Origin: a virus
Taxonomy: Duplodnaviria > Caudoviricetes
Direction: 5' to 3' (one strand)
Virus record (IMG/VR): IMGVR_UViG_3300021958_000023
Coordinates: 1 to 64,000 of that record
Length of the DNA stretch: 64,000 bases
Every line of letters begins with the position of its first letter. Positions within the stretch are counted from its first letter, which is position 1. The translations under genes were made by a program, and so were the position numbers. Positions 1 through 64,000 of the stretch are shown here, piece by piece. The notes beneath the pieces were generated by a model. That model ran no database searches. It had not been told where the DNA came from and saw only the letters and a program-made list of their open reading frames with translations.

Positions 1-1
1 C

Positions 2-3000
2 TCAGCCTCTACCGCAAATGAGGCTGACAATCGTCCCACAATTGATACTGACACCTATTTTACACTCACCTCAAACATCACTTCAAATACTGATACAGGT
101 CGTGGAACCTATCAGGCAGGACCAGTGGTAGCCTATGACTGGGAATCAACACACTCACTCTATCTCTCATCTGGCACAGTCAACGCTGCCACAGATCAAA
201 TCACTTGGACTGCGCACGGACTCTACAGCAACTTCTGCCTACTCTTTAACACTCCGCGCAAAGGCGAGAGTGATGGTGGCATGACTGATGGAACTGTCTA
301 CTATGTGACACGCATTGATGATGATACTTTTGAGCTCTACTCAGATATTGCGCGCACCTCAAAGGTGAATCTCACCACTCCTCTTAACACCTATGGCTTG
401 TGCCGTCTTGGACTTGTATATCGCATCTACTCGTCTACTGGACAGACACGTCGTACAATATATACTTCAACTGCTGGAGGTACAGAGAATCGTTATGCAG
501 GATACTTCTATATGAATAATCCAAAGAATTCATACTCACTGCGCACAATTAACCTCTCATCCTACTTTTCAAATCCCATTGGAACCGTTCGTGTAAACAA
601 TATCTACACCTATGGTGATTTAGGCGGTTATCGTGAGTTTATGTATCACTACTTTCAATACAACACACCTGCGAGAAACTACTATCAACGATATAATGGG
701 TATATCTATCCTAACTTAGAGTTGAATGGTAACTCTGTCTACACATCAGGTTCTAACACCTATATGCGTTGGTCGATCTATATCCGTTCGTCAGTGAGTT
801 ATATCTACTATCGTTTGTATCTTACAAATACATATACCGTAGCTCCTACCACAGAGGCTGATTTTTCTTATTCAGGATCTGACCTCTATGGTGAAGCCTA
901 TGGAGCAGGACTAGTAGCTCCAGATCGTCTTATCGCGTTTCAGGGAGACGATCCGTCGAGCACCTACGCATACTCCTCAGAACAGTTTTCGTATCTAGCA
1001 AATCAGCGAGAAAAAGGCAGACACGGAACTATTGCTGCACAGTATAACTATCCTCTTGCTAGCACAGACGAAGCAGGCAGTTTTAATGTAGGTTATAACT
1101 CTTCTACAGTAACACCAGGAACTGCTTCAGAGATATTCTATATATTTTCAAGAACACTCACATCAGCCAGAAACACCATCTATGCTCCGAATCACGGTAT
1201 CGCTTCTGGAGCCACAGTATTTCTTGTAATTCCGTCAACAGAGTATGCAGCAGGAGAACGTTTCGTTTTCTCTGACTCTACTGGTAACTCAACTACTATC
1301 AATCAGGCCACTATTGAGGCAACTGTTACAGTAGTCACCGCAGACATAATTAAAGTGACTCTAGCAGTCACTCCGAATACAGATGACATTCAGTCATTTC
1401 CAAGTGCCTTTTCAATTGAGTATCGTGTTCAAAACTCGCTCTACAACTCAATCTACATTCTAAACCACAAAATCTCTGGTACAGCTCGTGCTCAGTATTT
1501 TGCAGAAGGTAATGATGAAGGCAATCGTGTGTATCAAATTACTGCGGATGGATCTGCAGCATTTTTATTCACAGAGTATGATATTGGTGATAACATCTCA
1601 AACCCGTCACTCACTCTCTATCGTGGCGAAACATATAGATTTGATTTAAATGCTTCTGGACATCCATTCTACTTTACTACTGATAACGGAGCTGGATACT
1701 CGGCTGGAGGATATGTAGGAGAGTATACCACAGGAGTATCAAACTCACGTTCCGAAACTGGAAATGTAGTATTTGCAGTAGGTGCTTCTACTCCTCACAC
1801 ACTCTACTATCAGTGTGGTGTGCATGCACTCATGAATGGAACTGTTGAAATTCGTGACAAAGGTGTTGAAATTGGCGGTCTGTCTAATGGTCAGTTCTAC
1901 GAAATTTCACGTGCAACTGATTCTCGTATCACTCTACGCGCTCTTAACACAGTATCTGCGTCAAATGTCACTGGAGCAATTGGTGCTGCTAATAATAACA
2001 CTGTCACATACTTTGTAGACATTGAAACACCTCTTGGATCTGCTGTTACAACTGCTTCGATTACAAAAGTAGAGTTCAGAGGTGACTTTGGTAATCAGAA
2101 CGAATATGTTGTGATGAGTTTTAGTGATGGCGATGAATATTTTGTTGGTACAAGCGGTCAAGATACTTCAAACTACTTAACAGAAGGATTCTTTGGAACT
2201 AAAAATATCTCTCAAATTCTAAAAACTGAGGGTGGAAAAGTAGGATTTGATGTAACAATTAACCCAACTTCACAGGTTAACTTTGGTCGCTACTTAGCCG
2301 GAAACAAATACTATGAAATCAGATTTACTGTGAGCGGAGATGCTGGTACTGTGACTCTTAACACAGCCTCAACTAGTGGTAAACAGGAGTTTATTGTTGA
2401 TTCAGTAGTTGGCGCCTATGATGGAGTTTTCCCAATCACCACAACACCAAGTCCAAAAACATTTACCTTTGAGTCAGACTTTAAGATTCCAAGAAGACAC
2501 TATGACTTTATTTCTTCAAATGTAGACACTGGAACTGGAGTAATCACTCTCATTGATGATCATAACCTTGTGACTGGAGAAGAACTTACCTACTCACCAG
2601 GACAAAATGACTCAATACTTACAGCTGGTGAAGGTGGTAATGTATTTGCAATTAGTATTACCGCTAACACATTTGCTCTTGCTGACTCTTCTCAAAACGC
2701 GCTTAACAATTCAAAACTATCACTCACTGCTCCAACAGGAACTCACACAGTAAGAAGTGATGGTATCGTTAAACTTGTTACTGGAACTGGTTTGATCAGT
2801 GTAGCAGCTAACGGAACTTCAGTGACTGGAACTGGTACTTCATTCTTAACTGATTTCAAGCGTTTTGATGATATCTATATTCCAACCGATGGTTATATTC
2901 AGCCATTTACAGTAGATCAGATTACAACTGATTCTAATATGACACTCTATGATGCAACTCCAGCACTAGCAGCTAATGTGACCTATCAATATTCAACACA

Positions 3001-4906
3001 GTTAATTCTACGTCCAGACGGTTATTCTCTACACCTTCCATTTGACGGTGGTGTTGACATTACAGCCGGAACTTCGCCAAACTCAAAAATTACTCGTCAA
3101 ACACGTAAGTATTTTAGATATCAGTCTGGTAAAGGTATTCAAAACTCAGTTGCGATTAACTTTAATCCAGCAAAGATTATGCAAGACTTAATTAAAACCA
3201 GTGGTAATGTTGCTACTGTAAATACTCAAGAAGCGCACAATCTAAAAGTAGGTGATGAAATTACAATTGACGGAGCTGTGGTAACTACAGGTAATAACTA
3301 CTTTAACGGTGATTTTGCTGTCAGTGAAACTGCTAATGATTTCCAATTCAAGTATGTAATGGAAGCAGAACCAACACAAGCAAAAGCAGGAGGATTTCCA
3401 ACCTATGTTAGAAAATCATGGTTAGATTCTTATGTTCGCACAGGAATGTTTGATGATCAGAATGGATTCTTCTGGGAGTTTGATGGTCAAAAACTCTACT
3501 GTGTAAGACGCTCCTCAACACTGCAGATTGCAGGATCTGTCAATGTAACTCGTGGTTCTCAAGTTGTAGAAGGAGTGCTAACCTCATTTACTACTCAGCT
3601 TTCAAGAGATGATAAAGTAGTAATTCGTGGACAAACCTATCAAATTGTAGAAGTATCCTCAGATCTTCGCATGGTTGTGCAGCCTGCTTATCGTGGAGTA
3701 ACAGCCGCAAAAGTTAAAGTAACTAAAACTGTCGATACTCGCATTCCACAAGACGAGTGGAATTTAGATGTAGCAGACGGAACAGGCCCAAGTGGATTCG
3801 TTCTTAATACTACAAAGATTCAGATGGCCTACTCAGACTTCTCTTGGTATGGTGCAGGTAAGATTCGTTTTGGGTTCAAAGACCAAAAAGGTCATGTGAA
3901 GTATGTGCATGAGTTTAGACACAACAACCGTTTGAATGAATCATACTTTAGATCAGGTAACCTTCCAGGACGCTATGAAATTGAAAACGGTCCACAAGCT
4001 ACAACAGCTCCAACTCTCTTCCACTTTGGTACTTCTGTAATCATGGACGGAACATTTGATGATGATAAGGCCTATCTATTTACTCGTCAATCTCGTCCAA
4101 TGGCTTATACTAATGGTGGTTCGTCATCGTTTACCTCAAGTGCTGTTTCTACTTTTGAACAGATTACTCTAAATGGTAAGCGTGTGTATGTGTATTCTAT
4201 TCCAGTATCTAATGTAAACGCAGCTGCTACCACAGTAGGTGACCAGATTCGAGATGCTAGTAATGCAAACTTACCAGAAGGAACCTATGTTACACAGATT
4301 AAAGTTGATGGATCGAACTCAAAGATTTATACTAACTATCCAGCATTAGCTACACAGCCTTCTGCAGCTATCTATAATGATATCTCAAGTGGTGCAACAA
4401 TCACAGTTGGAGAACAAGAAGCAATTGACCTAACTCGTCCTCTACCGCTCGTTAGTTTGAGACTAGCTCCTTCAGTTGACTCTTCACTAACAGGATCAGT
4501 TGGAGAGCGTGAAATTATTAACCGAATGCAGCTAGCTCTAAAACAGGCTGGTATTACAACTAATCAGGGTGTAGAAGTGTTCTTGATTATTAATGCACTT
4601 CCATCTCAACTCTCATTTGAAGATGCTGACAAACCATCACTCTCAGAGATTATTGAGCACTCAGCTGGAGAAACATTAACTGGTGGTACAACAATTCTAG
4701 CTACAAAAGCTTCTGCCGGTTCTGTAGAAATTGACTTAGCAGAGTTGTTAGAGCTTGGTAACTCAATCTTAGGTGGTGATGGAATCTTCCCAGCTGGTCC
4801 TGACCTTCTTACAGTTGCTGTGCAGCCACAGTCTACGGCTTCAGTGACCTACTCAACTCCTTTTGAAGTCAGTGGTAAAATTTCATGGTCTGAATCTCAG
4901 GCATAA
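2..4906 (+). CDS. Very large virion structural / tail-associated protein (5' end lies outside the window) with an internal cupredoxin-like domain
   Basis: Frame is open from position 2; T/S/G-rich beta composition; GHPFYF...YYQCGVHALM motif; C-terminal region typical of marine T4-like structural proteins. Confidence 0.75.
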   Translation, partial: SASTANEADNRPTIDTDTYFTLTSNITSNTDTGRGTYQAGPVVAYDWESTHSLYLSSGTVNAATDQITWTAHGLYSNFCLLFNTPRKGESDGGMTDGTVYYVTRIDDDTFELYSDIARTSKVNLTTPLNTYGLCRLGLVYRIYSSTGQTRRTIYTSTAGGTENRYAGYFYMNNPKNSYSLRTINLSSYFSNPIGTVRVNNIYTYGDLGGYREFMYHYFQYNTPARNYYQRYNGYIYPNLELNGNSVYTSGSNTYMRWSIYIRSSVSYIYYRLYLTNTYTVAPTTEADFSYSGSDLYGEAYGAGLVAPDRLIAFQGDDPSSTYAYSSEQFSYLANQREKGRHGTIAAQYNYPLASTDEAGSFNVGYNSSTVTPGTASEIFYIFSRTLTSARNTIYAPNHGIASGATVFLVIPSTEYAAGERFVFSDSTGNSTTINQATIEATVTVVTADIIKVTLAVTPNTDDIQSFPSAFSIEYRVQNSLYNSIYILNHKISGTARAQYFAEGNDEGNRVYQITADGSAAFLFTEYDIGDNISNPSLTLYRGETYRFDLNASGHPFYFTTDNGAGYSAGGYVGEYTTGVSNSRSETGNVVFAVGASTPHTLYYQCGVHALMNGTVEIRDKGVEIGGLSNGQFYEISRATDSRITLRALNTVSASNVTGAIGAANNNTVTYFVDIETPLGSAVTTASITKVEFRGDFGNQNEYVVMSFSDGDEYFVGTSGQDTSNYLTEGFFGTKNISQILKTEGGKVGFDVTINPTSQVNFGRYLAGNKYYEIRFTVSGDAGTVTLNTASTSGKQEFIVDSVVGAYDGVFPITTTPSPKTFTFESDFKIPRRHYDFISSNVDTGTGVITLIDDHNLVTGEELTYSPGQNDSILTAGEGGNVFAISITANTFALADSSQNALNNSKLSLTAPTGTHTVRSDGIVKLVTGTGLISVAANGTSVTGTGTSFLTDFKRFDDIYIPTDGYIQPFTVDQITTDSNMTLYDATPALAANVTYQYSTQLILRPDGYSLHLPFDGGVDITAGTSPNSKITRQTRKYFRYQSGKGIQNSVAINFNPAKIMQDLIKTSGNVATVNTQEAHNLKVGDEITIDGAVVTTGNNYFNGDFAVSETANDFQFKYVMEAEPTQAKAGGFPTYVRKSWLDSYVRTGMFDDQNGFFWEFDGQKLYCVRRSSTLQIAGSVNVTRGSQVVEGVLTSFTTQLSRDDKVVIRGQTYQIVEVSSDLRMVVQPAYRGVTAAKVKVTKTVDTRIPQDEWNLDVADGTGPSGFVLNTTKIQMAYSDFSWYGAGKIRFGFKDQKGHVKYVHEFRHNNRLNESYFRSGNLPGRYEIENGPQATTAPTLFHFGTSVIMDGTFDDDKAYLFTRQSRPMAYTNGGSSSFTSSAVSTFEQITLNGKRVYVYSIPVSNVNAAATTVGDQIRDASNANLPEGTYVTQIKVDGSNSKIYTNYPALATQPSAAIYNDISSGATITVGEQEAIDLTRPLPLVSLRLAPSVDSSLTGSVGEREIINRMQLALKQAGITTNQGVEVFLIINALPSQLSFEDADKPSLSEIIEHSAGETLTGGTTILATKASAGSVEIDLAELLELGNSILGGDGIFPAGPDLLTVAVQPQSTASVTYSTPFEVSGKISWSESQA

Positions 4907-4915
4907 GGAGGTTCT

Positions 4916-6229
4916 GTGTCCAAACGAATTACAGTAAAACGCTCTGCTAACGCTACTGCAATAGAGTCAAATGGAACACTAGTTTGGGATTTTGAAGCAT
5001 ATAAACTTCGAGTGCACGACGGCGCCACAGAAGGCGGTCGTGCATTTTCTTTTACTCCCACAGGTTTTGGATATGTATTTCCAACTCCAGCTCCTGTAGC
5101 AGTTGCTGCTCGTAATAATCAAGGTGATACTTTTGGATACACTTTTTACGCAGCTCCTCAATTCTCGCTTACAGATCCTGTCACGACCGAAAAATATGCT
5201 TATGCTAGTGAGACTCCTGCAACAGTTAATACACCAACTAAAACTGGAGCAGCAAAGTTTGGATGGAGTTCGCGTGAAGGATATGGATATACCGCCTTTG
5301 GGTATAACTGGCCTACCTCAACTGCAAACTCTCCTTTTATCAATCCCACGCCTGTTTACAGTATAGGACCTTCTAGTGTAGAAGCGATTGCTTTTGCGTC
5401 TGATACTTGGAGTGTTAAATCAACAGCTCCATACTTTCTCTATACATCCTTTCCTGGTAGTGGGGCGCCAACTAACTTTCAGCGTCATACAAACTATAAT
5501 ACTAGCGGCGGACAGTCGTTAGCAGGACCATCAGATGGGTTTGTATTCGGAGGTAAAACTCCACGCTCAGGACCAGGAGTCAATCCAACTACTCGTTCTT
5601 ACTATCACCTTGAACAGTTTGGAGGTAAACGAGTTCCTTTTTCAGCAGATGATACAGTGCAATCCATGCCAAATTATCCATACCAGGAAAATACTACACG
5701 CCATGGATTTGCATCAGAAGACTTTGCCTATCTAGCAGGAGGCACAAATGTTAATCCTGATGGGTCTCCAGCATTTCTATATTATCCAGGCTCAAGCACT
5801 TCAGTAAATACAACTCAAGTTGATAAAATGGCTTTTTCTAACTACGCATGGAGTGCAAACATTGCAGATACAGGAACTGCAAGCTCTCGTAATGGTTTAT
5901 CACATAATTCTAATGAAGCAGGCTATGTAACAGGAGGTTCAGGACCTTCAGGAGCTGTTTATAACATAGCGAAAATGCCTTTTACTTCAGACACTCCTTT
6001 TACAGTGCTTTCAGGAGCAATTAGCACACCTACAGGACCTCCTTCATTTGTTGTAAATGGCCCATCAACTTCTTCAACTGTTTATGGTTTTTCAGTAATA
6101 CAAAATCCCTATAGTCCTCTATATCAGAGTGTTACTAGATTTCCTTTTTCTTCAGAAGATACTTTTACAGATGTTGGAGAACTAAACAACAACAACAATA
6201 AAAACAGTCCAAGTTATATTGCAAACTAA
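4916..6229 (+). CDS. Tail fibre/adhesin with Mtd_N-like N-terminus and Kelch-like propeller repeats
   Basis: KRITVKRS...LRVHDGATEGG N-terminus; repeats such as RFPFSSEDTFTDVGEL; GGAGG RBS before GTG start. Confidence 0.65.
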   Translation: MSKRITVKRSANATAIESNGTLVWDFEAYKLRVHDGATEGGRAFSFTPTGFGYVFPTPAPVAVAARNNQGDTFGYTFYAAPQFSLTDPVTTEKYAYASETPATVNTPTKTGAAKFGWSSREGYGYTAFGYNWPTSTANSPFINPTPVYSIGPSSVEAIAFASDTWSVKSTAPYFLYTSFPGSGAPTNFQRHTNYNTSGGQSLAGPSDGFVFGGKTPRSGPGVNPTTRSYYHLEQFGGKRVPFSADDTVQSMPNYPYQENTTRHGFASEDFAYLAGGTNVNPDGSPAFLYYPGSSTSVNTTQVDKMAFSNYAWSANIADTGTASSRNGLSHNSNEAGYVTGGSGPSGAVYNIAKMPFTSDTPFTVLSGAISTPTGPPSFVVNGPSTSSTVYGFSVIQNPYSPLYQSVTRFPFSSEDTFTDVGELNNNNNKNSPSYIAN

Positions 6230-6237
6230 GAGGAACT

Positions 6238-7335
6238 ATGGCAACAATTAAAGTATTACGCGGAAACACATCATCAATTGCAAACTATGCTGGTCAGGCA
6301 GGTGAAGTAGCGCTCAACTATGAAACAGGCAATCTAGTGTTCTGGACAAATACTGCAAATACATACTATACTCTAGCGAGAGAAGGGGCTGATACACCTA
6401 TTTATACTCCTCTACAAGGATCTACTTCAGGGTACTCTGCAGGCGGCTCTAATCCCCCATCTACCCCAACCTATACTAATATTATAGATAAGTTTCCTTT
6501 TTCATCAGATACTTCTGCAACAGATATTGCTAATCTAACAACAGTTAAAATAGGAATGGCAGGACAAAAAGGGTCAACTCATGGTTATTTTAGCGGAGGT
6601 TCGGTCGATATCCCAACTCAGGGTTCCGATGATCAAATTCAAAAATTTTCTTTTACTAGCGATTCAGATGCAGTAAATATTGGAACTTTAACAGGCGATA
6701 GACATTATACTTCTGGGCAGTCTAGTCTTACACATGGATACACTTCTGGCGGTATAGATTGGGTACCAACACCCTTCTCCCTTACCTATGTAGATACTAT
6801 TGATAAGTTTCCTTTTTCTTCAGATACAAATGCAAGCGATGTAGGAGAATTAGGTGTAACAGGGGGAGGACCTGGAGTAGCCGGAGGATCCTCACAAACG
6901 CACGGTTATGTAGTTGGAGGAGGAACGCCTACGCTTGCAGTTCGAGATGCAATACAAAAATTTTCTTTTTCATCTGACTCTTCTTCTATAGATGTAGGAG
7001 AAATAGGAGTAGATCATCCAAATGCTATGGCTGTGTCTTCAAGTACAAATATTTACATGTATGGACAGTTCCCAAGCCCTTATACTGGACCAGCTACTGC
7101 AGTACGTAAAGCTCCTTTTATATCAGATACTCCTGCAACTGAAGTTTTACAAATGGCGGCGGCAACGTACCAAGGCGGCGGAGCAAGCTCTACTACTGAT
7201 GGATATTTTCTTGGAGGTCGTTATGGTCCAGTAGTTGATTTTATACAAAAGTTTCCTTTTTCATCTGATACAGATGCAGTTGATATAGGAGAATTAGTAC
7301 TCGGGCGTTTTTGGATAACAGGAAATCAAACATAA
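6238..7335 (+). CDS. Tail fibre/adhesin with KFPFSSDT..DVGEL propeller repeats
   Basis: MATIKVLRG..GQAGEVALN N-terminus; about 6 repeats of GY..GG...KFPFSSD. Confidence 0.7.
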   Translation: MATIKVLRGNTSSIANYAGQAGEVALNYETGNLVFWTNTANTYYTLAREGADTPIYTPLQGSTSGYSAGGSNPPSTPTYTNIIDKFPFSSDTSATDIANLTTVKIGMAGQKGSTHGYFSGGSVDIPTQGSDDQIQKFSFTSDSDAVNIGTLTGDRHYTSGQSSLTHGYTSGGIDWVPTPFSLTYVDTIDKFPFSSDTNASDVGELGVTGGGPGVAGGSSQTHGYVVGGGTPTLAVRDAIQKFSFSSDSSSIDVGEIGVDHPNAMAVSSSTNIYMYGQFPSPYTGPATAVRKAPFISDTPATEVLQMAAATYQGGGASSTTDGYFLGGRYGPVVDFIQKFPFSSDTDAVDIGELVLGRFWITGNQT

Positions 7336-9854
7336 TGGCAACAATTAAGTGGAAACGAGCAAACAAAACTTCTCATGCTAACAACTATTTGGGAGCAAAT
7401 GGCGAAGTTGTGATTGACATGGAACAGAACCGCATATTTTTATATGACGGCTCAAATGCCTATGTCAGTAACACTTTTGTGAGCGCTCCTGGTACAACAT
7501 ACACACCTCCTGTAGTGGAAGAAGAAATAACAGTTGCTTGGTCTCTATCTACTCTTACAGGCACAGAATCTACTGGTGTATGGGCCTCTCCTCCTGTTGG
7601 TTATGCTATATCCGTTTCTCCAGATGGTAAAAACTACTTCACAATTGATGGTGGTAACGATTCAGTATTTCAATGGAAATCAGATGTAGCTAATGATTTA
7701 GCTAATGCGCGTATATATACACGGCATTTTGTTGAATATGATGGTGTGGGTATGTCTCCTGTAGATTTAGACTTTAGGTCAGACGGAAAAGCTATGTATC
7801 TGCTTGACAATACCTTAGATTCGATTTTTGAATTTCCACTAGCAGAACCATGGGATCTTAAAACTATCAAATGGATAAACCAAGCTAATGCTAGAAGTGT
7901 AGTTTCAGAGTTAACAGTTCCCTCAGCTCTTCATGTAAGAAGCAACAGCTATTTTTATGTTTTAGGATCTACAACCGACACAGTTTATGAGTATTCATGG
8001 GTTGCAGGAAACGCAGCCAGTGCTACTGCAACTGGTGCTAGTTTTTATATTGGAGGTCAAGAAACTGCTCCACAAGGCCTATCATTCAAACCAGATGGCA
8101 GTGAGATGTATGTTACTGGAACAACAGGAGATGATATCAATAGATATATAATGACCACTCCTTGGGATATTGCTAATGCTTCGTTCGATACAGAATATGC
8201 TTTAGGAACAACTACTGGACAAAATCCAGGCGGTTTATATATAACCAACAATCATCTCTATACTGCTAGTAGCACGCAAGATAATGTGCAGTTATGGACA
8301 ATGAGTTCAGAGTGGGATTTATCTACAAGAAGCCATGTAGCTAATCTTTCAACTTCGTATGATATGGGTGGTACTGGAGACAGTTCTGACATCTATGGAT
8401 TAAGATTCTCTTCAGATGGGCTCAATCTTTACTTAGTAGACCTTAGAAGAGTAGCGCAGTGGAAACTTGATGTTCCTTGGGTTTTAAGTAGTGCCTCAAA
8501 CAAACCGTATGCAGTGTTAAACACTGAAGGAGGTATGGGCTTTTATAATTTATTTGGCCTAGCCTTCAAATATGATGGAACTAAAATGTACCCAATGAGA
8601 GATCCTCAACTAGGAGAATATAATTTAAGCACTGCTTGGGATCTTTCGACTGCTACTTATGTAGGAGTTGGAAACATCAACTCAACAGGATCTCCTTATG
8701 ATGTTGAATGGAGCTATAACGGTAATTATCTCTATCTTGTAACTAGCACTACAGTCTATCAATATGATGTATATTCAGCTGTTGGAGATAGTGGAAGATG
8801 GAGTGTTTCTGCATTGGGTAGTACCGTTGTTACAACAGTCACTGCTGGATCTTGGAAAACTATACGAGTAAGCGATGATGGTAATTTATCTTATTGGACG
8901 CAAACAAACGGAACTATAGATGTCTATGAACTTTCAACTCCTTATGATTTGTCATCAACACGCACATTAAAAGCATCTATCGGCACAGGCTCTGGATCAG
9001 GTTATGGGCATGGCATACTTGTAGACGGCGGAAGTAAAGTAGTATGGGGACAAGGTCCAGCAAGCATACTGAGATCTGCTAACTTAAGAGTAGCAAATGC
9101 AGCCTATGATAGTTCTACAATCACATTTAACGAACTAGACGCTTCTTCTATCTCTACCTCATGGAGAGATATAGTAGTTAAAGATGATGGAACTCGTATG
9201 TGGGGAGTAGAAGTCTCAGGAGATACAGTTCAACAATGGAATCTTTCTGAAGCCTATAATGTGGCATCAGCTACTGCAAATGGTAGTTTTTATGTTGGTT
9301 CACAAGAACTATTACCAAATGGTATTTGTTGGTCTGCTAATGGAACAATATTTTACATAACAGGAGGCAATGATACAGTCTACAAATACGATACTACTGT
9401 TGCTTGGGATATTAATTTTGCCTCTTATACTAGTGATTCTAAAGTGTTAGGAGGCGATATATATAGTTTTGTTATTACTCCAGACGGTTTATCTATGTAT
9501 GCAGGGACAAATTCTGTTATGCAAAAATGGGTAATGGATACACCACATGACATCATCAATGCAACACAGGTTTGGAGCGATGATCCAGCAGATTTTTTAA
9601 ATAACAGAGCTTATAATCTACAATATAATAGTGATGGCACTAAACTGTGGTTAATGGACTACCAAAAACATTCCATCCGCGAGCTTAAATTGGCTGTTCC
9701 TTATGATTTAGACTATATGACTATAGACGAAGATTATGTATGGCAGTTTGATACTGCAAATGCTGTAATAGGTGCTTGGGTAAGTGAAAGTGGTAATGTA
9801 GTTTTTGGAATAGATCTCAGTAGTAATAAAATCACAGGATTTAGAGGCAACTAA
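7335..9854 (+). CDS. Tail fibre/adhesin with beta-propeller repeats (F..DG..MY / LST.WDLS)
   Basis: ATG overlaps the upstream TAA (TAATG); Mtd_N-like start MATIKWKRAN..GANGEVVID; many WD(I/L)S repeats. Confidence 0.7.
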   Translation: MATIKWKRANKTSHANNYLGANGEVVIDMEQNRIFLYDGSNAYVSNTFVSAPGTTYTPPVVEEEITVAWSLSTLTGTESTGVWASPPVGYAISVSPDGKNYFTIDGGNDSVFQWKSDVANDLANARIYTRHFVEYDGVGMSPVDLDFRSDGKAMYLLDNTLDSIFEFPLAEPWDLKTIKWINQANARSVVSELTVPSALHVRSNSYFYVLGSTTDTVYEYSWVAGNAASATATGASFYIGGQETAPQGLSFKPDGSEMYVTGTTGDDINRYIMTTPWDIANASFDTEYALGTTTGQNPGGLYITNNHLYTASSTQDNVQLWTMSSEWDLSTRSHVANLSTSYDMGGTGDSSDIYGLRFSSDGLNLYLVDLRRVAQWKLDVPWVLSSASNKPYAVLNTEGGMGFYNLFGLAFKYDGTKMYPMRDPQLGEYNLSTAWDLSTATYVGVGNINSTGSPYDVEWSYNGNYLYLVTSTTVYQYDVYSAVGDSGRWSVSALGSTVVTTVTAGSWKTIRVSDDGNLSYWTQTNGTIDVYELSTPYDLSSTRTLKASIGTGSGSGYGHGILVDGGSKVVWGQGPASILRSANLRVANAAYDSSTITFNELDASSISTSWRDIVVKDDGTRMWGVEVSGDTVQQWNLSEAYNVASATANGSFYVGSQELLPNGICWSANGTIFYITGGNDTVYKYDTTVAWDINFASYTSDSKVLGGDIYSFVITPDGLSMYAGTNSVMQKWVMDTPHDIINATQVWSDDPADFLNNRAYNLQYNSDGTKLWLMDYQKHSIRELKLAVPYDLDYMTIDEDYVWQFDTANAVIGAWVSESGNVVFGIDLSSNKITGFRGN

Positions 9855-9855
9855 T

Positions 9856-9879
9856 AAAAAAGAGGGCTTGCGCCCTCTT
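9856..9879 (-). terminator. Intrinsic terminator at convergent gene junction
   Basis: AAGAGGGC-GCAA-GCCCTCTT followed by a T-run on the minus strand. Confidence 0.8.
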
Positions 9880-9904
9880 AAGTTTGTCTCTAAGAGACAT
9901 AGGA

Positions 9905-10114
9905 TTATTCTAGTCCAAGTTCACGCCAAGTAGCTCCTTCAACCACACAAGTCACATCCCCATAAGCATTGACTGCATATAACGATCCAATATCATATGT
10001 CTTACCCATGAAGTGTAGAAAATGCTTTTTTGCTTCTTCAAGTGAGTCAAAAGTTTCTGTCCACCCCATTGGGTCATCAATCGACCGATAGAAAAAAGTG
10101 ATATTATCACTCAT
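9905..10114 (-). CDS. Hypothetical phage protein
   Basis: ORF in a tightly packed minus-strand cluster. Confidence 0.55.
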   Translation of the reverse strand: MSDNITFFYRSIDDPMGWTETFDSLEEAKKHFLHFMGKTYDIGSLYAVNAYGDVTCVVEGATWRELGLE

Positions 10115-10293
10115 CTACTTGCGCTTCTTTGCAAGTGCTTCTTCGCGTGCTTTAATACGCGCAACAGTCCAAGGTTGTTTAACCTGTAGTCCTTCGATGC
10201 GTGCTTTAATTTCTGCGTGATTGAACTGTGGCTCAGTCACAATCTTGCCATTTTTAACCTTCAATCCACAATCAAGTGTTACGCCTTCATACA

Positions 10294-10668
10294 TTATTGA
10301 ATCTCCCATTCACAAATTTCTGCTACGGCTGGATGTTCATTCATAAATTCATCCATTTGATCTTCAGTCACATAGTATTGTAATGCACAATACAAATTCA
10401 CAACCATATCCCAAGTATCATCGTCTTCTGGTCCTTCAGCTAGAGAAACCATAAACTCTTGTAGTGAGGATATAGTTACTGCATCTTTTTGTTCTGGTGT
10501 TAATTCTATCTGCATCGTTTTACCTTTCTCTAACTCTTTTCGAGCCATATCAACAATGATATCTTTTGCATTTATAACTACCCACTGATAACCATGTGTT
10601 ATTATCATTTCGGTTAGTCTGCCGTGATCTATGAGTTTTAGCCTATCATCATTAGCCATCTCAGCCAT
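10294..10668 (-). CDS. Hypothetical phage protein
   Basis: ORF with GAGGTGG RBS, abutting its neighbours. Confidence 0.55.
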   Translation of the reverse strand: MAEMANDDRLKLIDHGRLTEMIITHGYQWVVINAKDIIVDMARKELEKGKTMQIELTPEQKDAVTISSLQEFMVSLAEGPEDDDTWDMVVNLYCALQYYVTEDQMDEFMNEHPAVAEICEWEIQ

Positions 10669-10886
10669 TATACCACCTCTGAATAAGGTGTTTTATACCA
10701 GAGATCATACATATAAGGCATACTTGGACCCCACACATCTTCTACTGCGCACTCTACTGCTTCAGTTGGAGAAAGTTCGTCACTGTGATATTCCGCCCAA
10801 AGACAATCTTCCAAGTCATCAGATGAAAGACCAAAAGCCTTTACACAAACTACATCTACCTGTTTTTTCCACTCGTCAAATTTCAT
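10668..10886 (-). CDS. Hypothetical acidic phage protein
   Basis: AAGGAG RBS; upstream TTGCTT-N17-GATAAT promoter. Confidence 0.6.
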   Translation of the reverse strand: MKFDEWKKQVDVVCVKAFGLSSDDLEDCLWAEYHSDELSPTEAVECAVEDVWGPSMPYMYDLWYKTPYSEVV

Positions 10887-11106
10887 CCTATGCTCCTTTT
10901 TTCTGATTATGATAAATTATCTCATAAAAATAGGCTTTAAGCAAGTTTAAGATTTATTTTGTTGGAACTGATATTTAAGAACTTCTGCTTCTTTTTTAGA
11001 AGGAACGGCACGAGCATTGACAATATCTCCTGTAGAGTCACGCTCAATCACTTGCCACATCTTTGCAGGGTAAGCAGGTTGCCAATCATTCTTAAACTCA
11101 AACACT

Positions 11107-11364
11107 TCAATGTATGGCGTTGGACTCATGATAAATATCCTCTGCATGACCCATCACTGAATGACCATAAGTCCAGTGACCGTTATCCATTGACACTACC
11201 CACATACCTCGATAACTGACAGGTATCTCTTCTACAGAGTCTCCATATTTTGGATCTTGTGGAGTAGTTTTCTCAATCACTTTAATCTTAGCAACTCCAT
11301 GACGAGTTAAGATTGTATCACCAATTGAATAGTATCCTTGTCGTTTCATTGTGTTAGCGCCCAT
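11107..11364 (-). CDS. Hypothetical phage protein
   Basis: ORF track; gene packing. Confidence 0.5.
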   Translation of the reverse strand: MGANTMKRQGYYSIGDTILTRHGVAKIKVIEKTTPQDPKYGDSVEEIPVSYRGMWVVSMDNGHWTYGHSVMGHAEDIYHESNAIH

Positions 11365-11511
11365 CCTGGAAGTAAGTTGTAGATTTTAAGAAAATGAACA
11401 ATGATAATTGTAAAGAGAGGCGTACCAGCCATTAGTGCTGCATATATAAAGTCTCTTGGTTCCATTCTCATTTCCTTATTTTTTATAGAATATCAAATAA
11501 AAATATAACTG

Positions 11512-12081
11512 TCAAGCCACATCTTTTTCTAAATGGTAGGGATGCTCACAAATAACGATACCAGCATCTTCATATCTCTTTGCTGCAAGTTCCATATCTT
11601 CGGTAAAAGGAAGTAGTCGATCATTCTCAGAGTTTAAGATAATAGTTACTTTTGAGTATGTCCACATCCATTCTCTTAATTTTTCAAGTGTCCAGCCATG
11701 ATCTCGAACTCCTTTTTTAGGAATAATCATCGGATACTCATGTTCACAAGTAAACCAGCGAGAGTTAATTCCTTTGCGATTTGGAATTCGAGAGTTACAA
11801 ATTTGACGGTGAGTTGGTGGTTTGCCTTGACGCTCTTCTGTCATCTCATCTTTCAATTCTTGATACTTAAAGAGTGCTTCTGATGACCACATTTTACACC
11901 ATTGAATGAGAGAAGCTGTATTAGAGTGGACAGCAGTAGTTTCACAAGAAATAATATCTGAAGCACCTCTCAAACAACGATCTAACACATGATATTGATA
12001 TTTTGGAAGTAGAGGAGTCTCCATACAAGAGTAGGCTATATTAATCCAAGTATTTGCTTGTAGTTGCCAATCATCAGTCAT
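11512..12081 (-). CDS. Hypothetical protein, possible His-Me/HNH-like nuclease
   Basis: EHEYP...ENDRL...RYEDAGI pattern; start chosen at MTDDWQ, overlapping the upstream stop. Confidence 0.4.
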   Translation of the reverse strand: MTDDWQLQANTWINIAYSCMETPLLPKYQYHVLDRCLRGASDIISCETTAVHSNTASLIQWCKMWSSEALFKYQELKDEMTEERQGKPPTHRQICNSRIPNRKGINSRWFTCEHEYPMIIPKKGVRDHGWTLEKLREWMWTYSKVTIILNSENDRLLPFTEDMELAAKRYEDAGIVICEHPYHLEKDVA

Positions 12082-12695
12082 TTGTCTAAATCCGCTGAAA
12101 TTATGTAACGATTTGAAGTGCTCTGTCCCGCACAAGGTCTATGCCAATATTCGCTGTGCCAAATATACCAAGTAAAAGGTTTAGGATGAATCTGAAACTT
12201 GATAGCATCTGGATTCGTATTAGGATCACGATCTGCAAACTCGGTTCCAGAAATATTTATATCATAGTCTTCTGGTATATGAGCATAATACACTCCAGAA
12301 CACCAAGGAGTAGTTGCAACAGTGTGTTGATGCCATTGATGATCTCTCGTAGAGAGGTCTATACTATCTAGATCTTGTCCAGTTTCTAATGGAGTTTCAG
12401 AACTAAAACGAAGACCCCATGATATAATATCACGAAACCCAACCTCTTTACCTAAAAAAGAAAAGCAAGATATAAGATATGTTAATCTAAATCTCATCAT
12501 CTCATAAGAATCAGGAGCATAGTCAAACAAAATAGAGTTTGTTTGGTATTTTGGAGCACCTCGTTGCCACAAATCTTTTACATCTATTAGATGGTCAATA
12601 ATTGCACAAGCTACTCTATTATCTTCATCAGTTAGAAACCTACTAAAATCAAACTCTTGAATATTAAGACCAGCTGGGTTATCAATTAGTGCCAT
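12078..12695 (-). CDS. Putative 2OG-Fe(II) oxygenase (TIGR02466-like)
   Basis: WHQH...CSGVYY...WHS.YWH...RY.IS motif. Confidence 0.7.
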   Translation of the reverse strand: MALIDNPAGLNIQEFDFSRFLTDEDNRVACAIIDHLIDVKDLWQRGAPKYQTNSILFDYAPDSYEMMRFRLTYLISCFSFLGKEVGFRDIISWGLRFSSETPLETGQDLDSIDLSTRDHQWHQHTVATTPWCSGVYYAHIPEDYDINISGTEFADRDPNTNPDAIKFQIHPKPFTWYIWHSEYWHRPCAGQSTSNRYIISADLDK

Positions 12696-13137
12696 TTACA
12701 ATCTCTAAAAGAACAGGGCCAACAATCCAATACTCACAGTCAATATACTCAAAACCGTGTTCATCTAACCACTCATGATAGTCATAATTCCACTTTTCTT
12801 CTTCTTCTTCAAGTTTAGTTTTGTAGAATTCTAATTTCTCAAGTCGTTTTTCGTCACGACCCATTGGATGAAATTCAACATCAGAAGCTATGCCATCCCA
12901 TACTTCTTCTAGTTCAAAATTATCGTAGGCGGAAATCTCAGTATTCATCATCCAATCATCCTTAGCTGAATCTGCAACTAAGCGATCATATTCTGATTGT
13001 GTCATATCAATATAGAAAGTTCCCCAACGCCAAAGATCGTCTTTAACTGCTTCAACAGTTTTATCTTCATTAAAGTAGTAAGAAATTTCTGAAATAGACT
13101 TTTTAGATTGCGGCTCAACCTTCACTCTTAGCGTCAT
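12682..13137 (-). CDS. Hypothetical acidic phage protein
   Basis: ORF overlapping its neighbours. Confidence 0.6.
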   Translation of the reverse strand: MTLRVKVEPQSKKSISEISYYFNEDKTVEAVKDDLWRWGTFYIDMTQSEYDRLVADSAKDDWMMNTEISAYDNFELEEVWDGIASDVEFHPMGRDEKRLEKLEFYKTKLEEEEEKWNYDYHEWLDEHGFEYIDCEYWIVGPVLLEIVNGTN

Positions 13138-13510
13138 AAACCTTTACCTTCCAACCCATTGTGATTTCATCAGGAATTAGTGTATATGTAACATCGTCAT
13201 AGGCATTTTCTCCTTGCGAAGAAATCCACTCTTGTAGATGTGCTTGAATATATACATGAGGATCATCAACATCTCCTAAGTTAAACTCATAAACTAGTTT
13301 ATTATCATCGCCATTAAACATATTATCAGCAGTGATTACAACAACATCCCAATTGATACCAATAGAAGCATCATGATTGTGTTTAATTGCGTGAAGCACC
13401 TCTCTAGCTTGGTCTACAGTTAAGTTTGGTCGCATTTCTAATACATCATCCACACTCCAAGTAACTGTAATCTCGTCAGAGCTGCTATCATATGAATTTA
13501 ATACTCCCAT
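13115..13510 (-). CDS. Hypothetical phage protein
   Basis: GGAGG RBS; W..DDV...RP.LT..QAREVL motif seen in phage proteins. Confidence 0.6.
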   Translation of the reverse strand: MGVLNSYDSSSDEITVTWSVDDVLEMRPNLTVDQAREVLHAIKHNHDASIGINWDVVVITADNMFNGDDNKLVYEFNLGDVDDPHVYIQAHLQEWISSQGENAYDDVTYTLIPDEITMGWKVKVYDAKSEG

Positions 13511-13519
13511 TTTATCCTC

Positions 13520-13822
13520 CTATACTGAGCTTGCAGTTGCTAAGGGTGTTACAACTGAGCTATCATGATAATCACCATTACTCTGGTATTTTCTAGTAAC
13601 TTCTTCTTTTTGAAGCACTCCATTATAGTAACGATAAGTAGTTACAACTTTCATCACAACTCCTGCAGTGCTAGCTTCAAATGCACTTTTCAAAGGACCA
13701 TCTCCTTCAATCATTTCTACCTTTGGAGTTTCATGCAAAGGTTGTCCAAAACTGTAGTTTATTGTATAAGGTTCCATTATGCTACCTCTTTCAATTCTTC
13801 TGGTTTTTCTGACTTGTGCCAA
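13520..13822 (-). CDS. Hypothetical phage protein
   Basis: ORF track. Confidence 0.5.
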   Translation of the reverse strand: MAQVRKTRRIERGSIMEPYTINYSFGQPLHETPKVEMIEGDGPLKSAFEASTAGVVMKVVTTYRYYNGVLQKEEVTRKYQSNGDYHDSSVVTPLATASSV

Positions 13823-13949
13823 ACATTATTTTCACAATCATGCCAGAGAGGAAACATCAAATTTTCTTTTGTTGTCTCTGGCTTAACTGCGAGTTGGCTA
13901 CAATGCTTACAACGATATGATATTGATACTGCTACGTCCATCTTATTCA

Positions 13950-14675
13950 TTATGTAGGCTTACCCCATTTTTTTACTAGTTGTGATGGTGCTTCTACTGA
14001 GTCTTTCTCTAAAAGAACCATGCCGTTGAAGAAATGAATTCCAGTGGTTTGTCTTGGAAATTCTGATACATTAGTATACTCTGTATCACGCTTCCAATGA
14101 GGCTCACGGAATTGATTATCGTCCATTTGATTAGCCTGCCACTCGTCAAGTCGTTGAATCATTGTCTGCATCATTTCCATAAAGGTAGGTTGACAATTGA
14201 TATGTGTCGTTCGATAGTTAAGATAGGTATCTTCTACAAAATAGAGAGAACCAGCAGGCATACGACTGTATAGAGTTTTGAAGATAGTTCTTTGCGAGTT
14301 TGTATAGTGAGTATCGTCAATCAATACATCAATACGACCAAGACGGTTATAAAGTTTAGCCAAGTAACCATCATCTTCGTAATCACCCTGTTCACTAAAT
14401 ACACCTGCCTCAGCTAGTTCTGTAGGGTCTTTTTCTGAGTATTTATACACCTGAAAAACACGAAAGTCTTCAAGACCCCAAGATGATAGTAAGCGATGAA
14501 ATAACAACCCAGAGTCAATACTCTCACTAAAATTTACAAGAGTAAAAGTTTCTCCCTCAATCGGCTCATGCCCTGTTAAAAATCTGTCGTAGACAGATAG
14601 GTGATGCGCCCATTTATCTAAACCTAGATAGTTTTGGTCTAGCATCTGTTCATAAATTTCTGTAACTGATTTCAT
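13950..14675 (-). CDS. Class I SAM-dependent methyltransferase-like protein (degenerate motif I)
   Basis: KWAHHLSVYDR...IDVLIDD.H....Q..F..LY...G.LYFVED pattern. Confidence 0.6.
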   Translation of the reverse strand: MKSVTEIYEQMLDQNYLGLDKWAHHLSVYDRFLTGHEPIEGETFTLVNFSESIDSGLLFHRLLSSWGLEDFRVFQVYKYSEKDPTELAEAGVFSEQGDYEDDGYLAKLYNRLGRIDVLIDDTHYTNSQRTIFKTLYSRMPAGSLYFVEDTYLNYRTTHINCQPTFMEMMQTMIQRLDEWQANQMDDNQFREPHWKRDTEYTNVSEFPRQTTGIHFFNGMVLLEKDSVEAPSQLVKKWGKPT

Positions 14676-14741
14676 TATATCCCTCCAAAATAGAATTACA
14701 GTGTATTATAGCATTTAATACACTGTAAGTCCAGAACTTTG

Positions 14742-15428
14742 TTAATTGCTTGCTTCTTGCTTATGAAAATTGTCCCACTCGTGAATATAGTCTTCTCCGT
14801 GTTTTTCCAAAAACTCTTCACGGCTTAGACGCTCTTCAGTAAGATCATTCTCACGCTCATACTCATCAATGCACTCATACTCATATTCATACGCATCCAT
14901 CAACCACTCTGGTGCATCAGAGTATTTACGATTAGTGAGCTCAAAAGTTTCTTCACCCTCCGCAGAAGTAAAATATCCGATAAAAGCCATACCAGGCTCA
15001 CAGTAATTCGCTTCTACATTCCACTCTTGATCGGTAGCAGATTGATATACACCAGTTGGAGGAGACCAAGCAGAATCAAACCAGAATGAGATAGTAAGCG
15101 AGTCTTCATCAATAGTTGCAGCATCACGATCTACATTAGGTTCCCACTTAGTTCCCCAGTTTGAAACACGAAAATCCCACCAACTAGGCATACTAAACTT
15201 GTCTTGTTTATGCAACTCAGGATAGGCTGGAAAGATTTTGGTATTATCGTAGTCAGGCTCAGGAACAAAATATCCACAGAAACCTGCTGGTTCTTCTCGG
15301 TCTCGGTCTGTCACATCCTCTTCTGGAGGAGTCCAGTCCCAATGACGATTCATATGCTCAACAAAGTTGGCAAACGCCTGAGTGCTTGGGGCAGTAAATG
15401 TTACATAGTTAGAACACCAGTTAGGCAT
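14742..15428 (-). CDS. DUF1281/Api92-like ferredoxin-fold phage protein
   Basis: MPNWCSN...NWGTKW...FDSAWSPP...YCEPG. Confidence 0.7.
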   Translation of the reverse strand: MPNWCSNYVTFTAPSTQAFANFVEHMNRHWDWTPPEEDVTDRDREEPAGFCGYFVPEPDYDNTKIFPAYPELHKQDKFSMPSWWDFRVSNWGTKWEPNVDRDAATIDEDSLTISFWFDSAWSPPTGVYQSATDQEWNVEANYCEPGMAFIGYFTSAEGEETFELTNRKYSDAPEWLMDAYEYEYECIDEYERENDLTEERLSREEFLEKHGEDYIHEWDNFHKQEASN

Positions 15429-15502
15429 AGAAAAACTCCTTCATCCAAATTTTTATCATATAAATAATATATCAAAAAAATAAGAAACAAGCAATAATAA
15501 AG

Positions 15503-15578
15503 TGGTGCTGAGTAGAGGACTCGAACCCCTAGCCTCTGGAGTACAAAACCAGTGCTCTACCAGTTGAGCTAACTCAGC
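15503..15578 (-). tRNA. tRNA-Thr(UGU)
   Basis: Cloverleaf, GGTTCGAGTCC T-arm, anticodon TGT, encoded CCA. Confidence 0.95.
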
Positions 15579-15781
15579 TACTTGGTCATCTTCCAATAAA
15601 TAGATTTTTTATCGTTATGATCTGTAATTACAATGGCGGGATTACCTCCTGGAACCTGTCGTCCGACATATTTCCAAGAATAACCTGCCGCACGGTTTTC
15701 TTCTACTCGTTCAAAAAATTCAGCATTGTCTGAAACGAACAATACCCCCATCAATAGTAGTGCAATCATTTTATAATCCAA
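15578..15781 (-). CDS. Hypothetical small secreted/membrane protein
   Basis: Hydrophobic N-terminus. Confidence 0.5.
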   Translation of the reverse strand: MDYKMIALLLMGVLFVSDNAEFFERVEENRAAGYSWKYVGRQVPGGNPAIVITDHNDKKSIYWKMTK

Positions 15782-16092
15782 TCTGTGTTCAACCAGTCAG
15801 TTTCTTCCGGCATCATTTCTACTTTGTCGCCGTGCAGTTCTTGTAGTTGTGTCCAAATATGAACATTATTAATTCTCAAAGTATAAGAATTTTTACCACA
15901 ACAATACACTGAACCACTCGAACCGGCAAAGTAATAAGCTATATCATCTTCTGTTACAGCAGTAATGCCACTATTTATTTTCCAACTGTCTCCGTCAAGA
16001 TAACCACCGCTCCAACCAGCAAGCACACGATAGTGCGGTTCATCACCTTTCATTTTGATGACAACCCAATTGTCTGGTTTATACTCAGTCAT
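15766..16092 (-). CDS. Conserved phage hypothetical protein
   Basis: PDNWVV...YRVLAGWSGGYLDGDSWKINSGI motif. Confidence 0.7.
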   Translation of the reverse strand: MTEYKPDNWVVIKMKGDEPHYRVLAGWSGGYLDGDSWKINSGITAVTEDDIAYYFAGSSGSVYCCGKNSYTLRINNVHIWTQLQELHGDKVEMMPEETDWLNTDWIIK

Positions 16093-16093
16093 T

Positions 16094-16471
16094 CTATCCT
16101 TTACTCCAAAACTTCCACCAAGACTTCTTATTCTTTACACTTTTCATATCTGCATGAATAAACTCAGGATTGTAGTCTTGGGTAAGATAATACTCAAGAG
16201 CAGCTCTAGCCAAAGCACACTGAATTGGTGTGTCTCCACAGCTTGAGTATGCTTTTAGTTTGAGTAAATCTTTTTCAGTAAGGCTTTTACCCCAGTAATC
16301 AATCAATCCTGTAGCGGCAGATTTTATATCTTCTTGATATTCAATTGCATCAATGTCTAGGTCTCCCCAAAAATCATTTCCTAGCACAGGCTTCTCCTTC
16401 TTAATTGGCGCTTTCATAGCAACTTCTAGTTGCTTATTAGCATAGCGCGGTTTTATATCTTTATAATCCAT
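16094..16471 (-). CDS. Hypothetical phage protein
   Basis: ORF track; gene packing. Confidence 0.55.
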   Translation of the reverse strand: MDYKDIKPRYANKQLEVAMKAPIKKEKPVLGNDFWGDLDIDAIEYQEDIKSAATGLIDYWGKSLTEKDLLKLKAYSSCGDTPIQCALARAALEYYLTQDYNPEFIHADMKSVKNKKSWWKFWSKG

Positions 16472-16809
16472 CAGATGTAAATCTCATTCATTTTTAGTAT
16501 CTCCTTGATATCATCTACTGAGAGTGCTTTAACAAAGCACATGATTAGCACATCACGATCAAGAGTGCCTTCTTCAATTGCTTCTAGCACACGATCTTTA
16601 ATATCTTCCCATACTTCTTCTATTCTGATGATATACTTTTCTTCAAGCTCATCTATATCATCAAACTCTAGTCCCTGATTGCGTAAGTATTTCATTAAGT
16701 TCCATTTTGTAGGAAACTTAATAACATCACCCTCTTCATCTAGCAGGTATTCTCTGCCATTTAGAGAAATGCCGTGTGGGTATGTATATGCTAAATAATA
16801 ATCAGCCAT
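16471..16809 (-). CDS. Hypothetical phage protein
   Basis: GISLNGREYLLD motif; gene packing. Confidence 0.55.
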   Translation of the reverse strand: MADYYLAYTYPHGISLNGREYLLDEEGDVIKFPTKWNLMKYLRNQGLEFDDIDELEEKYIIRIEEVWEDIKDRVLEAIEEGTLDRDVLIMCFVKALSVDDIKEILKMNEIYI

Positions 16810-16972
16810 TAGAAACTCTTTAGTAGGTCAGATATTGTATTTTCAAGATCATGATTCTGTTGCTCAATTTGATCAATCTCATTTCTGAGTTCTTGAATAC
16901 GCTCTTTGCGTTGTTCCATAACAGTTTTCAATTCATCAAGCACAGTTGATAGTTTTCCAGTTAAATCTTCCA

Positions 16973-17611
16973 TTAGTTCCACTCATAATCAGTTAAATTT
17001 TCATCTGCCCAATCACAAACACTAGGCACATCAGTCATTTCAACATTACACCACGGATCTGTAATAACAAGTTCGTATCCTCGAAACATTACATTGCCAC
17101 TGTGCATATCAAGTTTAGTAGCGCTCATATAGTCATCACTATAAGTAAGATCTTCTGCATCTTCTTCAGTGAAAGCATCAGTCCATCTAACAATGTAGTC
17201 CATCAACTCAACTAGAGCAAATATATTAGGAAACTGTTCAGGAAGTTTCTTTGCTCGTTTAACAAACTTCTTTCTGCTAATTTCACCATATAAGTATTGA
17301 CGAACTGCTTCAAAGGCTGCTTCACGATTTGCATACACAGGACAAGAGTCTTGTAGGCGCTCCATTACACAAACATAGTATTCATTGTTATAGTCAATGT
17401 AAAAGGATTTTACTTTAGGAACACAAGGATTATCTTGCATCTTAGCAATAATTTGTTCATAGTAAGTAATCCAAGGATCGCTCATGTTATTACCAATTTT
17501 AATAACAGTATCATCTCTTGCAAATGACTCTAGAGCAGCAGAATAACATCCTGCGCCCAAAACAGTATTACCAGCTTTAGCAGTATTCTTAATCAAACGA
17601 TATGCTGTCAT
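16973..17611 (-). CDS. Ser/Thr protein kinase, T7 gp0.7-like
   Basis: LGAGCYS Gly-loop, VIKIG, DMHSGNVM catalytic loop, ITDP; own promoter TTGCCT-N17-TATTAT. Confidence 0.8.
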   Translation of the reverse strand: MTAYRLIKNTAKAGNTVLGAGCYSAALESFARDDTVIKIGNNMSDPWITYYEQIIAKMQDNPCVPKVKSFYIDYNNEYYVCVMERLQDSCPVYANREAAFEAVRQYLYGEISRKKFVKRAKKLPEQFPNIFALVELMDYIVRWTDAFTEEDAEDLTYSDDYMSATKLDMHSGNVMFRGYELVITDPWCNVEMTDVPSVCDWADENLTDYEWN

Positions 17612-17665
17612 TACTCATCCTTTCATATTATATATAATAATATCAAAAAAATGGGTAAAAGGCAA

Positions 17666-17929
17666 CTAGTCTTTTAAATCCTCAAATGATGAAATAGAGT
17701 TTTCAACTACTTTAATAACCCAGGCTCCGATATACTGATTGAAAGATTCCCAATCAAAATCTTCAGATTCCCAATCAGGATGAATAACAACATCGTATTT
17801 TAGAATACCGTCTCCACTATCATCTGGAGCATCTTCTAGTGTCATTTCACCATCAATTTTCCATACTACACCTTCAAACTGTTCATTATCAGTAACAGTA
17901 ATCCAAGGCCATTCTAGTGTTTCAGTCAT
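17666..17929 (-). CDS. Hypothetical acidic protein
   Basis: AAGGAG RBS. Confidence 0.55.
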   Translation of the reverse strand: MTETLEWPWITVTDNEQFEGVVWKIDGEMTLEDAPDDSGDGILKYDVVIHPDWESEDFDWESFNQYIGAWVIKVVENSISSFEDLKD

Positions 17930-18088
17930 GTTATACTCCTTAAATAGTGTTGCAGACTAACCGTTGATCTGCGCGTGTCTATTAAGCGACAAACCTACCC
18001 AGGTGGCACCATCTGCTCGGTTATTAAGAGGGAGCAGAACCTCTCTTCTTTTTGCGTCTTTTTCTTAAACGAGAATAAAGACGAGTCA

Positions 18089-18346
18089 CTACTTCATCTC
18101 TAATTTTTTTAATAAATCTTCGCTTCTTTCTAGCTGCTTCTGATGAGTGAATTCTTTTTCCTCTTTCCATCCTATCAACCCCCAACCATGATTTGCGATT
18201 GCGTTCAAGATAATAGCAAGGCAAGTAAGAATGTGTAACACCACCCACCCAGTACGAATAATTGCAACTCTGTCAGCTTTATTGTTGTCTTCATATGCTT
18301 TTACTCCTATTGACTTGCACCAGTATTCCCACATATTAAATTCCAA
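18089..18346 (-). CDS. Hypothetical membrane protein
   Basis: W.YWCKSIG.KA...AD.VAIIRT plus a transmembrane helix. Confidence 0.55.
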   Translation of the reverse strand: MEFNMWEYWCKSIGVKAYEDNNKADRVAIIRTGWVVLHILTCLAIILNAIANHGWGLIGWKEEKEFTHQKQLERSEDLLKKLEMK

Positions 18347-18701
18347 ACACTAAATAAGTATACAATAAGTAACAAGAAAAATGAAGTGCTTGATCAACTC
18401 CTTGAACAGTCCAAAACTTCTGAGTATCAAATTTTAGATTCATTCTACGAGAAATTAGTGTTTTGTTATGATCAATTACAAAGTGCAATACATAATCTAT
18501 GATAGCAATGTAGAAGGCAGTTGTCAAATTAAAAGTGAATGCTAAAGTCACCAGTAGTGTAAGAATTGCATGATCTAGCGCGTGTATGTAACCTTTTGAA
18601 TTTTTCAAATCTCCTTTGCCTGCTTTTGGTAATCTTGCTTGTAAAACTAAATCAGCAAGAGTATGCTTCAAAAATAGGCAAAATAAATATAATGTGGTCA
18701 T
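18336..18701 (-). CDS. DUF3307-family membrane protein
   Basis: KHTLADLVLQ...HA..H...HFVID...DQALH. Confidence 0.75.
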   Translation of the reverse strand: MTTLYLFCLFLKHTLADLVLQARLPKAGKGDLKNSKGYIHALDHAILTLLVTLAFTFNLTTAFYIAIIDYVLHFVIDHNKTLISRRMNLKFDTQKFWTVQGVDQALHFSCYLLYTYLVFGI

Positions 18702-19324
18702 TTAACTCCTTTACAAACAAAACTAGTAAAACACCAGTCAGCATCAAATATATAACAATTCTGAAACCCTAGTATATTAAAAGTATCAAAATACCATTCA
18801 GGAGAGTTGATATTCATTATTTGATCTACAGTTTGTTGTTTTTCAATAATTTGACTATCGCTAACACCATTTTTTCTCTTTAATTCATGATAAAACTGTA
18901 GTGGATATGAGTCTTTACTTGTTTTATCACTGACTATTAAACAGCCGTTAGGATTTAGTCTGTGTTTAATTTTTTTCAAGTATCTAATCTTGTTTTCTAT
19001 AAAATGTAGTGTCCAATTCACAATAACGACATCGAAAGTTTTATCAATGTTAAAACGGTCATCATGTATATAGGTTATGCCTAGATTTTTGGGACATCTA
19101 TGTAGCATATTCTTATTTTCGTCTACTCCATAAAGATTAGTAAAACCTTTGTGATGAAGTTGAATTAAAGTTTCTCCTACTGCACAACCTACATCAACAA
19201 TAGCTGCGTCAGTAGGATACTCTGAACAGATATCAAGAGTTTTCTTGATAACCATATCATAATTAGGAATATGTTGTCGTGCATGAGCAGGAAAAACTTC
19301 TGCTAAATTATCAAATAAATACAT
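18698..19324 (-). CDS. cmoA: CmoA-like SAM-dependent enzyme (carboxy-SAM synthase family)
   Basis: HIPNY, DVGCAVG, NWTLHFI, LNPNGCLIVSDK, KRKNGVS..QI.EK; the longer ORF-track start lies inside tRNA-Leu, so ATG 19324 is used. Confidence 0.7.
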   Translation of the reverse strand: MYLFDNLAEVFPAHARQHIPNYDMVIKKTLDICSEYPTDAAIVDVGCAVGETLIQLHHKGFTNLYGVDENKNMLHRCPKNLGITYIHDDRFNIDKTFDVVIVNWTLHFIENKIRYLKKIKHRLNPNGCLIVSDKTSKDSYPLQFYHELKRKNGVSDSQIIEKQQTVDQIMNINSPEWYFDTFNILGFQNCYIFDADWCFTSFVCKGVK

Positions 19325-19330
19325 ACTAGT

Positions 19331-19415
19331 TGGTGCGCCTGGAGGGACTTGAACCCCCACGCCGTGAAGCACTAGAACCTAAATCTAGCGTGTCTACCAA
19401 TTTCACCACAGGCGC
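19331..19415 (-). tRNA. tRNA-Leu(UAG)
   Basis: Class II cloverleaf, anticodon TAG, CCA. Confidence 0.95.
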
Positions 19416-19421
19416 TTTGTC

Positions 19422-19613
19422 TTACTTATCAACAGGCAGTGAGTTATAGTCTTTAAGAAGTTCTATTACGTCATCAATAGAATCAACTATGATTTTGGTA
19501 GTTTCATAGTCGTCTTCAAAAGTGCGACCCCCAACTTCCATCATATAACCATTGTCATAACGATGAAAGTATGCAGTCTCATTTACTTTTTTAAGTTTAT
19601 CACTTATCTTCAT
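19422..19613 (-). CDS. Hypothetical phage protein
   Basis: ORF track; YDNGYM.EVGG motif. Confidence 0.6.
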   Translation of the reverse strand: MKISDKLKKVNETAYFHRYDNGYMMEVGGRTFEDDYETTKIIVDSIDDVIELLKDYNSLPVDK

Positions 19614-19908
19614 TATTTTCCCCTTTCTTTGAAAATGAAATTACATTAGATGTTTTACTAAGTCGTTCAAAAGTTTTATCAACTTCTCTCATTATTTTAT
19701 CAAATCGTTCTTCTTCTTCTTCAAAATCCATCTCTACACCTGCCTCAATAGAAACATAGTCGTCCATATCAATATAAAACCCTGATGCTCGTAAAAAGTT
19801 TTCAAAAGCATTTAATACTTCTTCAAGAGAAGCATCATGGGGTAAAGATATTTTTACATCGTAAGATGATCTTTCAGATTTATAAGTAAATGTATATCCG
19901 TCTTTCAT
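19600..19908 (-). CDS. Hypothetical phage protein
   Basis: GGAG RBS; L.EVL.AFENFLRASGF motif. Confidence 0.6.
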   Translation of the reverse strand: MKDGYTFTYKSERSSYDVKISLPHDASLEEVLNAFENFLRASGFYIDMDDYVSIEAGVEMDFEEEEERFDKIMREVDKTFERLSKTSNVISFSKKGENNEDK

Positions 19909-19924
19909 AGGTATCTCCTAAAAT

Positions 19925-20001
19925 TGGTATCCCGTAGGGGATTCGAACCCCTGATCTTCGCCGTGAAAGGGCGATGTCCTAGGCCGCTAGACGAACGGGA
20001 C
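19925..20001 (-). tRNA. tRNA-Glu(UUC)
   Basis: Cloverleaf, anticodon TTC, CCA. Confidence 0.95.
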
Positions 20002-20241
20002 TTAGTGATAAGTTTTATCTTCAAACTCAATTGGTTTTATCTGAAGAGCATTACGAGTAATATATTTCATTATTCTAAGATACTCATTGTCATCTTCATG
20101 AACTGTTCTGCAAAGTTTTTGGCTTACTGCTAACATAGTGCTAGAAACTAGTATTGGATCATGTGTTTCGCACAAATCTAGCATTAAGTCATAAAACTTA
20201 TAATAAACAGTTTCTACTTCATCCTTTTCTTTCATTCTCAA
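20002..20241 (-). CDS. Hypothetical phage protein
   Basis: ORF between tRNAs. Confidence 0.5.
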   Translation of the reverse strand: MRMKEKDEVETVYYKFYDLMLDLCETHDPILVSSTMLAVSQKLCRTVHEDDNEYLRIMKYITRNALQIKPIEFEDKTYH

Positions 20242-20510
20242 CCTTTCGTTATAGTAGCAAGTTTTTTCATAATAACTGTTACTTGTTCTTGAGAAAGATA
20301 AGGAATCACATCATCATAAGGAGGTTCTCCTCCTACTTTATGAATACCAGGAAGTTGTACGAAAGGACCGTCTACTCCTAGAAATACAGCAACTTCGTAT
20401 AGAGATTTGTTAGGCTCTTTAATCACACTAAGTTCGTAATCACCGAAAATAGCCTTAGCTTGAATTCCGCCATACGAAGTTTCTTCAAATTTTAAATCTT
20501 CAAATATCAT
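20238..20510 (-). CDS. Hypothetical phage protein
   Basis: GAGG RBS; YELSVI...LYEVAV...DDVIPYL motif. Confidence 0.6.
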   Translation of the reverse strand: MIFEDLKFEETSYGGIQAKAIFGDYELSVIKEPNKSLYEVAVFLGVDGPFVQLPGIHKVGGEPPYDDVIPYLSQEQVTVIMKKLATITKG

Positions 20511-20528
20511 CTTATCCTCTCAAATTGA

Positions 20529-20599
20529 CACCGGTGCAAGGAATCGAACCCCGACTTACGGGTTTGGAGCCCGTCGTGCTACCACTACACTACACCGAT
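20529..20599 (-). tRNA. tRNA-Trp(CCA), no encoded CCA end
   Basis: Cloverleaf, anticodon CCA, G73 followed by TCA. Confidence 0.9.
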
Positions 20600-20600
20600 A

Positions 20601-20677
20601 TGGAGATCTCGGAAGGATTCGAACCCTCAACCTTCAGATTCGTATTCTGATGCTCTAATCCATTGAGCTACGAGATC
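20601..20677 (-). tRNA. tRNA-Arg(ACG)
   Basis: Cloverleaf, anticodon ACG, CCA. Confidence 0.93.
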
Positions 20678-20826
20678 GTTTTAATTGTTTATACATTCTT
20701 ATATAGTATTCTAATGTTTTTGGGTAGTTTTCTACATTTCCAACTGACCTATTTGCTAGCCAGTTCACAAACTCTGCCACTTCATCTTTTTCTTCTATAT
20801 AATCACTCGGTGATCGTTTCATTATT

Positions 20827-20920
20827 TGGTACTCCTGACAGGATTTGAACCTGTATCGCTCTCTAATCTGGAGACTGTGCCGAGTATAAGCCGGGTGTTT
20901 TACCATTAAACTACAGGAGT
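20827..20920 (-). tRNA. Atypical tRNA-Ile(UAU) with a long extra arm
   Basis: ACTCCTG/CAGGAGT acceptor, A73, CCA; anticodon loop CTTATAC; 24-nt variable region containing hairpin TCTC-CAGATTA-GAGA. Confidence 0.85.
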
Positions 20921-20922
20921 GT

Positions 20923-21008
20923 TGGTGCCCCCAGCGAGACTCGAACTCGCACGACCTAAGGTCTCAGGATTTTAAGTCCTGTGTGTCTACCAATTCCACC
21001 ACAGGGGC
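20923..21008 (-). tRNA. tRNA-Leu(UAA)
   Basis: Class II cloverleaf, anticodon TAA, CCA. Confidence 0.95.
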
Positions 21009-21086
21009 ATTTGTTCTACTATAGATCCTATCATAATAAAAACTAAACCATACTGTATAGTTTTTAATAATGTATAGGTTATTAAA

Positions 21087-21338
21087 TCACTCATCTATTC
21101 TCCCATCACAATACAGAGGAGACTCTGGATTATCATAGTAATTATCCCAGGCTTGTTCGTCCCAATAATCGTCTAACTCTTGTTGAATTATATCCCAATG
21201 CTCAACAGCGGCACGATACTCAATAGAGTATGTTCCAAACTCTTTGATCGCAAGATCAATAAAAGTGCTACGATCTACATTGTAATGTTCTTGAGCGAAC
21301 TCTTCTCCGTGCATTGTCATTGCTTTAACTTTGCCCAT
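21087..21338 (-). CDS. Hypothetical phage protein
   Basis: MGKVKA start; GGAG RBS. Confidence 0.55.
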   Translation of the reverse strand: MGKVKAMTMHGEEFAQEHYNVDRSTFIDLAIKEFGTYSIEYRAAVEHWDIIQQELDDYWDEQAWDNYYDNPESPLYCDGRIDE

Positions 21339-21538
21339 TAAATAACTCCGTCCTCTTGTAGTTTTTTGATTCTTCTGTATTCTAACAAATCAAATAGCAA
21401 GTATGCAAGAAAAAAACCATATAAGCTGTAGATAACTCCAAGCATACTGGGAATAAGTATCAGAAGCATACTAAATCTAAAGAAATAAGGACTAACATAA
21501 CTTCTTGGTAGTGCATACATTGGCCATCTATCGTCCAC
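21338..21538 (-). CDS. Hypothetical membrane protein
   Basis: Two hydrophobic segments. Confidence 0.45.
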   Translation of the reverse strand: MDDRWPMYALPRSYVSPYFFRFSMLLILIPSMLGVIYSLYGFFLAYLLFDLLEYRRIKKLQEDGVI

Positions 21539-21950
21539 TTGATATCCTATCTATTAAAGCTGCTATAATTACAAGGGGTAAGAATACAATAAAAAATATT
21601 GTTCCAACAATGCCCATTCCTTCGTCTTTAGTTTCTTCTTTAGTTCCGCTGCCTGATGCAGCACGAACCCAGTATACTCCGCTTGAGTGGTTTTTTGGTT
21701 TTAATCCAGCTTGTCTCATTCAAAAATTCCTTCTTTTACTAGATAGTTATCAAGAGTTCTTCGTAACGATACAAGCACATTATCCCAATAATTATAGCTC
21801 CAAGAACCTTCTTCGCATCGGTCTCTGACTTTAGCTACTCCATCCATTCTTTTTAGGTAAAGATGTATTACTACTTGGTTTTTCATTTTGACCTCTCAAT
21901 CATTCATAACTAATAATATCAAATTATGAATCATTTGGCAAGCAAGAAAT

Positions 21951-21977
21951 AAAAAAGGGAGCCCGAAAGCTCCCTTT
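21951..21977 (-). terminator. Intrinsic terminator after hsp20
   Basis: AAAGGGAGC-TTTCGG-GCTCCCTTT plus T-run. Confidence 0.8.
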
Positions 21978-21999
21978 GAATTTGATATGCCAAGACTGG

Positions 22000-22431
22000 T
22001 TACTTGATTTCAATGAGCTTCGGCTTTTTCTCTTCTGGAATGATACGTTCTAGTTCTACATAAAGCATACCATTCGTCATCTCTGCTGAATTAACAACAA
22101 TGTCATCAGCTAGGGTAAACTTACGGCGGAACTTACGCTGTGAGATTCCTTTGTGTAGCCATTCCCACTTATCGTTTTCAACAACATTTTCTGGATTATG
22201 CTCAACTGTAAGCACTCCATCAGCAATTTCTAGTTTCAAATCTTCTTTTTTAACACCAGCTAGTGCCATTTCAATTTGAAACTTGTTACCGTCTTTAATA
22301 ATGTTGTATGGTGGAAAAGCTGTAGAAGTAGCCTGATGAGTCATGTAACGATTCATATCGTCAAAGATTCTATCAAAGCCAACAGCAAAAGGTGTGAGTT
22401 TATTTAAGTCAAGTGTAGTTAAATGTGTCAT
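22000..22431 (-). CDS. hsp20: Small heat shock protein (Hsp20/IbpA family)
   Basis: FPPYNI, IEMALAG, LHKGISQRKF.RKFTL, NGML.V.LERIIPEEKKPK.I.I; AAGGAG RBS. Confidence 0.95.
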   Translation of the reverse strand: MTHLTTLDLNKLTPFAVGFDRIFDDMNRYMTHQATSTAFPPYNIIKDGNKFQIEMALAGVKKEDLKLEIADGVLTVEHNPENVVENDKWEWLHKGISQRKFRRKFTLADDIVVNSAEMTNGMLYVELERIIPEEKKPKLIEIK

Positions 22432-22541
22432 CTTACATATCTCCTTATTAAGCAAGAATAAAAAAGTAAAGTTCCCACTTAGGCAAACCTTACTGTTATA
22501 ATATAGCAAAAAATTAAGTAGAGAGCAATTAAAATTTTTAA

Positions 22542-23105
22542 TTAACTATATATATGCTCTACTCTATCTAATCCTAGCGTCCAGTCTTTGTCTAACCAAG
22601 GCTTATGAACTGGTGGCGGTCCTGGAGTTCCTTTCACTGCATGAATTTTTATTGTTTCATAGTAGTCAAAATTTAGTAGATGTATTTGAGAACGGGTATA
22701 ACGATGAAACCAATAGGTTGCAATAGTTCCTGTGAGAGGTCTTGCAATACCCATTTCTTTGACCATCTCTTCCCAGTCTTCTATAGGCCAAAAGTAGGTA
22801 TGAGTCCAATCAGTAGGGTAGTTACGCTTCATGTTCGCACCTTTATTATCTCCATTAGCACGAATAATCCACTGTTCGTCTCCTATTCCTCTTGATTCTT
22901 CTTGAAAATAGGCAGGCTGTGATTGGTTATTAAACCAGATATCGCACGATCCCCAACGACGAGAAGAATTAAGACGAACTACAATAGCATCAGTGTGAAG
23001 ATCGCCAACTACTTTAGATCCAGATACTATAATTATAGGTCTATTATCAATAAAATCTATAATGCTATTCAGCATACTCATTCCATAAGTCAGCATATGG
23101 AACAT
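22542..23105 (-). CDS. Glycosyltransferase family 29-like protein
   Basis: IIIVSGS...D.IVVRLN...PLTGT...I.LLNFDYY...H pattern. Confidence 0.45.
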   Translation of the reverse strand: MFHMLTYGMSMLNSIIDFIDNRPIIIVSGSKVVGDLHTDAIVVRLNSSRRWGSCDIWFNNQSQPAYFQEESRGIGDEQWIIRANGDNKGANMKRNYPTDWTHTYFWPIEDWEEMVKEMGIARPLTGTIATYWFHRYTRSQIHLLNFDYYETIKIHAVKGTPGPPPVHKPWLDKDWTLGLDRVEHIYS

Positions 23106-23727
23106 CTTGATAACCTTCTAGCCAAGGACCTCCATCAGTAAAATGAAGAGCGTGAGGAGTAACTGAACTAGAATAGTAATTTACTAACCAGTTCCATTTT
23201 AGAGGTAGATTGCCTACCTCACTTTCATCACACCACTCAAACTGATGTAATTGAGAAGGGGACAAAGAATTCACAACTTCAGGAGTAAGTTCTCGACAAG
23301 CACTATGCTCACAGTTAAAAAGCATGAGTGAACTCCAGTTCTTTTTTGGATAACTGTGATTTTGTTTGCCATTCATTTTTTCTTCATTCCACTCATAGTT
23401 AGAGTGTTGAACCACTTGAACTGCTTTAGTATGATCTCTCATTTCAAGCAAGCTCTCTATATCTTTTAAGAAAATGAAGTCAGCATCACAGTATAGCGCC
23501 CAACTGCTAAAACCGTTTAGTGCAGGAACTAAAAAGCGTGTTAAGGAAAAAGGAGTTGAAGCAAGTTCATCATCTTCTCTATAGTAGATTCCAGAGTTTC
23601 TTAGGTCGTCTTGAGAAAGTCTCACAATCTTAAAAAAGTGAGGAGAAGTCATATTTCTAAACAACGAGTTTTTACAAGCTACGTGTGGCTCTGGATGTAG
23701 TGGGTCATAACCAATGTATATATTCAT
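23065..23727 (-). CDS. Glycosyltransferase (GT-A fold, GT8-like phage family)
   Basis: IYIGYD, STPFSLTRFLVP, YCDADF, YPKKNWSSLMLFNC, LHFTDGGPW. Confidence 0.85.
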   Translation of the reverse strand: MNIYIGYDPLHPEPHVACKNSLFRNMTSPHFFKIVRLSQDDLRNSGIYYREDDELASTPFSLTRFLVPALNGFSSWALYCDADFIFLKDIESLLEMRDHTKAVQVVQHSNYEWNEEKMNGKQNHSYPKKNWSSLMLFNCEHSACRELTPEVVNSLSPSQLHQFEWCDESEVGNLPLKWNWLVNYYSSSVTPHALHFTDGGPWLEGYQDVPYADLWNEYAE

Positions 23728-23890
23728 CTTTTTACTTTCTGTTTTTCATAGTCTTTACTAAGAGCGATTCGATGTTTAAGTTTTCTAACTCCATAATTAG
23801 TATTTTTTACAAGACTAATTGGTTCTTTTGCCATCTCTGACTTGATTGGACCGCCTTCAATGTATTTTACAACTACTGGGGGTGTTTTCA

Positions 23891-24238
23891 TCATAATTTT
23901 TCCTCTACTGTAAATAACTCTGCGACATCAAAATCAACTCCGTTTCCAAACTGAATTACACAAGCCTCATCTGATTCTATATGGAACTCAACAACAGAAA
24001 ATGATCCTGTGTCTGGACTATAAAACCAATATACAGGAACAATAGTAAGATCTCTAGGATTCTCTTCATTAAAACTTGAGTTTCCAAGACCTCCGATGAG
24101 TGCCATCTCATCATTTCCCTCAAGCAACATTCTTACTTCAGCTACACTACCACACTGTATAGGTTTTAGTCTCCACTCAGCTGCTGAAGCTGAGAAAGAT
24201 AATAGTATAAATAGTAAAGTATTAAATATAGTTTTCAT
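23891..24238 (-). CDS. Hypothetical secreted protein
   Basis: Signal peptide ending ASA; KPIQCG...AC motif. Confidence 0.6.
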   Translation of the reverse strand: MKTIFNTLLFILLSFSASAAEWRLKPIQCGSVAEVRMLLEGNDEMALIGGLGNSSFNEENPRDLTIVPVYWFYSPDTGSFSVVEFHIESDEACVIQFGNGVDFDVAELFTVEEKL

Positions 24239-24698
24239 AGTCGTTCGGATCCCAATGTTGGCGGTCTCGAACTAAAATTTCAAATCCTGATCCGCTTAAA
24301 TGAACTCGCTCAATATCGGAAAGGTTAAGGGAGTCCAACTCACCATAATTTTGTAGAACATTAAAGGAAGTTGGTATCTTATCCATATCCCAATCTCTGA
24401 AAGCCACAATGCAAGGGATTGTAGAAAGTTTAGATTTGAGTGATGCTGCAAGTCTTTGTCCTCCATGAGTGCAGACATAGTTACCGTCTTTAAACATTAC
24501 ACAAAGAGGATATCGTAATCCTTCTTTGTTGATGCTATTTATTAGCTTGTTTAATATATAAGCCCAACCTGAATGTCTAGACTTATACCAATTTTCATCT
24601 CTACTGAGTTGATTCTGTATGAGATGTTTATCTAACTCTGCATAGGTTAGTATAAATTTTTGTGTTTCGTCTGTGTTTCCATTAAAAAGAAAAGTCAT
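24222..24698 (-). CDS. ParB/Srx-like N-terminal domain protein
   Basis: L.NSI.KEGLRYP...GGQRL.A...IPCIV. Confidence 0.6.
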   Translation of the reverse strand: MTFLFNGNTDETQKFILTYAELDKHLIQNQLSRDENWYKSRHSGWAYILNKLINSINKEGLRYPLCVMFKDGNYVCTHGGQRLAASLKSKLSTIPCIVAFRDWDMDKIPTSFNVLQNYGELDSLNLSDIERVHLSGSGFEILVRDRQHWDPNDYENYI

Positions 24699-24981
24699 AG
24701 TTTAAAAAGTAGTATTGTCCAACTGTTTTGAAAGTAGTTGCACCGTGAATATCAAACTTTGTTTTTAGATCTTCTTCTCCACTAATAAGAGCAGGACAAT
24801 GCTCTGAGTGAACGATTACAGTTTTACCTTGTATACCGTCCCATGACCACTCTTCTATTCTAAAAGGTATAGAGTCTTTGGTTCCGTAGGCAGCTGATAG
24901 AATAGTAGTTTCATCTTCAACAGGAACAGCTTCAAATAGTTGAAATATCTCTTGTTTATTCATGCTCACCGCCTGGATCAC
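24682..24981 (-). CDS. Hypothetical protein
   Basis: E.WSWDGI.G motif. Confidence 0.5.
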   Translation of the reverse strand: MIQAVSMNKQEIFQLFEAVPVEDETTILSAAYGTKDSIPFRIEEWSWDGIQGKTVIVHSEHCPALISGEEDLKTKFDIHGATTFKTVGQYYFLNYDFSF

Positions 24982-25327
24982 GAGGATCTAACAAAACTCT
25001 TTGACCGTTAATCCACATATACCCACGAGTGCGACTTACCGAATGATAACCATCAGTGCGCAACTTAAAAACCTCTGGATTGTTTTTTGCAACTGTAAAT
25101 GTTCCTACAGTAATAGCAATTGCTGCAAGAATGATAACATGAGCTATAGCTGTGATACCAAAAACCCACATTGATCCAAAATACATTGAAAATACAATAC
25201 ACCACATCCAAGCAAGCACTTGCATTACCATGTGACGAGTATTTAAGTCTGGAATATTGCGTAGTGGATTCAAACGATGATCCATAATAAGATTCCAATA
25301 ATCAACAGTTAAGGTTTTCATCTCCAA
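24956..25327 (-). CDS. Conserved marine-phage membrane protein
   Basis: NPLRNIPD..TRHMVMQVLAWMWCIVF; 2 transmembrane helices. Confidence 0.65.
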   Translation of the reverse strand: MEMKTLTVDYWNLIMDHRLNPLRNIPDLNTRHMVMQVLAWMWCIVFSMYFGSMWVFGITAIAHVIILAAIAITVGTFTVAKNNPEVFKLRTDGYHSVSRTRGYMWINGQRVLLDPRDPGGEHE

Positions 25328-25560
25328 TTCTCCACTCCACCTTGATACGCCTCTGAGAAGTCAAATTCCATTTGATCAGAATAGAAACGCACAGTATCTT
25401 CTGTCATCACACCACTCTCCCAGTTTTCAAGAGCATCGCGCACATACTCTATAGAGTTGTGTGGGTAGGCGATTGTTCCAATCACGCTCCAATCATCAAA
25501 AAAGTCTATCTTCCATATCTGATTATCGCAGTATATTCTACCATGTCTTGCCATTTTCAT
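25318..25560 (-). CDS. Hypothetical phage protein
   Basis: AAGGAG RBS; promoter TTGCAT-N17-TATGAT upstream. Confidence 0.55.
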   Translation of the reverse strand: MKMARHGRIYCDNQIWKIDFFDDWSVIGTIAYPHNSIEYVRDALENWESGVMTEDTVRFYSDQMEFDFSEAYQGGVENWR

Positions 25561-25877
25561 CTCCTTGTTCGCACTTCGTGCGAGCGCTGCCCTCCGATTC
25601 TTCTATCATAGCAAAAAAACCACCTCGATGCAAGCCAAAAATGAGGCGCACGGGTGGCGTGGAACGAGTTGTGATTTCATCACTGTTGTATCAGCTTAGT
25701 GAAATATAGATTGCATGAGAATCATCACTGCCACAACTGGTGTTAAAATTACAAGCATTTTAAGCTGTGCAGTAAATATCTCATTGCGTTTTCGCTTGCG
25801 CATTGAAACTCCGTTTCTTTTTTTCTTCCCTTAGAGTAACATAGATCTGACCTTCAGTCAAAAGTTGAATTCTCATA

Positions 25878-26138
25878 CTAAGAATTTGCGGATTCTAGAA
25901 GGGAATGTAGTGCGACTACGCGGTTCGCAGGCGTGATATCATAGACTTGTCCTAGTGGCTCGCCTAATGACTTGTGTTTGCTAACCATGCGTTGATGCTT
26001 ACAAGGTTTGCGATAGCTGGGACAAGAACAATAATTGCCAACTTGATATACCGCTAGTGGGTAGCGATCGTCTCCCCAAGATGACACTTCATATACGCTT
26101 TTACTGCGTTTCACTAGATACATTTTTTCCCTCTTCAT
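25878..26138 (-). CDS. SWIM zinc-finger protein
   Basis: CSCPSYRKPCKH. Confidence 0.7.
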   Translation of the reverse strand: MKREKMYLVKRSKSVYEVSSWGDDRYPLAVYQVGNYCSCPSYRKPCKHQRMVSKHKSLGEPLGQVYDITPANRVVALHSLLESANS

Positions 26139-26535
26139 GCCAGTTGCCTTGATATAGTCTAAAAATTTCTACTGCCCCACTTGAACGAATGTAGGCGCGT
26201 CCTCCATCTATCATCTGTCCATCATCAAATTTACGATAGTCATGTCGATAACGCGAATACTCATACTCATCATTCACACAGATCATGCCAAACAGTTCGC
26301 GTTCTATCTGATCTGCGGCACAGATATACGGTTTGCCCTCTTTATCATTCCAGTAGAGGCCAAAGTAGTAGTTACCAAATTTAGGATGTGGTGTGTCGCG
26401 ATAAAATATGTCTACAGGATGATTAGAGTCGCTCAGTTCTGAGGTGCAGACATATCGACAAGGTATACCGTCTTCTGAAGTATAGTGTTGCTCAACAGCT
26501 TCTATATCGAAAACAGGATAGTGATTGATTTTCAT
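26101..26535 (-). CDS. Conserved phage hypothetical protein
   Basis: PHPKFGNYYFG...SRYRHDY...IDGGRAYIR. Confidence 0.7.
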   Translation of the reverse strand: MKINHYPVFDIEAVEQHYTSEDGIPCRYVCTSELSDSNHPVDIFYRDTPHPKFGNYYFGLYWNDKEGKPYICAADQIERELFGMICVNDEYEYSRYRHDYRKFDDGQMIDGGRAYIRSSGAVEIFRLYQGNWHEEGKNVSSETQ

Positions 26536-26554
26536 GTGTCACTCTAGTAGTTAT

Positions 26555-26650
26555 AAGGTGAGAAGACGCGTAATCTGCCAAGGCTCCGCTTATGTTTAAC
26601 ATTTTTGGGTTGGCGTTGAGATCCGCAGATGTTGCGTCTCCTCAATTTGT
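26555..26650 (-). ncRNA. Small structured RNA or leader (about 95 nt; RNA-E)
   Basis: Own promoter at 26657-26685; 11-bp closing stem UGAGGAGACGC/GCGUCUUCUCA and inner stem AUCUGC/GCAGAU. Confidence 0.5.
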
Positions 26651-26656
26651 AATTAT

Positions 26657-26685
26657 ATATTATCAAAAATCTCAGCGCCATGCAA
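26657..26685 (-). promoter_or_regulatory. sigma70-like promoter of RNA-E
   Basis: TTGCAT-N17-TAATAT. Confidence 0.6.
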
Positions 26686-26720
26686 GTATAATTTTGCTTA
26701 AATTTATATTTTAGTAAAAG

Positions 26721-27270
26721 TAAAAAGGGCGTAACACGAGGTTACACCCTTTTACCTCTAGAGTTCTGGTGACAGAGCTACTAGATTCTCCTTTTGTGTA
26801 TACTGTCTTTCGTCCGAATCTAATTCAGCGACAAGGCATCCAAAGATGAACAGCTTACCTTAAAAATATAATCTTAAACTAGCCCCGCCTCTCGCCGTTT
26901 AAGCACTCGCACACTTCTCTTACCGAGGAACAACAGGTGGATGAGGTCCGTTGCGTCAACTCGTAAGCCCCCTCTAGCGAGTCTACCTACATAAGGTGTA
27001 GTCGCGAAGTCGAAACTTCCACTACGTCTCCCCCTCGCAGAAGAGCTATGTGAATAGGTGGGAATCGGCTATACCCACAACCTCCTAGTAGATACCTAAT
27101 GATTATCTAATATCTTTCAGAGGAACTTCGCATAGACTAGTTAGGTCTAACTCCTTGTAACTCTGCATCTCTACAGTCTTACAGTGCCACTACAGCTACG
27201 AATCAAGTTCATGTCTCTACGAACATTCTTCCTTGCACTATTCTTGGGAAGAGCGACTTCCCAATCTTTA
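26721..27270 (-). ncRNA. Large structured ncRNA, about 550 nt, ROOL-like (RNA-D)
   Basis: No ORF; own promoter and terminator; many hairpins including GAAGU-UUCG-ACUUC; blocks GUGCAAGGAAGAAUG, UUCGUAG, CUAGUCUAUGCGAAGUUCC and GGACGAAAG resemble ROOL as I recall it. Confidence 0.7.
26722..26753 (-). terminator. Intrinsic terminator of RNA-D
   Basis: AAAAGGGTGTAAC-ctcgt-GTTACGCCCTTTTT. Confidence 0.85.
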
Positions 27271-27276
27271 TAACTT

Positions 27277-27305
27277 ATCTTACCAAAATTTCTTCCAGTA
27301 AGCAA
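27277..27305 (-). promoter_or_regulatory. sigma70-like promoter of RNA-D
   Basis: TTGCTT-N17-TAAGAT. Confidence 0.7.
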
Positions 27306-27307
27306 GT

Positions 27308-28077
27308 AAAAAGTTAACTTATCTACTCCGACCCTCTCGTTTGTTACATAGAGCCACCAATCAGGCTCAGCCTACATAGATAAGTAGTGACCACCACCAA
27401 CCTCGTCAGTCACCAATGAGGCAGCATACACGCTGTTGTTCCTCCCCGACTCGTGAATTGTGTCTCACGACAAGACCCCGCCAGATATCCTGCTTTACAG
27501 CCTACGGCACGGGACTGAGATTTTCGCCATTTCGCTACTCAGTTCAACGAGAGGGACTCTACACCCCCATTGCCGAGACAACTCAGCATCTTACGCTTAG
27601 ATCATCGTTGAGGAAGGTTTTTTTAAGTAGGTTATCCTTACCGAAACTACTCAGAAAGAGGAGAGCGATTAAACTAAGGTCCGTCTATGACTGGACTACC
27701 TGCTCTTTCTTATATAACTGCCTGGTGGCACTAATTGCTCTTACCTAAGTAATCAGACCAGGACTTTCGCTGGCAGCCAGAACTAGTATAAGTTCAGCGC
27801 GAGTGAGGTATTAACGCCCCTCCTAGAACTTCACCGTTACCCCCGTTGGCAAAGGCTATTCTGGCGTCTAGCTTTCTGTTTGACGTGAACCCAGCTAGAG
27901 GGAACGGAACAAGGATATTTATATACCGCCTCCGAGGCAGGGCGGAAGAGAAAGGCTACAGGGCGGTTCCGTCCCTACCGTTGCATCATTAACTGGATTT
28001 AACTTCCGCTAGGAGGTCACTTGCCGAAGCTCGTTCACTCAATCTAGCCCAGAGGATGATGCCTTTCTCAATCTTTA
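27308..28077 (-). ncRNA. Very large structured ncRNA, about 770 nt (RNA-C; GOLLD-sized, family unassigned)
   Basis: Own promoter; GC-richer than flanks; perfect long-range helices 28061-28069/27948-27956 and 27546-27555/27332-27341; many local hairpins; no sense-strand ORF. Confidence 0.7.
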
Positions 28078-28083
28078 TAATGT

Positions 28084-28112
28084 ATTATAAAATATTTTTA
28101 ACCAATAAGCAA
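28084..28112 (-). promoter_or_regulatory. sigma70-like promoter of RNA-C
   Basis: TTGCTT-N17-TATAAT. Confidence 0.75.
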
Positions 28113-28114
28113 AC

Positions 28115-28286
28115 AAAAAATCATGAGCGAGAGTAGTTTCAATACTAGCGAAGAGTAATTTTGAATAGTGCCTAGTGAACTGCGTCATACAATACACATC
28201 GTTGGCGGGTCTTGCGTTCTTTACTCCTAGCACTCGCTCGGTGACTTTGACAGAGGTTTTACAAGAAGGTTATCCTCTGAACTTCT
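28115..28286 (-). ncRNA. Structured ncRNA, about 170 nt (RNA-B)
   Basis: Own promoter; stems CAGAGG/CCUCUG, GAGCGAG/CUCGCUC and GUGCUAG/CUAGGCAC; terminal U-run. Confidence 0.55.
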
Positions 28287-28292
28287 TTATAT

Positions 28293-28321
28293 ATAATACA
28301 AAAACTTTAACCATTAAGCAA
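28293..28321 (-). promoter_or_regulatory. sigma70-like promoter of RNA-B
   Basis: TTGCTT-N17-TATTAT. Confidence 0.7.
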
Positions 28322-28323
28322 CT

Positions 28324-28563
28324 AAAAAGTTGATGGGGAGGATTCTCGCGCCTCCCCAGACTTTGACATTCGAGCACGGGTCTTTGGTTGACTAGCCTTC
28401 TCTACTTTGTCTTAGTCTATACGCGGTGGAATTGTCGATACCACAGAACGCTGTTTCTATCGTATGAAACTAGTACGACTGATAATATTGCTTACGACTA
28501 GGGGCAGACAAACCTACCGTCGCGAGCTCGGTGAGTTGCAGCTAGGCTTCTCGCTCAATCAGT
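28324..28563 (-). ncRNA. Structured ncRNA, about 240 nt (RNA-A)
   Basis: Own promoter; 3' hairpin GGGGAGG/CCUCCCC then a U-run; no ORF. Confidence 0.55.
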
Positions 28564-28569
28564 AAATAT

Positions 28570-28598
28570 ATAATATAAAATTTTTAAGCGCGAAGCAA
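28570..28598 (-). promoter_or_regulatory. sigma70-like promoter of RNA-A
   Basis: TTGCTT-N17-TATTAT. Confidence 0.7.
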
Positions 28599-28599
28599 T

Positions 28600-28806
28600 T
28601 TAAAAATTATTATAAATTGTAGTTGCCCTGTCGCTAAATGCTATATTATAAACCTCTTCAAACCCGTCTTCTCGCATATAGGCTTCTTCGTTATGCCAGA
28701 GTCGCTTAATATAGCCATCATAACTAGTATAGGCTATATGGTCAGAAGTAATATAACCTTTGACCATATAGAATATTCTGTGCATCTCTTTATGACTAGT
28801 CTTCAT
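28600..28806 (-). CDS. Hypothetical phage protein
   Basis: FYMVKG...SYDGY.KRLW.NEEAY.REDGFEE motif. Confidence 0.6.
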   Translation of the reverse strand: MKTSHKEMHRIFYMVKGYITSDHIAYTSYDGYIKRLWHNEEAYMREDGFEEVYNIAFSDRATTIYNNF

Positions 28807-29500
28807 ATATCTCTAACACCTCACGCACTACAGGATGACGCTCAATATCTGCATGACTAAACTCAAGATACTTAATATAGTCTGTTGCTCCATAAGAAAC
28901 TAGACGATCCATAAAGTGAGCTAGCCCATTATTTTCAAATCCATTGTCTGCCTGATCTAGATCACCAGTTAAAATAAACTTTGATCCTTCGCCTAGTCGA
29001 GTAAGTAACATTTTTACTTGTTCGCGAGTTGCATTTTGCATCTCATCAGCAATTACCCAACAGTGTTTAAAAGTTCTGCCTCGCATATAAGCAAGAGGAG
29101 CTACTTCGATCTTTTCTTCTTTCATAAAATACTCCATCTGTTGACGAGAAAAGTAAGAAGCTAAAATATCAGTAATTGGCTTCATCCACGGATCCATCTT
29201 TTCTAGTAAATCGCCTGGTAAGTATCCGTGTTCTTCATCCACTGAAACAGCTGGTCGTGTTATCACAATCTTATCAAACTGTCTATCAGTAAACTCTTCT
29301 GCTCCTTTAGATACTGCTAGTAGGGTTTTACCTGTTCCACTCGGTCCTGTAGCTACAATAACATGAGTATGTATATCGTTCATTAAATTGATATATTCTT
29401 GTTGCTTTTCGTTTTTTGGCGATATAGTTACTTTTTTACTAGGACGAATAGTTGCTAGTTCTGTATCTACTATTTTGATAGAAGCATTTCTTTTTGTCAT
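28796..29500 (-). CDS. phoH: PhoH-family ATPase
   Basis: GPSGTGKT, ITRPAV, GYLPG, AYMRGRTF, DEMQN, LTRLGEGSK; AAGGAG RBS before ATG 29500. Confidence 0.95.
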   Translation of the reverse strand: MTKRNASIKIVDTELATIRPSKKVTISPKNEKQQEYINLMNDIHTHVIVATGPSGTGKTLLAVSKGAEEFTDRQFDKIVITRPAVSVDEEHGYLPGDLLEKMDPWMKPITDILASYFSRQQMEYFMKEEKIEVAPLAYMRGRTFKHCWVIADEMQNATREQVKMLLTRLGEGSKFILTGDLDQADNGFENNGLAHFMDRLVSYGATDYIKYLEFSHADIERHPVVREVLEIYED

Positions 29501-29518
29501 AAATTTCTCCTTAAAGTC

Positions 29519-29549
29519 AAAAAAATAGAGGTCGTCAAGACCTCTATTT
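29519..29549 (-). terminator. Terminator-like hairpin upstream of the phoH RBS
   Basis: AAATAGAGGTC-TTGAC-GACCTCTATTT plus T-run. Confidence 0.65.
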
Positions 29550-29604
29550 ACTACTATTTTCAGTAGTCTTTTAATTGCTTTTCTGTCTTTTTTAGACTGA
29601 ACAC

Positions 29605-30102
29605 TCATGTACTATTCCTTAAATAGTCTAACACATAAGTAGCACTTGATAGTTCAAATGGATCATCTGAAGTATTATCAGATTTTCCTGATTCAATGAA
29701 TGATTTAGTAATATTCATTCCCTCAGTAATAATAGCGTATCTCCAAGAACGGTAACCAAATCCTTTATCAGATTTATTAACTAACATACCCATTTGGCGA
29801 GTAAACTCAGCGTTACCATCTGGAATCATTTTAATATTTGAAATACCTAATTCTTTTGCCCAAGCGTTCATCACAAAAGAATCATTTACAGATAAACAGT
29901 AGATATTTTCAATTCCATATCCTTTAAATTCATCATATAGTAAGTCAAACTGTGGTAAGTGAGTTGATGAGCAAGTAGGTGTAAATGCTCCTGGAAGTGC
30001 AAGCATAATGTTCCTGTCTACAAACATCTCATCTGTAGTTTTTTCTGTCCACTCTCCGTCCTCTCGAATTTTGAATGTTACACTAGGTAATCTCGTTATC
30101 AT
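29605..30102 (-). CDS. Peroxiredoxin (Prx5-like)
   Basis: LPGAFTPTCSSTHLP, SVNDSFVMNAW, RSWRYA. Confidence 0.93.
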   Translation of the reverse strand: MITRLPSVTFKIREDGEWTEKTTDEMFVDRNIMLALPGAFTPTCSSTHLPQFDLLYDEFKGYGIENIYCLSVNDSFVMNAWAKELGISNIKMIPDGNAEFTRQMGMLVNKSDKGFGYRSWRYAIITEGMNITKSFIESGKSDNTSDDPFELSSATYVLDYLRNST

Positions 30103-30256
30103 TATCCCCCTCCTTTCTAAGTTCTTCAATTTGTTTATGGAGATTTTCTATCATATGCTTAAAGGACTGAGTTTCAATCTCTAATCTCAGTAGTTTTTCT
30201 TTAATTTCTTGCATATCTTCTTTAAGTGTATTCATTTTGTAACCTCTTGTCCAGTA

Positions 30257-33121
30257 TTATCCTACTCCAGGTGCTCCGTAACCATATCCGTAAGAAGTAG
30301 AAGCAGGAGTTAATTCTGTAGTACTATCTGCTGATACATATCCAGACGCAAAAGGAAATCTTTCAATACGACCACCAGAAGTAAGCGTAAATCCTGAGTA
30401 TTTACCACTAACAGCAGTTCCAGCAAACTCTGTATCACGAGCTGAAGGAGAGAAAAATCCATTATTTCGTAGAGTTCCATACCACCTATCTCTAAGTTCT
30501 CCATAGCCGACAGATTTTTGACCGCTAGCAAGAGGTATAGTAGCAAAACCAGTTTGATCTTGGTCTGAAGTCATAACATAGCCATTAGTACTCCATGCTA
30601 AAAGTTGTCCGGACACAGGATATTCTGCTAAGTCAGTTTTAGACACAGAGGTAGAGCCTGAAGCTCCTGTAAATTTAGTCACGTGATCATAATCTACGTT
30701 TCCAGCATTTGCTGGGTATTCAGAGCGTCCAGCTATAACATACCCATAGTCCATACTAGCACCTGAAGCTCCACTCATACGAGCTGTATCAATATTATTA
30801 GGTTCTGTAGCTGTAGCTTCAGAAGGAAACGCAAAACGTTCCATAGTATTTACCGCAGTCTGGGATCCGGTGATTCCTCCAGTCCAACCTCCTCCTACAT
30901 AACCTTGATTACTTACACCTAGTGAGAATCCAAAATGGCCAGCACGCCCTGTTGAAAGAGTTGCAACAGACGAAGTAATTGAAGTAGAAGGAAATACAAA
31001 ACGAGAAATAGCAGTTTGCATACCTTCATCTGTAGAACCAGGAACAAATAGCCCATATCCTCCAGCTGAATAAGCATAATTAGTGTTATCTGGAGAAATT
31101 GTTACAGCATGATTAGTAAATGTTTGAGTCTGCCCTAGTGTTCCTGGATCAACTGCTACCCCTGATGATGAAACAAGAGGAAAATAGGTTACTTTTTGAG
31201 TTTTATTTGTCTGAAGCGGTGTAGGGGTTAATGCAGGACCTCCTCCAATAGATGCTCCATAACCAGAAGCTGCAGGGGGTTCCATGTGATTAGTAGCAAA
31301 ACTATTAGGGTCAGTATAGGCCGGTCCTGTAGGAGGATAAGCGTGCCATTTTGAAAAATAAGTGTGTCCAGAAGAAGGAACTGAGATACCATTAGCAGAG
31401 TGTTGTCCTGGTTGGGTTGGCGAAGTATATTCTGAATAGTTTGTAGAAGGTATAGTGCCAGGAGTACCATTGAATCTAACCCATGCAAAACCTCCTCCTC
31501 CTAATTCTGAATAAGTAGGAGTATTTACTACAGGAAAAGGACTATGGTTAAAAGCTTCATGACCAGGAAAAGTCGCTGCTCCAAAACTTAAAGCACTTCC
31601 ATCATAGTAAATTTTTCCATAGGCAGAGGGAAATGCAGGAGCTTTCCAGTTTCCTCCATATCCTTTGTTAACAGTTAGAGAACCGCTTCCTGGATACGCA
31701 GGACCTTGAATAGGTACAAAACCAGGTAATCCTGGTACAGTAGAAGTGTTAGGAACTGTTATTGAATAACCTACGGCACCAGCGCCGTGCATAGCCCCAA
31801 AAGTTCCTGGCCATGCAGATATAGGCCTATTATGCTCTAAACTGGTACCTGCATACCCATCTCCACTATTTGTATGAGTTGGAGACCTAGCATCAGTGCC
31901 TGTAGTAACAGAACCACCAGCGCCCCCATCTCCTGCTGTTGCATACCCGAGTGCGTACATAGCTCTGTCAGCATTAGATAGTTGTGCTGGTTCTGTGGTT
32001 GTGGAAGGAATTGGAACTGTAGGATTAATAGGATGATCCCAGCCAGATCTTGTATACCCTTTTTGAAGCCAGTTTAAAGTAGTTTGAGGACCATTGGTTG
32101 CTCCTGAATAACTAGAAGTTGAGGGAGATGATATAGGAATATAGGTTGAAGGTAAACCAGCAGGAGATCCTGGAGCCCCGCCAGTAACTAGTCCTCCACT
32201 TCCTCCAACAGCTCCTCCTCCTGCTACGACATAGTTAGTTCCACCAACGTTAACTGTTGTTGTTCCTCCAGAAGTTGTAGTAGCTTGCCCTACAGTAATT
32301 GTAACTGGGGTTGAAGGAGTAACAGGTATAGTAGTAGGATAGTAAGCTATGGCTCCTGCACCTCCCCCACCTGCTCCAGACATATCAACTTGATAAGCGT
32401 AGTGAGGCCACCACCAATAACCAGAATCATAAGAAAAAGGAGACTCACCACCACCAGTACCATCTCCTCCAGTATTCATATAAGTTCCAGTTGCTCCTCC
32501 TGCACCAACAGCAGCATAAACATGCATAGTACTAATACCTTGACCAGCAATAGCCCCAACAGTAGAGTTTATAGGAGAATCATATACATAATCAGCTGTA
32601 GGAGCCTTTTTATAGGCTGTATCTGATCCAATAGAGTTGATACCAGTACCAAAACTATTAATACCACGAACTACAAATTCGTGTAGTGTGCCTCCAGGAG
32701 TTGAAGGAATTGTGACAGTTGCTGAAGTAGAAGTAATTGGAGAGCCAAGATAATCAGTAGAAATATAAGTATACGCATCAGTAGAAGGAGAAGGTCTCCA
32801 ACCGACCTGCCAAGTATTAGCTGATTCACCATCTGTATCTGCTGTCCAAGATACATCAATGCCATCAAATACTGCTGCAGCTGTAGAGGCTGTTACAGAG
32901 GGTGCACCGTGAACTGTCGCGCGAAGATCATAAAAGTTTGAAAGAGAAAGCTCCCCAGAAGAAGGGATAGTAGCGCCTGGACCACCACCTAGGCGTTCTC
33001 CAGCTGCTACAACAGAACCGCCAGCATAATAATCACCAAGAGATCCTGGAGCTGTACGAACAGGAGAATAGAGATTTTGAAGATCGGAAATCGAAATTTC
33101 CCCAGAGGTGGGTGTTGCCAT
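30257..33121 (-). CDS. Tail adhesin: fibre-tip N-terminus, FnIII domain, Gly-rich segment, C-terminal propeller
   Basis: MATPTSGEISISDL...LSLSNFY; VSW...FVVRGINSFGTG; GGGGAG runs; RFAFPS/RFPFAS repeats. Confidence 0.7.
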   Translation of the reverse strand: MATPTSGEISISDLQNLYSPVRTAPGSLGDYYAGGSVVAAGERLGGGPGATIPSSGELSLSNFYDLRATVHGAPSVTASTAAAVFDGIDVSWTADTDGESANTWQVGWRPSPSTDAYTYISTDYLGSPITSTSATVTIPSTPGGTLHEFVVRGINSFGTGINSIGSDTAYKKAPTADYVYDSPINSTVGAIAGQGISTMHVYAAVGAGGATGTYMNTGGDGTGGGESPFSYDSGYWWWPHYAYQVDMSGAGGGGAGAIAYYPTTIPVTPSTPVTITVGQATTTSGGTTTVNVGGTNYVVAGGGAVGGSGGLVTGGAPGSPAGLPSTYIPISSPSTSSYSGATNGPQTTLNWLQKGYTRSGWDHPINPTVPIPSTTTEPAQLSNADRAMYALGYATAGDGGAGGSVTTGTDARSPTHTNSGDGYAGTSLEHNRPISAWPGTFGAMHGAGAVGYSITVPNTSTVPGLPGFVPIQGPAYPGSGSLTVNKGYGGNWKAPAFPSAYGKIYYDGSALSFGAATFPGHEAFNHSPFPVVNTPTYSELGGGGFAWVRFNGTPGTIPSTNYSEYTSPTQPGQHSANGISVPSSGHTYFSKWHAYPPTGPAYTDPNSFATNHMEPPAASGYGASIGGGPALTPTPLQTNKTQKVTYFPLVSSSGVAVDPGTLGQTQTFTNHAVTISPDNTNYAYSAGGYGLFVPGSTDEGMQTAISRFVFPSTSITSSVATLSTGRAGHFGFSLGVSNQGYVGGGWTGGITGSQTAVNTMERFAFPSEATATEPNNIDTARMSGASGASMDYGYVIAGRSEYPANAGNVDYDHVTKFTGASGSTSVSKTDLAEYPVSGQLLAWSTNGYVMTSDQDQTGFATIPLASGQKSVGYGELRDRWYGTLRNNGFFSPSARDTEFAGTAVSGKYSGFTLTSGGRIERFPFASGYVSADSTTELTPASTSYGYGYGAPGVG

Positions 33122-35547
33122 TACTTGTCCTCAATTTGAGCTTTTAGTTCTTTTATAGCTTGAATCAGTAGAGGAACTACTCGACCATAGTCTACAGATA
33201 GATAACCATCATCCCTTTCTTTTACTGCTTCTGGTAATACTTCTTTCAATTCTTGTGCTATCACACCAACATCATGACCTTTTAGATGTCCATAGTGAAG
33301 ACCTGCTTCGGAAGCATCCCAATCAAATTCAACACCTTGTATTTGATCTATTTTATCAAGCGCAGAATCAATAGATTTTACGTTGTGTTTCAAACGGTAA
33401 TCTGAAGTATTAAATGCCGAAACATCGCCACCTGCATGAATTGCTCCTTCAACTCCTAAACCACCTTGTGTGATAATTATTGCACCTGTATCTTTAGAAG
33501 TAGATGCGGTGGTGTTTGTTACAGAAAGAGAATCAGATTCAAGAGAAGTGAAGTTACCAGTTCCTTGTGATGCAGCACCAATATTAGTTCCATCAATTGC
33601 ACCGCCATTAATATCTACAGTAGAAATAGTAACTGTTGTACCGTTAAATGTAAATGTAGAAGCGTCTTGTAATTCACCATTAGTACCGGCATAAACAACT
33701 CTTCCAGAAGTTAAGTCTGCAACATTAGCTGAAGCTACTTTTAGTTGAGTTCCTTGTTTAATATGAACATCACCACTTCCATTAGGCGATAAAAGTATAT
33801 CACCATTTGTGTCTGTAGAGCTTATAGTTCTGCCATTAAGTTGTAATTGATCAACACGAATGTCTGTGGCAACAGAGCTAGTACCGATAGTAACACCATC
33901 AATAGCACCCCCATTAATATCAACAGTTTGAGCAGTAAGAGTTGTTCCATTAAAAGTTAAATCTGCGTCAGTTACAAGCTCACCAGAAGTTGTTGTATAG
34001 ACAACTCTACCACTAGTTTGTCCAGTTACAAACACATTTGGAGATCTCAAATCTCTTTGTGGTAAAACATCTCTAGCATAAACATCTTGATAACCAGTAA
34101 CTGAAAGAGATCCTGCAGCTGTACCATCATCAGTAGTGCTAAAAGCAGCCCAACCATCATTTGCTTCATCCCAGATCCATGCCATATTGTCTACAGAAGG
34201 ACGATAAACTAGTAATCCTGCATCATAACTAGCAGGAGCAGACTGATTATTAGCAATAACAATAAAAGGATCTTGTACTAAAAGGTTAGTAGCATCAGCT
34301 GTAAAAGTAGAACCCTGAACTGTGAAATCACCTTGAACAAGCACATCTTGTTCAAAAGTTTTATCAACAGTAAAGTTTTGCGAACCTGAGTGAATAGCTG
34401 TAACATTGTCTTGAACAGTGTTTAATGCAGTCTTAGTAGCAAATGTAGTGTTAGCATACGATCCTGCAGTGTCTACAACTGCTCTTACAACTGTTACATT
34501 ATTTTGAACTGAGTTTACATTAGCAACTTGATCAGTGTGTAGAGTATCAATTCTTGAACCAATTGGAGTTAGATTACTTTGAACACTATCAATATTAGTA
34601 TTCGCTGTTGACGCAAAATAGTCTAAGTTTGCCTTAACAAGATTGATAGATGTATTAGCAGAATCTAAACCAAAGGTTAAAGAGTTTAAAGTTGTATTAG
34701 TAGTAGAGGCATAGTGATGTAAGTTAATCTGAACTTTACCTGCAGCAACATCTTGAGATAATGTTGCCCCTACAATAACAAGATTACCGTTAATTCTTAA
34801 GTTACCATTAATTTGAAATTGAGTATTAGGAACAATACCGCCAGGACCAATAATGACTTGGTCTCCAACCTCATCATTAGCTACATATCTGAAACCATTA
34901 TCACCAACAGTTAACGACTCAGTAATAGTAACAGTATTAGCTCCTTTAATAGCTCCATACATTGTAATATTTCTAAGCTGACTTGCAGGAGATCCTATAT
35001 CCATATAAGATTGAAGAACCGTGATTCCATAATCAGGATCAAAACCATATGTACCAAAATTACGATCTGGAATAATAGAACTATTGGCAGTTAGTATACG
35101 ATTATATTTATAACCATCGCTAAAAAATGCCGCACTATGTGCATGATCTACAGCAAAGTAACCATTATAAGTATCAGCAGGTGGAAAAGCATTATTACTG
35201 GTGAAAGCTGTGCCAAATATCATACGAGCAGTAGTAACAAAAGCGTTACCGTTGTCAGTGATAAATGTCAAACCACCAGTAGAAATTGAGGCATTATTTA
35301 GAATAGGACTATCAATAACAGGAGATCCATTAATTCTAGTTCCAGGGCTCATGTATAGATTTGCATTAATAGTAGCAGGCACACCAATAGGCTCATTAAG
35401 AGTAAGCCCCTCAATGGTTACTGTTGTTATATTTACATTTGATAGACTGGTTTGTACAGTTGCATCACTGATTCCAAGGTTATCTATAGCCCCAGAAATA
35501 TTGTTTGAACCTGTACCACCCAAGGAAACGGGAATTATGGTTGCCAT
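33121..35547 (-). CDS. Long tail fibre protein with C-terminal peptidase S74 intramolecular chaperone
   Basis: DINGGAIDG repeats; SDYRLKHNV...GVIAQE...VDYG..VPLLIQAIKEL; GAGG RBS before ATG 35547. Confidence 0.88.
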   Translation of the reverse strand: MATIIPVSLGGTGSNNISGAIDNLGISDATVQTSLSNVNITTVTIEGLTLNEPIGVPATINANLYMSPGTRINGSPVIDSPILNNASISTGGLTFITDNGNAFVTTARMIFGTAFTSNNAFPPADTYNGYFAVDHAHSAAFFSDGYKYNRILTANSSIIPDRNFGTYGFDPDYGITVLQSYMDIGSPASQLRNITMYGAIKGANTVTITESLTVGDNGFRYVANDEVGDQVIIGPGGIVPNTQFQINGNLRINGNLVIVGATLSQDVAAGKVQINLHHYASTTNTTLNSLTFGLDSANTSINLVKANLDYFASTANTNIDSVQSNLTPIGSRIDTLHTDQVANVNSVQNNVTVVRAVVDTAGSYANTTFATKTALNTVQDNVTAIHSGSQNFTVDKTFEQDVLVQGDFTVQGSTFTADATNLLVQDPFIVIANNQSAPASYDAGLLVYRPSVDNMAWIWDEANDGWAAFSTTDDGTAAGSLSVTGYQDVYARDVLPQRDLRSPNVFVTGQTSGRVVYTTTSGELVTDADLTFNGTTLTAQTVDINGGAIDGVTIGTSSVATDIRVDQLQLNGRTISSTDTNGDILLSPNGSGDVHIKQGTQLKVASANVADLTSGRVVYAGTNGELQDASTFTFNGTTVTISTVDINGGAIDGTNIGAASQGTGNFTSLESDSLSVTNTTASTSKDTGAIIITQGGLGVEGAIHAGGDVSAFNTSDYRLKHNVKSIDSALDKIDQIQGVEFDWDASEAGLHYGHLKGHDVGVIAQELKEVLPEAVKERDDGYLSVDYGRVVPLLIQAIKELKAQIEDK

Positions 35548-35634
35548 CAGTACCTCACAAAAATTCTTGTATAGTGTCATAATACAAGAATTAATCAGGT
35601 TTGGCAATTGGTATTTTTGCTAATTTAGGTATTA

Positions 35635-36156
35635 CTACCTATAAAATATATGGTCATCGATAACAGTGGTTATCTTTTTTTCTTCAGCCCAGTCAGGAGA
35701 TACATAATTAGCATGGTAGTGAGTAGAGCCTTCAGTAAAGTCAAACATATCAGATTTTAGAAATGATCTGATAGTTTCTTTTATCTTCTCATATACAACC
35801 TCGTCTTTAATAGTATCTCTCATACCGTCACAGTACCAAGAAAACTGACAACGATGTCTAATAGGATAGTATACTCTCTCAGAGTCATCTAGTGAAGAGT
35901 CTTTTTTAGTTTTCCAACTTTCTTTAACAGGGCCTTGCAGTATAACTTCACAGACCTCGTTTGGAAAATGTTCACTTTCAACTCTATTAAGGACAACTAG
36001 TACTACCGCTAGTTGTCCTGCTAAAGACTGATTTTTAGCCTCAAAATAAGAATTAGTCGCTAAACAATCTAAATCATTAGTTAGTTTGGGTTCGCTCGTC
36101 GCGTTTGCCTCTCCAATCATGGTTAGGAGCATCAGCGCGCTCAATGTCATCCTCAA
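35635..36156 (-). CDS. Cell wall hydrolase (SleB/Hydrolase_2)
   Basis: CLA.N.YFEA.NQ..AGQ.AV..VV.NRV, CQFSWYCDG, GSTHYHA.YV.P.W, HIFYR. Confidence 0.9.
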   Translation of the reverse strand: MRMTLSALMLLTMIGEANATSEPKLTNDLDCLATNSYFEAKNQSLAGQLAVVLVVLNRVESEHFPNEVCEVILQGPVKESWKTKKDSSLDDSERVYYPIRHRCQFSWYCDGMRDTIKDEVVYEKIKETIRSFLKSDMFDFTEGSTHYHANYVSPDWAEEKKITTVIDDHIFYR

Positions 36157-36883
36157 TGCATTTATCTCCTTGTTGAACCTCTAAAATAAATAGAGGCTCT
36201 GTTGTAGAGTAGTTACAGAGTTGATGCCAAGCACCTTGAGGAATATCAATAGTTTCATGGGTTTTTAGCACCTCTCCAGGAACTACTTTACTATTATAAA
36301 CATAAGCGGTTCCTTTTACTACATACCAGTGTTCGGATCTGTGCTCATGTCTTTGAAAAGAAAGTTCTTTATCAGGTAAAACATGAAGTTCTTTTACTTT
36401 TACAGACCCGTAGTCTTTTAATACTGTCCATGTTCCCCAATCACGAATACAGTGCTCTCCTGCCCAATTAGACAGTAGATGAGAAGATGATTCTGTTTTT
36501 TCACCTCCTATGTTCCATAGCAGTTCGATATCGTTAACTAAACAATAATCTACTTCAGGAACATTTGTATTTCTACGATCTCCTCCATTTGCAAAATAAA
36601 GATCTGCATCTGTATAGAGTTCTTTCATTTTTTTAAGACCATCTAAAGCAGTACCATCACTATCATCCATAATGATTACGTCGTGTACTCCTTTTATAGA
36701 ATTCATAACATACTCTCTATGATCTTCTGTCATAAAGGGTTTTCCTTTTTTATTACTCAACCATCTATCTGAGTTAAGTAATACAATAACCTTACCATAA
36801 GTAGCCGCATCTTCAATCATTTCTAAATGACCTTTGTGAACAGGGTCAAAACCACCACTTACTGCTATATATTTTTCTTTCAT
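36077..36883 (-). CDS. Cytidylyltransferase fused to a cupin (type II mannose-6-phosphate isomerase-like) domain
   Basis: SGGFDPVHKGH, FANGGDR, RDWG, LSFQRHEHRSEHW, EVQ.G..C.EDDIER. Confidence 0.88.
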   Translation of the reverse strand: MKEKYIAVSGGFDPVHKGHLEMIEDAATYGKVIVLLNSDRWLSNKKGKPFMTEDHREYVMNSIKGVHDVIIMDDSDGTALDGLKKMKELYTDADLYFANGGDRRNTNVPEVDYCLVNDIELLWNIGGEKTESSSHLLSNWAGEHCIRDWGTWTVLKDYGSVKVKELHVLPDKELSFQRHEHRSEHWYVVKGTAYVYNSKVVPGEVLKTHETIDIPQGAWHQLCNYSTTEPLFILEVQQGDKCIEDDIERADAPNHDWRGKRDERTQTN

Positions 36884-36898
36884 ATTTTCCTCTATAGT

Positions 36899-36972
36899 TG
36901 GAGCGGGATACGGGAATCGAACCCGTCTCGTCAGCTTGGAAGGCTGTCATAATACCACTATACCAATCCCGC
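36899..36972 (-). tRNA. tRNA-Gly(UCC)
   Basis: Cloverleaf, anticodon TCC, U73, CCA. Confidence 0.95.
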
Positions 36973-36973
36973 C

Positions 36974-37051
36974 TGGCCTCTGCGGGAGGACTCGAACCCC
37001 CGACCCACGGCTTAGAAGGCCGTTGCTCTAATCCAGCTGAGCTACGCAGAG
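36974..37051 (-). tRNA. tRNA-Arg(UCU)
   Basis: Cloverleaf, anticodon TCT, CCA. Confidence 0.95.
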
Positions 37052-37206
37052 TTAATCTAAGTCTATTATCTCTTCTATCTCTTCAACGATTTCTTTTATT
37101 TCTTCTAGTTGAGTCGGAAGATGAACTATCTCATCTTCACAATATAAAACATCTTTTATTTTTAGTAGTAACTCAACTAATTCTGAATGTTGATGAGGGA
37201 GTAGCA

Positions 37207-37407
37207 TTATTCAAAATAGGTATCAAGAGAGTCTATCATATCATCGTATTTAGACACTAGATCTAATTCTTTTTCAATTTCTTCCATGATATCGCCGTGT
37301 TCTCCAATACCAACAGGATTATTGATCAGAATTTCGATATTAGCTATGTGCTTTTCTAGATGACCTTCTAGATGCTTTCTTGTTGCTCGGAGAAGTATAT
37401 CTCTCAT
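37207..37407 (-). CDS. Conserved T4-like marine phage small protein
   Basis: KH.AN.E....NPVGIGEH.DI; AGGAGG RBS. Confidence 0.7.
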   Translation of the reverse strand: MRDILLRATRKHLEGHLEKHIANIEILINNPVGIGEHGDIMEEIEKELDLVSKYDDMIDSLDTYFE

Positions 37408-37542
37408 TTTAGTCCTCCTTAGACCAGTCATATAATTTTTTTGTAACACTATAAGTATAGTCATATATTGCTAACATATGAATTAGTATAACAAAAAGAA
37501 ATATAATTAGCAAGAATGTTTTCATTTTAAATACCCCATTTC

Positions 37543-38082
37543 CTATATTTTTGTTTCTGCTCTCATACCTGGAACTCCATACTGCCCTCTGAGTAATATA
37601 TTAAAACTAATCGTTTTTCTTACCTTACTAGTTACATTTTGCTTAACAAAATGAGGTAACCAGCTAGGAAATATAATAAGTTTATTAGGTAATGCTTGAC
37701 TAAAAGGTAGTATATTATTGTAACGAGCATTTAACTGAAAACTAGACGCAGCAGGTCGGGGATCAATGAATATTGTAGGTTCTCCGTCTGTTATGTAATA
37801 TATACCACTAAATATAGAGTTAGGATGTACATGAATAGGGTGATCTTTTCCTAAGTCATTTACATTACACCACATTTCTGTAATATCTATTTCATATTTT
37901 GTTTCAACTTGTATGTCTTTTAGTATCTCTTCTACATAGCTTATTATTGTTTCCTGTAGTTTAGTATGAGAAACTGATGCCCCATCTTCTAAGTTAGCTG
38001 ACGAAATAAAATTAAAGTTTTTATCACTAAGAACGTGTTTCCACTCATAAACTATGGTAGGAAAAAGAATATTTTTTTCCAT
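37543..38082 (-). CDS. Putative 2OG-Fe(II) oxygenase (TIGR02466-like)
   Basis: FPT, HVHPNS.FSGIYY, IFPSWLPH.V, R.TISFN. Confidence 0.85.
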   Translation of the reverse strand: MEKNILFPTIVYEWKHVLSDKNFNFISSANLEDGASVSHTKLQETIISYVEEILKDIQVETKYEIDITEMWCNVNDLGKDHPIHVHPNSIFSGIYYITDGEPTIFIDPRPAASSFQLNARYNNILPFSQALPNKLIIFPSWLPHFVKQNVTSKVRKTISFNILLRGQYGVPGMRAETKI

Positions 38083-38083
38083 A

Positions 38084-38632
38084 CTAAACCCTACTTGCAG
38101 CAATCATATTAGGTATTTCTGAAGTAATTGCCATCTTTTTGTGTTTTTTATATTCTAGTTCCATCTTTTCTTGATCAGGTAAAAAAGGATTTAGAAACAC
38201 TTCACGAAGTTCTTTGTAAAACATTTTAAACTCTTTACCGTGTGGTTGAACATAGTGCATATGATGAAATCTTTTATGGTTGTATTGTGCTGCATGAGCC
38301 ATTTCATGAGTGATATGGTGTAATAGTTTATGCTCAAGATTATTAGTAAAGAAACCTCCAATTACAGGATCTTTATCAAATGAAGCATATTCATATACCC
38401 GACGAGGAGCGTCATAGTTTTCATCAGGAATTGCAACACTCATAGCGATTGAAATAACAGGTCCTCCGTTTCTCCATCCACCACGAGAACAACGACGCCT
38501 CTTTGACCAATCAAGTTTACACTCTACAAGTGCAAACTTTTCAGCACTAGAGAATCGAGAATACTTGTGAAACCACTTTTCAATATCATTCACATATTGA
38601 TCTGCTAGTTCATTCCAATGTCTACGATTCAT
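38084..38632 (-). CDS. SprT-like zinc metalloprotease
   Basis: HEMAHAAQ...PHG.EFK. Confidence 0.7.
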   Translation of the reverse strand: MNRRHWNELADQYVNDIEKWFHKYSRFSSAEKFALVECKLDWSKRRRCSRGGWRNGGPVISIAMSVAIPDENYDAPRRVYEYASFDKDPVIGGFFTNNLEHKLLHHITHEMAHAAQYNHKRFHHMHYVQPHGKEFKMFYKELREVFLNPFLPDQEKMELEYKKHKKMAITSEIPNMIAASRV

Positions 38633-38847
38633 TTACCTATATCCTTTACATTATTAGCTGTTACAATAGTATAAGCTCCTTTATTAAATGCAGGAGCAGT
38701 TGGAAATATCTTTTTATCTTCCCCACAGTCAAGACACGTTTTATAACCTAGTTTTCTTCTCTGATAAGAAAACTCCTCACCACAATCTATACAGTATACT
38801 GCAAAATTTTTCTTGCCAATATCTGGTTTTAGTGCTATTATAGTCAT
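38629..38847 (-). CDS. Zinc-ribbon phage protein
   Basis: CIDCG...CLDCG...NKGAY. Confidence 0.65.
   Translation of the reverse strand: MTIIALKPDIGKKNFAVYCIDCGEEFSYQRRKLGYKTCLDCGEDKKIFPTAPAFNKGAYTIVTANNVKDIGK
38813..38841 (+). promoter_or_regulatory. Promoter of the radical SAM operon (leaderless start)
   Basis: TTGCCA-N17-TATTAT ending 6 nt before ATG 38848. Confidence 0.65.
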
Positions 38848-39432
38848 ATGTATTTACCTAACCACTTACAAAATTTTTCTACACAGTTGTACGAAAGATA
38901 TAAAAATATAAACCCAGTTGAGATAATAACAAATTATCACTTCATAAGAGATGGAAGAGTTTTCTTCATTGAAAATGGTGAAGAGAATATGGTATTTCCT
39001 GACTCTTATAAAAATACTATATCAAAAATTAAAGCTCATAGCAAGAATACATTTAAAGTAGAAGGTTTTGAAAAGTTTGATGAATATCTTGCAACTGTGT
39101 GTGATAGTAAAACTAAAGATGAATATATAGACTGTCATTTGTATTGGGGTAAAGTGGGAAAATCTAGTTTTATAACCCATGTTGATCCTTACGATGTTGT
39201 AATAGTAATGATTTCTGGCACTAAAAAAATGGTGTTTCCTGATAATAATGAAGAACAAGTACTGAATCCAGGAGATACTGTATATATTCCAGGAAATAAA
39301 GCACACTATGCTAATAACGTAACAGAAAATATTTCTCTAAGTTTTGGTATTAGAAAGTACTATAAATACATAGATTTAAAACTCCAATCATTGCAGATGG
39401 CAGCTGATGCATCATATAACAGTATATCTTAA
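38848..39432 (+). CDS. Cupin/JmjC-like (Cupin_4) hydroxylase
   Basis: H.Y....SSF.THVDPYDV....SGTK...L.PGD.VYIP....H. Confidence 0.8.
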   Translation: MYLPNHLQNFSTQLYERYKNINPVEIITNYHFIRDGRVFFIENGEENMVFPDSYKNTISKIKAHSKNTFKVEGFEKFDEYLATVCDSKTKDEYIDCHLYWGKVGKSSFITHVDPYDVVIVMISGTKKMVFPDNNEEQVLNPGDTVYIPGNKAHYANNVTENISLSFGIRKYYKYIDLKLQSLQMAADASYNSIS

Positions 39433-40459
39433 AACTACAGAAACTTGTCAGTTAAATTGTAAACATTGTTTTACCAACGGGATAAACGGTAGAAAAATAT
39501 ATTTTAACCCTGTTAAGACAGTAGAGTGGATAAATAAATTAAAAACAGCTTATCAAAACAACTCTATACATTTTGAGTTTCACGGTGGAGAACCGTTTTT
39601 AGCCCCAGTTTCGGATATGAAATATGTTGTTGAAAATACAAAACAACTGTGGAACAACGCAAGTTATGGAATGACAAGTAATCTAACTCTTAATCTGGAC
39701 GAAGAAAAAACACAATTTATATTGAAAGATTTAAATGGTATAATAGGCACTTCGTGGGATAAAAGTATCAGATTTACTAACATAAAACAAAAAGAGTTAT
39801 GGGAAAATAATGTAAAATATTTAAAGTCTTTAGGTGTTTATATAACACTATTTGTAAGTGTTACTAAGGAACTTTGCAATACTGATCCTGAAACTATTAT
39901 AGAATATTTTAATAGTTTAGGAGTAGATGAAGTAGATTTTGAAAGACTAACCAATCACGGAAATGCAAAACTACATCCTGAAATTTTTCCGACTAATAAA
40001 GAACAAGATACTTGGTTTTTAAACTTATACAAGTGTAAAACAAAAAGAGAGTGGAAAGATAGTTTTATAGACTCAATAGTAAAAACAAGACTAGCAGGTT
40101 CTCAAACAGCTACTTTTTGCAGAGATTGTGAACAAAAATTATTTACTGTAAATGCAGACGGAACAATTAGTGGATGTCCTAATGCAGCTCCAGAAGAGGT
40201 TTATGGTAATATTGAACAAGACATTTGGGATTTACTTTGGAATCCAAAAAGAAAATATATAATAGCTTGTGAAGCAGCTAGAGATGAAAGATGTTATAGC
40301 TGTGAAGTATTTGATTTATGTGGGAGTGGGTGTCATCAGCTAGACTGGGATGAAACTCATTGCCCCTCTCCTAAAAGTTTATTTAAGCTATTAAAACAAA
40401 CACCTATAAAAGAAATAAAAGAAGGAGCGTATTATGCCAATTCAAAACACTGGGGATGA
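39407..40459 (+). CDS. Radical SAM/SPASM maturase 1
   Basis: CQLNCKHC, FHGGEP, C..C...GCP, C..C.....C...C. Confidence 0.92.
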   Translation: MHHITVYLKTTETCQLNCKHCFTNGINGRKIYFNPVKTVEWINKLKTAYQNNSIHFEFHGGEPFLAPVSDMKYVVENTKQLWNNASYGMTSNLTLNLDEEKTQFILKDLNGIIGTSWDKSIRFTNIKQKELWENNVKYLKSLGVYITLFVSVTKELCNTDPETIIEYFNSLGVDEVDFERLTNHGNAKLHPEIFPTNKEQDTWFLNLYKCKTKREWKDSFIDSIVKTRLAGSQTATFCRDCEQKLFTVNADGTISGCPNAAPEEVYGNIEQDIWDLLWNPKRKYIIACEAARDERCYSCEVFDLCGSGCHQLDWDETHCPSPKSLFKLLKQTPIKEIKEGAYYANSKHWG

Positions 40460-41036
40460 AATTAGTAAAGCAGCAGTTTTACAAAGATTTAATGAAGTCA
40501 TGCGTGACAATATTAATCCTGTTATTGATGTAGGTTCTGGAACACCTTTTACCACTGGAACATACAGGGAGTTGACAAATACAGGGGATGGAGGTATTCC
40601 TATTAATCATGTAGGAGCGCCTACAGTATCTCCTGCTACAACCGGGGGTCTAACAGACACTATTATAGACGCTGCAGGATTAGCCAATTATTTAAGAACT
40701 CTTACTAGAAATTATAGCCAAGTAAGAAAACTAAATTGGAGACTGAGATTTAATAAAACAGGATATCCTAGTGGTAATGGTAATCTGGTTTTAGAACAAA
40801 CAACTACTGACTACATTCATCTAAATGCTGAAACATATAAACAAACAGTTACAGATAATGCTACAACCTATAATATTGAAGAAGGCGATCTAATTGATGC
40901 ATCTGACTTTGAAAGCTATATAGCAGATTTATACTCACAGTGGAGTACTTTAAAAGAAAATACAGTAACAATCTATGTTGATACTTGTCATGCAAGTTGT
41001 CATTCAAACTGTCACGGTTCTAGGGGAAGAAGATAA
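40434..41036 (+). CDS. Candidate modification substrate, virion-like protein with C-terminal (CHxx)3 tail
   Basis: Ends TCHASCHSNCHGSRGRR; AAGGAG RBS; lies among radical SAM genes. Confidence 0.7.
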   Translation: MPIQNTGDEISKAAVLQRFNEVMRDNINPVIDVGSGTPFTTGTYRELTNTGDGGIPINHVGAPTVSPATTGGLTDTIIDAAGLANYLRTLTRNYSQVRKLNWRLRFNKTGYPSGNGNLVLEQTTTDYIHLNAETYKQTVTDNATTYNIEEGDLIDASDFESYIADLYSQWSTLKENTVTIYVDTCHASCHSNCHGSRGRR

Positions 41037-41734
41037 TGAAAGTAATTAAGACTAAGGCACCAATAGATGTTGAATATTTACAAGAATATTTTTCATCTGA
41101 AGAAGAAATAATGTTTGAGTTAATGTATTATGATAGTGATATAAAAGGAAGAACTTTTTTTAACTATGTAGCAAATCTAGACATTAAGTTCAAACTGAAT
41201 TTTTATGAAACCACACAAGAAGAAAGGTATGAGTTATTAGATCTTTACCTTAATTCTAACTCAATAATTTCCTGTAAAGAACTTGAATTGGCATTAACGT
41301 ATTTAGTACTTAAATATAATAACTGTAATGTAGATGACTTATACTCTTTTTCAATTCTTAGTCCGGAGTATGCTGAAAAATTTATAACAGAAAAAATGAA
41401 TAAACTGATGACTGTAACAGAATTTTTAGAATCTTTACCTATTACGACTCTCTCTTTTGTATCCTCTTTAAAAGAGTTTGTAAATCAAGAATTGAAAAAT
41501 TATGATGTAGTAGAAGATACAGATATAATAGGTAAAAATATAATAAATCTGATTAATAATCCTTTTATATTTCAACTGTATGAAACTAGTGGAAGTAGAA
41601 AAAGATATTTTAAGTATTACTCTGAAGAGTATATTTATGATGAAAAAAATCTATACGGCTGGATGACCGACAACGACGTACCCCTCTTAGTTTTTGTATC
41701 AGGAATAGCAGCCGGTGTTCAACCTAGTAAATAA
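41036..41734 (+). CDS. Hypothetical protein (radical SAM operon)
   Basis: TAATG coupling to the upstream gene. Confidence 0.7.
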   Translation: MKVIKTKAPIDVEYLQEYFSSEEEIMFELMYYDSDIKGRTFFNYVANLDIKFKLNFYETTQEERYELLDLYLNSNSIISCKELELALTYLVLKYNNCNVDDLYSFSILSPEYAEKFITEKMNKLMTVTEFLESLPITTLSFVSSLKEFVNQELKNYDVVEDTDIIGKNIINLINNPFIFQLYETSGSRKRYFKYYSEEYIYDEKNLYGWMTDNDVPLLVFVSGIAAGVQPSK

Positions 41735-42851
41735 TGTATATTTAGAATATAATTTTTGTTATACCTCTGAAATACCTAAACTATTAGTAGGGTATGAAGA
41801 GCCTTTGCCAAACACTTGGAATTATTTCAAAGACGCTGATAGTTTATTTGAAAGTAATACTTTAAAAAATATAGATAAAAGTACAGAAATAGTAGTTTTA
41901 GCAAACGAAGATGCTTATAACAAAATATTAATTACATATTTAAAATCAATCCTACCAAACTGCATAGAGCAATCTGCGTATCATTTTTATAAACTTCTTT
42001 TACAAAAACATATCTATTTACACGGAAAATCATGTTTAGCACATGATGACGGATCTACTAATCTAAAATCTCCTTGGAACTCATTAACATTATTATCGTT
42101 AAAGGAATTTAGTAGTATATATAAAACTTGTAGTAAACACTTACTAGATGATTTCTATACAAAAGGAGCTTGTTTAGAACTACACTTAGCTAGTTATTTA
42201 GCAAATACTAAATATAACCATAAAGATATATTATATAAAAAACTATATAATATAGTTGCTGATACAGTATTAAACGAATTAACTTATTGGAAAATGAATG
42301 TAATGTGTCAGTTATTTGAGTTAGGGGATTTAGTTGATAGCATAGAGTATGGCTCTCATTTGTATGAAAATGCAGTTTATGAAGATTTAAAACTACCAAA
42401 AGAATACGATTGGTTAATGGATGGAAATATAAAAGCCTACCCTGACCTAAAGTATGTTAAAGAAAACTATGATCTAAAAACTCTATTTAGACTTTATAGA
42501 AAATCTGTAATGAAGTATGGTCACAATGGATTTTATAATAGTGAAGTTTTAATGGAAAAGTTCATTGAAGGTAACTTAGGATTAAGAGACATAATAAATA
42601 TCGATATTAACACAATTTATGCAGGTGGAAATATTGGAGAATATCAATATCAAGATAGAACTACTCACTACTTATTAAGATATTTCTATCTCTTAGCAAC
42701 AGAAAAAAGATACGATAAACTATCTGAGTATTCTTTAGAAACTACTGACAAAGTATTTAAACCTTTTATAAATGAATATAAAAGAAATAAAAAAATTCCG
42801 AAAGAATGGAATTTAACAGACCACCACAGTTTTAGAGAAGGCTATGTATAA
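41715..42851 (+). CDS. Hypothetical protein (radical SAM operon)
   Basis: 378-aa ORF overlapping its neighbours. Confidence 0.7.
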   Translation: MFNLVNNVYLEYNFCYTSEIPKLLVGYEEPLPNTWNYFKDADSLFESNTLKNIDKSTEIVVLANEDAYNKILITYLKSILPNCIEQSAYHFYKLLLQKHIYLHGKSCLAHDDGSTNLKSPWNSLTLLSLKEFSSIYKTCSKHLLDDFYTKGACLELHLASYLANTKYNHKDILYKKLYNIVADTVLNELTYWKMNVMCQLFELGDLVDSIEYGSHLYENAVYEDLKLPKEYDWLMDGNIKAYPDLKYVKENYDLKTLFRLYRKSVMKYGHNGFYNSEVLMEKFIEGNLGLRDIINIDINTIYAGGNIGEYQYQDRTTHYLLRYFYLLATEKRYDKLSEYSLETTDKVFKPFINEYKRNKKIPKEWNLTDHHSFREGYV

Positions 42852-43833
42852 CACAGTCATAGATAAAAAAGCGTCCACTCTGGGAGAGGTTATTGTAACA
42901 CTGTTTGAACACTGTAATCTTGCGTGTAGTTTTTGTTCTCAAAATCATAATTCATTTGAGGGTGTGGAATCCATCCCAGAAAAATACTTTGCGATAAAAA
43001 GCGTCTATGAAAACTTACGCTCACAAAATAAAGAACAATTTTCCTTTCATTTTATGGGCGGAGAGATTTTGAGTGATTCAGTTTCAAATCAAATTTTGAA
43101 TAAAATTGAAGATTTAATTCTTAGATGTCAACAATCATTTGAAAACAGTGAATTTCTAATAACTTCTAATATGATATGGAGTGATAGAGATAGGGTAAGA
43201 CAAATGCTAGATAGGCTAGAAATTAAACTAGCAGTCAGCTATGATCCTGCGGGTCGCTTTAATACTACTCAACTAGAACAGTTTATGTCTAATGTTGAGT
43301 ATTTTAAAGATTATATCACCACAGTAAATATAATTCTAACAGCTCCTAATATTTATAAATTTTTAGGTAATGATATAACAGGTTTTGAGTATCTATATGA
43401 TAACTTTAATATATATTTTGATTACTATACTCCTGAAAAAAACGCTAGTATAAACTGTCCTACAGATGTAGAGTTATTAGAAATATTCAAATATTTGTCT
43501 AGTAATTATCCTAAAGTAGCACCTATAAACAAGTATTTATCTGGAGATACTAGGAAAAATTTAACCTGTCAAAGAACAAAGGTAATAGCTGCTAATGGAG
43601 AAATAGGTCACTGTAATTTATTAGTTGGAGGCAACTATAGAGCATTAGCACATGATAGTAGAGATAAGATGGAAGCTAAATGGATAGAAGGATTTAATTG
43701 CTTAATGTGTGATCATTTTACTAGATGTGGGTTGGGGTGTTTTCAAGAAAACCATATTTTACCTGAAAAAAGTACTATGGAGCATTGTTGGATTAAAGAC
43801 TATTGGGAATGGTTAGATGGAACTTATAATTAA
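42844..43833 (+). CDS. Radical SAM/SPASM-type enzyme 2
   Basis: CNLACSFC, FMGGE, C-terminal CLMCDHFTRCGLGC. Confidence 0.9.
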   Translation: MYNTVIDKKASTLGEVIVTLFEHCNLACSFCSQNHNSFEGVESIPEKYFAIKSVYENLRSQNKEQFSFHFMGGEILSDSVSNQILNKIEDLILRCQQSFENSEFLITSNMIWSDRDRVRQMLDRLEIKLAVSYDPAGRFNTTQLEQFMSNVEYFKDYITTVNIILTAPNIYKFLGNDITGFEYLYDNFNIYFDYYTPEKNASINCPTDVELLEIFKYLSSNYPKVAPINKYLSGDTRKNLTCQRTKVIAANGEIGHCNLLVGGNYRALAHDSRDKMEAKWIEGFNCLMCDHFTRCGLGCFQENHILPEKSTMEHCWIKDYWEWLDGTYN

Positions 43834-44890
43834 ACCAACAGAACGTTGTAACTTTAAATGTACCTTTTGCTCTAGTACAAAAATTGCTGATTCTAAATCT
43901 GTAGAATTAGAGCATGAAAAAATATTTGCTTTTTTAAGAAGATTTCCTGATACTAATACTATTATTGTAAACGGTGGTGACCCTCTAATGATGACACCTG
44001 ATTACTATTGGAAAATAATAGATTACTTAAATGAACACGGCTTGAATACTACTATATCTTTAACGACTAATCTATGGCCGTTCTATAAAAATCCGACTAA
44101 ATGGATTGATCTTTTGAGTCATCCTAGAGTAGGGGTTTGTACCTCTTTTCAATATGGAGGAGGTAGATTAAAAGGAGATTTTTCAGAGTTTACTGAAGAA
44201 GACTTTTGGAATGTTTCAGATAAAATGTTAGAACTCGTAGGTTACCGTCCTGATTTTATCTCAGTAATAACAAAAGAAAATGAAGATCAAGCTATTGACA
44301 ATGTAAGATTAGCTAAAAAAATGGGAGTAGTGTGTAAACTAAACTATGCTGTTGCAAGCGGTCCAGAAATTAGATTTCTTAATGGAATTAAGATGGGATT
44401 AGAAAACTATACCTATCTACTTGCAGATATATATGAAATTTATCTTAAAATTTATAAGCTAGGACTTGCTGATTGGGAATATAACACTACTCAACTACTA
44501 AAAAGATTTTCTTCTAATACTACTTGTCCACAAAACAGACGTTGTGATGAAAATATTAGAAACCTAAATCCAGGAGGTGACTACTATTCTTGCGGAGCAT
44601 TTGGAGATGACAAAGAGTATGAAATAGATTTTGATAAAGAGATGAATCAAGATAAAGTAGAAACTCCTTTACAAAAGTCTATAGAACTACTATCTTTAAA
44701 ACAATCTTGTTTTACTTGTCCTATGTTTAAGATTTGTAATGGATGTAAAAAAACTACTAGTGATTTGAAAAGATTAAATTTAGTAGAAACACACTGTAAA
44801 AAAATGAAGAAACTAGCGCCTGACATAATAGAAATATGTAATTTAAAAACAAAAGTAACGGAGTATATAGATGAGTCAATATACACATAG
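43817..44890 (+). CDS. Radical SAM/SPASM-type enzyme 3
   Basis: IIKPTERCNFKCTFC, NGGDP, CP....C...YSC, CFTCPMFKICNGC. Confidence 0.92.
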   Translation: MELIIKPTERCNFKCTFCSSTKIADSKSVELEHEKIFAFLRRFPDTNTIIVNGGDPLMMTPDYYWKIIDYLNEHGLNTTISLTTNLWPFYKNPTKWIDLLSHPRVGVCTSFQYGGGRLKGDFSEFTEEDFWNVSDKMLELVGYRPDFISVITKENEDQAIDNVRLAKKMGVVCKLNYAVASGPEIRFLNGIKMGLENYTYLLADIYEIYLKIYKLGLADWEYNTTQLLKRFSSNTTCPQNRRCDENIRNLNPGGDYYSCGAFGDDKEYEIDFDKEMNQDKVETPLQKSIELLSLKQSCFTCPMFKICNGCKKTTSDLKRLNLVETHCKKMKKLAPDIIEICNLKTKVTEYIDESIYT

Positions 44891-45668
44891 AAAACTATGG
44901 CCTACCCCTATTTTATTAGGAAGTATTGATAAAGAATTAGCCAAAGATTTATTTAATTATATACTGAATAAGTATCATAATCCTGATGAAAAAACAGAAG
45001 TATTTAATCTGTTTTCTATCGGTGAGCCTCTTTTAGATAATCTATATAAAAACCATATTGTTCCTGCTACAAAAGAATATATTAAAAATAATTTATTTCA
45101 GTCTAACCATTATGAAATAAATTCTTATGCGTGGGCTCACGTATTGCCACAAGGACAAAATGTAGGTATTCATAATCATCCTAATAATCATATAAGCGGT
45201 ACTATATGGTTAAACGATCATGATAGTCATCTTTTAATGGTCGATCCAAAAGGTAATTCTAATATGATGGATTTTGGATATCTAGATTTAGAAATGTTAA
45301 CTAAAATGGGTATGACTGTTGGGAATGATGAAATTAGACATAACCATACTTCTAGATATAACGAGTTTGGAAGACAGATGAATAATAGCACACTAGACTT
45401 CACAGGACTTTTTGGTGATTATGTTGATACATTTGATAAACCAACTAGATCAGTAAATCCAACTAACATCACTATTAAACCAGAGCTTGGTAAGTTTGTA
45501 TTATTTCCATCTTGGGTATGGCACGAAGTAGAACCAAACCAATCTAAAATGCCTAGAATTAGTATTTCTTGGGATACTAGAATTACTCCAAAGATAAAAA
45601 AAGAGCATAATATTCATCATGAACAAGACATTAGAATATTAGGAGATGTTCTTGATATACAGAACTAA
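44871..45668 (+). CDS. Putative 2OG-Fe(II) oxygenase (TIGR02466-like, with insertion)
   Basis: WPTP, HNHPNN.ISG, LFPSWVWHEV, RISISW. Confidence 0.85.
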   Translation: MSQYTHRKLWPTPILLGSIDKELAKDLFNYILNKYHNPDEKTEVFNLFSIGEPLLDNLYKNHIVPATKEYIKNNLFQSNHYEINSYAWAHVLPQGQNVGIHNHPNNHISGTIWLNDHDSHLLMVDPKGNSNMMDFGYLDLEMLTKMGMTVGNDEIRHNHTSRYNEFGRQMNNSTLDFTGLFGDYVDTFDKPTRSVNPTNITIKPELGKFVLFPSWVWHEVEPNQSKMPRISISWDTRITPKIKKEHNIHHEQDIRILGDVLDIQN

Positions 45669-46071
45669 GAAAGCTGATATTAATGATTTACAAATATTAG
45701 TAGCTTTATCATATAATATGATAAAAGATGAGCGGTATGAACGAGATGATTTAGTTTATATTATAAAAAATGATATAATTGAAATACTATATTTCAATAA
45801 TATAGCTATTGGATACTATACCGTAATTAATCATGAGAAGGGTAAGTACTTAGAAACTATATTAATTGATAAAAAATATCAAGGAACAGAAGCAGTATAT
45901 CAATTATGTAATAAAGCAGTTAACCCTATTAATGGAAATCCTTTATGGGGTTTAAGTAGATATAAACGAGTTGATATATTATTGAAAAAATATGGTTTTG
46001 AACCAAAAGAATATGAAACAATTAAAGGAAGAAAGTACAGATGGTGGATAAACCGTTTTCAGTCTCAATAA
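45646..46071 (+). CDS. GNAT-like acetyltransferase
   Basis: IGYY...YLETILIDKKYQG...LLKKYGF. Confidence 0.6.
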   Translation: MFLIYRTKKADINDLQILVALSYNMIKDERYERDDLVYIIKNDIIEILYFNNIAIGYYTVINHEKGKYLETILIDKKYQGTEAVYQLCNKAVNPINGNPLWGLSRYKRVDILLKKYGFEPKEYETIKGRKYRWWINRFQSQ

Positions 46072-46958
46072 ACCCTAGTTACTTTTGTAATTTTAGATGT
46101 GATTTTTGTTATCTAACTCCTGAACAACTAGGAGACCAGAAAAAAATTGATCTTAAAAAATTAGATAAATTACTTTCTGAAGTGCCAAAAATAGATCATA
46201 TAGATTTATACGGCGGAGAAATAGGAGCATTAAAAAGGAGTTATTATGAAGACCTTATCAAAACAATACGCAATTGGTATTCTGACACTATCAACATTAA
46301 TACTAATTTTTCTATGCTTGACGACAGATTCTTCGAGGATGGAATCTCTCTTTCCGTCTCATATGATTTTTCAGCAAGAGAAAAATCTAATCTAGTATAT
46401 AATAATATGTTAATGAGCCCTGTGCCTCTCTCGGTTCTTATCTTAGCTTCAGCTGAAGTAGTAAAAATGGATGTAGACTATATGATTAAACAATTAAATA
46501 TGTGTAAATCAGTAAAGTCAGTTGAAATAAAGCCATATTCTATAAATCAAGCAAATGCTCATTTAGTAACTCATAGAGAGTTTGAGTTATTTGTGTCTCA
46601 GTGGATTGATAGTCCTATAGAAAAACGGTTTGAGTTTCAAAACTTGAGAAGAATTGAACGAAGTGTCAAGAAGGAGTATAGTGCTTGGTCTGATGATCAT
46701 ATCTATATTACTCCTAATGGAAAGTTTGCTGTATTAGAGTTTGATCAAAACGATAGAGAATATTTTATGGAATTACCGAGTTACAACGCATTTGAACAAT
46801 GGGCGTGGAGAGAGAAAAGAACACTATCTACAATATGTCAAAACTGTAGTTGGGTAGGACATTGCTTAACAGAACACTATAGACAAGTAAAAGATTTAAA
46901 ACATAGTTGTAATGGTTATATAAATCTTTTAACAAAGTACCAACATGATTTTATATAA
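46041..46958 (+). CDS. Radical SAM enzyme 4
   Basis: CNFRCDFC, YGGE, C-terminal CQNC.....C..H...SC. Confidence 0.9.
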   Translation: MVDKPFSVSINPSYFCNFRCDFCYLTPEQLGDQKKIDLKKLDKLLSEVPKIDHIDLYGGEIGALKRSYYEDLIKTIRNWYSDTININTNFSMLDDRFFEDGISLSVSYDFSAREKSNLVYNNMLMSPVPLSVLILASAEVVKMDVDYMIKQLNMCKSVKSVEIKPYSINQANAHLVTHREFELFVSQWIDSPIEKRFEFQNLRRIERSVKKEYSAWSDDHIYITPNGKFAVLEFDQNDREYFMELPSYNAFEQWAWREKRTLSTICQNCSWVGHCLTEHYRQVKDLKHSCNGYINLLTKYQHDFI

Positions 46959-47454
46959 AGACGTTTTAGAAAATGGTTTTGCTTTCAGTGAAATTAATCT
47001 AAATCCTATTGCTAAAGATTTAGAATCTTTAGAGTTTTATGAAAACGAAGATAGAAAACCAGGAGTTGAAGTAAGCTGGTCTACTTTTGGTATGCCTAAA
47101 AAAGTTAATAACTACTTAATACATAGTTTAAAAAACGTATGTGATGATTACATAGGTTCCTTAATAGATAAAATAGACACATTTGAAGCGTATAAAACAG
47201 AAGTAAAAGAATATACACAGCTTCACAGCGATTCTTCTTTTGGAGGGCTGATACAAATTATGGTCTACTATATTAAGGGAGATTTAAAGGGTAGAAACTT
47301 TTTATATGGAAAAGTAAGCAGAATAGATAGTATAGTTCCTTATACAGGACTAGTTATAGTATCTGATCAACTAAATAAAGAGTGGTTACATGGCACTAAC
47401 CCACTAATAAATCCGTGTTTTAATTTATGTATAACAGCGATAACTCCAAGATGA
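46945..47454 (+). CDS. 2OG-Fe(II) oxygenase-like protein
   Basis: LHSD...Q.MVY...G..F...WLHG (HxD...H triad). Confidence 0.65.
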   Translation: MILYKDVLENGFAFSEINLNPIAKDLESLEFYENEDRKPGVEVSWSTFGMPKKVNNYLIHSLKNVCDDYIGSLIDKIDTFEAYKTEVKEYTQLHSDSSFGGLIQIMVYYIKGDLKGRNFLYGKVSRIDSIVPYTGLVIVSDQLNKEWLHGTNPLINPCFNLCITAITPR

Positions 47455-48134
47455 ATAAAAAAGAATTTTATAAGAAAGAACATTTTTCTAAAAAGAACTG
47501 GTTACATGACAATGGTAGAGTAAACGCTACAGTATCAGGAAATAACTGGGTAGGAGTATCTATATCTCCTTATATGAAAGATTTTAAGTCTCAAGTAGAT
47601 CCAGGAATTTGGCCGTTGGTTGAGATACTAACTAAAAAAGGATATTTAACTTGTTCATCTTGTGAAGGGCATGATTGGATGGAAGAATCTTTTGTAGTAG
47701 TGTGTTTTGGGTCTAGAGATTCAAGAGATCAATTTGCTAAACAAGTAGTAAAAGCACACATACCTCAATACCGAGTATTCTATCAAGAATCACAGACTAA
47801 TATAAATCTTTATGATCCATTCAATAATTATCATGAATTAATGGATGATCCTACAATGGATGAAACTCAGAATTGGTTTAAAGTAAAAGATAAACTATAT
47901 TTTACAAAAGTTGAAGACGATATACCAGAAGAAATTATAGAAAAAGAAGCAGAAAACTGGAATCACTGTTTTGGTAGAAAATATAAACGATGGTACTATT
48001 GTCGACTTCTAATTGGGGGTGCAGTACTAAACGGTAAGACTCCCACAACACTATGTGTACACTGGACTCGTTATTTTTGGATAAAAAAATTAGCTAGTTT
48101 TATTGAAAGAAAGGTATCTAATGGCTTTGACTGA
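47427..48134 (+). CDS. Hypothetical protein with TYW3-like SSCxG motif
   Basis: VDPGIWPLVEIL..KGYLTCSSCEGH. Confidence 0.5.
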   Translation: MYNSDNSKMNKKEFYKKEHFSKKNWLHDNGRVNATVSGNNWVGVSISPYMKDFKSQVDPGIWPLVEILTKKGYLTCSSCEGHDWMEESFVVVCFGSRDSRDQFAKQVVKAHIPQYRVFYQESQTNINLYDPFNNYHELMDDPTMDETQNWFKVKDKLYFTKVEDDIPEEIIEKEAENWNHCFGRKYKRWYYCRLLIGGAVLNGKTPTTLCVHWTRYFWIKKLASFIERKVSNGFD

Positions 48135-48771
48135 GAAATTTAGAGAAATACAATATGATTCTGATAATCTTATAGAGTATTCTTACCATGCAAACGATAC
48201 ATCTAAAGAAGTATTAGAACTAAAAAATAAACTTTACACAATTTTTAAAGAAGAAAGTGCTGCTGACTTAGCTTTTAAACACGATATGATCAGCTATCAT
48301 TCTAAAAATGGAACTACTTATGAAGAAGATGCTATTGTAGTTGTTTATTCTGAAAAATGTCCTTTTTATTTAAGAGAAGAGTTTAATCTAAAAGATTTTA
48401 ACTCTTTAGACTTTTATGCAATAAAATATTTCTTAAATAGTAAAAAAAGAGTATTAAAAACGTATGATGCAGATATGTATAATTATGAAATACCCCAACT
48501 CCCTCCTAAATCAGCTATCGGTAATCAATTTGGTGTTGGAAGAACACACGGAATTGAAAAAGAGTATAGAGATGTTTACTTTTTTAACTCTAATGATATG
48601 ATGGTAGGGTATTTTTGGGGAGATTGGATTCCTAAAATAGAAGAACCATATAAAAATCCCGCAACTAAATGTTACGGGATTACTTACGAAGAAGGAATCA
48701 AAGATGTTTTAAAGTTAAAACGTTACCTGTTTCCTTTTCATTATGAAATGTCTGATCTAACTTTATTATGA
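48121..48771 (+). CDS. Hypothetical protein (last gene of the operon)
   Basis: ATG overlaps the upstream gene; converges on the gene ending at 48766. Confidence 0.65.
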   Translation: MALTEKFREIQYDSDNLIEYSYHANDTSKEVLELKNKLYTIFKEESAADLAFKHDMISYHSKNGTTYEEDAIVVVYSEKCPFYLREEFNLKDFNSLDFYAIKYFLNSKKRVLKTYDADMYNYEIPQLPPKSAIGNQFGVGRTHGIEKEYRDVYFFNSNDMMVGYFWGDWIPKIEEPYKNPATKCYGITYEEGIKDVLKLKRYLFPFHYEMSDLTLL

Positions 48772-49332
48772 TTTTCTCTCAATAGTAAAAGAAACAGGGG
48801 GTGGATTAGGAGCAATATTAAAACTAATAATAGCTTTTGGTATATCTTTATCTATATGTCTATTACTAGTATGTCCTATAAAAGATGGAAATATTATCAC
48901 ATCTCCTTCGTCCACTGTTGGAGTTACAGAATCTATATTACCATCATAAGGAGTTCCAAAAGGGCTATAAAAACTAGTACCCCCACTAGGAGGAACATCA
49001 ATATACAGAATAGCACTATAGCCTAGAGCTCCATGATTATGATAAGGATGAGATCCTCCATAGGCATAGTGTTGAAACCACATCTCACTAATTATAAGTT
49101 TTTCTAACCCTACCTGTTCTTTCCATTCAAATAGTTCTTTTTCTATAGTTTGAAACACAAATTTTGTGTATTGCTTTTTACTAAGGTTTTCCCAAAAGTC
49201 TGTAGCTATACCTGTATTTTCATCTACACCTATTGCAGGTAGTAACGTAAGCAATTCTTCTTTTTTATTTTTCCAATCAGAAACTCTAAATCTCCAATAA
49301 GGAACTCTAAATAAGTCTCTTTGTTGTATCAT
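48766..49332 (-). CDS. Putative 2OG-Fe(II) oxygenase (TIGR02466-like)
   Basis: MWFQ, HNHG..GYSAILY, IFPSFIGH, IISFN. Confidence 0.85.
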   Translation of the reverse strand: MIQQRDLFRVPYWRFRVSDWKNKKEELLTLLPAIGVDENTGIATDFWENLSKKQYTKFVFQTIEKELFEWKEQVGLEKLIISEMWFQHYAYGGSHPYHNHGALGYSAILYIDVPPSGGTSFYSPFGTPYDGNIDSVTPTVDEGDVIIFPSFIGHTSNRHIDKDIPKAIISFNIAPNPPPVSFTIERKS

Positions 49333-50027
49333 ATATCGCCTATCATTGGAAAAATTTCTGCAATTACTTTTGCACAAGCGTGTGCAATTTCCATGTGTTC
49401 TAATTGTGTTCCATTAGCTCCACGTAGATCGATATAGTGAATCCATGAACGTAAAGTACCGTTCATATATAAACGTGTTTTAGTCAATCCTTCTGGTAAC
49501 ACAACACGAGCCTGTTCTTTAGCAATACCGTTTTCTATAGCCCAATTGTATGCGTTACTAGCTGCTAGAATAACTTGATCTTGTTTAGACAACCATTGTT
49601 GTTGTAAAGCAGCTTGTTCTTTGCTTTCTAACTCACTGTCTTCTAAAGAGATACTATTTTGTCTATTCTTTTTATCTTGTAATCTCGCATCTCTACGAGT
49701 AAAAATTTCTCCTAAACTTTTAGGATTAGCGTAACGCTGACTAAACTCTTGAAATGAAAAAGAACGATGACGCACAATTTGATGTGCGATATCACGAGTA
49801 GTTTCAATTTCTAAACACACATTTACCATCTCAAAAGGAGACCAATGTTTATGTTGCATTAAATAGTATAGTAGCTTTTCAGAAGTTTCTTCATTGATTT
49901 GATTTCCTGGATTAGAAACTCTTGCACAATAGGCAACTAGTCCTTTTATATCTCTTACACTACTGTTAGTATCAAATAGTTCTTTAGATACTGTACTATA
50001 AGAAACTAATTTAACTTTCGTATCCAT
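49329..50027 (-). CDS. thyX: FAD-dependent thymidylate synthase
   Basis: HWSPFE, RHRSFSFQEFSQRY, AKEQAR.VLP, GTLRSW.HY. Confidence 0.96.
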   Translation of the reverse strand: MDTKVKLVSYSTVSKELFDTNSSVRDIKGLVAYCARVSNPGNQINEETSEKLLYYLMQHKHWSPFEMVNVCLEIETTRDIAHQIVRHRSFSFQEFSQRYANPKSLGEIFTRRDARLQDKKNRQNSISLEDSELESKEQAALQQQWLSKQDQVILAASNAYNWAIENGIAKEQARVVLPEGLTKTRLYMNGTLRSWIHYIDLRGANGTQLEHMEIAHACAKVIAEIFPMIGDI

Positions 50028-50346
50028 TATTTTCCTCTATTTTTTCTGCTCTAATTTTTTCATACTCTTTAAAATCAGATTCCAAAACATCATGATTATG
50101 CAAAGCCAAAAGCCCGTAGTGTATAATTTTTAATAAGTCTTGACGATTTTTACCTGATTTTTTACCGTATCTTTGGGAGTATTTCATTATATTACCTATA
50201 GCGAAACCCTCACCTTGTCCAGAGTCGATAATAAACTCTGTGGCTTGAAACTTATTCAAAGAGTAATGCTGAGTATAAGTTTTATCTATATACTCAGCAA
50301 TCTCCTGTAGTAGAGCAGGCTCGTTGTATTTATAGTCTATGCTCAT
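50011..50346 (-). CDS. DUF3310-like conserved phage protein
   Basis: YI..TY..HY...F.IGN..KY..RYGKK...DL.KI.HY. Confidence 0.75.
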   Translation of the reverse strand: MSIDYKYNEPALLQEIAEYIDKTYTQHYSLNKFQATEFIIDSGQGEGFAIGNIMKYSQRYGKKSGKNRQDLLKIIHYGLLALHNHDVLESDFKEYEKIRAEKIEENNGYES

Positions 50347-50609
50347 GCAGTTCTCATTTTAATTTGAGCAGGACGTGGAAATCCCCACACATCATTAGTT
50401 TTTACTCTAATAAAGCGTTTATTTGTTTCTTCTTTATTAGGATTTTCTACGGTAATCCAAGGGTTTTCACCTTTAGCCCAATGTTTAGTAATATTTGCTG
50501 TTTTCCAATCAGCAGAACGTTCACGCCTACACATCTTAAGAATTTTCTTAGATACGCTAGAGCGCTCACCTTTAGATACATAATGTTTTCCAGATGACTT
50601 TTTTGCCAT
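50343..50609 (-). CDS. Conserved basic phage protein
   Basis: YVSKGER...W.KG.NPWIT..NPN..ETNKRFI. Confidence 0.65.
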   Translation of the reverse strand: MAKKSSGKHYVSKGERSSVSKKILKMCRRERSADWKTANITKHWAKGENPWITVENPNKEETNKRFIRVKTNDVWGFPRPAQIKMRTA

Positions 50610-50651
50610 AACAATCTCCTCTTGATTTTCTATATTCTAACAAATATAGAA

Positions 50652-50846
50652 CTAACAAGCAAGATGATTGTTACTTTTATTGAATACTGATTGGTAGGGA
50701 ATTTCATAAAGCTCATTACTTTGATCAAATGCGTTTATACATTTTTCACAATGTAAAAGAGAAGTGGGAAAAAATGTCCCACTTCCTATAATAGTGTTTT
50801 GCTTTGTTTCACAATACGGACACTTAACTGTTGCTACGTAATACAT
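50652..50846 (-). CDS. Small zinc-ribbon protein
   Basis: CPYC...CEKC. Confidence 0.5.
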   Translation of the reverse strand: MYYVATVKCPYCETKQNTIIGSGTFFPTSLLHCEKCINAFDQSNELYEIPYQSVFNKSNNHLAC

Positions 50847-51564
50847 GCTCTATTTTGTTTTTATACTTTGTCATGCTATGGTCATATATGCCATCAAAAA
50901 GTTGAAACTTTTTTAACGCCGTGCTACGGCCTCTCCACCCGTCTTTAAACTTTTGCCAGGCGGTTGGTTTTCTTATATTTCCATAGTGGTTAATATAACA
51001 TAGATTACCATAATGTTTGTATCCTAGCAAGCAAAAAGGTACTTTGGGAACAAGATCGTTATTATTGACAAACCTATAGTGTGTAAAGGTTTGCTGCTTG
51101 CACCAAACTCTATTTCCAACTCTAGGAGAGCCGAAACTATACACAGTACAGTCTTTAATTCTAGAACCAGCTAGAGTAGCTAAAGCTCCTCCTAAAGAAT
51201 GTCCACATACTATAATAGGGTTATTCTTGCTGGACTCTATCCATTTTACAATGTTTGCCCATACATCGTCTAAAGACTCTTTAAAACCAAAATGAACTCT
51301 TCCAGTAGTATCTGATTTAGTTTTCCACCCTCTTAAATCAGCCTGTATGTCTTTAAATTTATTTGGTTCTGTTCCTCTAAAAACAATATAGTTATAACCG
51401 TTTAAAACGAAGCAAGCTGCTTCAGTTCCATCATGTTTAAAAAATTCAAAATCACCTATGCCTCCTAATTGAGAAATTTTAGATAACATCTCTTCTTTTG
51501 GAGAATATACATAAGCAGCAGCCGCTGCACAAATAGCAGCTTGGTTCAAAGTTGTCGCATCCAT
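50824..51564 (-). CDS. Class 3 lipase
   Basis: FRGT, VHFGF, GHSLGGALA, FGSPRVG, DLVP, DH. Confidence 0.92.
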   Translation of the reverse strand: MDATTLNQAAICAAAAAYVYSPKEEMLSKISQLGGIGDFEFFKHDGTEAACFVLNGYNYIVFRGTEPNKFKDIQADLRGWKTKSDTTGRVHFGFKESLDDVWANIVKWIESSKNNPIIVCGHSLGGALATLAGSRIKDCTVYSFGSPRVGNRVWCKQQTFTHYRFVNNNDLVPKVPFCLLGYKHYGNLCYINHYGNIRKPTAWQKFKDGWRGRSTALKKFQLFDGIYDHSMTKYKNKIEHVLRSNS

Positions 51565-51572
51565 GTCAGCAC

Positions 51573-51896
51573 CTATTTCTTTTTAAGCGCATCAGCACCA
51601 AAAAAAGCAGATACTAATACTGCAATAGATGCAAAATATGTTGGAGCGATATCAGCAATTAAATTTGCTGCAGTATCAAGGCCTAGTAAAGATGTTAAAG
51701 CAATACCGATTGGATATACTAATAGACCAAAAAGAGAAAACCAGGCCATTTTACGAATAGCATCTCTTTGAGCGTCATTATCTTCTAGTTCTTTACGTTT
51801 AAACTCTAGATACATCTTATGTTCTTCTGGAGTTACTACGCCGTCGCCATCACTATCAGCCGGGTGATACCCAGCTTTCTGAATTTCTTCCGTCAT
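51573..51896 (-). CDS. EF-hand-containing two-TM membrane protein (holin-like)
   Basis: DSDGDGVVTPEE loop; two hydrophobic helices; lysis-gene context. Confidence 0.55.
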   Translation of the reverse strand: MTEEIQKAGYHPADSDGDGVVTPEEHKMYLEFKRKELEDNDAQRDAIRKMAWFSLFGLLVYPIGIALTSLLGLDTAANLIADIAPTYFASIAVLVSAFFGADALKKK

Positions 51897-51915
51897 TTTT
51901 CATCCTTTCATTCTT

Positions 51916-52242
51916 TTAAGAATCTTGGTAATTATTATTCTTATCTTGAGGGTTTTGTTGTTGTTGTATTCTAATAGTATCTTCAAGTAGTACTATTCTA
52001 TTTTCAAGTTCATCAATTTTCTTTGTGACATATGGATACTTCTTTCTCCATGCATCGGTCGGTTGTTCAAACCATGTCCAACCGTATTTAGCAACAAGAT
52101 AATCGAGGAACTGATCTAATTTAGCATAGCACCATAGACCAGCTCTCGTATCTTTAAAATATGCTAGGAAGGCTGCGCCAAGAAGTGAGCCTCCTATAGC
52201 TGTATATATCCATAGCGTATCTTCAAACATTCTCGCGATCAT
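51916..52242 (-). CDS. Membrane protein in lysis region
   Basis: N-terminal transmembrane helix; C-terminal coiled coil. Confidence 0.55.
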   Translation of the reverse strand: MIARMFEDTLWIYTAIGGSLLGAAFLAYFKDTRAGLWCYAKLDQFLDYLVAKYGWTWFEQPTDAWRKKYPYVTKKIDELENRIVLLEDTIRIQQQQNPQDKNNNYQDS

Positions 52243-52363
52243 ATGTTTTTCCTAATCCATCTAAATGCTGCATAGGCAACAAGTAAAACTACGATTGTTC
52301 CAATGCCATCGAACCAAGATGTTTCATTCATGGCATGAATAAGATCTGATGTAAACCAATCCA

Positions 52364-52789
52364 TTATTCACACCATCCTTCTTTTGTACCCCCGTCATAA
52401 GGGCGAGCTAATCCAGCATTAATTATCTCATCTTTATAAAGTTTACCATCGAGATAAACATCAACTAATACACGTCCTCCATATTTATCCCATTTTAGAT
52501 TAGCAAATTCAATTTTCTCTGCTTCTCTAAATAGTTTATTAGCTAGTTCTCTGGCTTTTAAAGCTAGCTTCTTTTCTTCATCACACTCAGCACGAATTTC
52601 AGGAGTATCAATTCCTAAAATTCTGACGCTCATTTTTTGAAGAGGTTCTGGAAGTGAGGGGGCAGTTACATAACAAGTATCTCCATCATAACAAAGATTG
52701 TTTCTGTATTCTCTCATTTGTAAAAAATCATCTGCTACAGCCTGTGATACTACAAACAACATTGCAAACATAATTAAATAATATTTCAT
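52364..52789 (-). CDS. Thermonuclease (SNase family) with signal peptide
   Basis: YDGDT, VRILGIDTPE, DKYGGRVL, GLARPYDGG. Confidence 0.9.
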   Translation of the reverse strand: MKYYLIMFAMLFVVSQAVADDFLQMREYRNNLCYDGDTCYVTAPSLPEPLQKMSVRILGIDTPEIRAECDEEKKLALKARELANKLFREAEKIEFANLKWDKYGGRVLVDVYLDGKLYKDEIINAGLARPYDGGTKEGWCE

Positions 52790-53184
52790 TTCTTTTCCTC
52801 TTCCTTTTCTGCTGTTACAGCCTCTTCATAGTAAACTATAATTTCAATTTGTTGATTAATATATCTTTTTAACTCTGCAACGTTTAATGCTAGATTTTCA
52901 TAATCACGCATACTCAAAGCAACAAAAGCAATAGTTCCATATTGCTCTTCATACTCTTTTAAGAATACATCTAGTGTGTCTTTAGTAACTACTCGAACTC
53001 GGGTATCAGTTAGTTGTAGTGGTTTCGGTCTCGACACTTTCGGTATCTGAACTTGCTCCACTTTCGTTACTACTTTGATTTCCGGTTCCGGTGTCCTCCC
53101 TACGCAACCACTCAGGAAGATCATACTCGTTAATATTACCAGTGTCGTCCATAAAGCTACGCCAAAGTTTTGCTGTTGCACCAT
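52786..53184 (-). CDS. Outer-membrane spanin-like lipoprotein
   Basis: Lipobox LSGC, Pro-rich, overlaps the 3' end of the i-spanin-like gene. Confidence 0.65.
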   Translation of the reverse strand: MVQQQNFGVALWTTLVILTSMIFLSGCVGRTPEPEIKVVTKVEQVQIPKVSRPKPLQLTDTRVRVVTKDTLDVFLKEYEEQYGTIAFVALSMRDYENLALNVAELKRYINQQIEIIVYYEEAVTAEKEEEKK

Positions 53185-53509
53185 TCATCTTTCCTTCTAA
53201 TTCTGCAGCGTCTTTTAAAGCGTCTTGAACTAGGTTCATTCTGCTTAGTTTACCACGAAGTTCATCGCCATAAGCTTCAGCTTTTTGTAAATCTGCTGCT
53301 AATTGAGTATTTAACTCTTGCATCTTTGCTGCATTTTGTTGTAAAGAGGCAATACTTGCTTCAGCAGTTTCAACTGCTCCTTCAAGTTTTGCATTATTTT
53401 CTCTTAAAGTTGCTATAGTAGCTTGGGTAGTATCATAATAATACTTAGCTGCATATCCAACACCACCCAAAGCCATAATTATAACAACTAGAATATATAT
53501 TCTAATCAT
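53006..53509 (-). CDS. Inner-membrane spanin-like protein
   Basis: N-terminal transmembrane helix plus long coiled coil; downstream of endolysin. Confidence 0.65.
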   Translation of the reverse strand: MIRIYILVVIIMALGGVGYAAKYYYDTTQATIATLRENNAKLEGAVETAEASIASLQQNAAKMQELNTQLAADLQKAEAYGDELRGKLSRMNLVQDALKDAAELEGKMNGATAKLWRSFMDDTGNINEYDLPEWLRREDTGTGNQSSNESGASSDTESVETETTTTN

Positions 53510-53600
53510 TGCCTACCTTTACCGGTTAAATATTGAGGGTTATTATCTATATTAAACCATTTTTTTAAAAATCTGTCAAATAGTTCTTCTAACCAACTCA

Positions 53601-54041
53601 TCAGATTGCTCTCATACGCGCTACTAGTCTTTCTGCACGATTAGTTACTTGTTTGTACCAACGAGAATCAACCATTTCATCTGCTGCACGATTCCAATCA
53701 CGTGCATCAACACCTGCTTTCATGCCTTTAAATTTTGAGAGACGTGGATAACCGAGGTTAAACATCATATTTGCTATGATTCTTTGAGCTTCTTCTGGCA
53801 AATCGGCAAACTCTGGGTAAAGCTTGTCGCAGTCAGACAAGACTGTTTGGATATCCTGTTCGAAGGCTTCATTGCATCTAGACTCATCAACGGGCGTTCC
53901 GACTTCCCAACCGTGTTCGGGGTCATCATCGCGAACAAGATGACCAATGCCAAAAGTAGGCAAACCAAGGTGGTCCAAATAAATTTCATGTACCACACCT
54001 TCATCATGTGCTATTTCCTCTCTCAATTTTTCTAGGTTCAT
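53601..54041 (-). CDS. Endolysin, T4-lysozyme-like (GH24)
   Basis: DEG...IY.DHLG.PT.GIGHL, NM.FNLG, DSRWY.QV.NRA. Confidence 0.92.
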   Translation of the reverse strand: MNLEKLREEIAHDEGVVHEIYLDHLGLPTFGIGHLVRDDDPEHGWEVGTPVDESRCNEAFEQDIQTVLSDCDKLYPEFADLPEEAQRIIANMMFNLGYPRLSKFKGMKAGVDARDWNRAADEMVDSRWYKQVTNRAERLVARMRAI

Positions 54042-54164
54042 TTTTAATCCTTTCTTCAAGTTGTTTTTTCTGTTTTTGCCACCATTGAGCTCTAGCATCT
54101 ATTTCTTTCATTTCACAGATGCCACATTGTTTATCAGGAAGGCAATCTGAGCAACTATAATGCA

Positions 54165-54371
54165 TTAAAAGTTACTCATATTAAAAGACTCTGATCCAAT
54201 AGTTTTTTCCATATAACAATTGTGATCTGGTTTATCTTTCATTTGAGCTACCCAGTTTAGCTCTTGAATACAGCGATTATACCACTGTTTATCGTGAGGG
54301 TCATGGGCTTTGTTCATATCTTCTTGTAGTTGTTGAATTCTAGTTTGAATATAGCGATCTTGTTTAGTCAT
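54165..54371 (-). CDS. Hypothetical phage protein
   Basis: GGAGG RBS; WYNR.IQEL.W. Confidence 0.6.
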   Translation of the reverse strand: MTKQDRYIQTRIQQLQEDMNKAHDPHDKQWYNRCIQELNWVAQMKDKPDHNCYMEKTIGSESFNMSNF

Positions 54372-54382
54372 CTACACCTCCA

Positions 54383-54523
54383 CTATGATCTATCAGGCTC
54401 CACATCAGATGGTAGTCCATTATAAGGGTCTTCATGAGTTTTACCACAATCACAAACATCACAACCGCAATCACAAGAATCCCAGTTACAATGACAATCG
54501 TGTCCACATTTTTTACATTTCAT
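54383..54523 (-). CDS. Metallothionein-like 46-aa Cys-rich protein (below the ORF-track cutoff)
   Basis: MKCKKCGHDCHCNWDSCDCGCDVCDCGKTHEDPYNGLPSDVEPDRS; 9 Cys; fills the gap between neighbouring genes. Confidence 0.6.
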   Translation of the reverse strand: MKCKKCGHDCHCNWDSCDCGCDVCDCGKTHEDPYNGLPSDVEPDRS

Positions 54524-54524
54524 T

Positions 54525-54758
54525 TTATGTTCCTATTTTAGATATATCTAGTTGATCTATTTGTTGTTGAGTAAGACACAACAGTGTATGTCCTTTTTGG
54601 TTTGGTTCTAATAATAAAATGTCTTGTTTTACACTTGGTTCATTAATATAATAATTCATACAGTTTTCTTTAGTAGAAAAAGAAGGAGATGTCATTTTAT
54701 GAATATTTATCTCTTCTGTATTATTAAAATAAACTAATGCAATGATAAACCACTTCAT
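54525..54758 (-). CDS. Hypothetical small protein
   Basis: MKWFII..F.TKE.C motif. Confidence 0.5.
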   Translation of the reverse strand: MKWFIIALVYFNNTEEINIHKMTSPSFSTKENCMNYYINEPSVKQDILLLEPNQKGHTLLCLTQQQIDQLDISKIGT

Positions 54759-54759
54759 A

Positions 54760-55758
54760 CTATGTTTGAGCTCCTACTGATCCCATTATCCCTACAGAAA
54801 CAGTAAGTTCTCCGACATCTTGATAATTACCATCCGTACTAAAAGAATATTTTTCCATTACATCCGCAAAACCACCTCCGATAGCATATCCAAAAGTAGT
54901 AGAAGAAAGTCCTTGTGCCCCGTCTCTATTTGATGATAGGTCTCCTACATCAGTACCTGTTATCGAACTACCAAACGCAAATTTCTGAATTACGTTCCAT
55001 GCTAGACCACCACTACTTACACCGCCGGCTCCATATCCGTGAGTAGTGCTAGAAGCTCCAGCAAATCCTCTGCCTGTGAAGGCAATCTCTCCTACATCGG
55101 TACTAGAGGTGTCGGTACTAAAAGGAAACTTATCAATAACATCTGTATAAGCAGGCCAGCCTCCAGAAGCATAACCATCTGTGGAAGAAGATTGACCTGA
55201 CCTATACTGATTATTAGTTATTGAAAGTTCTCCTATGTCTGAAGCAGGAGAATCAGTACTAAAAGGAAATTTTTGCATTACATCAGCAATACTGTTTGAT
55301 AAGTAGCCTCCTGTAGTATATCCATTTGTTGATGATGATTGAGAAGCAGTATATGCTAAAGTGCCTGTCAGTTCTCCAACGTCTGTTGCATTTGTTTCCG
55401 AAGAAAAAGGAGTTTTCTGAATAATATCGTATCTAGTAGGAGAATTTAATTCTCCTCCCATAGCATAAGCATCTGTAGAAGATTGAGCACCCGCAATAGA
55501 ATAAGATGGATTAATCAAAGTTGAACTAGTAGAAGAAGGAGAATCTGCTGTAAAATCAATTTTGTGAATAGAGTTATAAGTATAAGCCCCACCAAAGGCA
55601 TAACCAAATGAAGAACCTTGAAATGAATAAGTAGGGGGCGATGTGTAAACACCAGTAATCCACTCAAATGACGCATTGTTTGCTACCCATATCAGGTTGG
55701 ATCCAGGCTTGGCGCCCGTAGTATCTAATGCATTTATACTAACTAGTTTAATAGACAT
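54760..55758 (-). CDS. Adhesin paralogue with KFPFSTD..DVGEL propeller repeats
   Basis: Six repeats matching those of 6238-7335. Confidence 0.7.
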   Translation of the reverse strand: MSIKLVSINALDTTGAKPGSNLIWVANNASFEWITGVYTSPPTYSFQGSSFGYAFGGAYTYNSIHKIDFTADSPSSTSSTLINPSYSIAGAQSSTDAYAMGGELNSPTRYDIIQKTPFSSETNATDVGELTGTLAYTASQSSSTNGYTTGGYLSNSIADVMQKFPFSTDSPASDIGELSITNNQYRSGQSSSTDGYASGGWPAYTDVIDKFPFSTDTSSTDVGEIAFTGRGFAGASSTTHGYGAGGVSSGGLAWNVIQKFAFGSSITGTDVGDLSSNRDGAQGLSSTTFGYAIGGGFADVMEKYSFSTDGNYQDVGELTVSVGIMGSVGAQT

Positions 55759-55767
55759 CTATACTCC

Positions 55768-57270
55768 TTAAGGGTAAGTATTTCCCCATTTAATTCCGAC
55801 TCCTCCAACTTGTCCATTGCCACCGCTTGTAGCAAGGTTTTTAGCATATCCGCCAGGATAAGTACCGAATGAAGGACGGCCAATATACAACATTCCTGAT
55901 CCGGCTCCTCCGCCTCCGCCACCATGAAATGGTCCTGGAGGTGATCCATCTCCGCCAACTGATGATCCGTGTGATAGCGTATAAGGAGGAGCTCCTCCTG
56001 CTCCGCTAGGGCCTTTACCTGTTAATCCTACTCCGCCACCTGCTCCTCCTGTAAGGACATAGGCTGGAAAAAATGGAGAAGTTGTGTTAAAGAAATAAGA
56101 GCGAGATGCTTGACCTCCACCACCACCACCAGCAGGTGCGGGGCTTCCACTACCATTACCCGTATCAACAAAAGGATAATAACTGCCTAAGCTTCCTCCT
56201 CCGCCACCAACACCTTCATATCCAGCAGCTCCCCCACCGCCTCCGCTAGAGATTGAGGGATTTATGTTAAAGCTACCTGATTCAGCATTACCATCATCTG
56301 ACCAACTTCTTCCTCCAACTCCACCTCTGTATTCTCCTGTTGTTCCTGTAATTGTTGGATCAAAAACAAAAGGGGTACTATTAGCTGGGTTTGAGCCTGC
56401 CGATCCAGTGCTGTATCGAGGTACAAGAGTTGATAACCCTCCAACTCCTCCGCCTGCAGAAACTAATGTAGTTCCTCCTCTAGCTATATAGGATGCTCCA
56501 CCATTACCTCCTGCATTTCCTGCTGAGCCATAAACAACACTCCCGCCATTGCCTGCAGCGCCTACAACAACAGTTAAACTTTCTCCTGGAGTAACAGGAA
56601 TCGAATTAGCCCAAGCTAAGTCTCCGCCATTTCCGCCCTTGCCTTGATAATGACTAGGAGAATACATAAGATTAATTTCTGGAGTAAATGGAGAGTTAGC
56701 CGGTGCTCGTGGAAAACCACTGTATGGAGAGCGAGCAGCTCCTCCACCACCTCCGCCTCCGCCTACTACTACAGCACTAATACTTTCAACACCTTCGGGG
56801 ACAACAAAAGTATGGCTTCCAGCAGTAGTAAAATAATTAGATCCTACAGGATCTTGGCTGCTATCTAATATAGTAATAGAAGTATTCACACGTGGATAAC
56901 TATCTAAAGTAATGGTTAAGGTTTCTGTTCCTTCTGTAGTTAAATCTTCTGACGTATTTAAAACAATAGATTCAGCGTTTCCTGTATAAAAAGCTCCTAT
57001 TAAAGGAGCTGAATTAATATCAGCAGAAGAAACTCCTGTAATTGTATAAGCAAAAGATTCTCCATCAGGAGCTCTATTACCATGCTCAAGAGTTATATTA
57101 ATTGATTGGCCTTCATTTACAGAAGTTACATTACTAGAAAGAGAGACAGCATAGGCCCCTGTAGATACCCATTCAAGAGCATTATTAGAGCCTACATAGA
57201 CTAATTCCGCCTCTACTATAGAAGTAGGAGGGCCAGATAACTGAGAAATATCAAATCTTCTCAAACTCAT
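55768..57270 (-). CDS. Gly-rich tail-fibre/adhesin-like protein with an Ig/Calx-like domain
   Basis: SVNEGQS...TEGTETLT.TL; VVGGGGGGG; GGGGGAG runs. Confidence 0.65.
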   Translation of the reverse strand: MSLRRFDISQLSGPPTSIVEAELVYVGSNNALEWVSTGAYAVSLSSNVTSVNEGQSINITLEHGNRAPDGESFAYTITGVSSADINSAPLIGAFYTGNAESIVLNTSEDLTTEGTETLTITLDSYPRVNTSITILDSSQDPVGSNYFTTAGSHTFVVPEGVESISAVVVGGGGGGGGAARSPYSGFPRAPANSPFTPEINLMYSPSHYQGKGGNGGDLAWANSIPVTPGESLTVVVGAAGNGGSVVYGSAGNAGGNGGASYIARGGTTLVSAGGGVGGLSTLVPRYSTGSAGSNPANSTPFVFDPTITGTTGEYRGGVGGRSWSDDGNAESGSFNINPSISSGGGGGAAGYEGVGGGGGSLGSYYPFVDTGNGSGSPAPAGGGGGGQASRSYFFNTTSPFFPAYVLTGGAGGGVGLTGKGPSGAGGAPPYTLSHGSSVGGDGSPPGPFHGGGGGGAGSGMLYIGRPSFGTYPGGYAKNLATSGGNGQVGGVGIKWGNTYP

Positions 57271-57617
57271 TATTTTCTCCTATTAATGCCTCTAGTATAT
57301 TTTTGAGACTTTGGAGGTGATTTTTTTGAACCACTTGGTCCTGCCCAATATACCTTATCTGCCCAATAAGCTGCACTCATTTTGCCTTTTGCAATATTAC
57401 GTGCATGACGAGCTTTAAAAGAGCGTCTTGCTTCTGGTGAATAGTTATGACCCATTGAAGAGTCACCGAAATGGATTAGTTTAATTTTCTCGCCTTCTTT
57501 AGCAAGCACCATTCCTTTTTTGCCTGTTCGATCACTTCTACGTGGTTTGTTAAAACCAGCAAAAGTACGACCTGCATACTTAATCTTGCCTGAAGGGGTT
57601 CTTTCATATTTTGCCAT
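57270..57617 (-). CDS. Conserved basic marine-phage protein
   Basis: FAGFNKP...VLAKEG..IKLIHFG...RRSFKARH...AAYWA. Confidence 0.7.
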   Translation of the reverse strand: MAKYERTPSGKIKYAGRTFAGFNKPRRSDRTGKKGMVLAKEGEKIKLIHFGDSSMGHNYSPEARRSFKARHARNIAKGKMSAAYWADKVYWAGPSGSKKSPPKSQKYTRGINRRK

Positions 57618-57634
57618 TTTTCTATCCTTTGTTG

Positions 57635-58741
57635 TTAAACTTGAGCACCTGTTGCTACATTAAAAATTCGAGCTCCAATTTCTCCTACATCTGTTGCTGG
57701 AGCATCAGCACTAAAAGGAAAACTTTGAATTGAGTTTACTGAATTAGTATTAACAGCAGGTGAATATGATCCTCCTAATGAGTAACCGCTACTAGTAGAA
57801 CTAGAAGGAGCATTGTAGTATACTCCTTGAACTAGCTCTCCTACATCAGAGCCGTTTGAATCGTTAGAAAATAAAAATTTATGTATAGTATTAGTAGCTG
57901 CAGGAAAAGGAGATCCTCCCGCATAGTATCCTGCTAATGCTGAGGATACAGAAGTTCCACGATCTGTCTGAGGGTACGAAACAAAAGAAGATGTTTGGGT
58001 TGTTTCTGTAGCGTAAGAAAATTTTATCACAGCTGTAGCTGGAGGTCCTATAGGAGTAAGAGCATTAAATAAAAATGCTTCCGTAGGCGTTCCTGTAGCA
58101 GCATAGTAACCTGCATTAGCTAATTCTCCTACATCAGTTGCCGGAGTAGTAGAAGAAGCAAAAGGAAATTTTGAAATAGTATCTAAATTTCCTACTGGAT
58201 ACGGAGTGGTATAAACTGGAACGTCGTTTTGTCCTCCGTATCCTCCATAAACATAACCAGTATCGGAAGACGAGGACCCTGCTTTATTATATCCTGTATA
58301 CTGTGTCCAAATAGTAGCTAGAGCATAGGTATCAGAAGCATAACTAATAGACCAAGAAGCTCCTCGAATATTAAAAGGTTGAGGTTGTGGATATATTGGA
58401 TGACCTATTTCATAAGCATAGTCCGTTCCTGATACTCCTATTGAAGCACCTGCGGTTCTTGATTCAGGACCTAGTAATGGAGTATCTCCAATATTAGTCT
58501 GCGTAGCTTCATTTGCAAAAGAAAATTTAATAGCATCTGACGGTAAATAGGGAGAAGTTGGTCGATATGTTCCTCCTATTTTATAACCATAAGTTTCTCC
58601 TTGCATAGTAGGAACAGGAGCTTTAAATATAGAATCAGTTGAAGAAATTGCTTCAAAACCGTTAGCAGTGTGTGCTACTCTATAACCATCTTGAACGTTG
58701 GCAGGAACTTGAATATATGCAAGAGGTATTTTTTTGGTCAT
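57635..58741 (-). CDS. Adhesin paralogue with KFPFAS..ATDVGEL propeller repeats
   Basis: Repeats as in 6238-7335; AAGGAG RBS. Confidence 0.7.
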   Translation of the reverse strand: MTKKIPLAYIQVPANVQDGYRVAHTANGFEAISSTDSIFKAPVPTMQGETYGYKIGGTYRPTSPYLPSDAIKFSFANEATQTNIGDTPLLGPESRTAGASIGVSGTDYAYEIGHPIYPQPQPFNIRGASWSISYASDTYALATIWTQYTGYNKAGSSSSDTGYVYGGYGGQNDVPVYTTPYPVGNLDTISKFPFASSTTPATDVGELANAGYYAATGTPTEAFLFNALTPIGPPATAVIKFSYATETTQTSSFVSYPQTDRGTSVSSALAGYYAGGSPFPAATNTIHKFLFSNDSNGSDVGELVQGVYYNAPSSSTSSGYSLGGSYSPAVNTNSVNSIQSFPFSADAPATDVGEIGARIFNVATGAQV

Positions 58742-58750
58742 CTAGCTCCT

Positions 58751-59572
58751 TTAAGCTGGGACAGATATTGTTCCTGCCATGCTGCTGTGGTATTGACAGT
58801 TATAGTAATAAGTTCCTGTTGAGGGTACAGTCCAATCTACGTTGCCAACTTCTTGTCCGTTAGTTCCATTAGTGCCTGTTGCTTGATTTCCAGTTCCTGT
58901 ACTATTAACCGTTTTTACATAGAAAGGGTGTCCTGATGCGTTAACTGCAAATCTAACTTTGTCTCCAGCATAAAATGTTAATGTTGGATTACTAGTTGAT
59001 GAATTAACTGTGCCATTTCTATCACTGCCTGAAAAATTATATGCGCTAGCAAAGTCGTTTGTAACAGATAGAGTATAATCAGGGCTGAATGTAGTAGAAG
59101 TAGAAGTATCTGCAATAGATACACTATTACTCAATCCGCCTGTTAATGCTCCTACACTATCATAAGTATCTAAAGTAAGAGTTAGAGTTTCTGGTCCCTC
59201 AGTGGCGGCATCTGATGCAAGAGTAAATGTAACCTGTCCTTGATCAGAAGTTAATGTAATCGATCCTGAAATGCTTCCCGCGCTTAAATCTGCAGAGTCA
59301 ATCCCAGTTACACTATAACCTACTGTGGTGCCATTTACTGAATTAGCTGTATTAACAGTAAAAGTAACTGACTGACCTTCGTCTATCGAAGCTGCACTAG
59401 TTGTAAGTGTGTTATACCTAATTCCTGTATCTACATAGTCAAATATAGAATCAGTTGGAGAAATAAATTCAATTTTATTATTAGCCTGTACATAAACAGC
59501 TTTATAACCGTCTTGTGCAGCTACAAAACTACTAACATCTATTTGTGAAATATCTAATTTTGTAGTGCTCAT
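58751..59572 (-). CDS. Virion-like protein with an Ig/Calx-like domain and a C-terminal cupredoxin-like domain
   Basis: IDEGQSVTFT...TEGPETLTLT; GHPFY...YYYNCQYHSSM. Confidence 0.65.
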   Translation of the reverse strand: MSTTKLDISQIDVSSFVAAQDGYKAVYVQANNKIEFISPTDSIFDYVDTGIRYNTLTTSAASIDEGQSVTFTVNTANSVNGTTVGYSVTGIDSADLSAGSISGSITLTSDQGQVTFTLASDAATEGPETLTLTLDTYDSVGALTGGLSNSVSIADTSTSTTFSPDYTLSVTNDFASAYNFSGSDRNGTVNSSTSNPTLTFYAGDKVRFAVNASGHPFYVKTVNSTGTGNQATGTNGTNGQEVGNVDWTVPSTGTYYYNCQYHSSMAGTISVPA

Positions 59573-59916
59573 ACTGCAAAGCTTTCTCCACATCCACACT
59601 GTGCTGTTGCATTTGGATTTACTACTTTTAAGTAAGAGCCTCCTAGCTCTTTTACATAATCAATAGTACATCCTGCTACAAACATTTCAGCCATAGAATC
59701 TAAGACTAAAACATCTTCAATAACTGATCCTAGCGTAGTATCTTCTGTAAAATCCCATTTATATTGAAACCCAGAGCAACCACCTCCTGTTACAGAAAGG
59801 TAAACATATTTTTTATTGTGCATACTAATCATCTCTGATAAGTAATTTTTAGCACTTTCAGAGACGTTAATGATAGATAAAATTTTATGTTTTTGCAAGT
59901 GTTCTACTACACTCAT
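59569..59916 (-). CDS. iscA: A-type Fe-S cluster carrier (IscA/HesB)
   Basis: GGGCSGFQY, IDY, NPNA...CGCGESF. Confidence 0.92.
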   Translation of the reverse strand: MSVVEHLQKHKILSIINVSESAKNYLSEMISMHNKKYVYLSVTGGGCSGFQYKWDFTEDTTLGSVIEDVLVLDSMAEMFVAGCTIDYVKELGGSYLKVVNPNATAQCGCGESFAV

Positions 59917-60122
59917 CCATATCTTCCTTTTTCTTGATATTGATCGTATAGTTTTTTAACTAAGTTCCATTTATTTGTAGTAAGTTTGCCGTATCTCATT
60001 TGATCAGAAATCAAACTGCGAATTAATCGAGCATCTGCATCTGTCAAATTCGGACGACTCATAAAATAAGTTTCAAGTTTTCTATCTATATAATTTTTAC
60101 CTTTTTTCCACATTTTTGTCAA
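59913..60122 (-). CDS. Hypothetical protein
   Basis: ORF overlapping its neighbours. Confidence 0.5.
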   Translation of the reverse strand: MTKMWKKGKNYIDRKLETYFMSRPNLTDADARLIRSLISDQMRYGKLTTNKWNLVKKLYDQYQEKGRYG

Positions 60123-60799
60123 CCTTTATTTTTTTGCATTTTATGAAATTGTAGTATTCGACTTCTTAAATCAGAAAAGTGATGAACAGCACTAGCTTCA
60201 AATATTTGGGGTTCTCCATTTTCTACTGTAATCACAATAGCTAAATGACGAATATCTGTTCCATACATTTCATTATGAGCAAAAGCATATGCTGTGCCTT
60301 GTAAAAAATAGTCTTTAATTTGTTTCACATATTTCTTGCGGCGCGAAGTTTTAAAATCAATAATAGCAGGTTTACCTTTCCAAATACCTATCATATCAGA
60401 ACGTCCTGCATATTTTAATTTCTTACTCCAAAGAACTGCTTCTTGTCCCCAAATTTCTTCTATACCAGTTGAAACAGCTTTTATGAGATTGCGGGTCATC
60501 TGAGCTGTTACAAGTTCTTGTTTAGCAAGCTCCTCTGTAACATCTTCCCCATTAAAATAGTGTTCAGCTATCTCGTGAACAATAGTACCACGATCAGTTG
60601 CTTCCTTTGATACTCTACGAGCCTCTTCTTCTCCTACTTTATCTATCCAAGCCTGTAACCAGGTTTTATCAGCTGTTTTGCCTAATAGTGTAGTTATGCT
60701 AGCATAGTCTCCGTCTGGGGTAAAATAAGTTCTACCTGTTTCAAGAGTTTCTGCTTTAATAGTAGTTTTATAGTCGTATTTATTTAAATTTTCTAACAT
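60119..60799 (-). CDS. PD-(D/E)XK exonuclease (Cas4-like phage family)
   Basis: SITTLL, RGT.VH, E..LWS..L.YAGRSD, IIDFKTS, Q..AYA. Confidence 0.88.
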   Translation of the reverse strand: MLENLNKYDYKTTIKAETLETGRTYFTPDGDYASITTLLGKTADKTWLQAWIDKVGEEEARRVSKEATDRGTIVHEIAEHYFNGEDVTEELAKQELVTAQMTRNLIKAVSTGIEEIWGQEAVLWSKKLKYAGRSDMIGIWKGKPAIIDFKTSRRKKYVKQIKDYFLQGTAYAFAHNEMYGTDIRHLAIVITVENGEPQIFEASAVHHFSDLRSRILQFHKMQKNKG

Positions 60800-60909
60800 A
60801 GTTTAATTATATATTAATTTAGTTTTTTTGGCAAGCAATTTATGAAAGAAAGGGCGCCTTTATAGACGCCCCGATAATTGTTCATTTTCTTCTTCAGTGT
60901 ATGGCCACA

Positions 60910-61080
60910 TTATTTTTCTTCTCCACACATTAAGTATTTTGCTTCTTCATAGTATCCCATTTGTGCTAATGCACTTGCTGCTCTTGCACGACCGATACTC
61001 TCTGTAATACTCATTAGTTTATTTCCAAACGAAACTACTGCTTCGCAAAATACACAATATGTTGCTGTAATTGTTGTCAT
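60910..61080 (-). CDS. Small hypothetical protein (56 aa)
   Basis: MTTITATYCVFCE...GRARAASALAQMGYYEEAK; ATGA coupling. Confidence 0.6.
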   Translation of the reverse strand: MTTITATYCVFCEAVVSFGNKLMSITESIGRARAASALAQMGYYEEAKYLMCGEEK

Positions 61081-61208
61081 AGCCAAATTCCTTTTCTCTG
61101 AAGTTCTTTCATTCTATTTTCTAGATCTACATGATCTGTTGCTTTTGCTAGATATTTTGTTGCAGGATCAATCCAAAGATTGTTCCACCATTTTTTAATA
61201 TTTTTCAT
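61077..61208 (-). CDS. DUF3563-like small protein (43 aa)
   Basis: MKNIKKWWNNLWIDPATKYLAKATDHVDLENRMKELQRKGIWL. Confidence 0.6.
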   Translation of the reverse strand: MKNIKKWWNNLWIDPATKYLAKATDHVDLENRMKELQRKGIWL

Positions 61209-61360
61209 TAAAAATTAACTCCTCTTATAGGCGGTTTTCCTTGTTTTAACATAAACTGATACGCCCACTCCCAGTCTTTGCCATATTCTACTTGAGCCCA
61301 ACGCTCAATACTGTTTTCATAATTAGGTCTAATAAACATTCTTTCAAATAATTTTTTCAT
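61208..61360 (-). CDS. Small hypothetical protein
   Basis: RWAQVEYGKDWEWAY; GAGG RBS before ATG 61360. Confidence 0.55.
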   Translation of the reverse strand: MKKLFERMFIRPNYENSIERWAQVEYGKDWEWAYQFMLKQGKPPIRGVNF

Positions 61361-61390
61361 TTTTGCCTCACAAATAAAATGCACACACGC

Positions 61391-61506
61391 AAAAAGGCTC
61401 TGCGACAAATTGTCACAGTGCCTAACTTAGTTTATAGATTTGCTTGAGGAAAGCAATACCCTGTGTCTATCCACAGCGCCACCGCTTTTGAGGCATGGGT
61501 TATGCC
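61391..61506 (-). ncRNA. Candidate structured sRNA or attenuator ending in an intrinsic terminator
   Basis: Four consecutive hairpins; the last is GGCACUGUGACA-AUU-UGUCGCAGAGCC-UUUUU. Confidence 0.45.
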
Positions 61507-61515
61507 GAGAATGAA

Positions 61516-61764
61516 TTAGTCAAATAAATGAACTAATTCTAATACCGCTTGATTTTTTTCTTCAAGTTCTTCTTTATTTCTTTTATGAATTGCTGAAGCT
61601 GCTGCTCTTACAACAGACGGAGCCAATCCATAATCAGCTTTGAGTTTTTTAACAATCTCATTGACTGTTTCTCTTGCTGCTTCGATTTCGTACATTACAT
61701 CAACAATAGAGTTGATAGCTGCTTTTACTTCTTCTTTATCAATTTGTACTATTGATTCTGACAT
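61516..61764 (-). CDS. DsbA/GapR(DUF2312)-like dsDNA-binding protein
   Basis: All-helical 82 aa; E...E...EI...LK..YGL.P.V.R pattern. Confidence 0.55.
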   Translation of the reverse strand: MSESIVQIDKEEVKAAINSIVDVMYEIEAARETVNEIVKKLKADYGLAPSVVRAAASAIHKRNKEELEEKNQAVLELVHLFD

Positions 61765-62191
61765 CGGTTCCCCCTACTACTTTAAATCCTTGTCTTACTA
61801 TTTCTGGTTTTCTTCTAATGATTCTTTCTTCTTCTAAATCTTGCATTATCAATTCAAATAAGTCTTCTACAGATTCTTTTGTGTGATAAACAGTATTATT
61901 AGAAGAAACGCGCTTAAGCTCTGCTAAAGGTTCTAATGATCCTTGTAGTGCTTTTTTCAATACTGTATTTGCTACAATTAAGTTTGCTGAACCGATATAC
62001 TTAAGATCATAATCATCTTCTTCTATTTCTAACTCTTCTTGGTCTTCTTCTTCATAAATAGATAAGTCTCTATTATTAACTAGTTCCCAAGTATCTGCTT
62101 GAAATAATACCCCACTATCATCATCATACAAATCTGCTGGTAAATCTTCTAATATTTCAACAATCTTCTTTTTTAAATCATCATAGTTCAT
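61739..62191 (-). CDS. Hypothetical acidic protein
   Basis: ORF overlapping its neighbours. Confidence 0.55.
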   Translation of the reverse strand: MNYDDLKKKIVEILEDLPADLYDDDSGVLFQADTWELVNNRDLSIYEEEDQEELEIEEDDYDLKYIGSANLIVANTVLKKALQGSLEPLAELKRVSSNNTVYHTKESVEDLFELIMQDLEEERIIRRKPEIVRQGFKVVGGTDVRINSTN

Positions 62192-63048
62192 TTCTGTACT
62201 TCAGGGGAGTAATAAGTAGTTCTACCGTCATCAAGTTTTATTTTAGCAACAGGGTTACCGTATATATCTGTCTTACGACCGTAGATCATAACCCTATTAT
62301 CCCATCTTGCTTCTAACATTTCTTTGGGGTTAGAAGGAAATCTGGTATACTTACCGTGATTATTATACAGATCACTATAATTTCGTATAGTAGATCCTCC
62401 TGATTCATAACTACTTTTTAGTACTTTTTTCACTGCTTCATACAGTTTCATTAGTTCATCGTCTGAACAAGATTCAATAGTTCTTCTTGGATCTATTCCT
62501 GCTAAAAACAGTGCTTCGCTTTTATAGATATTTCCAACACCAGAAATATTTTTCTGATTCATTAAGAATTTTACCATAGAATTTTTATTCCGTCTACGAG
62601 AAATTTCTAACCATTCTGAAGATTGGCATGGATCATTTAGCATATCTGGGCCTATTTCAGAAAGTTTTTTCTGCAAAGCTAACTCTGCATTATCACGAGT
62701 GAAAAACTTTAATGTTCCAAAATTTCTCATATCTGAATAGAAAATTTCTGATCCATCACTGAAGCAAAATTTTACACGAGCATACTTATTATCTTCTGTC
62801 TTAAAAGTGCCTGACATTCCAAGAGTAATAAAGATTGTATCACTATGATCTGTCATCAAATAAATGAACTTGCCTTTATTATTTACTCCAGCTACCGTTT
62901 GTGGTAGTATATCTAAAAAAGCATTATAACCATCTGGCGCTTTTTTAGTATATCTTCCTGTAAGCAGTTCAATATTAGTAAGTTCTTTATTGGCACAAAA
63001 AGAGTGTAGTTGTTTTGCTACAATAGTACATTCTGGTCCTTCAGGCAT
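62188..63048 (-). CDS. mutM: Fpg/Nei DNA glycosylase-AP lyase (zincless finger)
   Basis: N-terminal PEGPE, KGKF, LGMSG, D.RNFG, GPD, GVGNIYKSE, GRTTYY.PEVQ. Confidence 0.92.
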   Translation of the reverse strand: MPEGPECTIVAKQLHSFCANKELTNIELLTGRYTKKAPDGYNAFLDILPQTVAGVNNKGKFIYLMTDHSDTIFITLGMSGTFKTEDNKYARVKFCFSDGSEIFYSDMRNFGTLKFFTRDNAELALQKKLSEIGPDMLNDPCQSSEWLEISRRRNKNSMVKFLMNQKNISGVGNIYKSEALFLAGIDPRRTIESCSDDELMKLYEAVKKVLKSSYESGGSTIRNYSDLYNNHGKYTRFPSNPKEMLEARWDNRVMIYGRKTDIYGNPVAKIKLDDGRTTYYSPEVQK

Positions 63049-63313
63049 TATCAATTCTCTTTAAAAGTTCATAATAAGACTTAGTTAATTCAGCATTGTC
63101 TAGTTTTAGAGCCTCAATTTGAGACTCTAATTCTCCAATTTTTGCTCGTAGATAAGGATTCTCATAGTCTAATTTATGTTTCTTATCTAGTTTTTGAGCT
63201 TCAATTTCTGCTGATTCTTCTCTTAATCTTCTTTGCATATAATTATGATAAGACTCTCTTTGGTTTTCTGACATTTTCAACAATCCAATCTCTATAACCT
63301 GGGCTATTTTCAA
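63041..63313 (-). CDS. Hypothetical coiled-coil protein
   Basis: ORF overlapping its neighbours. Confidence 0.5.
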   Translation of the reverse strand: MKIAQVIEIGLLKMSENQRESYHNYMQRRLREESAEIEAQKLDKKHKLDYENPYLRAKIGELESQIEALKLDNAELTKSYYELLKRIDNA

Positions 63314-63605
63314 GAAAATAAATTTCTTTTTTAACTTCTACAATCGAGTTAGCAAATATTACATTTAGGAAAAACTGATGCCACGGATTTTTAAAATTAA
63401 AAACATTAGATAGTTTTTCATCACTAAAGGTAGAATAAAATTTATTATTCTGTGCAGGATGGGTATAAAACCATTTTTTATCTTGAAGTTTAGTTAACAA
63501 GATACTAATAGAATTAACAACGGCTTCTAATTTTTCTTCTTCTGTTGCTTTATAGTTAACAATCTTATTAACTCTTCTCAAAGCAAACTCATATGGGTTT
63601 AACAT
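63243..63605 (-). CDS. Hypothetical protein
   Basis: AAGGAG RBS. Confidence 0.55.
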   Translation of the reverse strand: MLNPYEFALRRVNKIVNYKATEEEKLEAVVNSISILLTKLQDKKWFYTHPAQNNKFYSTFSDEKLSNVFNFKNPWHQFFLNVIFANSIVEVKKEIYFLENSPGYRDWIVENVRKPKRVLS

Positions 63606-63620
63606 TTTTTCTCCTTGTTA

Positions 63621-63905
63621 TTAGATATGAACAATATAAACTGCACGGTCTGGAGCGTGTGCTCCCCACAGTACTTTCTTATCATAATACACTTTCTTTT
63701 CTACTGAGTCAAGAAATGTATTAATTTGGTCAACTACTTTGTTATATCTATTTGCTTGCATTTCATTTACTACTTCATACCGAGCTTCTTCTAACCAGTT
63801 TAGTGCTTCTTTTGGGTTCCATTTAGCTAAATAATATACATTAGTTAGAATAGCATCAAGTGAATAATAACCTTTAAATACTCCAAATCCTGATGATTTT
63901 GCCAT
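63621..63905 (-). CDS. Hypothetical protein
   Basis: AGGA RBS. Confidence 0.55.
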   Translation of the reverse strand: MAKSSGFGVFKGYYSLDAILTNVYYLAKWNPKEALNWLEEARYEVVNEMQANRYNKVVDQINTFLDSVEKKVYYDKKVLWGAHAPDRAVYIVHI

Positions 63906-64000
63906 TTATTTTCCTATGAGTTTTGAATTAGTGGTAATTGAATATTAATTAAATCTTCGTAACAATTAATAATAAATCTAGCGTATGCAATATCTCCTAA

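Follow-up and report, generated by a model that had tools for sequence, protein, structure and literature searches.

A conserved island of structured RNA genes in the genome of an uncultured estuarine phage

Introduction

GOLLD and ROOL are large, ornate RNAs of phages and prophages, which Weinberg reportedly described in 2009 and 2017. Self-assembly is the current lead on their role, and cages have been described for both (PMC12286853). The manA RNAs are also reported to form RNA-only cages in vitro, with 8-, 10- and 60-mers seen by cryo-EM; these closed homo-oligomers are pentamer-based and are joined via kissing loops (bioRxiv preprint of 2026, 10.64898/2026.07.01.735769). In Rfam, manA (RF01745) is catalogued as cis-regulatory, as a riboswitch candidate, and its source set comprises marine metagenomes, T4-like cyanophages and two gamma-proteobacteria (Weinberg et al. 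2010, PMC2864571). A different kind of precedent is offered by the PeSL promoter-terminator cassettes, which flank small protein ORFs in the hyperplastic regions of T4-type phages (PMC2839356, PMC4122927).

Here we describe a 2-kb stretch of phage DNA that is a conserved, protein-free RNA-gene island with four structured RNAs. It shares with GOLLD and ROOL RNAs that are large (500-800 nt), multi-domain, phage-borne and provided with their own promoters; moreover, GOLLD and ROOL often lie beside tRNA genes, as do the island's relatives in the loci L040, L051 and L166. Whereas GOLLD and ROOL are each one giant RNA, the island consists of several different tandem RNAs that exchange modules. The resemblance to PeSLs lies in a stem-loop with a U-run and, directly behind it, an early-type promoter, repeated at each unit boundary of the island, and in units that are gained, lost and re-ordered between close relatives. 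In contrast to PeSLs, the island cassettes flank RNA genes, not small ORFs, and Pfam gave no match here to gp32, gp23 or gp19, the gp32 search alone being controlled (L118 and L130 positive).

Setting of the island and coding potential

The phage is uncultured and estuarine, with a genome of ~173.5 kb and no close cultured phage. The island (~2 kb) lies between phoH and an ORF of 144 aa, all on the minus strand, and is the largest ORF-free region within the 173.5-kb genome. An earlier sequence-only reading had pointed to GC-richer segments, and the GC content is indeed 0.47-0.53 inside RNA3 and RNA4 vs 0.30-0.40 in the flanks. An identity as a T4-like cyanophage was considered and dropped, the best GenBank phage match to phoH being 49% (Pseudomonas jumbo phages). 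Searches for psbA, gp23, gp32 and gp19 gave no match in the complete phage record (those for gp23 and gp19 without a positive control), the 500-aa ORF of the phage had no match among GenBank phages, and the 68-aa and 144-aa neighbour ORFs gave, in PHROG and Pfam, only one PHROG of unknown function.

The claim that the stretch holds no credible protein gene is upheld. No island ORF is conserved in position or length in the related loci L002, L003 and L004, and substitutions spread over the three codon phases as 143/154/147 and 136/134/138, which is no three-base periodicity; the neighbouring phoH is periodic (95/40/18 and 115/46/24). Indels among relatives fall in hairpin tips and take out whole sub-domains. 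Mechanical ORFs of 35-110 aa do occur on both strands, for example at 27416-27748 on the plus strand, and it might be argued that such short ORFs are translated into small proteins, or that the RNAs have a dual function. Given the lack of ORF conservation, the even substitutions and the placement of the indels, we give this idea almost no credence.

The segments had also been called helix-dense. Single-sequence MFE z-scores of the island RNAs are only -0.7 to -1.9, not significantly below shuffles, so that folding energy does not bear this out; structure is upheld by covariation, with compensatory base-pair changes in homologues for every island segment.

Promoters, terminators and unit boundaries

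In the window, that is the whole 64-kb stretch of DNA analysed, the pattern TTGCWT-N17-TAWDAT has six matches, five of them inside the island, against a chance expectation of 0.55; six matches were reached in 0/100 shuffles of the window. The five promoter-like sites lie where they had been placed before, on the minus strand and with spacers of exactly 17 bp. P1 (28570..28598; TTGCTT and TATTAT) is kept in L002, L003 and L004. P2 (28293..28321; TTGCTT and TG-TATTAT), P3 (28084..28112; TTGCTT and TATAAT) and P5 (26657..26685; TTGCAT and TAATAT) are pattern matches conserved in relatives, and P4 (27277..27305; TTGCTT and TAAGAT) is found in L003 and L004 but not in L002. P1 to P4 are host-type (sigma-70-like) and drive the four structured RNAs, and P5 drives the structured leader of the next gene. 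Since protein genes elsewhere in the genome are preceded by the same promoter type, this is the phage's ordinary host-type promoter, unusually dense in the island.

The proposed U-runs (28324-28328, 28115-28120 and 27308-27312) each abut the next -35 box; at these three unit junctions the distance is 2-3 nt and is conserved in relatives. The common words at the 5' ends of the RNAs (..GATTGAG / ..GATTGGG / ..AATTGAG) were likewise recovered. RNA4 has an intrinsic terminator at 26721..26753 (minus strand), a 13-bp stem and then a U-run, which was found by a terminator scan and is conserved in relatives. RNA3 is without a proper terminator and is read through into RNA4.

RNA1 and the R2-type unit

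RNA1 (28324..28563, minus strand; about 220-240 nt) has eight homologues and no Rfam match. Its 5' word UUGAGCG pairs with CGUGCUCGA in a closing helix, and its 3' end is a GGGGAGG/CCUCCCC hairpin followed by a U-run. An invariant hairpin loop of 9 nt, AGCUCGCGA, holds the palindrome UCGCGA. The consensus fold of the eight homologues has 48 pairs, 8 with compensatory changes.

RNA2 (28115..28286, minus strand; about 170 nt) defines what we call the R2-type unit. It begins with an H-type pseudoknot (GGAUAACC, an A-rich loop, then CC), continues with an invariant core (AGUA..GAA.GCAAG / CUUCGCUAGUA) and is enclosed by a long helix in which an A-tract pairs with the terminal U-run. In the alignment of 40 distinct sequences, paired cells amount to 95.6% vs 84.0% in shuffles, 16 of the 35 pairs are compensatory, and the covariation score is 0.316 vs 0.103, a value reached in 0/500 shuffles. 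Both stems of the pseudoknot covary.

H-type pseudoknots with an A-rich third loop occur in telomerase RNA, in the SAM-II and preQ1-II aptamers and in viral frameshift or nuclease-resistant elements. Like these, the R2-type unit has in its 5' element two covarying stems in H-type topology and an invariant A-run placed for the stem groove. The element differs in having no sequence or model match to these families, in its place at the very 5' terminus of a non-coding RNA and in its lack of a ligand or frameshift context.

Complementarity between RNA1 and RNA2 was considered as a functional duplex and rejected: it exceeds shuffles in the window and in L002 only, L003 and L229 showing no such excess, and relatives do not keep the complementary ends. 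The A-domain of RNA3 (see below), extended by 60 nt, was compared with R2 in 58 paired loci and gave no conserved antiparallel run of at least five columns. Heteromeric pairing is thus without support, as neither an A-domain/R2 nor an RNA1/RNA2 duplex is conserved.

RNA3 and its domains

RNA3 (27306..28078, minus strand; about 770 nt) is a multi-domain RNA. Its consensus fold from five homologues has 126 pairs, 23 of them compensatory, and whole sub-domains are missing in relatives. The 5' domain, or A-domain (27937..28075, minus strand), is represented by 14 distinct homologues (nhmmer E 1e-26), in which the sequence elements GGCAUCAUCC, GUUAAUGAUGCAACGG and GACGGAA follow each other in this order and pairs covary between CG and UA and between AU and GC. 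A further covarying pair was suspected in a GCAUCAU/AUGAUGC helix and was rejected as inconsistent across members.

An internal copy of the R2-type pseudoknot lies at 27605..27651 (minus strand; nhmmer E 3e-8, R2 profile positions 4-51) and is 95.7% identical to that of L002 over 46 nt. Downstream follows the E-domain (27369..27477, minus strand), with the elements AGUCGGGG and CGAGGUUGGUGG; among its 28 distinct homologues, 11 of the 14 predicted pairs are compensatory.

RNA4, a manA-like domain and the RNA5 leader

RNA4 is about 550 nt long. Its 5' part (27048..27264, minus strand) matches the Rfam model RF01745 below its gathering score (40.5 bits against 55.2; E 2.2e-8 for 2.6 kb searched) and is a sub-threshold relative of manA, as judged from its alignment. 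The alignment covers model positions 1-192 of 192, the outer pseudoknot-like helix included. The P1 hairpin, the outer helix and the 3' hairpin match well, with high posterior probability, and the central hairpins have low posteriors and several non-canonical pairs. By eye, two hairpin loops of the window's domain read UAGU and ACUA (consensus UGGU and ACCA), a change that would keep a putative loop-loop pair.

The context differs from the cis-regulatory one under which manA is catalogued. The manA-like domain does not lie in the 5' UTR of a protein-coding gene: it heads the 550-nt RNA, structured RNA continues behind it for another ~330 nt up to a strong terminator, and the next ORF has its own promoter. 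In L051, a bona fide manA (61.3 bits) stands in the middle of a ~1-kb RNA, which again is not a 5' UTR. Moreover, the domain makes up only ~10% of the island, is wholly absent from L003 and L004 without other change and dispensable there, and is absent from 14 other related loci scanned.

The middle domain of RNA4 (4b; 26861..27050, minus strand) has eight homologues and is related, by eye, to the B/C part located behind the A-domain of other phages (L019, L040, L082). The C4 motif comes next (26783..26862, minus strand), with the elements GUCGCUGAAUUAGAUUCGGAC and AAAGGAGAA and 24 distinct sequences, for which the covariation score is 0.296 vs 0.163 (reached in 0/500 shuffles); two of its pairs split 16:8 between pair types with zero mispairs. 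Parts b and c of RNA4 together fold into 98 pairs, 19 of them compensatory. The C4 motif is also found directly 3' of gp32 in T4-like contigs. An AAGGAG within it is conserved and resembles a Shine-Dalgarno sequence, and no start codon follows.

The fifth unit, RNA5 (26536..26650, minus strand; five homologues), has a 10-bp closing helix (GAGGAGACGC/GCGUCUUCUC) and an invariant 20-mer, UCUGCGGAUCUCAACGCCAA. It is without a terminator and runs directly into the ATG at 26535 of the 144-aa ORF (26101-26535), and hence is a structured 5' leader rather than a stand-alone RNA. The sequence-only reading had counted five individually promoted ncRNAs; RNA1 to RNA4 are retained as RNA genes and the fifth is not.

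That reading had also named ROOL, GOLLD, IMES, raiA, 6S, tmRNA and RNase P as families to compare, none of which appeared at E up to 10. With Rfam 15 at gathering thresholds no family fell on the island, tRNA matches in the window lying only outside it; at E up to 10 with relaxed filters, manA alone was found in 26300-28900, below threshold, and the HEARO and OLE models gave no match there either. ARAGORN reported no tmRNA or tRNA gene in 24000-31000. Among related loci (26 searched at gathering thresholds, five at E up to 0.1) the Rfam matches were tRNAs, one manA, one glutamine riboswitch and one alpha-tmRNA; neither the large-RNA family models nor the new modules gave a match in these loci. 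Apart from the manA-like domain, no island module matches anything in Rfam 15.

Island sequences in environmental RNA libraries

Metatranscriptome contigs from four runs, which belong to estuary and salt-marsh studies, fall on RNA1, RNA3 and the manA-like domain, such contigs showing the presence of a sequence and not its strand, ends or level. RNA1 is covered at 28374-28550 and 28377-28547, and RNA3 at 27844-28058, 27714-28005 and 27347-27700. In one run, a 247-nt contig joins 28346 to 28562, a circle-like path of 217 nt; the joint puts an RNA end at 28562, where RNA1 is predicted to start and 8 nt past the -10 box of P1. The joint could reflect ligation or a reverse transcription artefact. 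At the 3' edge of the manA-like domain, contigs of all four runs stop at 27044-27070 without a loose end, which is a weak hint at an RNA end there.

Metatranscriptome mapping had been suggested as a check for discrete RNAs. Besides falling on the three segments named, contigs bridge 27270-27310, the boundary of RNA3 and RNA4, and thus cross promoter P4, which leaves no clean separation of these two RNAs. RNA2, RNA4b/c and RNA5 had no contig in the four runs, a result that is evidence neither of absence nor of relative abundance. The flanking genes (24000-26760 and 28769-31500) gave only three low-identity scraps of 32-36 nt in the same runs, to which the same reservation applies.

With its conservation in relatives, its non-coding character and its presence in four environmental RNA libraries, the locus fits the earlier description of a dedicated RNA-gene island, and we consider it nearly certain that the island is real and expressed.

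Modules in related phages

The island RNAs are built as chains of modules, each folding on its own: RNA1, the R2-type pseudoknot unit, the A- and E-domains, the manA-like domain, 4b and the C4 motif. Such modules recur on one strand within 1-2 kb in at least 80 related phage loci of marine or estuarine origin, and more than 100 loci are known in all. Their arrangement varies: they may be fused into a single RNA, have an additional promoter between them or stand in a different order, and the units are divided by junctions at which a promoter comes right after a terminator. The A-domain lies upstream in 39 of the 80 R2 instances, 18 with and 21 without a promoter-like site between the two. Module order is permuted in the window's lineage, and in other lineages C4 is fused to R2.

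Searched for in viral and metagenome sequences, the R2 pattern gave 24 matches in the former and 82 in the latter. In 185,579 bacterial and archaeal species genomes it has three, which lack the pseudoknot and look like chance, and the C4 pattern has none in the same set. The R2 and C4 modules thus appear to be virus-only, as far as pattern searches can tell. By blastn against 50,697 GenBank phage records (a comparison in which near-identical records may be masked) the island and the A-domain are unmatched, and the C4 motif gave only three matches of 25-30 nt (E 0.9).

These relatives bear on whether the island works in cis. The whole could be a 2-kb multi-aptamer 5' region that acts by (anti)termination toward the 144-aa ORF and the following genes: it lies on the same strand as the downstream genes, the RNA5 leader abuts the ATG, RNA3 reads through into RNA4, weak terminators stand right in front of promoters, and manA itself is filed as cis-regulatory. 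A leader array would not be expected, however, to have the strong 13-bp terminator of RNA4 in its path or to leave the 144-aa ORF with its own promoter, P5. In L040, L175, L181 and L178, moreover, the units sit between a promoter and a terminator and are followed by tRNA genes or another promoter; the permuted module orders go with different downstream genes between lineages; and the loss of the manA-like domain in L003 and L004 has left all else unaltered. Collectively, these data make a leader array distinctly improbable, and the island RNAs are probably trans-acting rather than cis-regulatory.

The same rearrangements raise the question of whether the modules have any trans function, as PeSL-like cassettes might recombine and carry structured spacers for stability or termination as selfish or neutral filler. 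The terminator-promoter junctions and the lineage-specific indels and re-ordering do resemble PeSL-mediated shuffling in T4-type phages (PMC2839356, PMC4122927). Yet 40 or more divergent members retain invariant cores alongside many compensatory changes, the synteny of A-domain, R2 and E-domain is kept in most loci, and a pseudoknot this elaborate speaks for the folded RNAs being themselves under selection. We regard filler as very unlikely.

Proposed working of the island RNAs

The best explanation overall, which in our estimate falls just short of an even bet, is that the island encodes trans-acting, self-assembling architectural RNAs. Host RNA polymerase would make the RNAs in large amounts. 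Both RNA ends are predicted to be buried, the 5' end in a pseudoknot or closing helix and the 3' U-run by pairing to an A-tract, and so the RNAs would accumulate. They would then act in trans as architectural RNAs that assemble by themselves, a working principle that we put forward tentatively. By analogy with manA in vitro, the manA-like domain may form pentamer-based closed oligomers via kissing loops; the invariant palindromic loop of RNA1 would permit homodimer contacts, and the remaining modules might ride on the particles or stabilise them. Such particles could sequester a host factor, tRNAs or nucleases, or organise phage RNA. A scaffold or cage, as had been suggested, gains indirect support for the manA-like domain (27048-27264) only and by analogy, the cages having been reported once, in vitro, for manA members other than the window's sub-threshold domain.

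The RNAs could instead be monomeric decoys or sponges: abundant, nuclease-resistant and made early, each would bind a factor of the host or the phage and titrate it without higher-order RNA assemblies. Candidate targets are RNases, RNA chaperones, SSB/gp32-like proteins, ribosomes and defence sensors. This alternative draws on the strong host-type promoters and the buried 5' and 3' ends, on the presence of the RNAs in RNA libraries and on the invariant single-stranded cores of R2, such as AGUA..GAA.GCAAG and CUUCGCUAGUA. The AAGGAG of C4 without a start codon, the position of C4 behind the gp32 gene in T4-like phages and the restriction of the modules to viral and metagenome DNA, with none in the bacterial species genomes searched, fit it as well. 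Against it, no reiterated short binding motif of the CsrB/RsmZ type is seen and each module is a large unique fold; in addition, the manA family, kin to one module, is reported to self-assemble. We consider decoys somewhat unlikely.

Carried further, the self-assembly reading would make the island the parts list of one particle produced by the phage, either RNA-only or RNA-scaffolded. Read-through from RNA3 into RNA4 would tie a manA-type cage module covalently to other modules, which would be displayed on the cage or packed inside. RNA1 would be circular (217 nt) or end-joined, and the R2-type RNA would be a subunit whose dose is set separately. The fusions and fissions of modules in other phages would then correspond, at the RNA level, to Rosetta-stone protein fusions and mark the components of one machine. 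As a joint proposal this is unlikely.

Implications

GOLLD, ROOL and now manA are among the few RNAs of the bacterial world still without a known function, and the cages seen by cryo-EM leave their purpose unexplained. The locus described here is a compact natural system in this respect, as a single 2-kb island combines a manA-type module with at least four further conserved RNA families outside Rfam. Among these, the R2-type family comprises 40 or more distinct members, and its pseudoknot is well supported; another conserved element is the C4 motif that T4-like marine phages have behind gp32. The relatives provide natural "experiments" in which modules are fused, split, deleted and re-ordered. 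For the manA family, the locus argues for re-filing, from "cis-regulatory" to "RNA gene or domain".

Genomic setting and non-coding character

The stretch at 26555-28598 on the minus strand is a conserved, non-coding, structured and modular RNA island. It lies in a virus record of 173,519 bp that is rated complete and of which the window constitutes the first 64 kb, and it is the largest stretch without ORFs in the whole genome. The GC content is raised, as the sequence-only reading had stated, and reaches 0.53. Its claim that no credible protein gene is present was also borne out: no ORF of the island is conserved in close relatives, and substitutions relative to them are spread evenly over the codon phases (143/154/147 and 136/134/138), in contrast to phoH in the same comparison (95/40/18 and 115/46/24). 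The only ORF of at least 100 aa, a 110-aa antisense ORF in RNA3 (27416-27748, plus strand), is kept in no relative and was taken as chance.

The island is flanked upstream by phoH (28796-29608, minus) and a 68-aa ORF (28600-28806, minus) that overlaps the phoH end by 11 nt and has no family match, and downstream by a 144-aa ORF (26101-26535, minus). Because the island begins 8-15 nt after phoH in the related contigs L002, L003 and L004, this ORF is an insertion peculiar to the window's phage. Just 3′ of the 144-aa ORF, an 86-aa ORF (25878-26138, minus) matches the SWIM zinc finger (E 1e-4), and its region is kept in the same three contigs. A T4-like cyanophage identity was considered and dropped; PhoH is at best 49% identical to GenBank phages (Pseudomonas jumbo phages). 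A 500-aa ORF in the structural region has no match among GenBank phages, and no Pfam match to psbA, gp23, gp32 or gp19 was found in the record (the gp32 search was positive on two control loci). Most of the DNA runs that contain the stretch are metagenomes of estuaries and come from many different studies.

Promoters and unit boundaries

Five promoter-like sites are present as the sequence-only reading described, at 28570-28598, 28293-28321, 28084-28112, 27277-27305 and 26657-26685 (P1 to P5 in transcription order). The pattern TTGCWT-N17-TAWDAT has six matches in the 64-kb window versus 0.55 expected, a number reached by no shuffle, and five of the six are in the island. Since a looser whole-genome scan finds the same type 5′ of protein genes, these are the phage's normal host-type promoters, packed here at one per 400 bp. 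Three U-runs adjoin the next -35 box, again as described. The unit boundaries are terminator-then-promoter junctions resembling the PeSL cassettes by which genes are shuffled among T4-type phages (PMC2839356, PMC4122927).

The sixth promoter (25605-25633, minus) has downstream of it, down to about 25318, a GC-rich (0.45) stretch and an 80-aa ORF that matches neither Pfam nor PHROG families. This promoter and its downstream stretch were not found in three close relatives by blastn; the stretch may represent another RNA or the gene of a small protein.

Covarying structure

A phoH search gave three contigs with homologous islands (75-78% identity), and pattern scans of IMG/VR and JGI metagenomes added more than 100 loci. 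The island alignment shows invariant sequence blocks and hairpins that differ by compensatory changes, while indels affect hairpin tips or remove entire sub-domains: L003 and L004 lack the whole manA-like domain, and L002 lacks two RNA3 sub-domains and promoter 4. Covariation among homologues was found in RNA1 (28324-28563; 8 of 48 consensus pairs compensatory), RNA3 (27306-28078; 23/126), RNA4 b+c (19/98), the RNA3 E-domain (27369-27477; 11 of 14 pairs in 28 sequences), the RNA3 A-domain (27937-28075; covarying CG/UA and AU/GC pairs in 14 sequences), R2 and the RNA4 motif C4 (26783-26862; score 0.296 versus 0.163, reached by 0 of 500 shuffles). The folding energies of the single sequences are not significantly below those of shuffles (z -0.7 to -1.9), so the description of the units as helix-dense rests on comparative evidence.

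The best-sampled unit is R2, the type of RNA2 (28115-28286), with 40 distinct sequences. In these, 95.6% of cells are paired, compared with 84.0% in shuffles and 35-53% with slid partners; 16 of 35 pairs show double changes, and none of the shuffles attains the covariation score of 0.316 (versus 0.103). At the 5′ end, an H-type pseudoknot shows covariation in each of its two stems. In the closing helix the terminal U-run pairs with an upstream A-tract, leaving neither end of the RNA exposed. The R2 and C4 patterns are absent from 185,579 species genomes, save three chance-like cases without the pseudoknot. A tRNA array in a different viral contig (L179, minus as printed, about 3960-4240) contains the pseudoknot word (GGATAACCATCGTAAAAAAACC) a single time and, about 200 nt further 3′, a near copy of it; both have a U-run after them, and neither has the rest of R2. 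This type of pseudoknot may be a small stand-alone element.

Modularity across loci

Profile searches of all loci show that most of them have the A-domain, R2 and E-domain together on a single strand, in a span of 1-2 kb, usually with R2 about 450-540 nt after A and E about 840 nt further. The A-domain is upstream of R2 in 39 of 80 R2 instances. In 21 of these no promoter-like site intervenes, giving one ~600-nt RNA (e.g., L019, L040 and L053); in the remaining 18, a separate promoter serves R2. Elsewhere, R2 stands alone 3′ of a protein gene in L175 and L181, and C4 is joined to its 5′ side in L173 and L195. The window lineage has the order RNA1, R2, RNA3 (A-domain, inserts, second pseudoknot copy, E-domain) and RNA4 (manA-like domain, 4b, C4). 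By eye, domain 4b (26861-27050) resembles a part 3′ of the A-domain in other phages.

In most relatives the gene of a conserved helix-turn-helix protein of 105 aa separates R2 from the E-domain (L019:4435-4749, minus; L053:790-1104, minus; L178:1625-1939, plus); the gene has its own promoter and a structured leader. The protein matches the PHROG "DNA binding protein" family and shows weak similarity to T5 D5 and sigma-70 region 4. A copy with 47% identity is kept in the window's phage at the opposite end of the record (173160-173462), together with two weaker paralogues near 78.4 and 81.0 kb. In several relatives tRNA genes adjoin the modules: two directly 3′ of R2 (L040:800-915), five hits about 1 kb upstream (L051:1-1160) and on both sides of C4 (L166:4730-5150).

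The C4 motif (GUCGCUGAAUUAGAUUCGGAC ... AAAGGAGAA), which matches no Rfam family, also lies directly 3′ of the gp32 stop codon (PF08804, E 1e-42) in T4-like marine phage contigs (L118:9598-10485, minus; L130:3843-4754, plus; about 25 further IMG/VR contigs); a hairpin and then a terminator come after it. In these contigs C4 forms a conserved element on the 3′ side of the gp32 gene. Another viral contig with C4 carries a permuted alphaproteobacterial-type tmRNA (L117:5034-5553, minus; 99.5 bits).

The manA-like domain

Nothing on the island reaches Rfam gathering thresholds, and none of the families that had been named as candidates (ROOL, GOLLD, IMES, raiA, 6S, RNase P and tmRNA) matched. With relaxed filters, the sole real match is manA (RF01745) at 27048-27264, which aligns over all 192 model positions (40.5 bits, E 2e-8, below the gathering score of 55.2). 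L051 has a manA copy that exceeds the threshold (61.3 bits), situated midway along a ~1-kb RNA whose first module is the A-domain. The published description of manA (PMC2864571) is of a candidate riboswitch located in the 5′ UTRs of genes from marine phages and bacteria, whereas here it makes up one domain within a longer non-coding RNA. A July 2026 preprint (10.64898/2026.07.01.735769) reports, from cryo-EM, RNA-only closed assemblies of 8, 10 and 60 manA subunits, built of pentamers that kissing loops hold together. Two hairpin loops with the consensus sequences UGGU and ACCA in manA are, as judged by eye, UAGU and ACUA in the window and L051.

Environmental RNA

Island sequences occur in environmental RNA libraries. 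Six RNA runs contain part of the stretch, and contigs of four were placed on 24000-31500. This metatranscriptome mapping, proposed by the sequence-only reading, gave contigs on RNA1 (28374-28550 and 28377-28547), the RNA3 5′ domain (27844-28058, 27844-28054 and 27868-28005), the remainder of RNA3 (27714-27897 and 27347-27700) and the manA-like domain; neither strand nor level is readable from them, and contig-free parts prove nothing. Three contigs (27044-27669, 27070-27650 and 27051-27437) run from inside RNA3 over promoter 4 to the manA-like end, and RNA3 is thus read through into RNA4. The contigs of all four runs stop within 27044-27070 and show no loose end there, which weakly suggests that the RNA is processed or has its 3′ end where the manA-like domain stops. 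In one run only (X18), a 247-nt contig consists of a closed 217-nt path plus a 30-nt overlap and connects 28346, in the loop of the RNA1 terminal hairpin, with the transcription start that P1 predicts, 28562 (CGCGA followed by GAAU). The joint could reflect circular RNA1, an end-ligation artefact or a tandem variant; circle and ligation artefact alike place the two ends of RNA1.

Proposed mode of action

Of the five ncRNAs originally proposed, four are RNA genes, while the fifth (RNA5, 26536-26650) is a leader with a 10-bp closing helix that directly abuts the ATG at 26535. That the whole island is an array of such cis-regulatory leaders seems improbable. We infer that the RNAs act in trans, because promoters and terminators of their own accompany them, the next elements in relatives are tRNA genes or new promoters, module order is free, and the manA-like domain is lost without other change. 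Acting as monomeric decoys would be an unlikely, though the next-ranked, mode after self-assembly. Against self-assembly count the findings that no conserved pairing was detected between the A-domain and R2 and that relatives do not keep the complementarity between RNA1 and RNA2. We nevertheless favour, tentatively and with more doubt than confidence, a mechanism in which the island RNAs would self-assemble into RNA particles; pointing to it are the relation to manA, the palindromic loop (AGCUCGCGA) that is invariant in RNA1, and the pattern of module fusion and fission.

Follow-up and report, generated by a model that had tools for sequence, protein, structure and literature searches.

The window analysed here comprises the first 64 kb (64,000 nucleotides) of a 173.5-kb IMG/VR virus record rated complete, and contains tail-fibre genes, PhoH, peroxiredoxin and nine tRNA genes. 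The virus has no close relative among cultured phages: its PhoH is at most 49% identical to theirs, and tblastn of a neighbouring 437-aa protein against cultured phages gave no match. The genes around the stretch studied here lie on the minus strand, and no credible ORF is found in the ~2.2 kb that separate the end of PhoH (28796) from the following gene (26535). A TTGCTT-N17-TAtaAT element occurs four times on the minus strand of this island, with −35 boxes at 28598, 28321, 28112 and 27305.

An earlier note on the window had described positions 27308–28077 as a giant structured RNA of about 770 nt. This RNA corresponds to the third unit of the island, and runs on the minus strand from ~28076 to 27308, between a predicted promoter (28112–28084) and a U-run (27312–27308). 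The promoter is kept in three related loci (L002, L003 and L004), and the transcript would start at about 28077–28075. G+C content is 0.46–0.52 in the RNA region, compared with ~0.36 in the flanking genes. The features of the unit are as follows.

28084–28112, minus strand: predicted promoter; −35 TTGCTT 28112–28107, 17-nt spacer, −10 TATAAT 28089–28084; consensus match
27948–28069, minus strand: M1, a three-way-junction domain with P1, P2, P3, a variable hairpin and P5
27656–27947, minus strand: lineage-specific middle, divided into D2 (27947–27800), D3 (27799–27712) and D4 (27711–27656); shared with L003 and L004 alone (81% identity)
27624–27653, minus strand: D5 hairpin UGAGUAG-UUUC-GGUAAGGAUAACC-CUACUUA, then A-rich AAAAAACCU; 96% identical in L002
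27514–27623, minus strand: variable linker with a CUGAG (27542–27538)/CUCAG (27519–27515) hairpin and the 5′ arm of a 10-bp repeat (27555–27546)
27476–27513, minus strand: M3a, closing stem CCCGU/GCGGG around near-invariant GCCGUNGGCUGUAAAGC with a GUAA-capped hairpin
27385–27470, minus strand: M4, with Pa (27470–27451), invariant GUCGGGG (27450–27444), Pb (27444–27418) and Pc (27415–27385)
27317–27385, minus strand: M3b, closing stem ACUUAUCUA/UAGAUAAGU, AGGCUG, GAGCC/GGCUC hairpin, UAUGUAACAAAC, C-GAGA-G mini-hairpin and GGGUCGGAG
27308–27316, minus strand: 3′ tail UAAC-UUUUU, directly before the next −35 box (27305–27300)

The 3′ tail is a possible weak terminator, consisting of a weak stem followed by U5; it is not called by a terminator scan, and L003 has an interrupted U-run. 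Because the sole canonical terminator of the island lies at 26753–26723, read-through into the next unit is possible. The next unit (window 26720–27268, minus strand) has its own predicted promoter (−35 at 27305–27300) and consists of a manA-like head (27264–27048) and a body ending at that terminator. The head matches the manA model with 40.5 bits (E 2e-8), below the gathering cut-off of 55.2; Rfam has no match to ROOL in this unit. Blocks of the body, such as CUUAAACGGCGAGAGGCGGGGCUAGUUUAAG, resemble by eye the 3′ half of a common M1-headed RNA described below. Two non-coding units with predicted promoters lie upstream on the minus strand (window 28118–28286 and 28335–28562). Unit A begins with a hairpin paralogous to D5, GAGGAUAACC. 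The terminal hairpin of unit 0, GGGGAGGCGCGAGAAUCCUCCCC, also ends short M1-headed RNAs of L136 and L181.

Coding capacity and comparison with known RNA families

No ORF of at least 40 aa is present on the RNA strand of the stretch. On the antisense strand, a stop-free run of 122 aa in the window shrinks to 47–59 aa in relatives, and has no Pfam or PHROG match. A protein-coding reading was rejected on these grounds, there being no conserved reading frame on either strand. As in structured non-coding RNA genes generally, a conserved ORF is absent, and compensatory changes occur in M1, M3a, M4 and M3b.

A search of the whole window with Rfam 15 at the gathering score gave no matches on the stretch, to GOLLD or any other family. 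The earlier note had proposed covariance models of GOLLD, ROOL, OLE, HEARO and group I and II introns as a check, and had stated that a strong match to an existing family would remove the novelty. With permissive filters (cmscan, 26400–28900, E up to 10), there was no match to GOLLD (RF01998), and none on the stretch to ROOL (RF03087), OLE, HEARO, group I or group II introns, or any other Rfam 15 family. The manA model (RF01745) has no match inside 27308–28077, and its match in the next unit is the sole Rfam signal nearby. Rfam searches of 14 related loci found no GOLLD, ROOL, OLE, HEARO or group I/II intron match. The description of the RNA as belonging to an unassigned family therefore holds, and the modules described below are without description in Rfam 15 or in the literature searched. 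A survey of IMG/VR (Fremin et al. 2023, PMC10690425) put forward 8,495 predicted structured RNAs of short length. That survey shares with the present work the IMG/VR source and a focus on phage intergenic regions, and describes covarying motifs of 29–151 nt; since motifs were capped at 151 nt, it would not describe the composite RNA. Some modules, for example M1 (~122 nt) or M4 (~86 nt), may be among its candidates.

The thermodynamic signal of the stretch is weak, with MFE z-scores of −1.45 for the minus strand and −1.53 for the plus strand. Perfect inverted repeats in the 770 nt were compared with 300 dinucleotide shuffles, giving 9 versus 4.5 for 8-mers (p ~0.07), 4 versus 1.2 for 9-mers (p ~0.08) and 1 versus 0.26 for 10-mers (p ~0.17). 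Long inverted repeats by themselves, at about twofold enrichment of 8-, 9- and 10-mers, do not exceed chance. Because the inverted repeats are not above chance and the MFE z-score of the minus strand is no better than that of the plus strand, the case for structure rests on comparison with relatives.

Relatives and conserved modules

Loci anchored on PhoH gave three close relatives, of which L003 and L004 contain the whole RNA at 81% identity and L002 contains a 520-nt version. Motif scans of IMG/VR and JGI metagenomes yielded ~60 further marine and estuarine contigs. By nhmmer, these have only parts of the RNA in common with the window, in other orders. Comparative support was obtained for five modules, namely M1, the GGAUAACC hairpin, M3a, M4 and M3b, in which the helices of the relatives stay paired despite sequence change. 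These modules make up ~45% of the RNA; the other ~55% (D2–D4 and the linker) is without comparative support. D2–D4 and the 110-nt linker have relatives in L003 and L004 only, two sequences too similar to bear on pairing, and nhmmer found no homologue of the middle 290 nt in loci beyond these two. Covariation, on which the earlier note had made the claim of an RNA gene depend, is thus present in the helices of M1, M3a, M4 and M3b, while the middle 290 nt offer too few sequences. RNAalifold on whole-unit MAFFT alignments mis-aligned variable hairpins, and anchored alignments and the energies of cognate and non-cognate duplexes were used for this reason.

All three long inverted repeats reported in the earlier note are present on the minus strand, with one arm displaced by one base. 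The first, 9 bp long (GAGAAAGGC 28069–28061 with GCCUUUCUC 27956–27948), is the closing stem P1 of M1, a domain found in 59 distinct sequences, and is backed by cognate duplex energies. Because the register of P1 is too variable to align, it was judged by these energies (−16.6 kcal/mol for cognate strands, −10.7 for non-cognate and −8.4 for shuffled strands, with 18 distinct 5′ strands). Within P1 lie P2 (AUCAU 28060–28056 with AUGAU 27989–27985), P3 (CUGG 28052–28049 with CCAG 27996–27993), a variable hairpin and a P5 hairpin with an ACGGAA loop, together with the invariant strands CCUC, AAGNUAAA and CAACGG. In a MAFFT alignment of the 59 distinct sequences, 96.9% of cells in the core helices are paired, compared with 18–42% after sliding of the partners. 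There are 77 cells with changes in both partners, compared with 25.5 in shuffles, and none of the 500 shuffles reaches 77; P3 alternates between U-A/C-G and G-C/A-U. All 62 distinct copies of M1 have a TTGCxx-N16–18-TAnnnT element that ends 22–25 nt before AUCAUCC, from which it follows that M1 begins at the predicted transcript start. The window and L154 have M1 copies with 91% identity, yet the bodies of the two RNAs differ, that of L154 being of the common type.

The closing stem of M3a is rebuilt in other lineages as UCCGC/GCGGA, CCCC/GGGG, CUUCUCUCA/UGAGAGAAG and UCUGCUCAG/CUGAGUAGA, with an energy of −11.7 for cognate strands, −6.9 for non-cognate and −7.0 for shuffled strands. Cognate duplexes of M3a and M3b are 4.5–5 kcal/mol better than non-cognate ones.

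M4 was compared over 17 distinct sequences. Two local stems listed in the earlier note, UCGUGA/UCACGA and GUGAC/GUCAC, are its Pa and Pc, and both covary strongly. Pa is found in 17 of 17 sequences and comes in seven versions of the stem, where a stem would be expected by chance at 0.26 per sequence; in every one of the 17, the fold of Pb begins at its first base (mean z −2.6). In the Pc hairpin, which carries the invariant G-rich loop GGCGAGGUUGGUGG, 7 of 8 pairs are changed on both sides (untrimmed MAFFT alignment). A figure of 100% pairing for M4 arises partly by construction, as the sequences were trimmed at the helix ends, and was not relied on. The Pc loop GGCGAGGUUGGUGG(C), at window 27407–27393 (alignment A5, columns 87–101), has four GG tracts 1–3 bases apart, a pattern matching that of a two-layer G-quadruplex; the window has GA as its first tract, with an additional GG behind.

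The third inverted repeat (CUUAUCUA 27384–27377 with UAGAUAAG 27325–27318; its first arm is the one displaced in the earlier note) had been proposed to form a 3′ pseudoknot. The pairing itself is borne out as the closing stem of M3b, which is rebuilt in relatives as ACUUGCUC/GAGCGAGU, CCUACC/GGUAGG, AAAUGUC/GGCAUUU and AAAUACC/GGUAUUU, with an energy of −8.0 for cognate and −3.5 for non-cognate strands. Both this stem and the inner hairpin are rebuilt in L002, L003, L016, L018, L027, L130 and L187. The stem is nested, not a pseudoknot; the apparent crossing of a second helix came from the 10-bp repeat.

That repeat (CCCUCUCGUU 27555–27546 with AACGAGAGGG 27341–27332), proposed to delimit a domain, is not conserved: L003 and L004 break 3 of its 10 pairs without compensation. 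It also conflicts with a local mini-hairpin, capped by UUCG or GNRA, that L002 and the more distant relatives have at the position of its 3′ arm; this hairpin is CUAC-UUCG-GUAG or UCU-UUCG-AGA in other phages and C-GNRA-G in the window, L003, L130 and L187. We read CGAGAG in the window as this conserved mini-hairpin, and the 10-bp match as probably fortuitous. The proposal that long-range helices delimit the domains fails with the 10-bp helix and the pseudoknot topology.

Other local stems of the earlier note, CUAGCU/AGCUAG and CCGCC/GGCGG (both in the middle, D2–D4) and CUGAG/CUCAG, are present, and are invariant or lineage-specific in the two relatives having them. D2 and D4 are cleanly missing from the 520-nt version in L002/L015. 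The D5 hairpin is invariant in close relatives, and unit A next to it (~28285) begins with a paralogous hairpin, as do the unit-A-like RNAs of ~30 other loci. The variable linker is poorly conserved even in L003/L004.

Arrangement and distribution of the modules

Among relatives, the 770-nt layout occurs only in L003 and L004, with the 520-nt version in L002/L015. The 770-nt arrangement is not a conserved whole, being restricted to these near relatives, whereas most of the ~60 other contigs carry the modules in separate transcription units. In many related loci, M1 heads a conserved RNA of ~450–530 nt with a different body (for example L188, L168 and L018). At these loci the next unit is headed by GGAUAACC, and is followed by a promoter, a 105-aa gene and M3a/M3b/M4 behind its stop codon. 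The product of the 105-aa gene is DNA-binding-like, and the gene precedes M3a/M3b/M4 in most relatives. The window genome has a homologue at 173160–173462 on the plus strand (G000:C1), outside the window and far from the RNA island (42% identity, E 1e-22), and tblastn of the 105-aa gene against the 770-nt stretch found no remnant.

A further arrangement is seen at L069:2495–3530 (plus strand), where a ~1030-nt unit running from promoter to terminator contains M1, a true manA RNA (2831–3000, 61.3 bits, above threshold) and M4 (3216–3319), and has no RNA-strand ORF longer than 51 aa. From this linkage, and from the manA-like next unit in the window, we infer that manA and the new modules form one pool.

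Only viral and metagenome contigs of marine or estuarine origin were found to contain the modules. A scan of 185,579 cellular genomes for the exact conserved motif of M1 had no matches; the M4 motif had 105 matches in the same genomes, but all are G+C-rich, without the flanking hairpins, and attributable to chance. Among 50,697 cultured-phage records, blastn found no match to the window region or to an M1-headed relative.

Interpretation and alternative readings

The comparison indicates that this phage, uncultured, marine and T4-like, has in the ~770-nt stretch a genuine RNA gene that is non-coding and folded, and that the RNA is a chain of smaller building blocks combined otherwise in related phages. 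The description as a giant structured RNA is therefore upheld in that the stretch is non-coding and structured and has its own predicted promoter, but not in the sense of a single conserved giant RNA, as comparative support lies in the five modules. The invariant loops and compensated stem changes point to selection on RNA structure.

The reading we favour, with a probability of roughly 60%, is that of a promoter-driven non-coding RNA gene composed of a string of separately folding modules, drawn from a phage pool that includes manA, and acting in trans. According to this reading, host RNA polymerase would make the RNA early and abundantly, with M1 at the 5′ end, followed by the lineage-specific middle, the GGAUAACC hairpin, M3a, M4 and M3b, all joined by A/U-rich linkers. 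Recombination would deal these modules, manA included, in different combinations among related phages. The RNA would then act in trans, and its invariant unpaired segments (CCUC, AAGNUAAA and CAACGG in M1; GCCGUNGGCUGUAAAGC in M3a; GUCGGGG and the G-rich loop in M4; UAUGUAACAAAC in M3b) would be docking surfaces for RNA–RNA assembly or for a protein partner. Our best guess, by analogy, is a scaffold or assembly RNA; this role is favoured because of the physical linkage of the modules to manA, and is thus drawn from association. The 770-nt form is a minority arrangement and probably a fusion. The layouts are compatible with either direction of change, a fusion in the window phage or a split elsewhere.

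The 770-nt transcript, perhaps with read-through into the manA-like unit, may instead be a precursor that is cut at the A/U-rich linkers into module-sized stable RNAs acting separately. Single-stranded linkers of this kind are present (UAUAUAAAUAU at ~27922, UUAUAUAAGAAAG at ~27718 and UUAAAAAAACC at ~27625), most relatives have the modules as transcription units of their own or as 3′ trailers, and D2 and D4 drop out cleanly in L002. However, no processing sites are known, and the occurrence of M1 and M4 in one unit in the unrelated L069 lineage suggests that their linkage is tolerated or useful. We regard such processing as a serious though less probable alternative; it is compatible with the modular trans-acting RNA, and the two are not exclusive.

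A cis-acting role appears improbable. Here M1 would modify RNA polymerase as a put-type antiterminator, or sense a ligand as a riboswitch, and so control read-through from the island into the genes downstream, the rest of the RNA being spacer. The position of M1 within a few bases of the inferred start in all 62 copies, its three-way junction with invariant internal loops, and the listing of manA in Rfam as a cis-regulatory candidate would fit such a role, as would several loci in which long ORFs follow 440–860 nt after M1 with no terminator called between. Other loci, however, have a terminator called 300–530 nt downstream, some of them also with a fresh promoter. M1 has no adjoining expression platform, and the 3′ modules are conserved and covarying and hence not spacer. 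Because the genes downstream vary from locus to locus and terminators close most units, regulation of a particular gene in cis is unlikely.

The notion of a single giant RNA of the GOLLD/ROOL class, with long-range helices tying the domains into a global fold, is quite improbable, although size, phage origin and the tRNA genes beside the islands of relatives would suit it. Two long-range contacts could be cited in its favour. A complementarity of 13 positions links UCCGCCCUGCCUC, just after M1, with GAGUCGGGGAGGA in M4, and has one compensated pair in L003; it clashes with the covarying Pb and is missing from L002. RNAalifold on the three full-length sequences proposes pairing of the post-M1 segment with GUCGGGGAGGA of M4. 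The second contact is between GCCACCAGG and the complementary M4 loop. Pairing of this loop in cis with CC[AG]CC was rejected as a general feature, the partner being found in 8 of 15 lineages, with none within 400 nt in the other 7. Module order also differs between lineages, and neither the GOLLD nor the ROOL model matches. The non-conserved 10-bp helix, the link that clashes with Pb and the patchy partner of the M4 loop argue for beads on a string and against a global fold.

That the stretch is a non-functional by-product, incidentally transcribed debris of promoter-cassette recombination or of a decayed protein gene, is highly improbable and is already largely refuted for the modules: the region is a rearrangement hot spot with repeated promoters, its middle 290 nt have no detectable relatives beyond two phages, and the stretch lacks the 105-aa gene found before M3/M4 elsewhere, a copy of which lies at 173160–173462, but the module loops are near-invariant while the stems change with compensation, and tblastn finds no remnant of that gene in the stretch.

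Comparison with known systems

The earlier note had matched the RNA to the GOLLD class by size and phage context. Size, phage origin and the tRNA neighbours of relatives do fit, but no GOLLD model match was obtained. GOLLD (RF01998) and ROOL (RF03087) are likewise large non-coding RNAs borne by phages and prophages, with many hairpin domains, often beside tRNA genes, and relatives of the window island are flanked by tRNAs. They differ in that each has one conserved architecture, whereas the RNA described here, known from its sequence, is a variable chain of shuffled modules that the GOLLD and ROOL covariance models do not match at E up to 10. Hosts and habitats differ as well, the present RNA being from uncultured marine phages. 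GOLLD and ROOL form RNA-only multimers in cryo-EM, according to a preprint (10.1101/2024.12.08.627333).

The manA RNA motif (RF01745; Weinberg et al. 2010, PMC2864571) was described from marine metagenomes and T4-like phages, which is also the niche of the present RNA. The manA-like copy in the window, like M1, starts right after its own promoter, and in L069 a true manA lies in one transcription unit with M1 and M4. M1, M3a, M3b and M4, in contrast, have no sequence likeness to the manA consensus. In vitro, manA RNAs form RNA-only cages of 8, 10 and 60 subunits (preprint 10.64898/2026.07.01.735769). The likeness of the present RNA to the cage-forming manA, ROOL and GOLLD rests on analogy and on its genomic linkage to manA.

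In T4-type phages, promoter-early stem-loop (PeSL) cassettes reportedly shuffle small protein genes. The phages related to that of the window similarly reassort small units bordered by repeated early-type promoters; here the cargo is structured RNA instead of small protein genes, and the likeness lies in the promoters and unit borders.

A more far-reaching proposal, which we consider rather doubtful, is that M1, M3a, M3b, M4 and manA are an interchangeable phage RNA construction kit, whose parts marine T4-like phages would join in varying orders into large RNA-only assemblies or RNA–protein particles, in which M1 would be a dedicated transcript-start domain and the M4 loop could fold into a two-layer G-quadruplex serving as a docking knob. 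Such a quadruplex, if true, would be a rare natural case of an RNA quadruplex used for docking. Few natural RNAs are known to build cages without protein, and large phage RNAs such as GOLLD, ROOL and, most recently, manA belong to them. In this island manA is accompanied by four or more additional covarying RNA modules, for which no catalogue entry was found. The phages recombine these modules much as proteins recombine domains. The resulting natural domain-swap variants (770, 520, ~500 and ~1030 nt) bear on which module does what, and the strict transcript-start position of M1 is a clue to its role.

Further observations on M1-headed RNAs and the M1 domain

The M1-headed RNAs of ~450–530 nt (for example L188:2759–3298, minus strand; L168:1625–2164, minus strand; L018:3785–4290, plus strand) often end in a terminator, have no Rfam match, and contain the blocks GUCGGCUCUGAGGGGCAGGGGAAACG, GUCGCCUACC and CAACAGGCGGGU...GGGGGCUGUGUUGG. 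They look like a large undescribed family in their own right.

Genes for tRNAs lie near several of these RNAs. In L154 (2519–2592, minus strand) and L178, the M1-headed RNA is immediately followed at its 3′ end by a tRNA, with a CAU anticodon by eye; tRNAs flank the islands in L188 and L168, which recalls the association of GOLLD with tRNAs; and five tRNA genes lie just upstream of the M1–manA–M4 unit in L069.

In M1, columns 16, 102 and 129 (alignment A6) vary together, with C/G/G the commonest combination; nine sequences have G/C/C, and the combinations C/C/G and G/G/U are less frequent. For column 16 there are two possible partners, the final base of P1 and the base that would extend P2, and the covariation suggests a junction triple or a switch. 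The invariant CAACGG of M1 is complementary by eye to CCGUUG of M3a; the window carries CCGUAG instead.

Follow-up and report, generated by a model that had tools for sequence, protein, structure and literature searches.

The window analysed here is a 64,000-nucleotide stretch of the 173.5-kb genome of a marine, T4-like phage. Positions 38848-48771 hold 13 co-oriented open reading frames (ORFs) on the + strand. Read as the longest ORFs, each overlaps its neighbour by 1-32 nt, though with GTG/TTG as two of the start codons the overlap may in places be smaller. The flanking genes lie on the opposite (-) strand, almost without exception at 10294-38847 and without exception from 48766 on, and GC content is 0.29-0.31 within the module against 0.34-0.44 outside, in agreement with the original prediction of an inverted, overlapping and AT-rich gene block. 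The window's tail-fibre genes are located at 30257-35607, and a ThyX gene adjoins the module, whose features are:

38848-39432, + strand: g01, JmjC_2-type cupin (PF08007, E 2.4e-11, 43.7 bits against a cut-off of 22)
39407-40459, + strand: g02, rSAM1, radical SAM/SPASM enzyme (CxxxCxxC at residues 14-21; TIGR04085)
40434-41036, + strand: g03, 200-aa tail protein, the proposed substrate (ends CHASCHSNCHGSRGRR, then stop)
40986-41033, + strand: coding sequence of the 16-residue tail, (CHxS)x3-RGRR (single match in the genome)
41036-41734, + strand: g04, 232-aa core protein (phrog_20767)
41715-42851, + strand: g05, 378-aa divergent core protein (iterated HMM)
42844-43833, + strand: g06, rSAM2, radical SAM enzyme with SPASM-like Cys-rich C-terminus (Radical_SAM/Fer4_12, phrog_1802)
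43817-44890, + strand: g07, rSAM3, radical SAM/SPASM enzyme (PF04055, E 2.8e-10)
44871-45668, + strand: g08, 2OG-Fe(II) oxygenase of 2OG-FeII_Oxy_5/TIGR02466 type (PF13759, E 4.4e-19)
45646-46071, + strand: g09, 141-aa lineage-specific protein (only one other locus, L026)
46041-46958, + strand: g10, rSAM4, radical SAM enzyme with shorter CxxCx5C...C C-terminus (Radical_SAM/Fer4_12, phrog_1802)
46945-47454, + strand: g11, 169-aa lineage-specific protein (no family match; one other locus)
47427-48134, + strand: g12, 235-aa accessory protein (PF02676, E 0.042, 13.6 bits against a cut-off of 27)
48103-48771, + strand: g13, 222-aa accessory protein (no family match)

Four ORFs carry CxxxCxxC in their first 30 residues and match Radical_SAM/Fer4_12 and phrog_1802, confirming the predicted radical SAM enzymes with C-terminal Cys motifs; they are the sole PF04055 matches in the genome. 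rSAM1 has eight invariant auxiliary Cys and scores 36.4 bits against the SPASM model TIGR04085 (cut-off 27), with rSAM3 just under this cut-off and rSAM2 matching weakly. PDB relatives of the enzymes are the RiPP cyclopropyl synthase 8vpo, matched by the rSAM1 profile over its N-terminal half (E 6e-9), and anSME, matched over the full length (4k37, E 5e-6). The best family matches of the four are peptide- or protein-modifying SPASM enzymes (PapB, anSME, DarE, DynA, YhhB, QhpD), and those of rSAM1 (PapB, anSME, DarE, YhhB) all score far below cut-off. The HMM scan proposed with the original prediction gave membership to none of the enzymes in HxsB/HxsC, CXXX-repeat, PapB or anSME; since every named maturase family falls far below its curated cut-off, the chemistry is not readable from homology. 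QueE, which the prediction had named as the identity that would count against it, reached 16 bits against a cut-off of 260 bits, and by their profile matches the enzymes look like SPASM maturases of peptides and not like QueE. FastTree placed them in four clades, each holding phage and bacterial members, with support of 1.0 (rSAM3), 0.996 (rSAM2), 0.996 (rSAM4) and 0.33. The most conserved member is rSAM3 (mean column identity 64%), which is 51-59% identical to its Bdellovibrionota orthologues (rSAM4, 45-49%). No N-terminal recognition domain was found in the radical SAM enzymes.

As predicted, g03 ends in three CHxx units, with the tail and its stop codon at 40986-41036. The DNA pattern of the tail (~41 bits) is present in at least 119 IMG/VR contigs; a stop codon, itself not part of the search pattern, directly follows in 141 of 143 viral matches, and the reversed pattern gave 0 matches in 401 genomes. 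By pattern information, reversed control and stop codon placement, the tail is far beyond chance. Among the 151 unique proteins used to derive consensus and variation, the C-terminal CHxS-CHxS-CHxS-RGRR is nearly invariant, the Ser residues and RGRR end being conserved as strongly as Cys and His. Cys is nearly confined to the tail (107 of the 151 have none elsewhere), repeat position 3 is taken by G, S, T, N or A but in no case by Pro, and the position two residues after His accepts S, N, A, Q, K, R, D and T. Natural His replacements are rare, and the only ones found are two Tyr and one Phe, a small sample that has to be read in the light of C to T being the commonest mutation; tail variants with Cys changed to Ser or Thr were not found in IMG/VR. 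Clustered at 90% identity, the family comprises at least 161 groups, none of which has a name or a Pfam domain. In contrast to the tail, the body is poorly conserved; an AlphaFold2 (AF2) model of g03 has a pTM of 0.76 with the tail disordered, and its best BFVD fold match is gp170 of phage Atu_ph07 (E 3.6e-8).

The predicted JmjC/cupin hydroxylase-type gene is borne out by the JmjC_2 match of g01, in which H111, D113, H153 and K126 are invariant across 28 orthologues, Bdellovibrionota included. This gene lies immediately 5' of rSAM1 in ~48 loci and probably encodes an Fe(II)/2OG protein hydroxylase; PF08007 is the family of the ribosomal Arg/His hydroxylases. Members of the g08 family occur in 33 module loci. 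While the labels given earlier to the four radical SAM enzymes, the cupin and one 2OG oxygenase stand, three others do not: the putative second 2OG oxygenase (g11) has no Pfam match even at E 10, nor has the 'GNAT-like' g09 at E 10, and the TYW3-like label of g12 rests on a below-cut-off match over 28 residues. g12 is present in 4 loci, and g13 has homologues in L020, L026 and L155, the last a chromosomal module of Halobacteriovoraceae. Of three proteins listed as unknowns, two, g04 and g05, proved to be core components that the prediction had not recognised. g04 has 625 representatives at 50% identity, no fold match in the PDB or Atlas (AF2 pLDDT 93; best Z 5.5 over 57 residues) and no resemblance to the RiPP recognition elements that are known; the residues conserved in it without exception are P, S, Y, N, G and N, and a protease-typical invariant Cys, His or Ser-His-Asp pattern is absent. 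g05, found in 65 loci by iterated HMM, Bdellovibrionota among them, has an invariant E155 and no match in Pfam, NCBIfam or Atlas.

The core set consists of the cupin, rSAM1, the tail protein, g04, g05 and rSAM2-4, and the order cupin, rSAM1, tail, g04, (g05), rSAM2, rSAM3, (2OG), rSAM4 is repeated in ~80 viral loci. A second architecture, with two tandem ~126-aa tail proteins and 3-8 radical SAM enzymes together with g04 and a ~366-aa ORF, follows the same logic; in all 6 such loci tested, the gene immediately upstream codes for a tail-fibre or virion structural protein. When loci were retrieved through g04, independently of the tail, 77-78 of 79 carried it (tail gene directly upstream in 72, within 3 kb in 5, a variant tail in 1, none in 1), and the co-occurrence of tail and radical SAM genes on which the prediction turned thus held in pattern-retrieved and g04-retrieved loci alike. 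We found no published description of this gene set, which recurs in hundreds of phages and also in predatory bacteria. It is found in T4-like, Rak2-like and phiKZ-like phages, mostly beside tail-fibre or baseplate genes, and in the cultured jumbo phages Atu_ph07, RSL2 and their relatives, with baseplate and virion genes upstream of the module in RSL2 and Atu_ph07. A pelagimyophage host-recognition cluster has also been reported to carry radical SAM cassettes (PMC7029224). The description 'phage-encoded' holds for the phages but not exclusively, as the set is chromosomal in ~2% of the Bdellovibrionota sampled. There, a module lies on a 1.29-Mb contig with housekeeping genes on either side and an S74 fibre-type gene adjoining; in two cases it adjoins pilin-like S74 fibre genes. 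No signal peptide was found in the Bdellovibrionota tail proteins, which is hard to reconcile with a surface role if export follows a conventional route.

Direct evidence on the location of the tail protein comes from Atu_ph07, where gp170 (31.89 kDa) is the g03 orthologue, with the same tail in the same position. The published virion proteome lists gp170 (8 unique peptides, 35% coverage) and none of the enzymes gp165-169 and gp171-172, in line with the prediction that the substrate is a protein, possibly of the virion. After boiling in SDS, gp170 peaks in gel fragment 1 (top), where 127-139 kDa proteins peak; smearing is common in this data set, and the peak could reflect an SDS-resistant oligomer instead of covalent links. 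In RSL2 the virion structural label falls on ORF065, whereas ORF068 is annotated only as hypothetical, so that virion location is documented for one phage only.

Several known systems share features with the module. Triceptide systems (HaaB, YhhB, HtkB, FxsB, Hxs) likewise have aromatic-X-X repeats near a C-terminus beside SPASM enzymes, a motif that H-x-S may fit. His is an established ring donor in these systems, radical SAM cross-links from His C2 to C-beta having been established for HaaB, YhhB and HtkB (PMC11499958); the module tail has three H-x-S, and its natural variants put Tyr or Phe for His. With the YhhB, FxsB, HxsB, AmcB and GrrM models the matches are weak, either full-length or partial, and all far below cut-off (YhhB 45 against 445 bits, HxsB 35 against 370). 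Unlike triceptides, the repeat has an extra invariant Cys, at least four different radical SAM enzymes are present rather than one or two, and the substrate is not a short peptide but a retained, folded 125-360-aa protein, phage-encoded and built into virions. anSME, a SPASM enzyme that contains two auxiliary clusters, also acts on a protein; rSAM1 aligns over its full length to anSMEcpe 4k37 and to TIGR03942 (E 3e-15), but at 56 bits against a 349-bit cut-off. The sulfatase formylglycine motif is C-x-P-S-R, which the last repeat, C-H-x-S-R, appears to resemble in its C-x-x-S-R spacing; however, the module has no sulfatase domain, three Cys instead of one, never Pro at repeat position 3 and no Ser-type variants.

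Ranthipeptide and sactipeptide systems (PapB, CteB) and the CXXX-repeat family TIGR04115 share C-terminal Cys at every fourth residue, and PapB is the best NCBIfam match of rSAM1 (E 1.4e-16, full length). The scores (60.6 against 340 bits and 25.8 against 350 bits) place the module outside these families, and it lacks an Asp/Glu acceptor at +4, a leader-peptide recognition domain, a protease and an exporter. In QhpD/QhpC, a SPASM enzyme puts several intra-protein thioethers into a small subunit kept in a complex; the full-length match to QhpD TIGR03906 is weak (E 4e-9; 35.6 against 453 bits), and QhpC differs in that it belongs to a periplasmic enzyme as a subunit, has Cys-to-Asp/Glu links together with a quinone cofactor, and has no phage or fibre context. 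JmjC_2 family members hydroxylate the side chains of Arg or His in proteins, residues of which the tail has three each. Like E. coli YcfD/RoxA and human NO66 and MINA53, g01 passes PF08007 and keeps the HxD...H triad and Lys, but it is far shorter (~150-200 aa), without dimerisation and winged-helix domains. Finally, gp170 runs far above its monomer mass, as do the HK97 capsid isopeptide chainmail and SDS-resistant fibre trimers. To our knowledge, known virion cross-links are autocatalytic, whereas here at least six dedicated enzymes accompany the protein.

Taken as a whole, the original interpretation of a post-translational modification pathway is supported, the computational checks suggested with it having all turned out in its favour. 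We consider it rather probable that the module is dedicated to tailoring g03 and that the protein is kept in the fibre or host-recognition module of the virion; enzymatic cross-linking or oxidation of this protein's tail is most likely. The g03 product would be made in the cytoplasm, where its disordered tail would be processed by the four radical SAM/SPASM enzymes, the JmjC-type hydroxylase and the 2OG oxygenase, with g04 and g05 probably acting as scaffold or recognition subunits. Neither excised nor exported, the modified tail would remain on the folded body, and the protein would enter the virion as a component of its tail-fibre or host-recognition module. Candidate chemistries are a triceptide-like, three-residue aromatic-to-C-beta cyclophane per H-x-S unit, a thioether or formylglycine on the three Cys, and hydroxylation of His or Arg; together they may produce a rigid cross-linked tip, possibly covalently reactive or inter-chain-linked. 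One point against this tailoring in surface-ocean hosts is that radical SAM enzymes are oxygen-sensitive and the co-encoded oxygenases need O2.

The nearly invariant tail on a poorly conserved body would also suit a RiPP or cofactor precursor, in which the body is a long leader and the tail is cut off as a small molecule, such as a redox cofactor, metallophore, toxin or signal. There are precedents in PQQ, made from PqqA, and mycofactocin, from the C-terminus of MftA; the pairing of a C-terminal core site with SPASM enzymes recalls pathways of PqqE/MftC type, the weak matches include models of mycofactocin and quinohemoprotein maturases, and g04 and g05, lacking a recognisable family, could hide a peptidase. 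Yet g04 shows no protease-typical residues, and no peptidase or exporter is recognisable in the 13 genes or the scanned Bdellovibrionota flanks, except a clostripain-family ORF ~5 kb upstream in one locus (L156). The body, moreover, is modelled as a conserved folded domain common to gp170, whose 35% coverage in virions, like the location of the genes in fibre and baseplate modules, speaks for retention, and we regard excision of such a product as unlikely. We hold a similarly low opinion of an unmodified metal or Fe-S tail, placed for instance at the tip of a trimeric fibre or spike, with the enzymes acting on something else in the host-recognition module (glycan, lipid or other proteins). Phage spike tips bind Fe or Zn via His or Cys, Cys3His3 is a plausible metal site, the lack of Cys to Ser or Thr variants is in keeping with ligation, and the Halobacteriovoraceae island includes a glycosyltransferase-like gene. 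But His is replaced by Tyr, Tyr and Phe rather than Asp, Asn or Cys, and Ser and RGRR are conserved equally with the ligands. The tail gene is also wedged among the enzyme genes and inseparable, across very different genomes, from at least three SPASM peptide-maturase-like enzymes, whose stronger matches include no sugar or lipid radical SAM family (the tetraether lipid synthase Tes is weak, 25 bits against a 450-bit cut-off).

A nucleic-acid or cofactor pathway (DNA or tRNA hypermodification, or a deazapurine- or wybutosine-like base), with the tail protein an unrelated neighbour, strikes us as very improbable. JmjC enzymes include TYW5, ThyX adjoins the module and g12 has a weak TYW3-like stretch, and radical SAM enzymes for DNA-base modification are common in phages (PMC8989533). 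Against this stand the QueE score, MoaA matches confined to the cluster-binding N-terminus, a TYW3 match of E 0.042 in a gene of 4 loci only, the lack of any kinase, glycosylase, transferase or PLP enzyme of base hypermodification, and the near-obligate association with the tail.

For the preferred reading, tailoring of a retained virion protein, the Bdellovibrionota provide a pointer to function. The module is chromosomal in some of these predatory bacteria and in two cases lies beside pilin-like S74 fibre genes, which suggests that the system helps its carriers attach to or enter Gram-negative cells.

The 13 plus-strand open reading frames of the module (g01 to g13, 38848-48771) overlap by 1-32 nt at each junction and lie among genes that are almost all on the minus strand. 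[quoted passage not shown] Pfam, NCBIfam and PHROGs assign g01 to the JmjC_2 cupins, g02, g06, g07 and g10 (hereafter rSAM1-4) to the radical SAM enzymes, and g08 to 2OG-FeII_Oxy_5. The virus record that contains the window is 173.5 kb long, is rated complete and represents a T4-like myovirus; PhoH and ThyX are also encoded in the window, and tail-fibre genes are found 3 kb upstream of the module. PHROG matches place the structural genes of the window as follows.

125-9854 and 30257-35607: baseplate, tail-fibre and virion genes

Megablast of the module against cultured phages returned no match, and the T4 late-promoter word TATAAATA shows no enrichment, being observed 10 times against 9.2 expected, with none upstream of g01. 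On either side of the module, on the opposite strand, lies a further 2OG-FeII_Oxy_5 oxygenase, and these two may or may not cooperate with it; they and the genes beside them are listed here.

37543-38103 (-): 2OG-FeII_Oxy_5 oxygenase
38084-38632: SprT-like protein
38629-38847: DksA/TraR zinc-ribbon open reading frame
48766-49377 (-): 2OG-FeII_Oxy_5 oxygenase
49329-50027: ThyX

Elsewhere in the window, the stretch 26100-28800 is richer in GC (0.44), and its sole open reading frame of at least 70 aa encodes 110 aa on the plus strand (27416-27748).

The proposed substrate, g03, ends in CHASCHSNCHGSRGRR followed by the stop codon, as had been read from the sequence. Searching the DNA of IMG/VR with a degenerate pattern that encodes C-H-x-x-C-H-x-x-C-H-x-[ST]-R-x-R-R, we found this tail in at least 119 contigs; 141 of the 143 matches listed run straight into a stop codon, although the pattern made no such demand. 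The consensus of 151 unique proteins is [VIL]-C-H-[SAT]-S-C-H-[ST]-S-C-H-[GST]-S-R-G-R-R, and 107 of them have no cysteine outside the tail. Across the family, the tail protein is a folded protein of 125-364 aa, and clustering its members at 90% identity gives at least 161 groups, each annotated as hypothetical and without a Pfam domain. Tails with four CHxS repeats rather than three (CHSSCHSSCHGSCHGSRGRR) occur at two loci from Bacteriovoracia MAGs (L141 and L147), and at another locus (L208) the last serine is replaced by alanine (CHGARGRR).

Because this first set of loci had been selected by the tail, we retrieved loci independently with a profile of g04, the gene that follows g03, obtaining 79 with enough upstream sequence. 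A tail-ending open reading frame lay directly upstream of g04 in 72 of these, and the predicted co-occurrence of the tail with the radical SAM genes thus holds; in five more it lay within 3 kb with g05 between, one locus carried a variant tail (CHYSCFTSSCHFSRGRR) and one had none. Gene order is stereotyped, running cupin, rSAM1, tail protein, g04, (g05), rSAM2, rSAM3, (2OG oxygenase), rSAM4. A second architecture has two tandem paralogous tail proteins of ~126 aa with three to eight radical SAM genes behind them, and also includes g04, detected by HMM, and an open reading frame of ~366 aa at the g05 position. An iterated HMM finds g05 members in 65 loci. Because of this gene order, the second architecture and the breadth of the g05 family, the core of the system comprises the tail protein, g04, g05 and at least three radical SAM enzymes, usually with the cupin; g09 and g11-g13 are lineage-specific. 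The second architecture was seen in L003, L024, L032, L063, L082, L083 and other loci, its tandem tail genes directly downstream of a large tail-fibre gene; several of its radical SAM enzymes belong to none of the window's four clades, 51 representatives being unassigned.

The two core proteins without a family, g04 and g05, resist assignment. At 50% identity the g04 family falls into 625 clusters, of which 436 match at E 1e-10 or better. Its predicted model is confident (pLDDT 93), and neither Foldseek nor VIA-align found a PDB match to its fold (best Z 5.5 over 57 residues; ESM Atlas TM at most 0.31). The g03 model (AF2, pTM 0.76, tail disordered) likewise reached a best Z of 3.9 against the PDB and Atlas by Foldseek, VIA-align and ESM Atlas, including sub-noise rows for TssK and phage baseplate proteins. 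No known fold can therefore be assigned to either predicted model, which does not in itself prove that the folds are novel. The idea that g04 is a degenerate radical SAM enzyme was dropped, as hhalign against the rSAM1 profile gave a probability of 0.1%. Some g04 homologues reach 470-600 aa (P0188, P0190, P0191, P0204) through N-terminal extensions of 200-330 residues; a reading of P0188 and others as fusions of the tail protein to g04 was rejected, the extensions being acidic and of low complexity. The g05 protein has one invariant glutamate and no family, and ESM Atlas feature searches with g05 and g04 gave no usable match. Prediction of a g03-g04 complex scored 0.01, which is evidence neither way. 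Because both proteins are nearly universal in the system and the radical SAM enzymes have no N-terminal recognition domain, their distribution suggests that g04 and g05 act as scaffold or recognition subunits.

All four radical SAM proteins carry CxxxCxxC within residues 11-28, which places them in the superfamily. PF04055 matches them at E 2.8e-10 to 5.9e-5, above the Pfam cut-off for rSAM3 (g07) only; the other three are backed by Fer4_12 and phrog_1802 (E 1e-27 to 1e-55), and all four belong to phrog_1802. There are no further PF04055 matches in the 173.5-kb genome. For SPASM, the C-terminal Cys-rich domain that holds auxiliary 4Fe-4S clusters, we required at least 27 bits with TIGR04085: rSAM1 reaches 36.4 bits, with 8 auxiliary cysteines that are invariant, rSAM3 scores 25.0 bits, slightly under the cut-off, and has 8-9, and in both the full SPASM cysteine sets are invariant among orthologues. 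The score of rSAM2 is 15 bits, and rSAM4 is undetected by TIGR04085 and bears only a CxxCx5C...C pattern. A tree of 191 radical SAM representatives puts the four enzymes of the window in four clades (support 1.0, 0.996, 0.996 and 0.33), each with phage and bacterial members.

The stronger family matches of rSAM1 and rSAM3 run over the full length of peptide- or protein-modifying SPASM enzymes (PapB, anSME, DarE, DynA, YhhB, QhpD, FxsB), every one of them far under its cut-off. Against the PDB, the rSAM1 profile matched a RiPP cyclopropyl synthase (8vpo; PMC10878394) and anSME, while single radical SAM sequences found nothing there by phmmer, only profiles giving matches. Alignment to QueE, MoaA and similar enzymes is confined to the cluster-binding N-terminus, and the QueE model TIGR03963 gives 16 bits, for rSAM2 only, against a cut-off of 260; the alternative of DNA-base or cofactor biosynthesis, which the original prediction had named as fatal to it, is not borne out. 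Systems of known chemistry resemble the module in part. The two or three H-x-S units of the tail recall the His-Xaa-Ser system, but the scores for HxsB (TIGR03978, 35.2 versus 370 bits) and HxsC (TIGR03977, 33.3 versus 268 bits) are far too low, and no counterpart of HxsA or HxsD was found, g03 and g04 matching no NCBIfam model of any kind. Cysteine at every fourth residue is reminiscent of the CXXX-repeat system, whose maturase model TIGR04115 gives 25.8 and 19 bits against 350. Anaerobic sulfatase maturase (TIGR03942) reaches 56.1 and 45.3 of 349 bits; compared with the sulfatase motif C/S-x-P/A-x-R, the third repeat, C-H-[GSTNA]-S-R, has no proline, and no sulfatase domain is present. A PapB-type ranthipeptide maturase (NF047865) scores 60.6 against 340 bits, and its substrates have C-x3-D/E, whereas the tail cysteines have no acidic residue at +4. 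Judged by these profiles, the module belongs to no curated maturase family.

The cupin g01 scores 43.7 bits with PF08007 (JmjC_2; cut-off 22), the Pfam family that includes ribosomal Arg/His hydroxylases, and retains the metal triad H111, D113 and H153, invariant in 28 sequences, as well as K126. For g08, PF13759 (2OG-FeII_Oxy_5) gives 69.2 bits against 27, and TIGR02466 gives 56.7, slightly under 62.5. Labels proposed earlier for three further genes lack support: g12, called TYW3-like, scores 13.6 bits with PF02676 against 27 (E 0.042, 28 of 211 profile positions matched); g09 (45646-46071), called GNAT-like, has no Pfam, NCBIfam or PHROG match even at E 10; and we found no support for g11 as a second 2OG oxygenase.

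Evidence on the nature of the proposed substrate comes from the Agrobacterium phage Atu_ph07, in whose virion proteome the g03 orthologue Gp170 is listed at 31.89 kDa with 8 unique peptides and 35% coverage (PMC6102473, Supplementary Table S5). The translated tail-protein gene of Atu_ph07 also gives 31.89 kDa, and the masses of the adjoining gp176 and gp177 agree as well; therefore the gp numbering is identical between table and genome. By this listing, the tail protein counts among the virion proteins of at least one phage, Atu_ph07. Gp170 was found in gel fragments 1-9, most of it in fragment 1, where the 127-139-kDa proteins also peak; fragment 2 holds the peak of the 117-kDa sheath, fragment 6 that of the capsid protein and fragments 7-8 those of 29-31-kDa proteins (PMC6102473). 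Only two other proteins under 40 kDa among the 131 peak in fragment 1, with 1-2 peptides each. None of gp165-169 and gp171-172 is in the Atu_ph07 virion list. The best BFVD match of the g03 model is Atu_ph07 gp170 (E 3.6e-8), so the bodies of the two proteins are also related. The tail-bearing orthologue in Ralstonia phage RSL2, ORF068, is annotated as hypothetical only. Baseplate and virion genes lie upstream of the module in both RSL2 and Atu_ph07, and a tail-fibre or virion structural gene lies immediately upstream on the same strand in 6/6 tandem-tail loci tested; the host-recognition cluster of pelagimyophages has been reported to contain radical SAM cassettes (PMC7029224). Three larger paralogues (504-660 aa) with the g03-body fold occur in Myoviridae sp. 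ctijX18 (BFVD A0A8S5USJ8, A0A8S5USJ7 and A0A8S5USV2; E 1e-5 to 4e-4).

These findings speak against a strict RiPP pathway, with a short leader-core precursor, a protease and export, as the precursor is a folded protein and its orthologue is kept in virions. Nor does any of the 13 genes belong to a peptidase or transporter family, in line with the predicted lack of a protease or exporter; a protease could conceivably be hidden in g04 or g05. The description that suits the module best is a putative RiPP-like system that tailors, at the protein level, a virion component of the fibre module, and that is common to phages and predatory bacteria.

Cultured carriers include Atu_ph07 (gp172-gp165, tail CHSSCHASCHNSRSRR) and RSL2 (ORF066-077, tail CHSSCHTSCHGSRGRR), and orthologues of rSAM1 are also encoded by RSF1, RsoM3USA, the FLC phages, Burkholderia FLC6, FLC8 and SURPRISE13, Sinorhizobium Phosso and Pseudomonas pPa_SNUABM_DT01; the carriers span T4-like, Rak2-like and phiKZ-like lineages. 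In the papers on cultured carriers the genes appear only in lists, under the names cupin, Fe-S oxidoreductase or radical SAM, and we found no description of the tail or the module in the open literature beyond annotation lists. Among prokaryotes, sampled at one genome per species, the tail occurs 32 times, 20 of them in Bdellovibrionota MAGs; the others, mostly on low-GC contigs in unrelated bins, are probably phage DNA. Sampling 401 Bdellovibrionota genomes gave the tail in 9 and a reversed control pattern in none. On a 1.29-Mb Halobacteriovoraceae contig, a full set (cupin, rSAM1-4, tail protein, g04, g05, g13 and 2OG oxygenases) lies between serine dehydratase and an Mrp/NUBPL ATPase, with no capsid or terminase genes within the 20 kb examined. 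The rSAM3 of the bacterial set is 51-59% identical to the phage enzyme, and bacterial tail proteins have no signal peptide.

A Peptidase_S74 (endosialidase-chaperone) protein adjoins the module in 2/3 such Bdellovibrionota loci. Bdellovibrio uses S74-terminated fibres as prey-recognition adhesins (PMC10769870). The two S74 proteins (L155:2165-3406 (-) and L156:6255-7292 (-)) are pilin-fibre chimeras: the N-terminus resembles a type IV prepilin (G-[IM]-S-L-[VL]-[QE]), and the C-terminus is a Peptidase_S74 intramolecular chaperone domain. They may form pilus tip adhesins. Two Bdellovibrionota modules also contain a B12-binding radical SAM protein of ~575 aa (L156:17172-18911 (+) and L157:7153-8880 (+)), which was not in the phage versions seen.

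Three features of the tail hint at the chemistry, falling short of proof. H-x-S is an aromatic-X-X motif of the triceptide type, and the radical SAM enzymes HaaB, YhhB and HtkB link His C2 to the C-beta two residues on (PMC11499958). Scans over all IMG/VR in which each His could be replaced by Asn, Asp, Ile, Val, Tyr or Phe yielded two variants, both Tyr and both beside radical SAM genes (CHSSCYYDCHGSRGRR and CHLNCHGNCYGTRSRR); the variant tail from the g04 retrieval has Phe for His. Two residues after His, S, N, A, Q, K, R, D and T are tolerated, a pattern that, with small numbers, is easier to reconcile with cross-linking at C-beta than with a reaction specific to Ser. Variant scans for Ser (TCN) or Thr in place of Cys found none at any of the three positions, and because the tail cysteines are never so replaced, sulfur chemistry, for example a thioether, or oxidation seems likely. 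The last repeat, C-H-x-S-R, shares its spacing with the sulfatase formylglycine motif, C-x-P-S-R.

The original interpretation withstood all available tests, and we consider the finding real. A more speculative reading goes beyond it to an enzyme-built 'warhead', a radical-SAM cross-linked and oxidised C-terminal peptide on a small fibre-associated protein, which would either become covalently joined to the fibre or baseplate or react with the target-cell envelope, and would be required for attachment or entry. That such a device is common to phages of several unrelated lineages and predatory Bdellovibrionota is possible, and we think it on balance improbable. If it is true, a virion structural protein would for the first time be a target of radical SAM post-translational modification, and g04 and g05 would add two new protein folds to RiPP-like enzymology; to our knowledge, radical SAM/SPASM maturases act on small secreted peptides and a few enzyme subunits, not virus particles. 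The system is tightly conserved: its 16-residue target is near-invariant, its enzymes form four clades, and two of its core proteins have no recognisable family. It is also widespread, being carried by cultured jumbo phages of Agrobacterium, Ralstonia, Burkholderia, Sinorhizobium and Pseudomonas, whose tractable hosts make the proposal directly testable. Its setting is the host-recognition region of abundant marine myoviruses as well as predatory bacteria. Should the proposed tail modification be real, virion maturation would gain a new layer, a compact Cys/His/Ser motif would prove to be the site of new enzyme chemistry, and phages and bacterial predators would possibly have an attack device in common.
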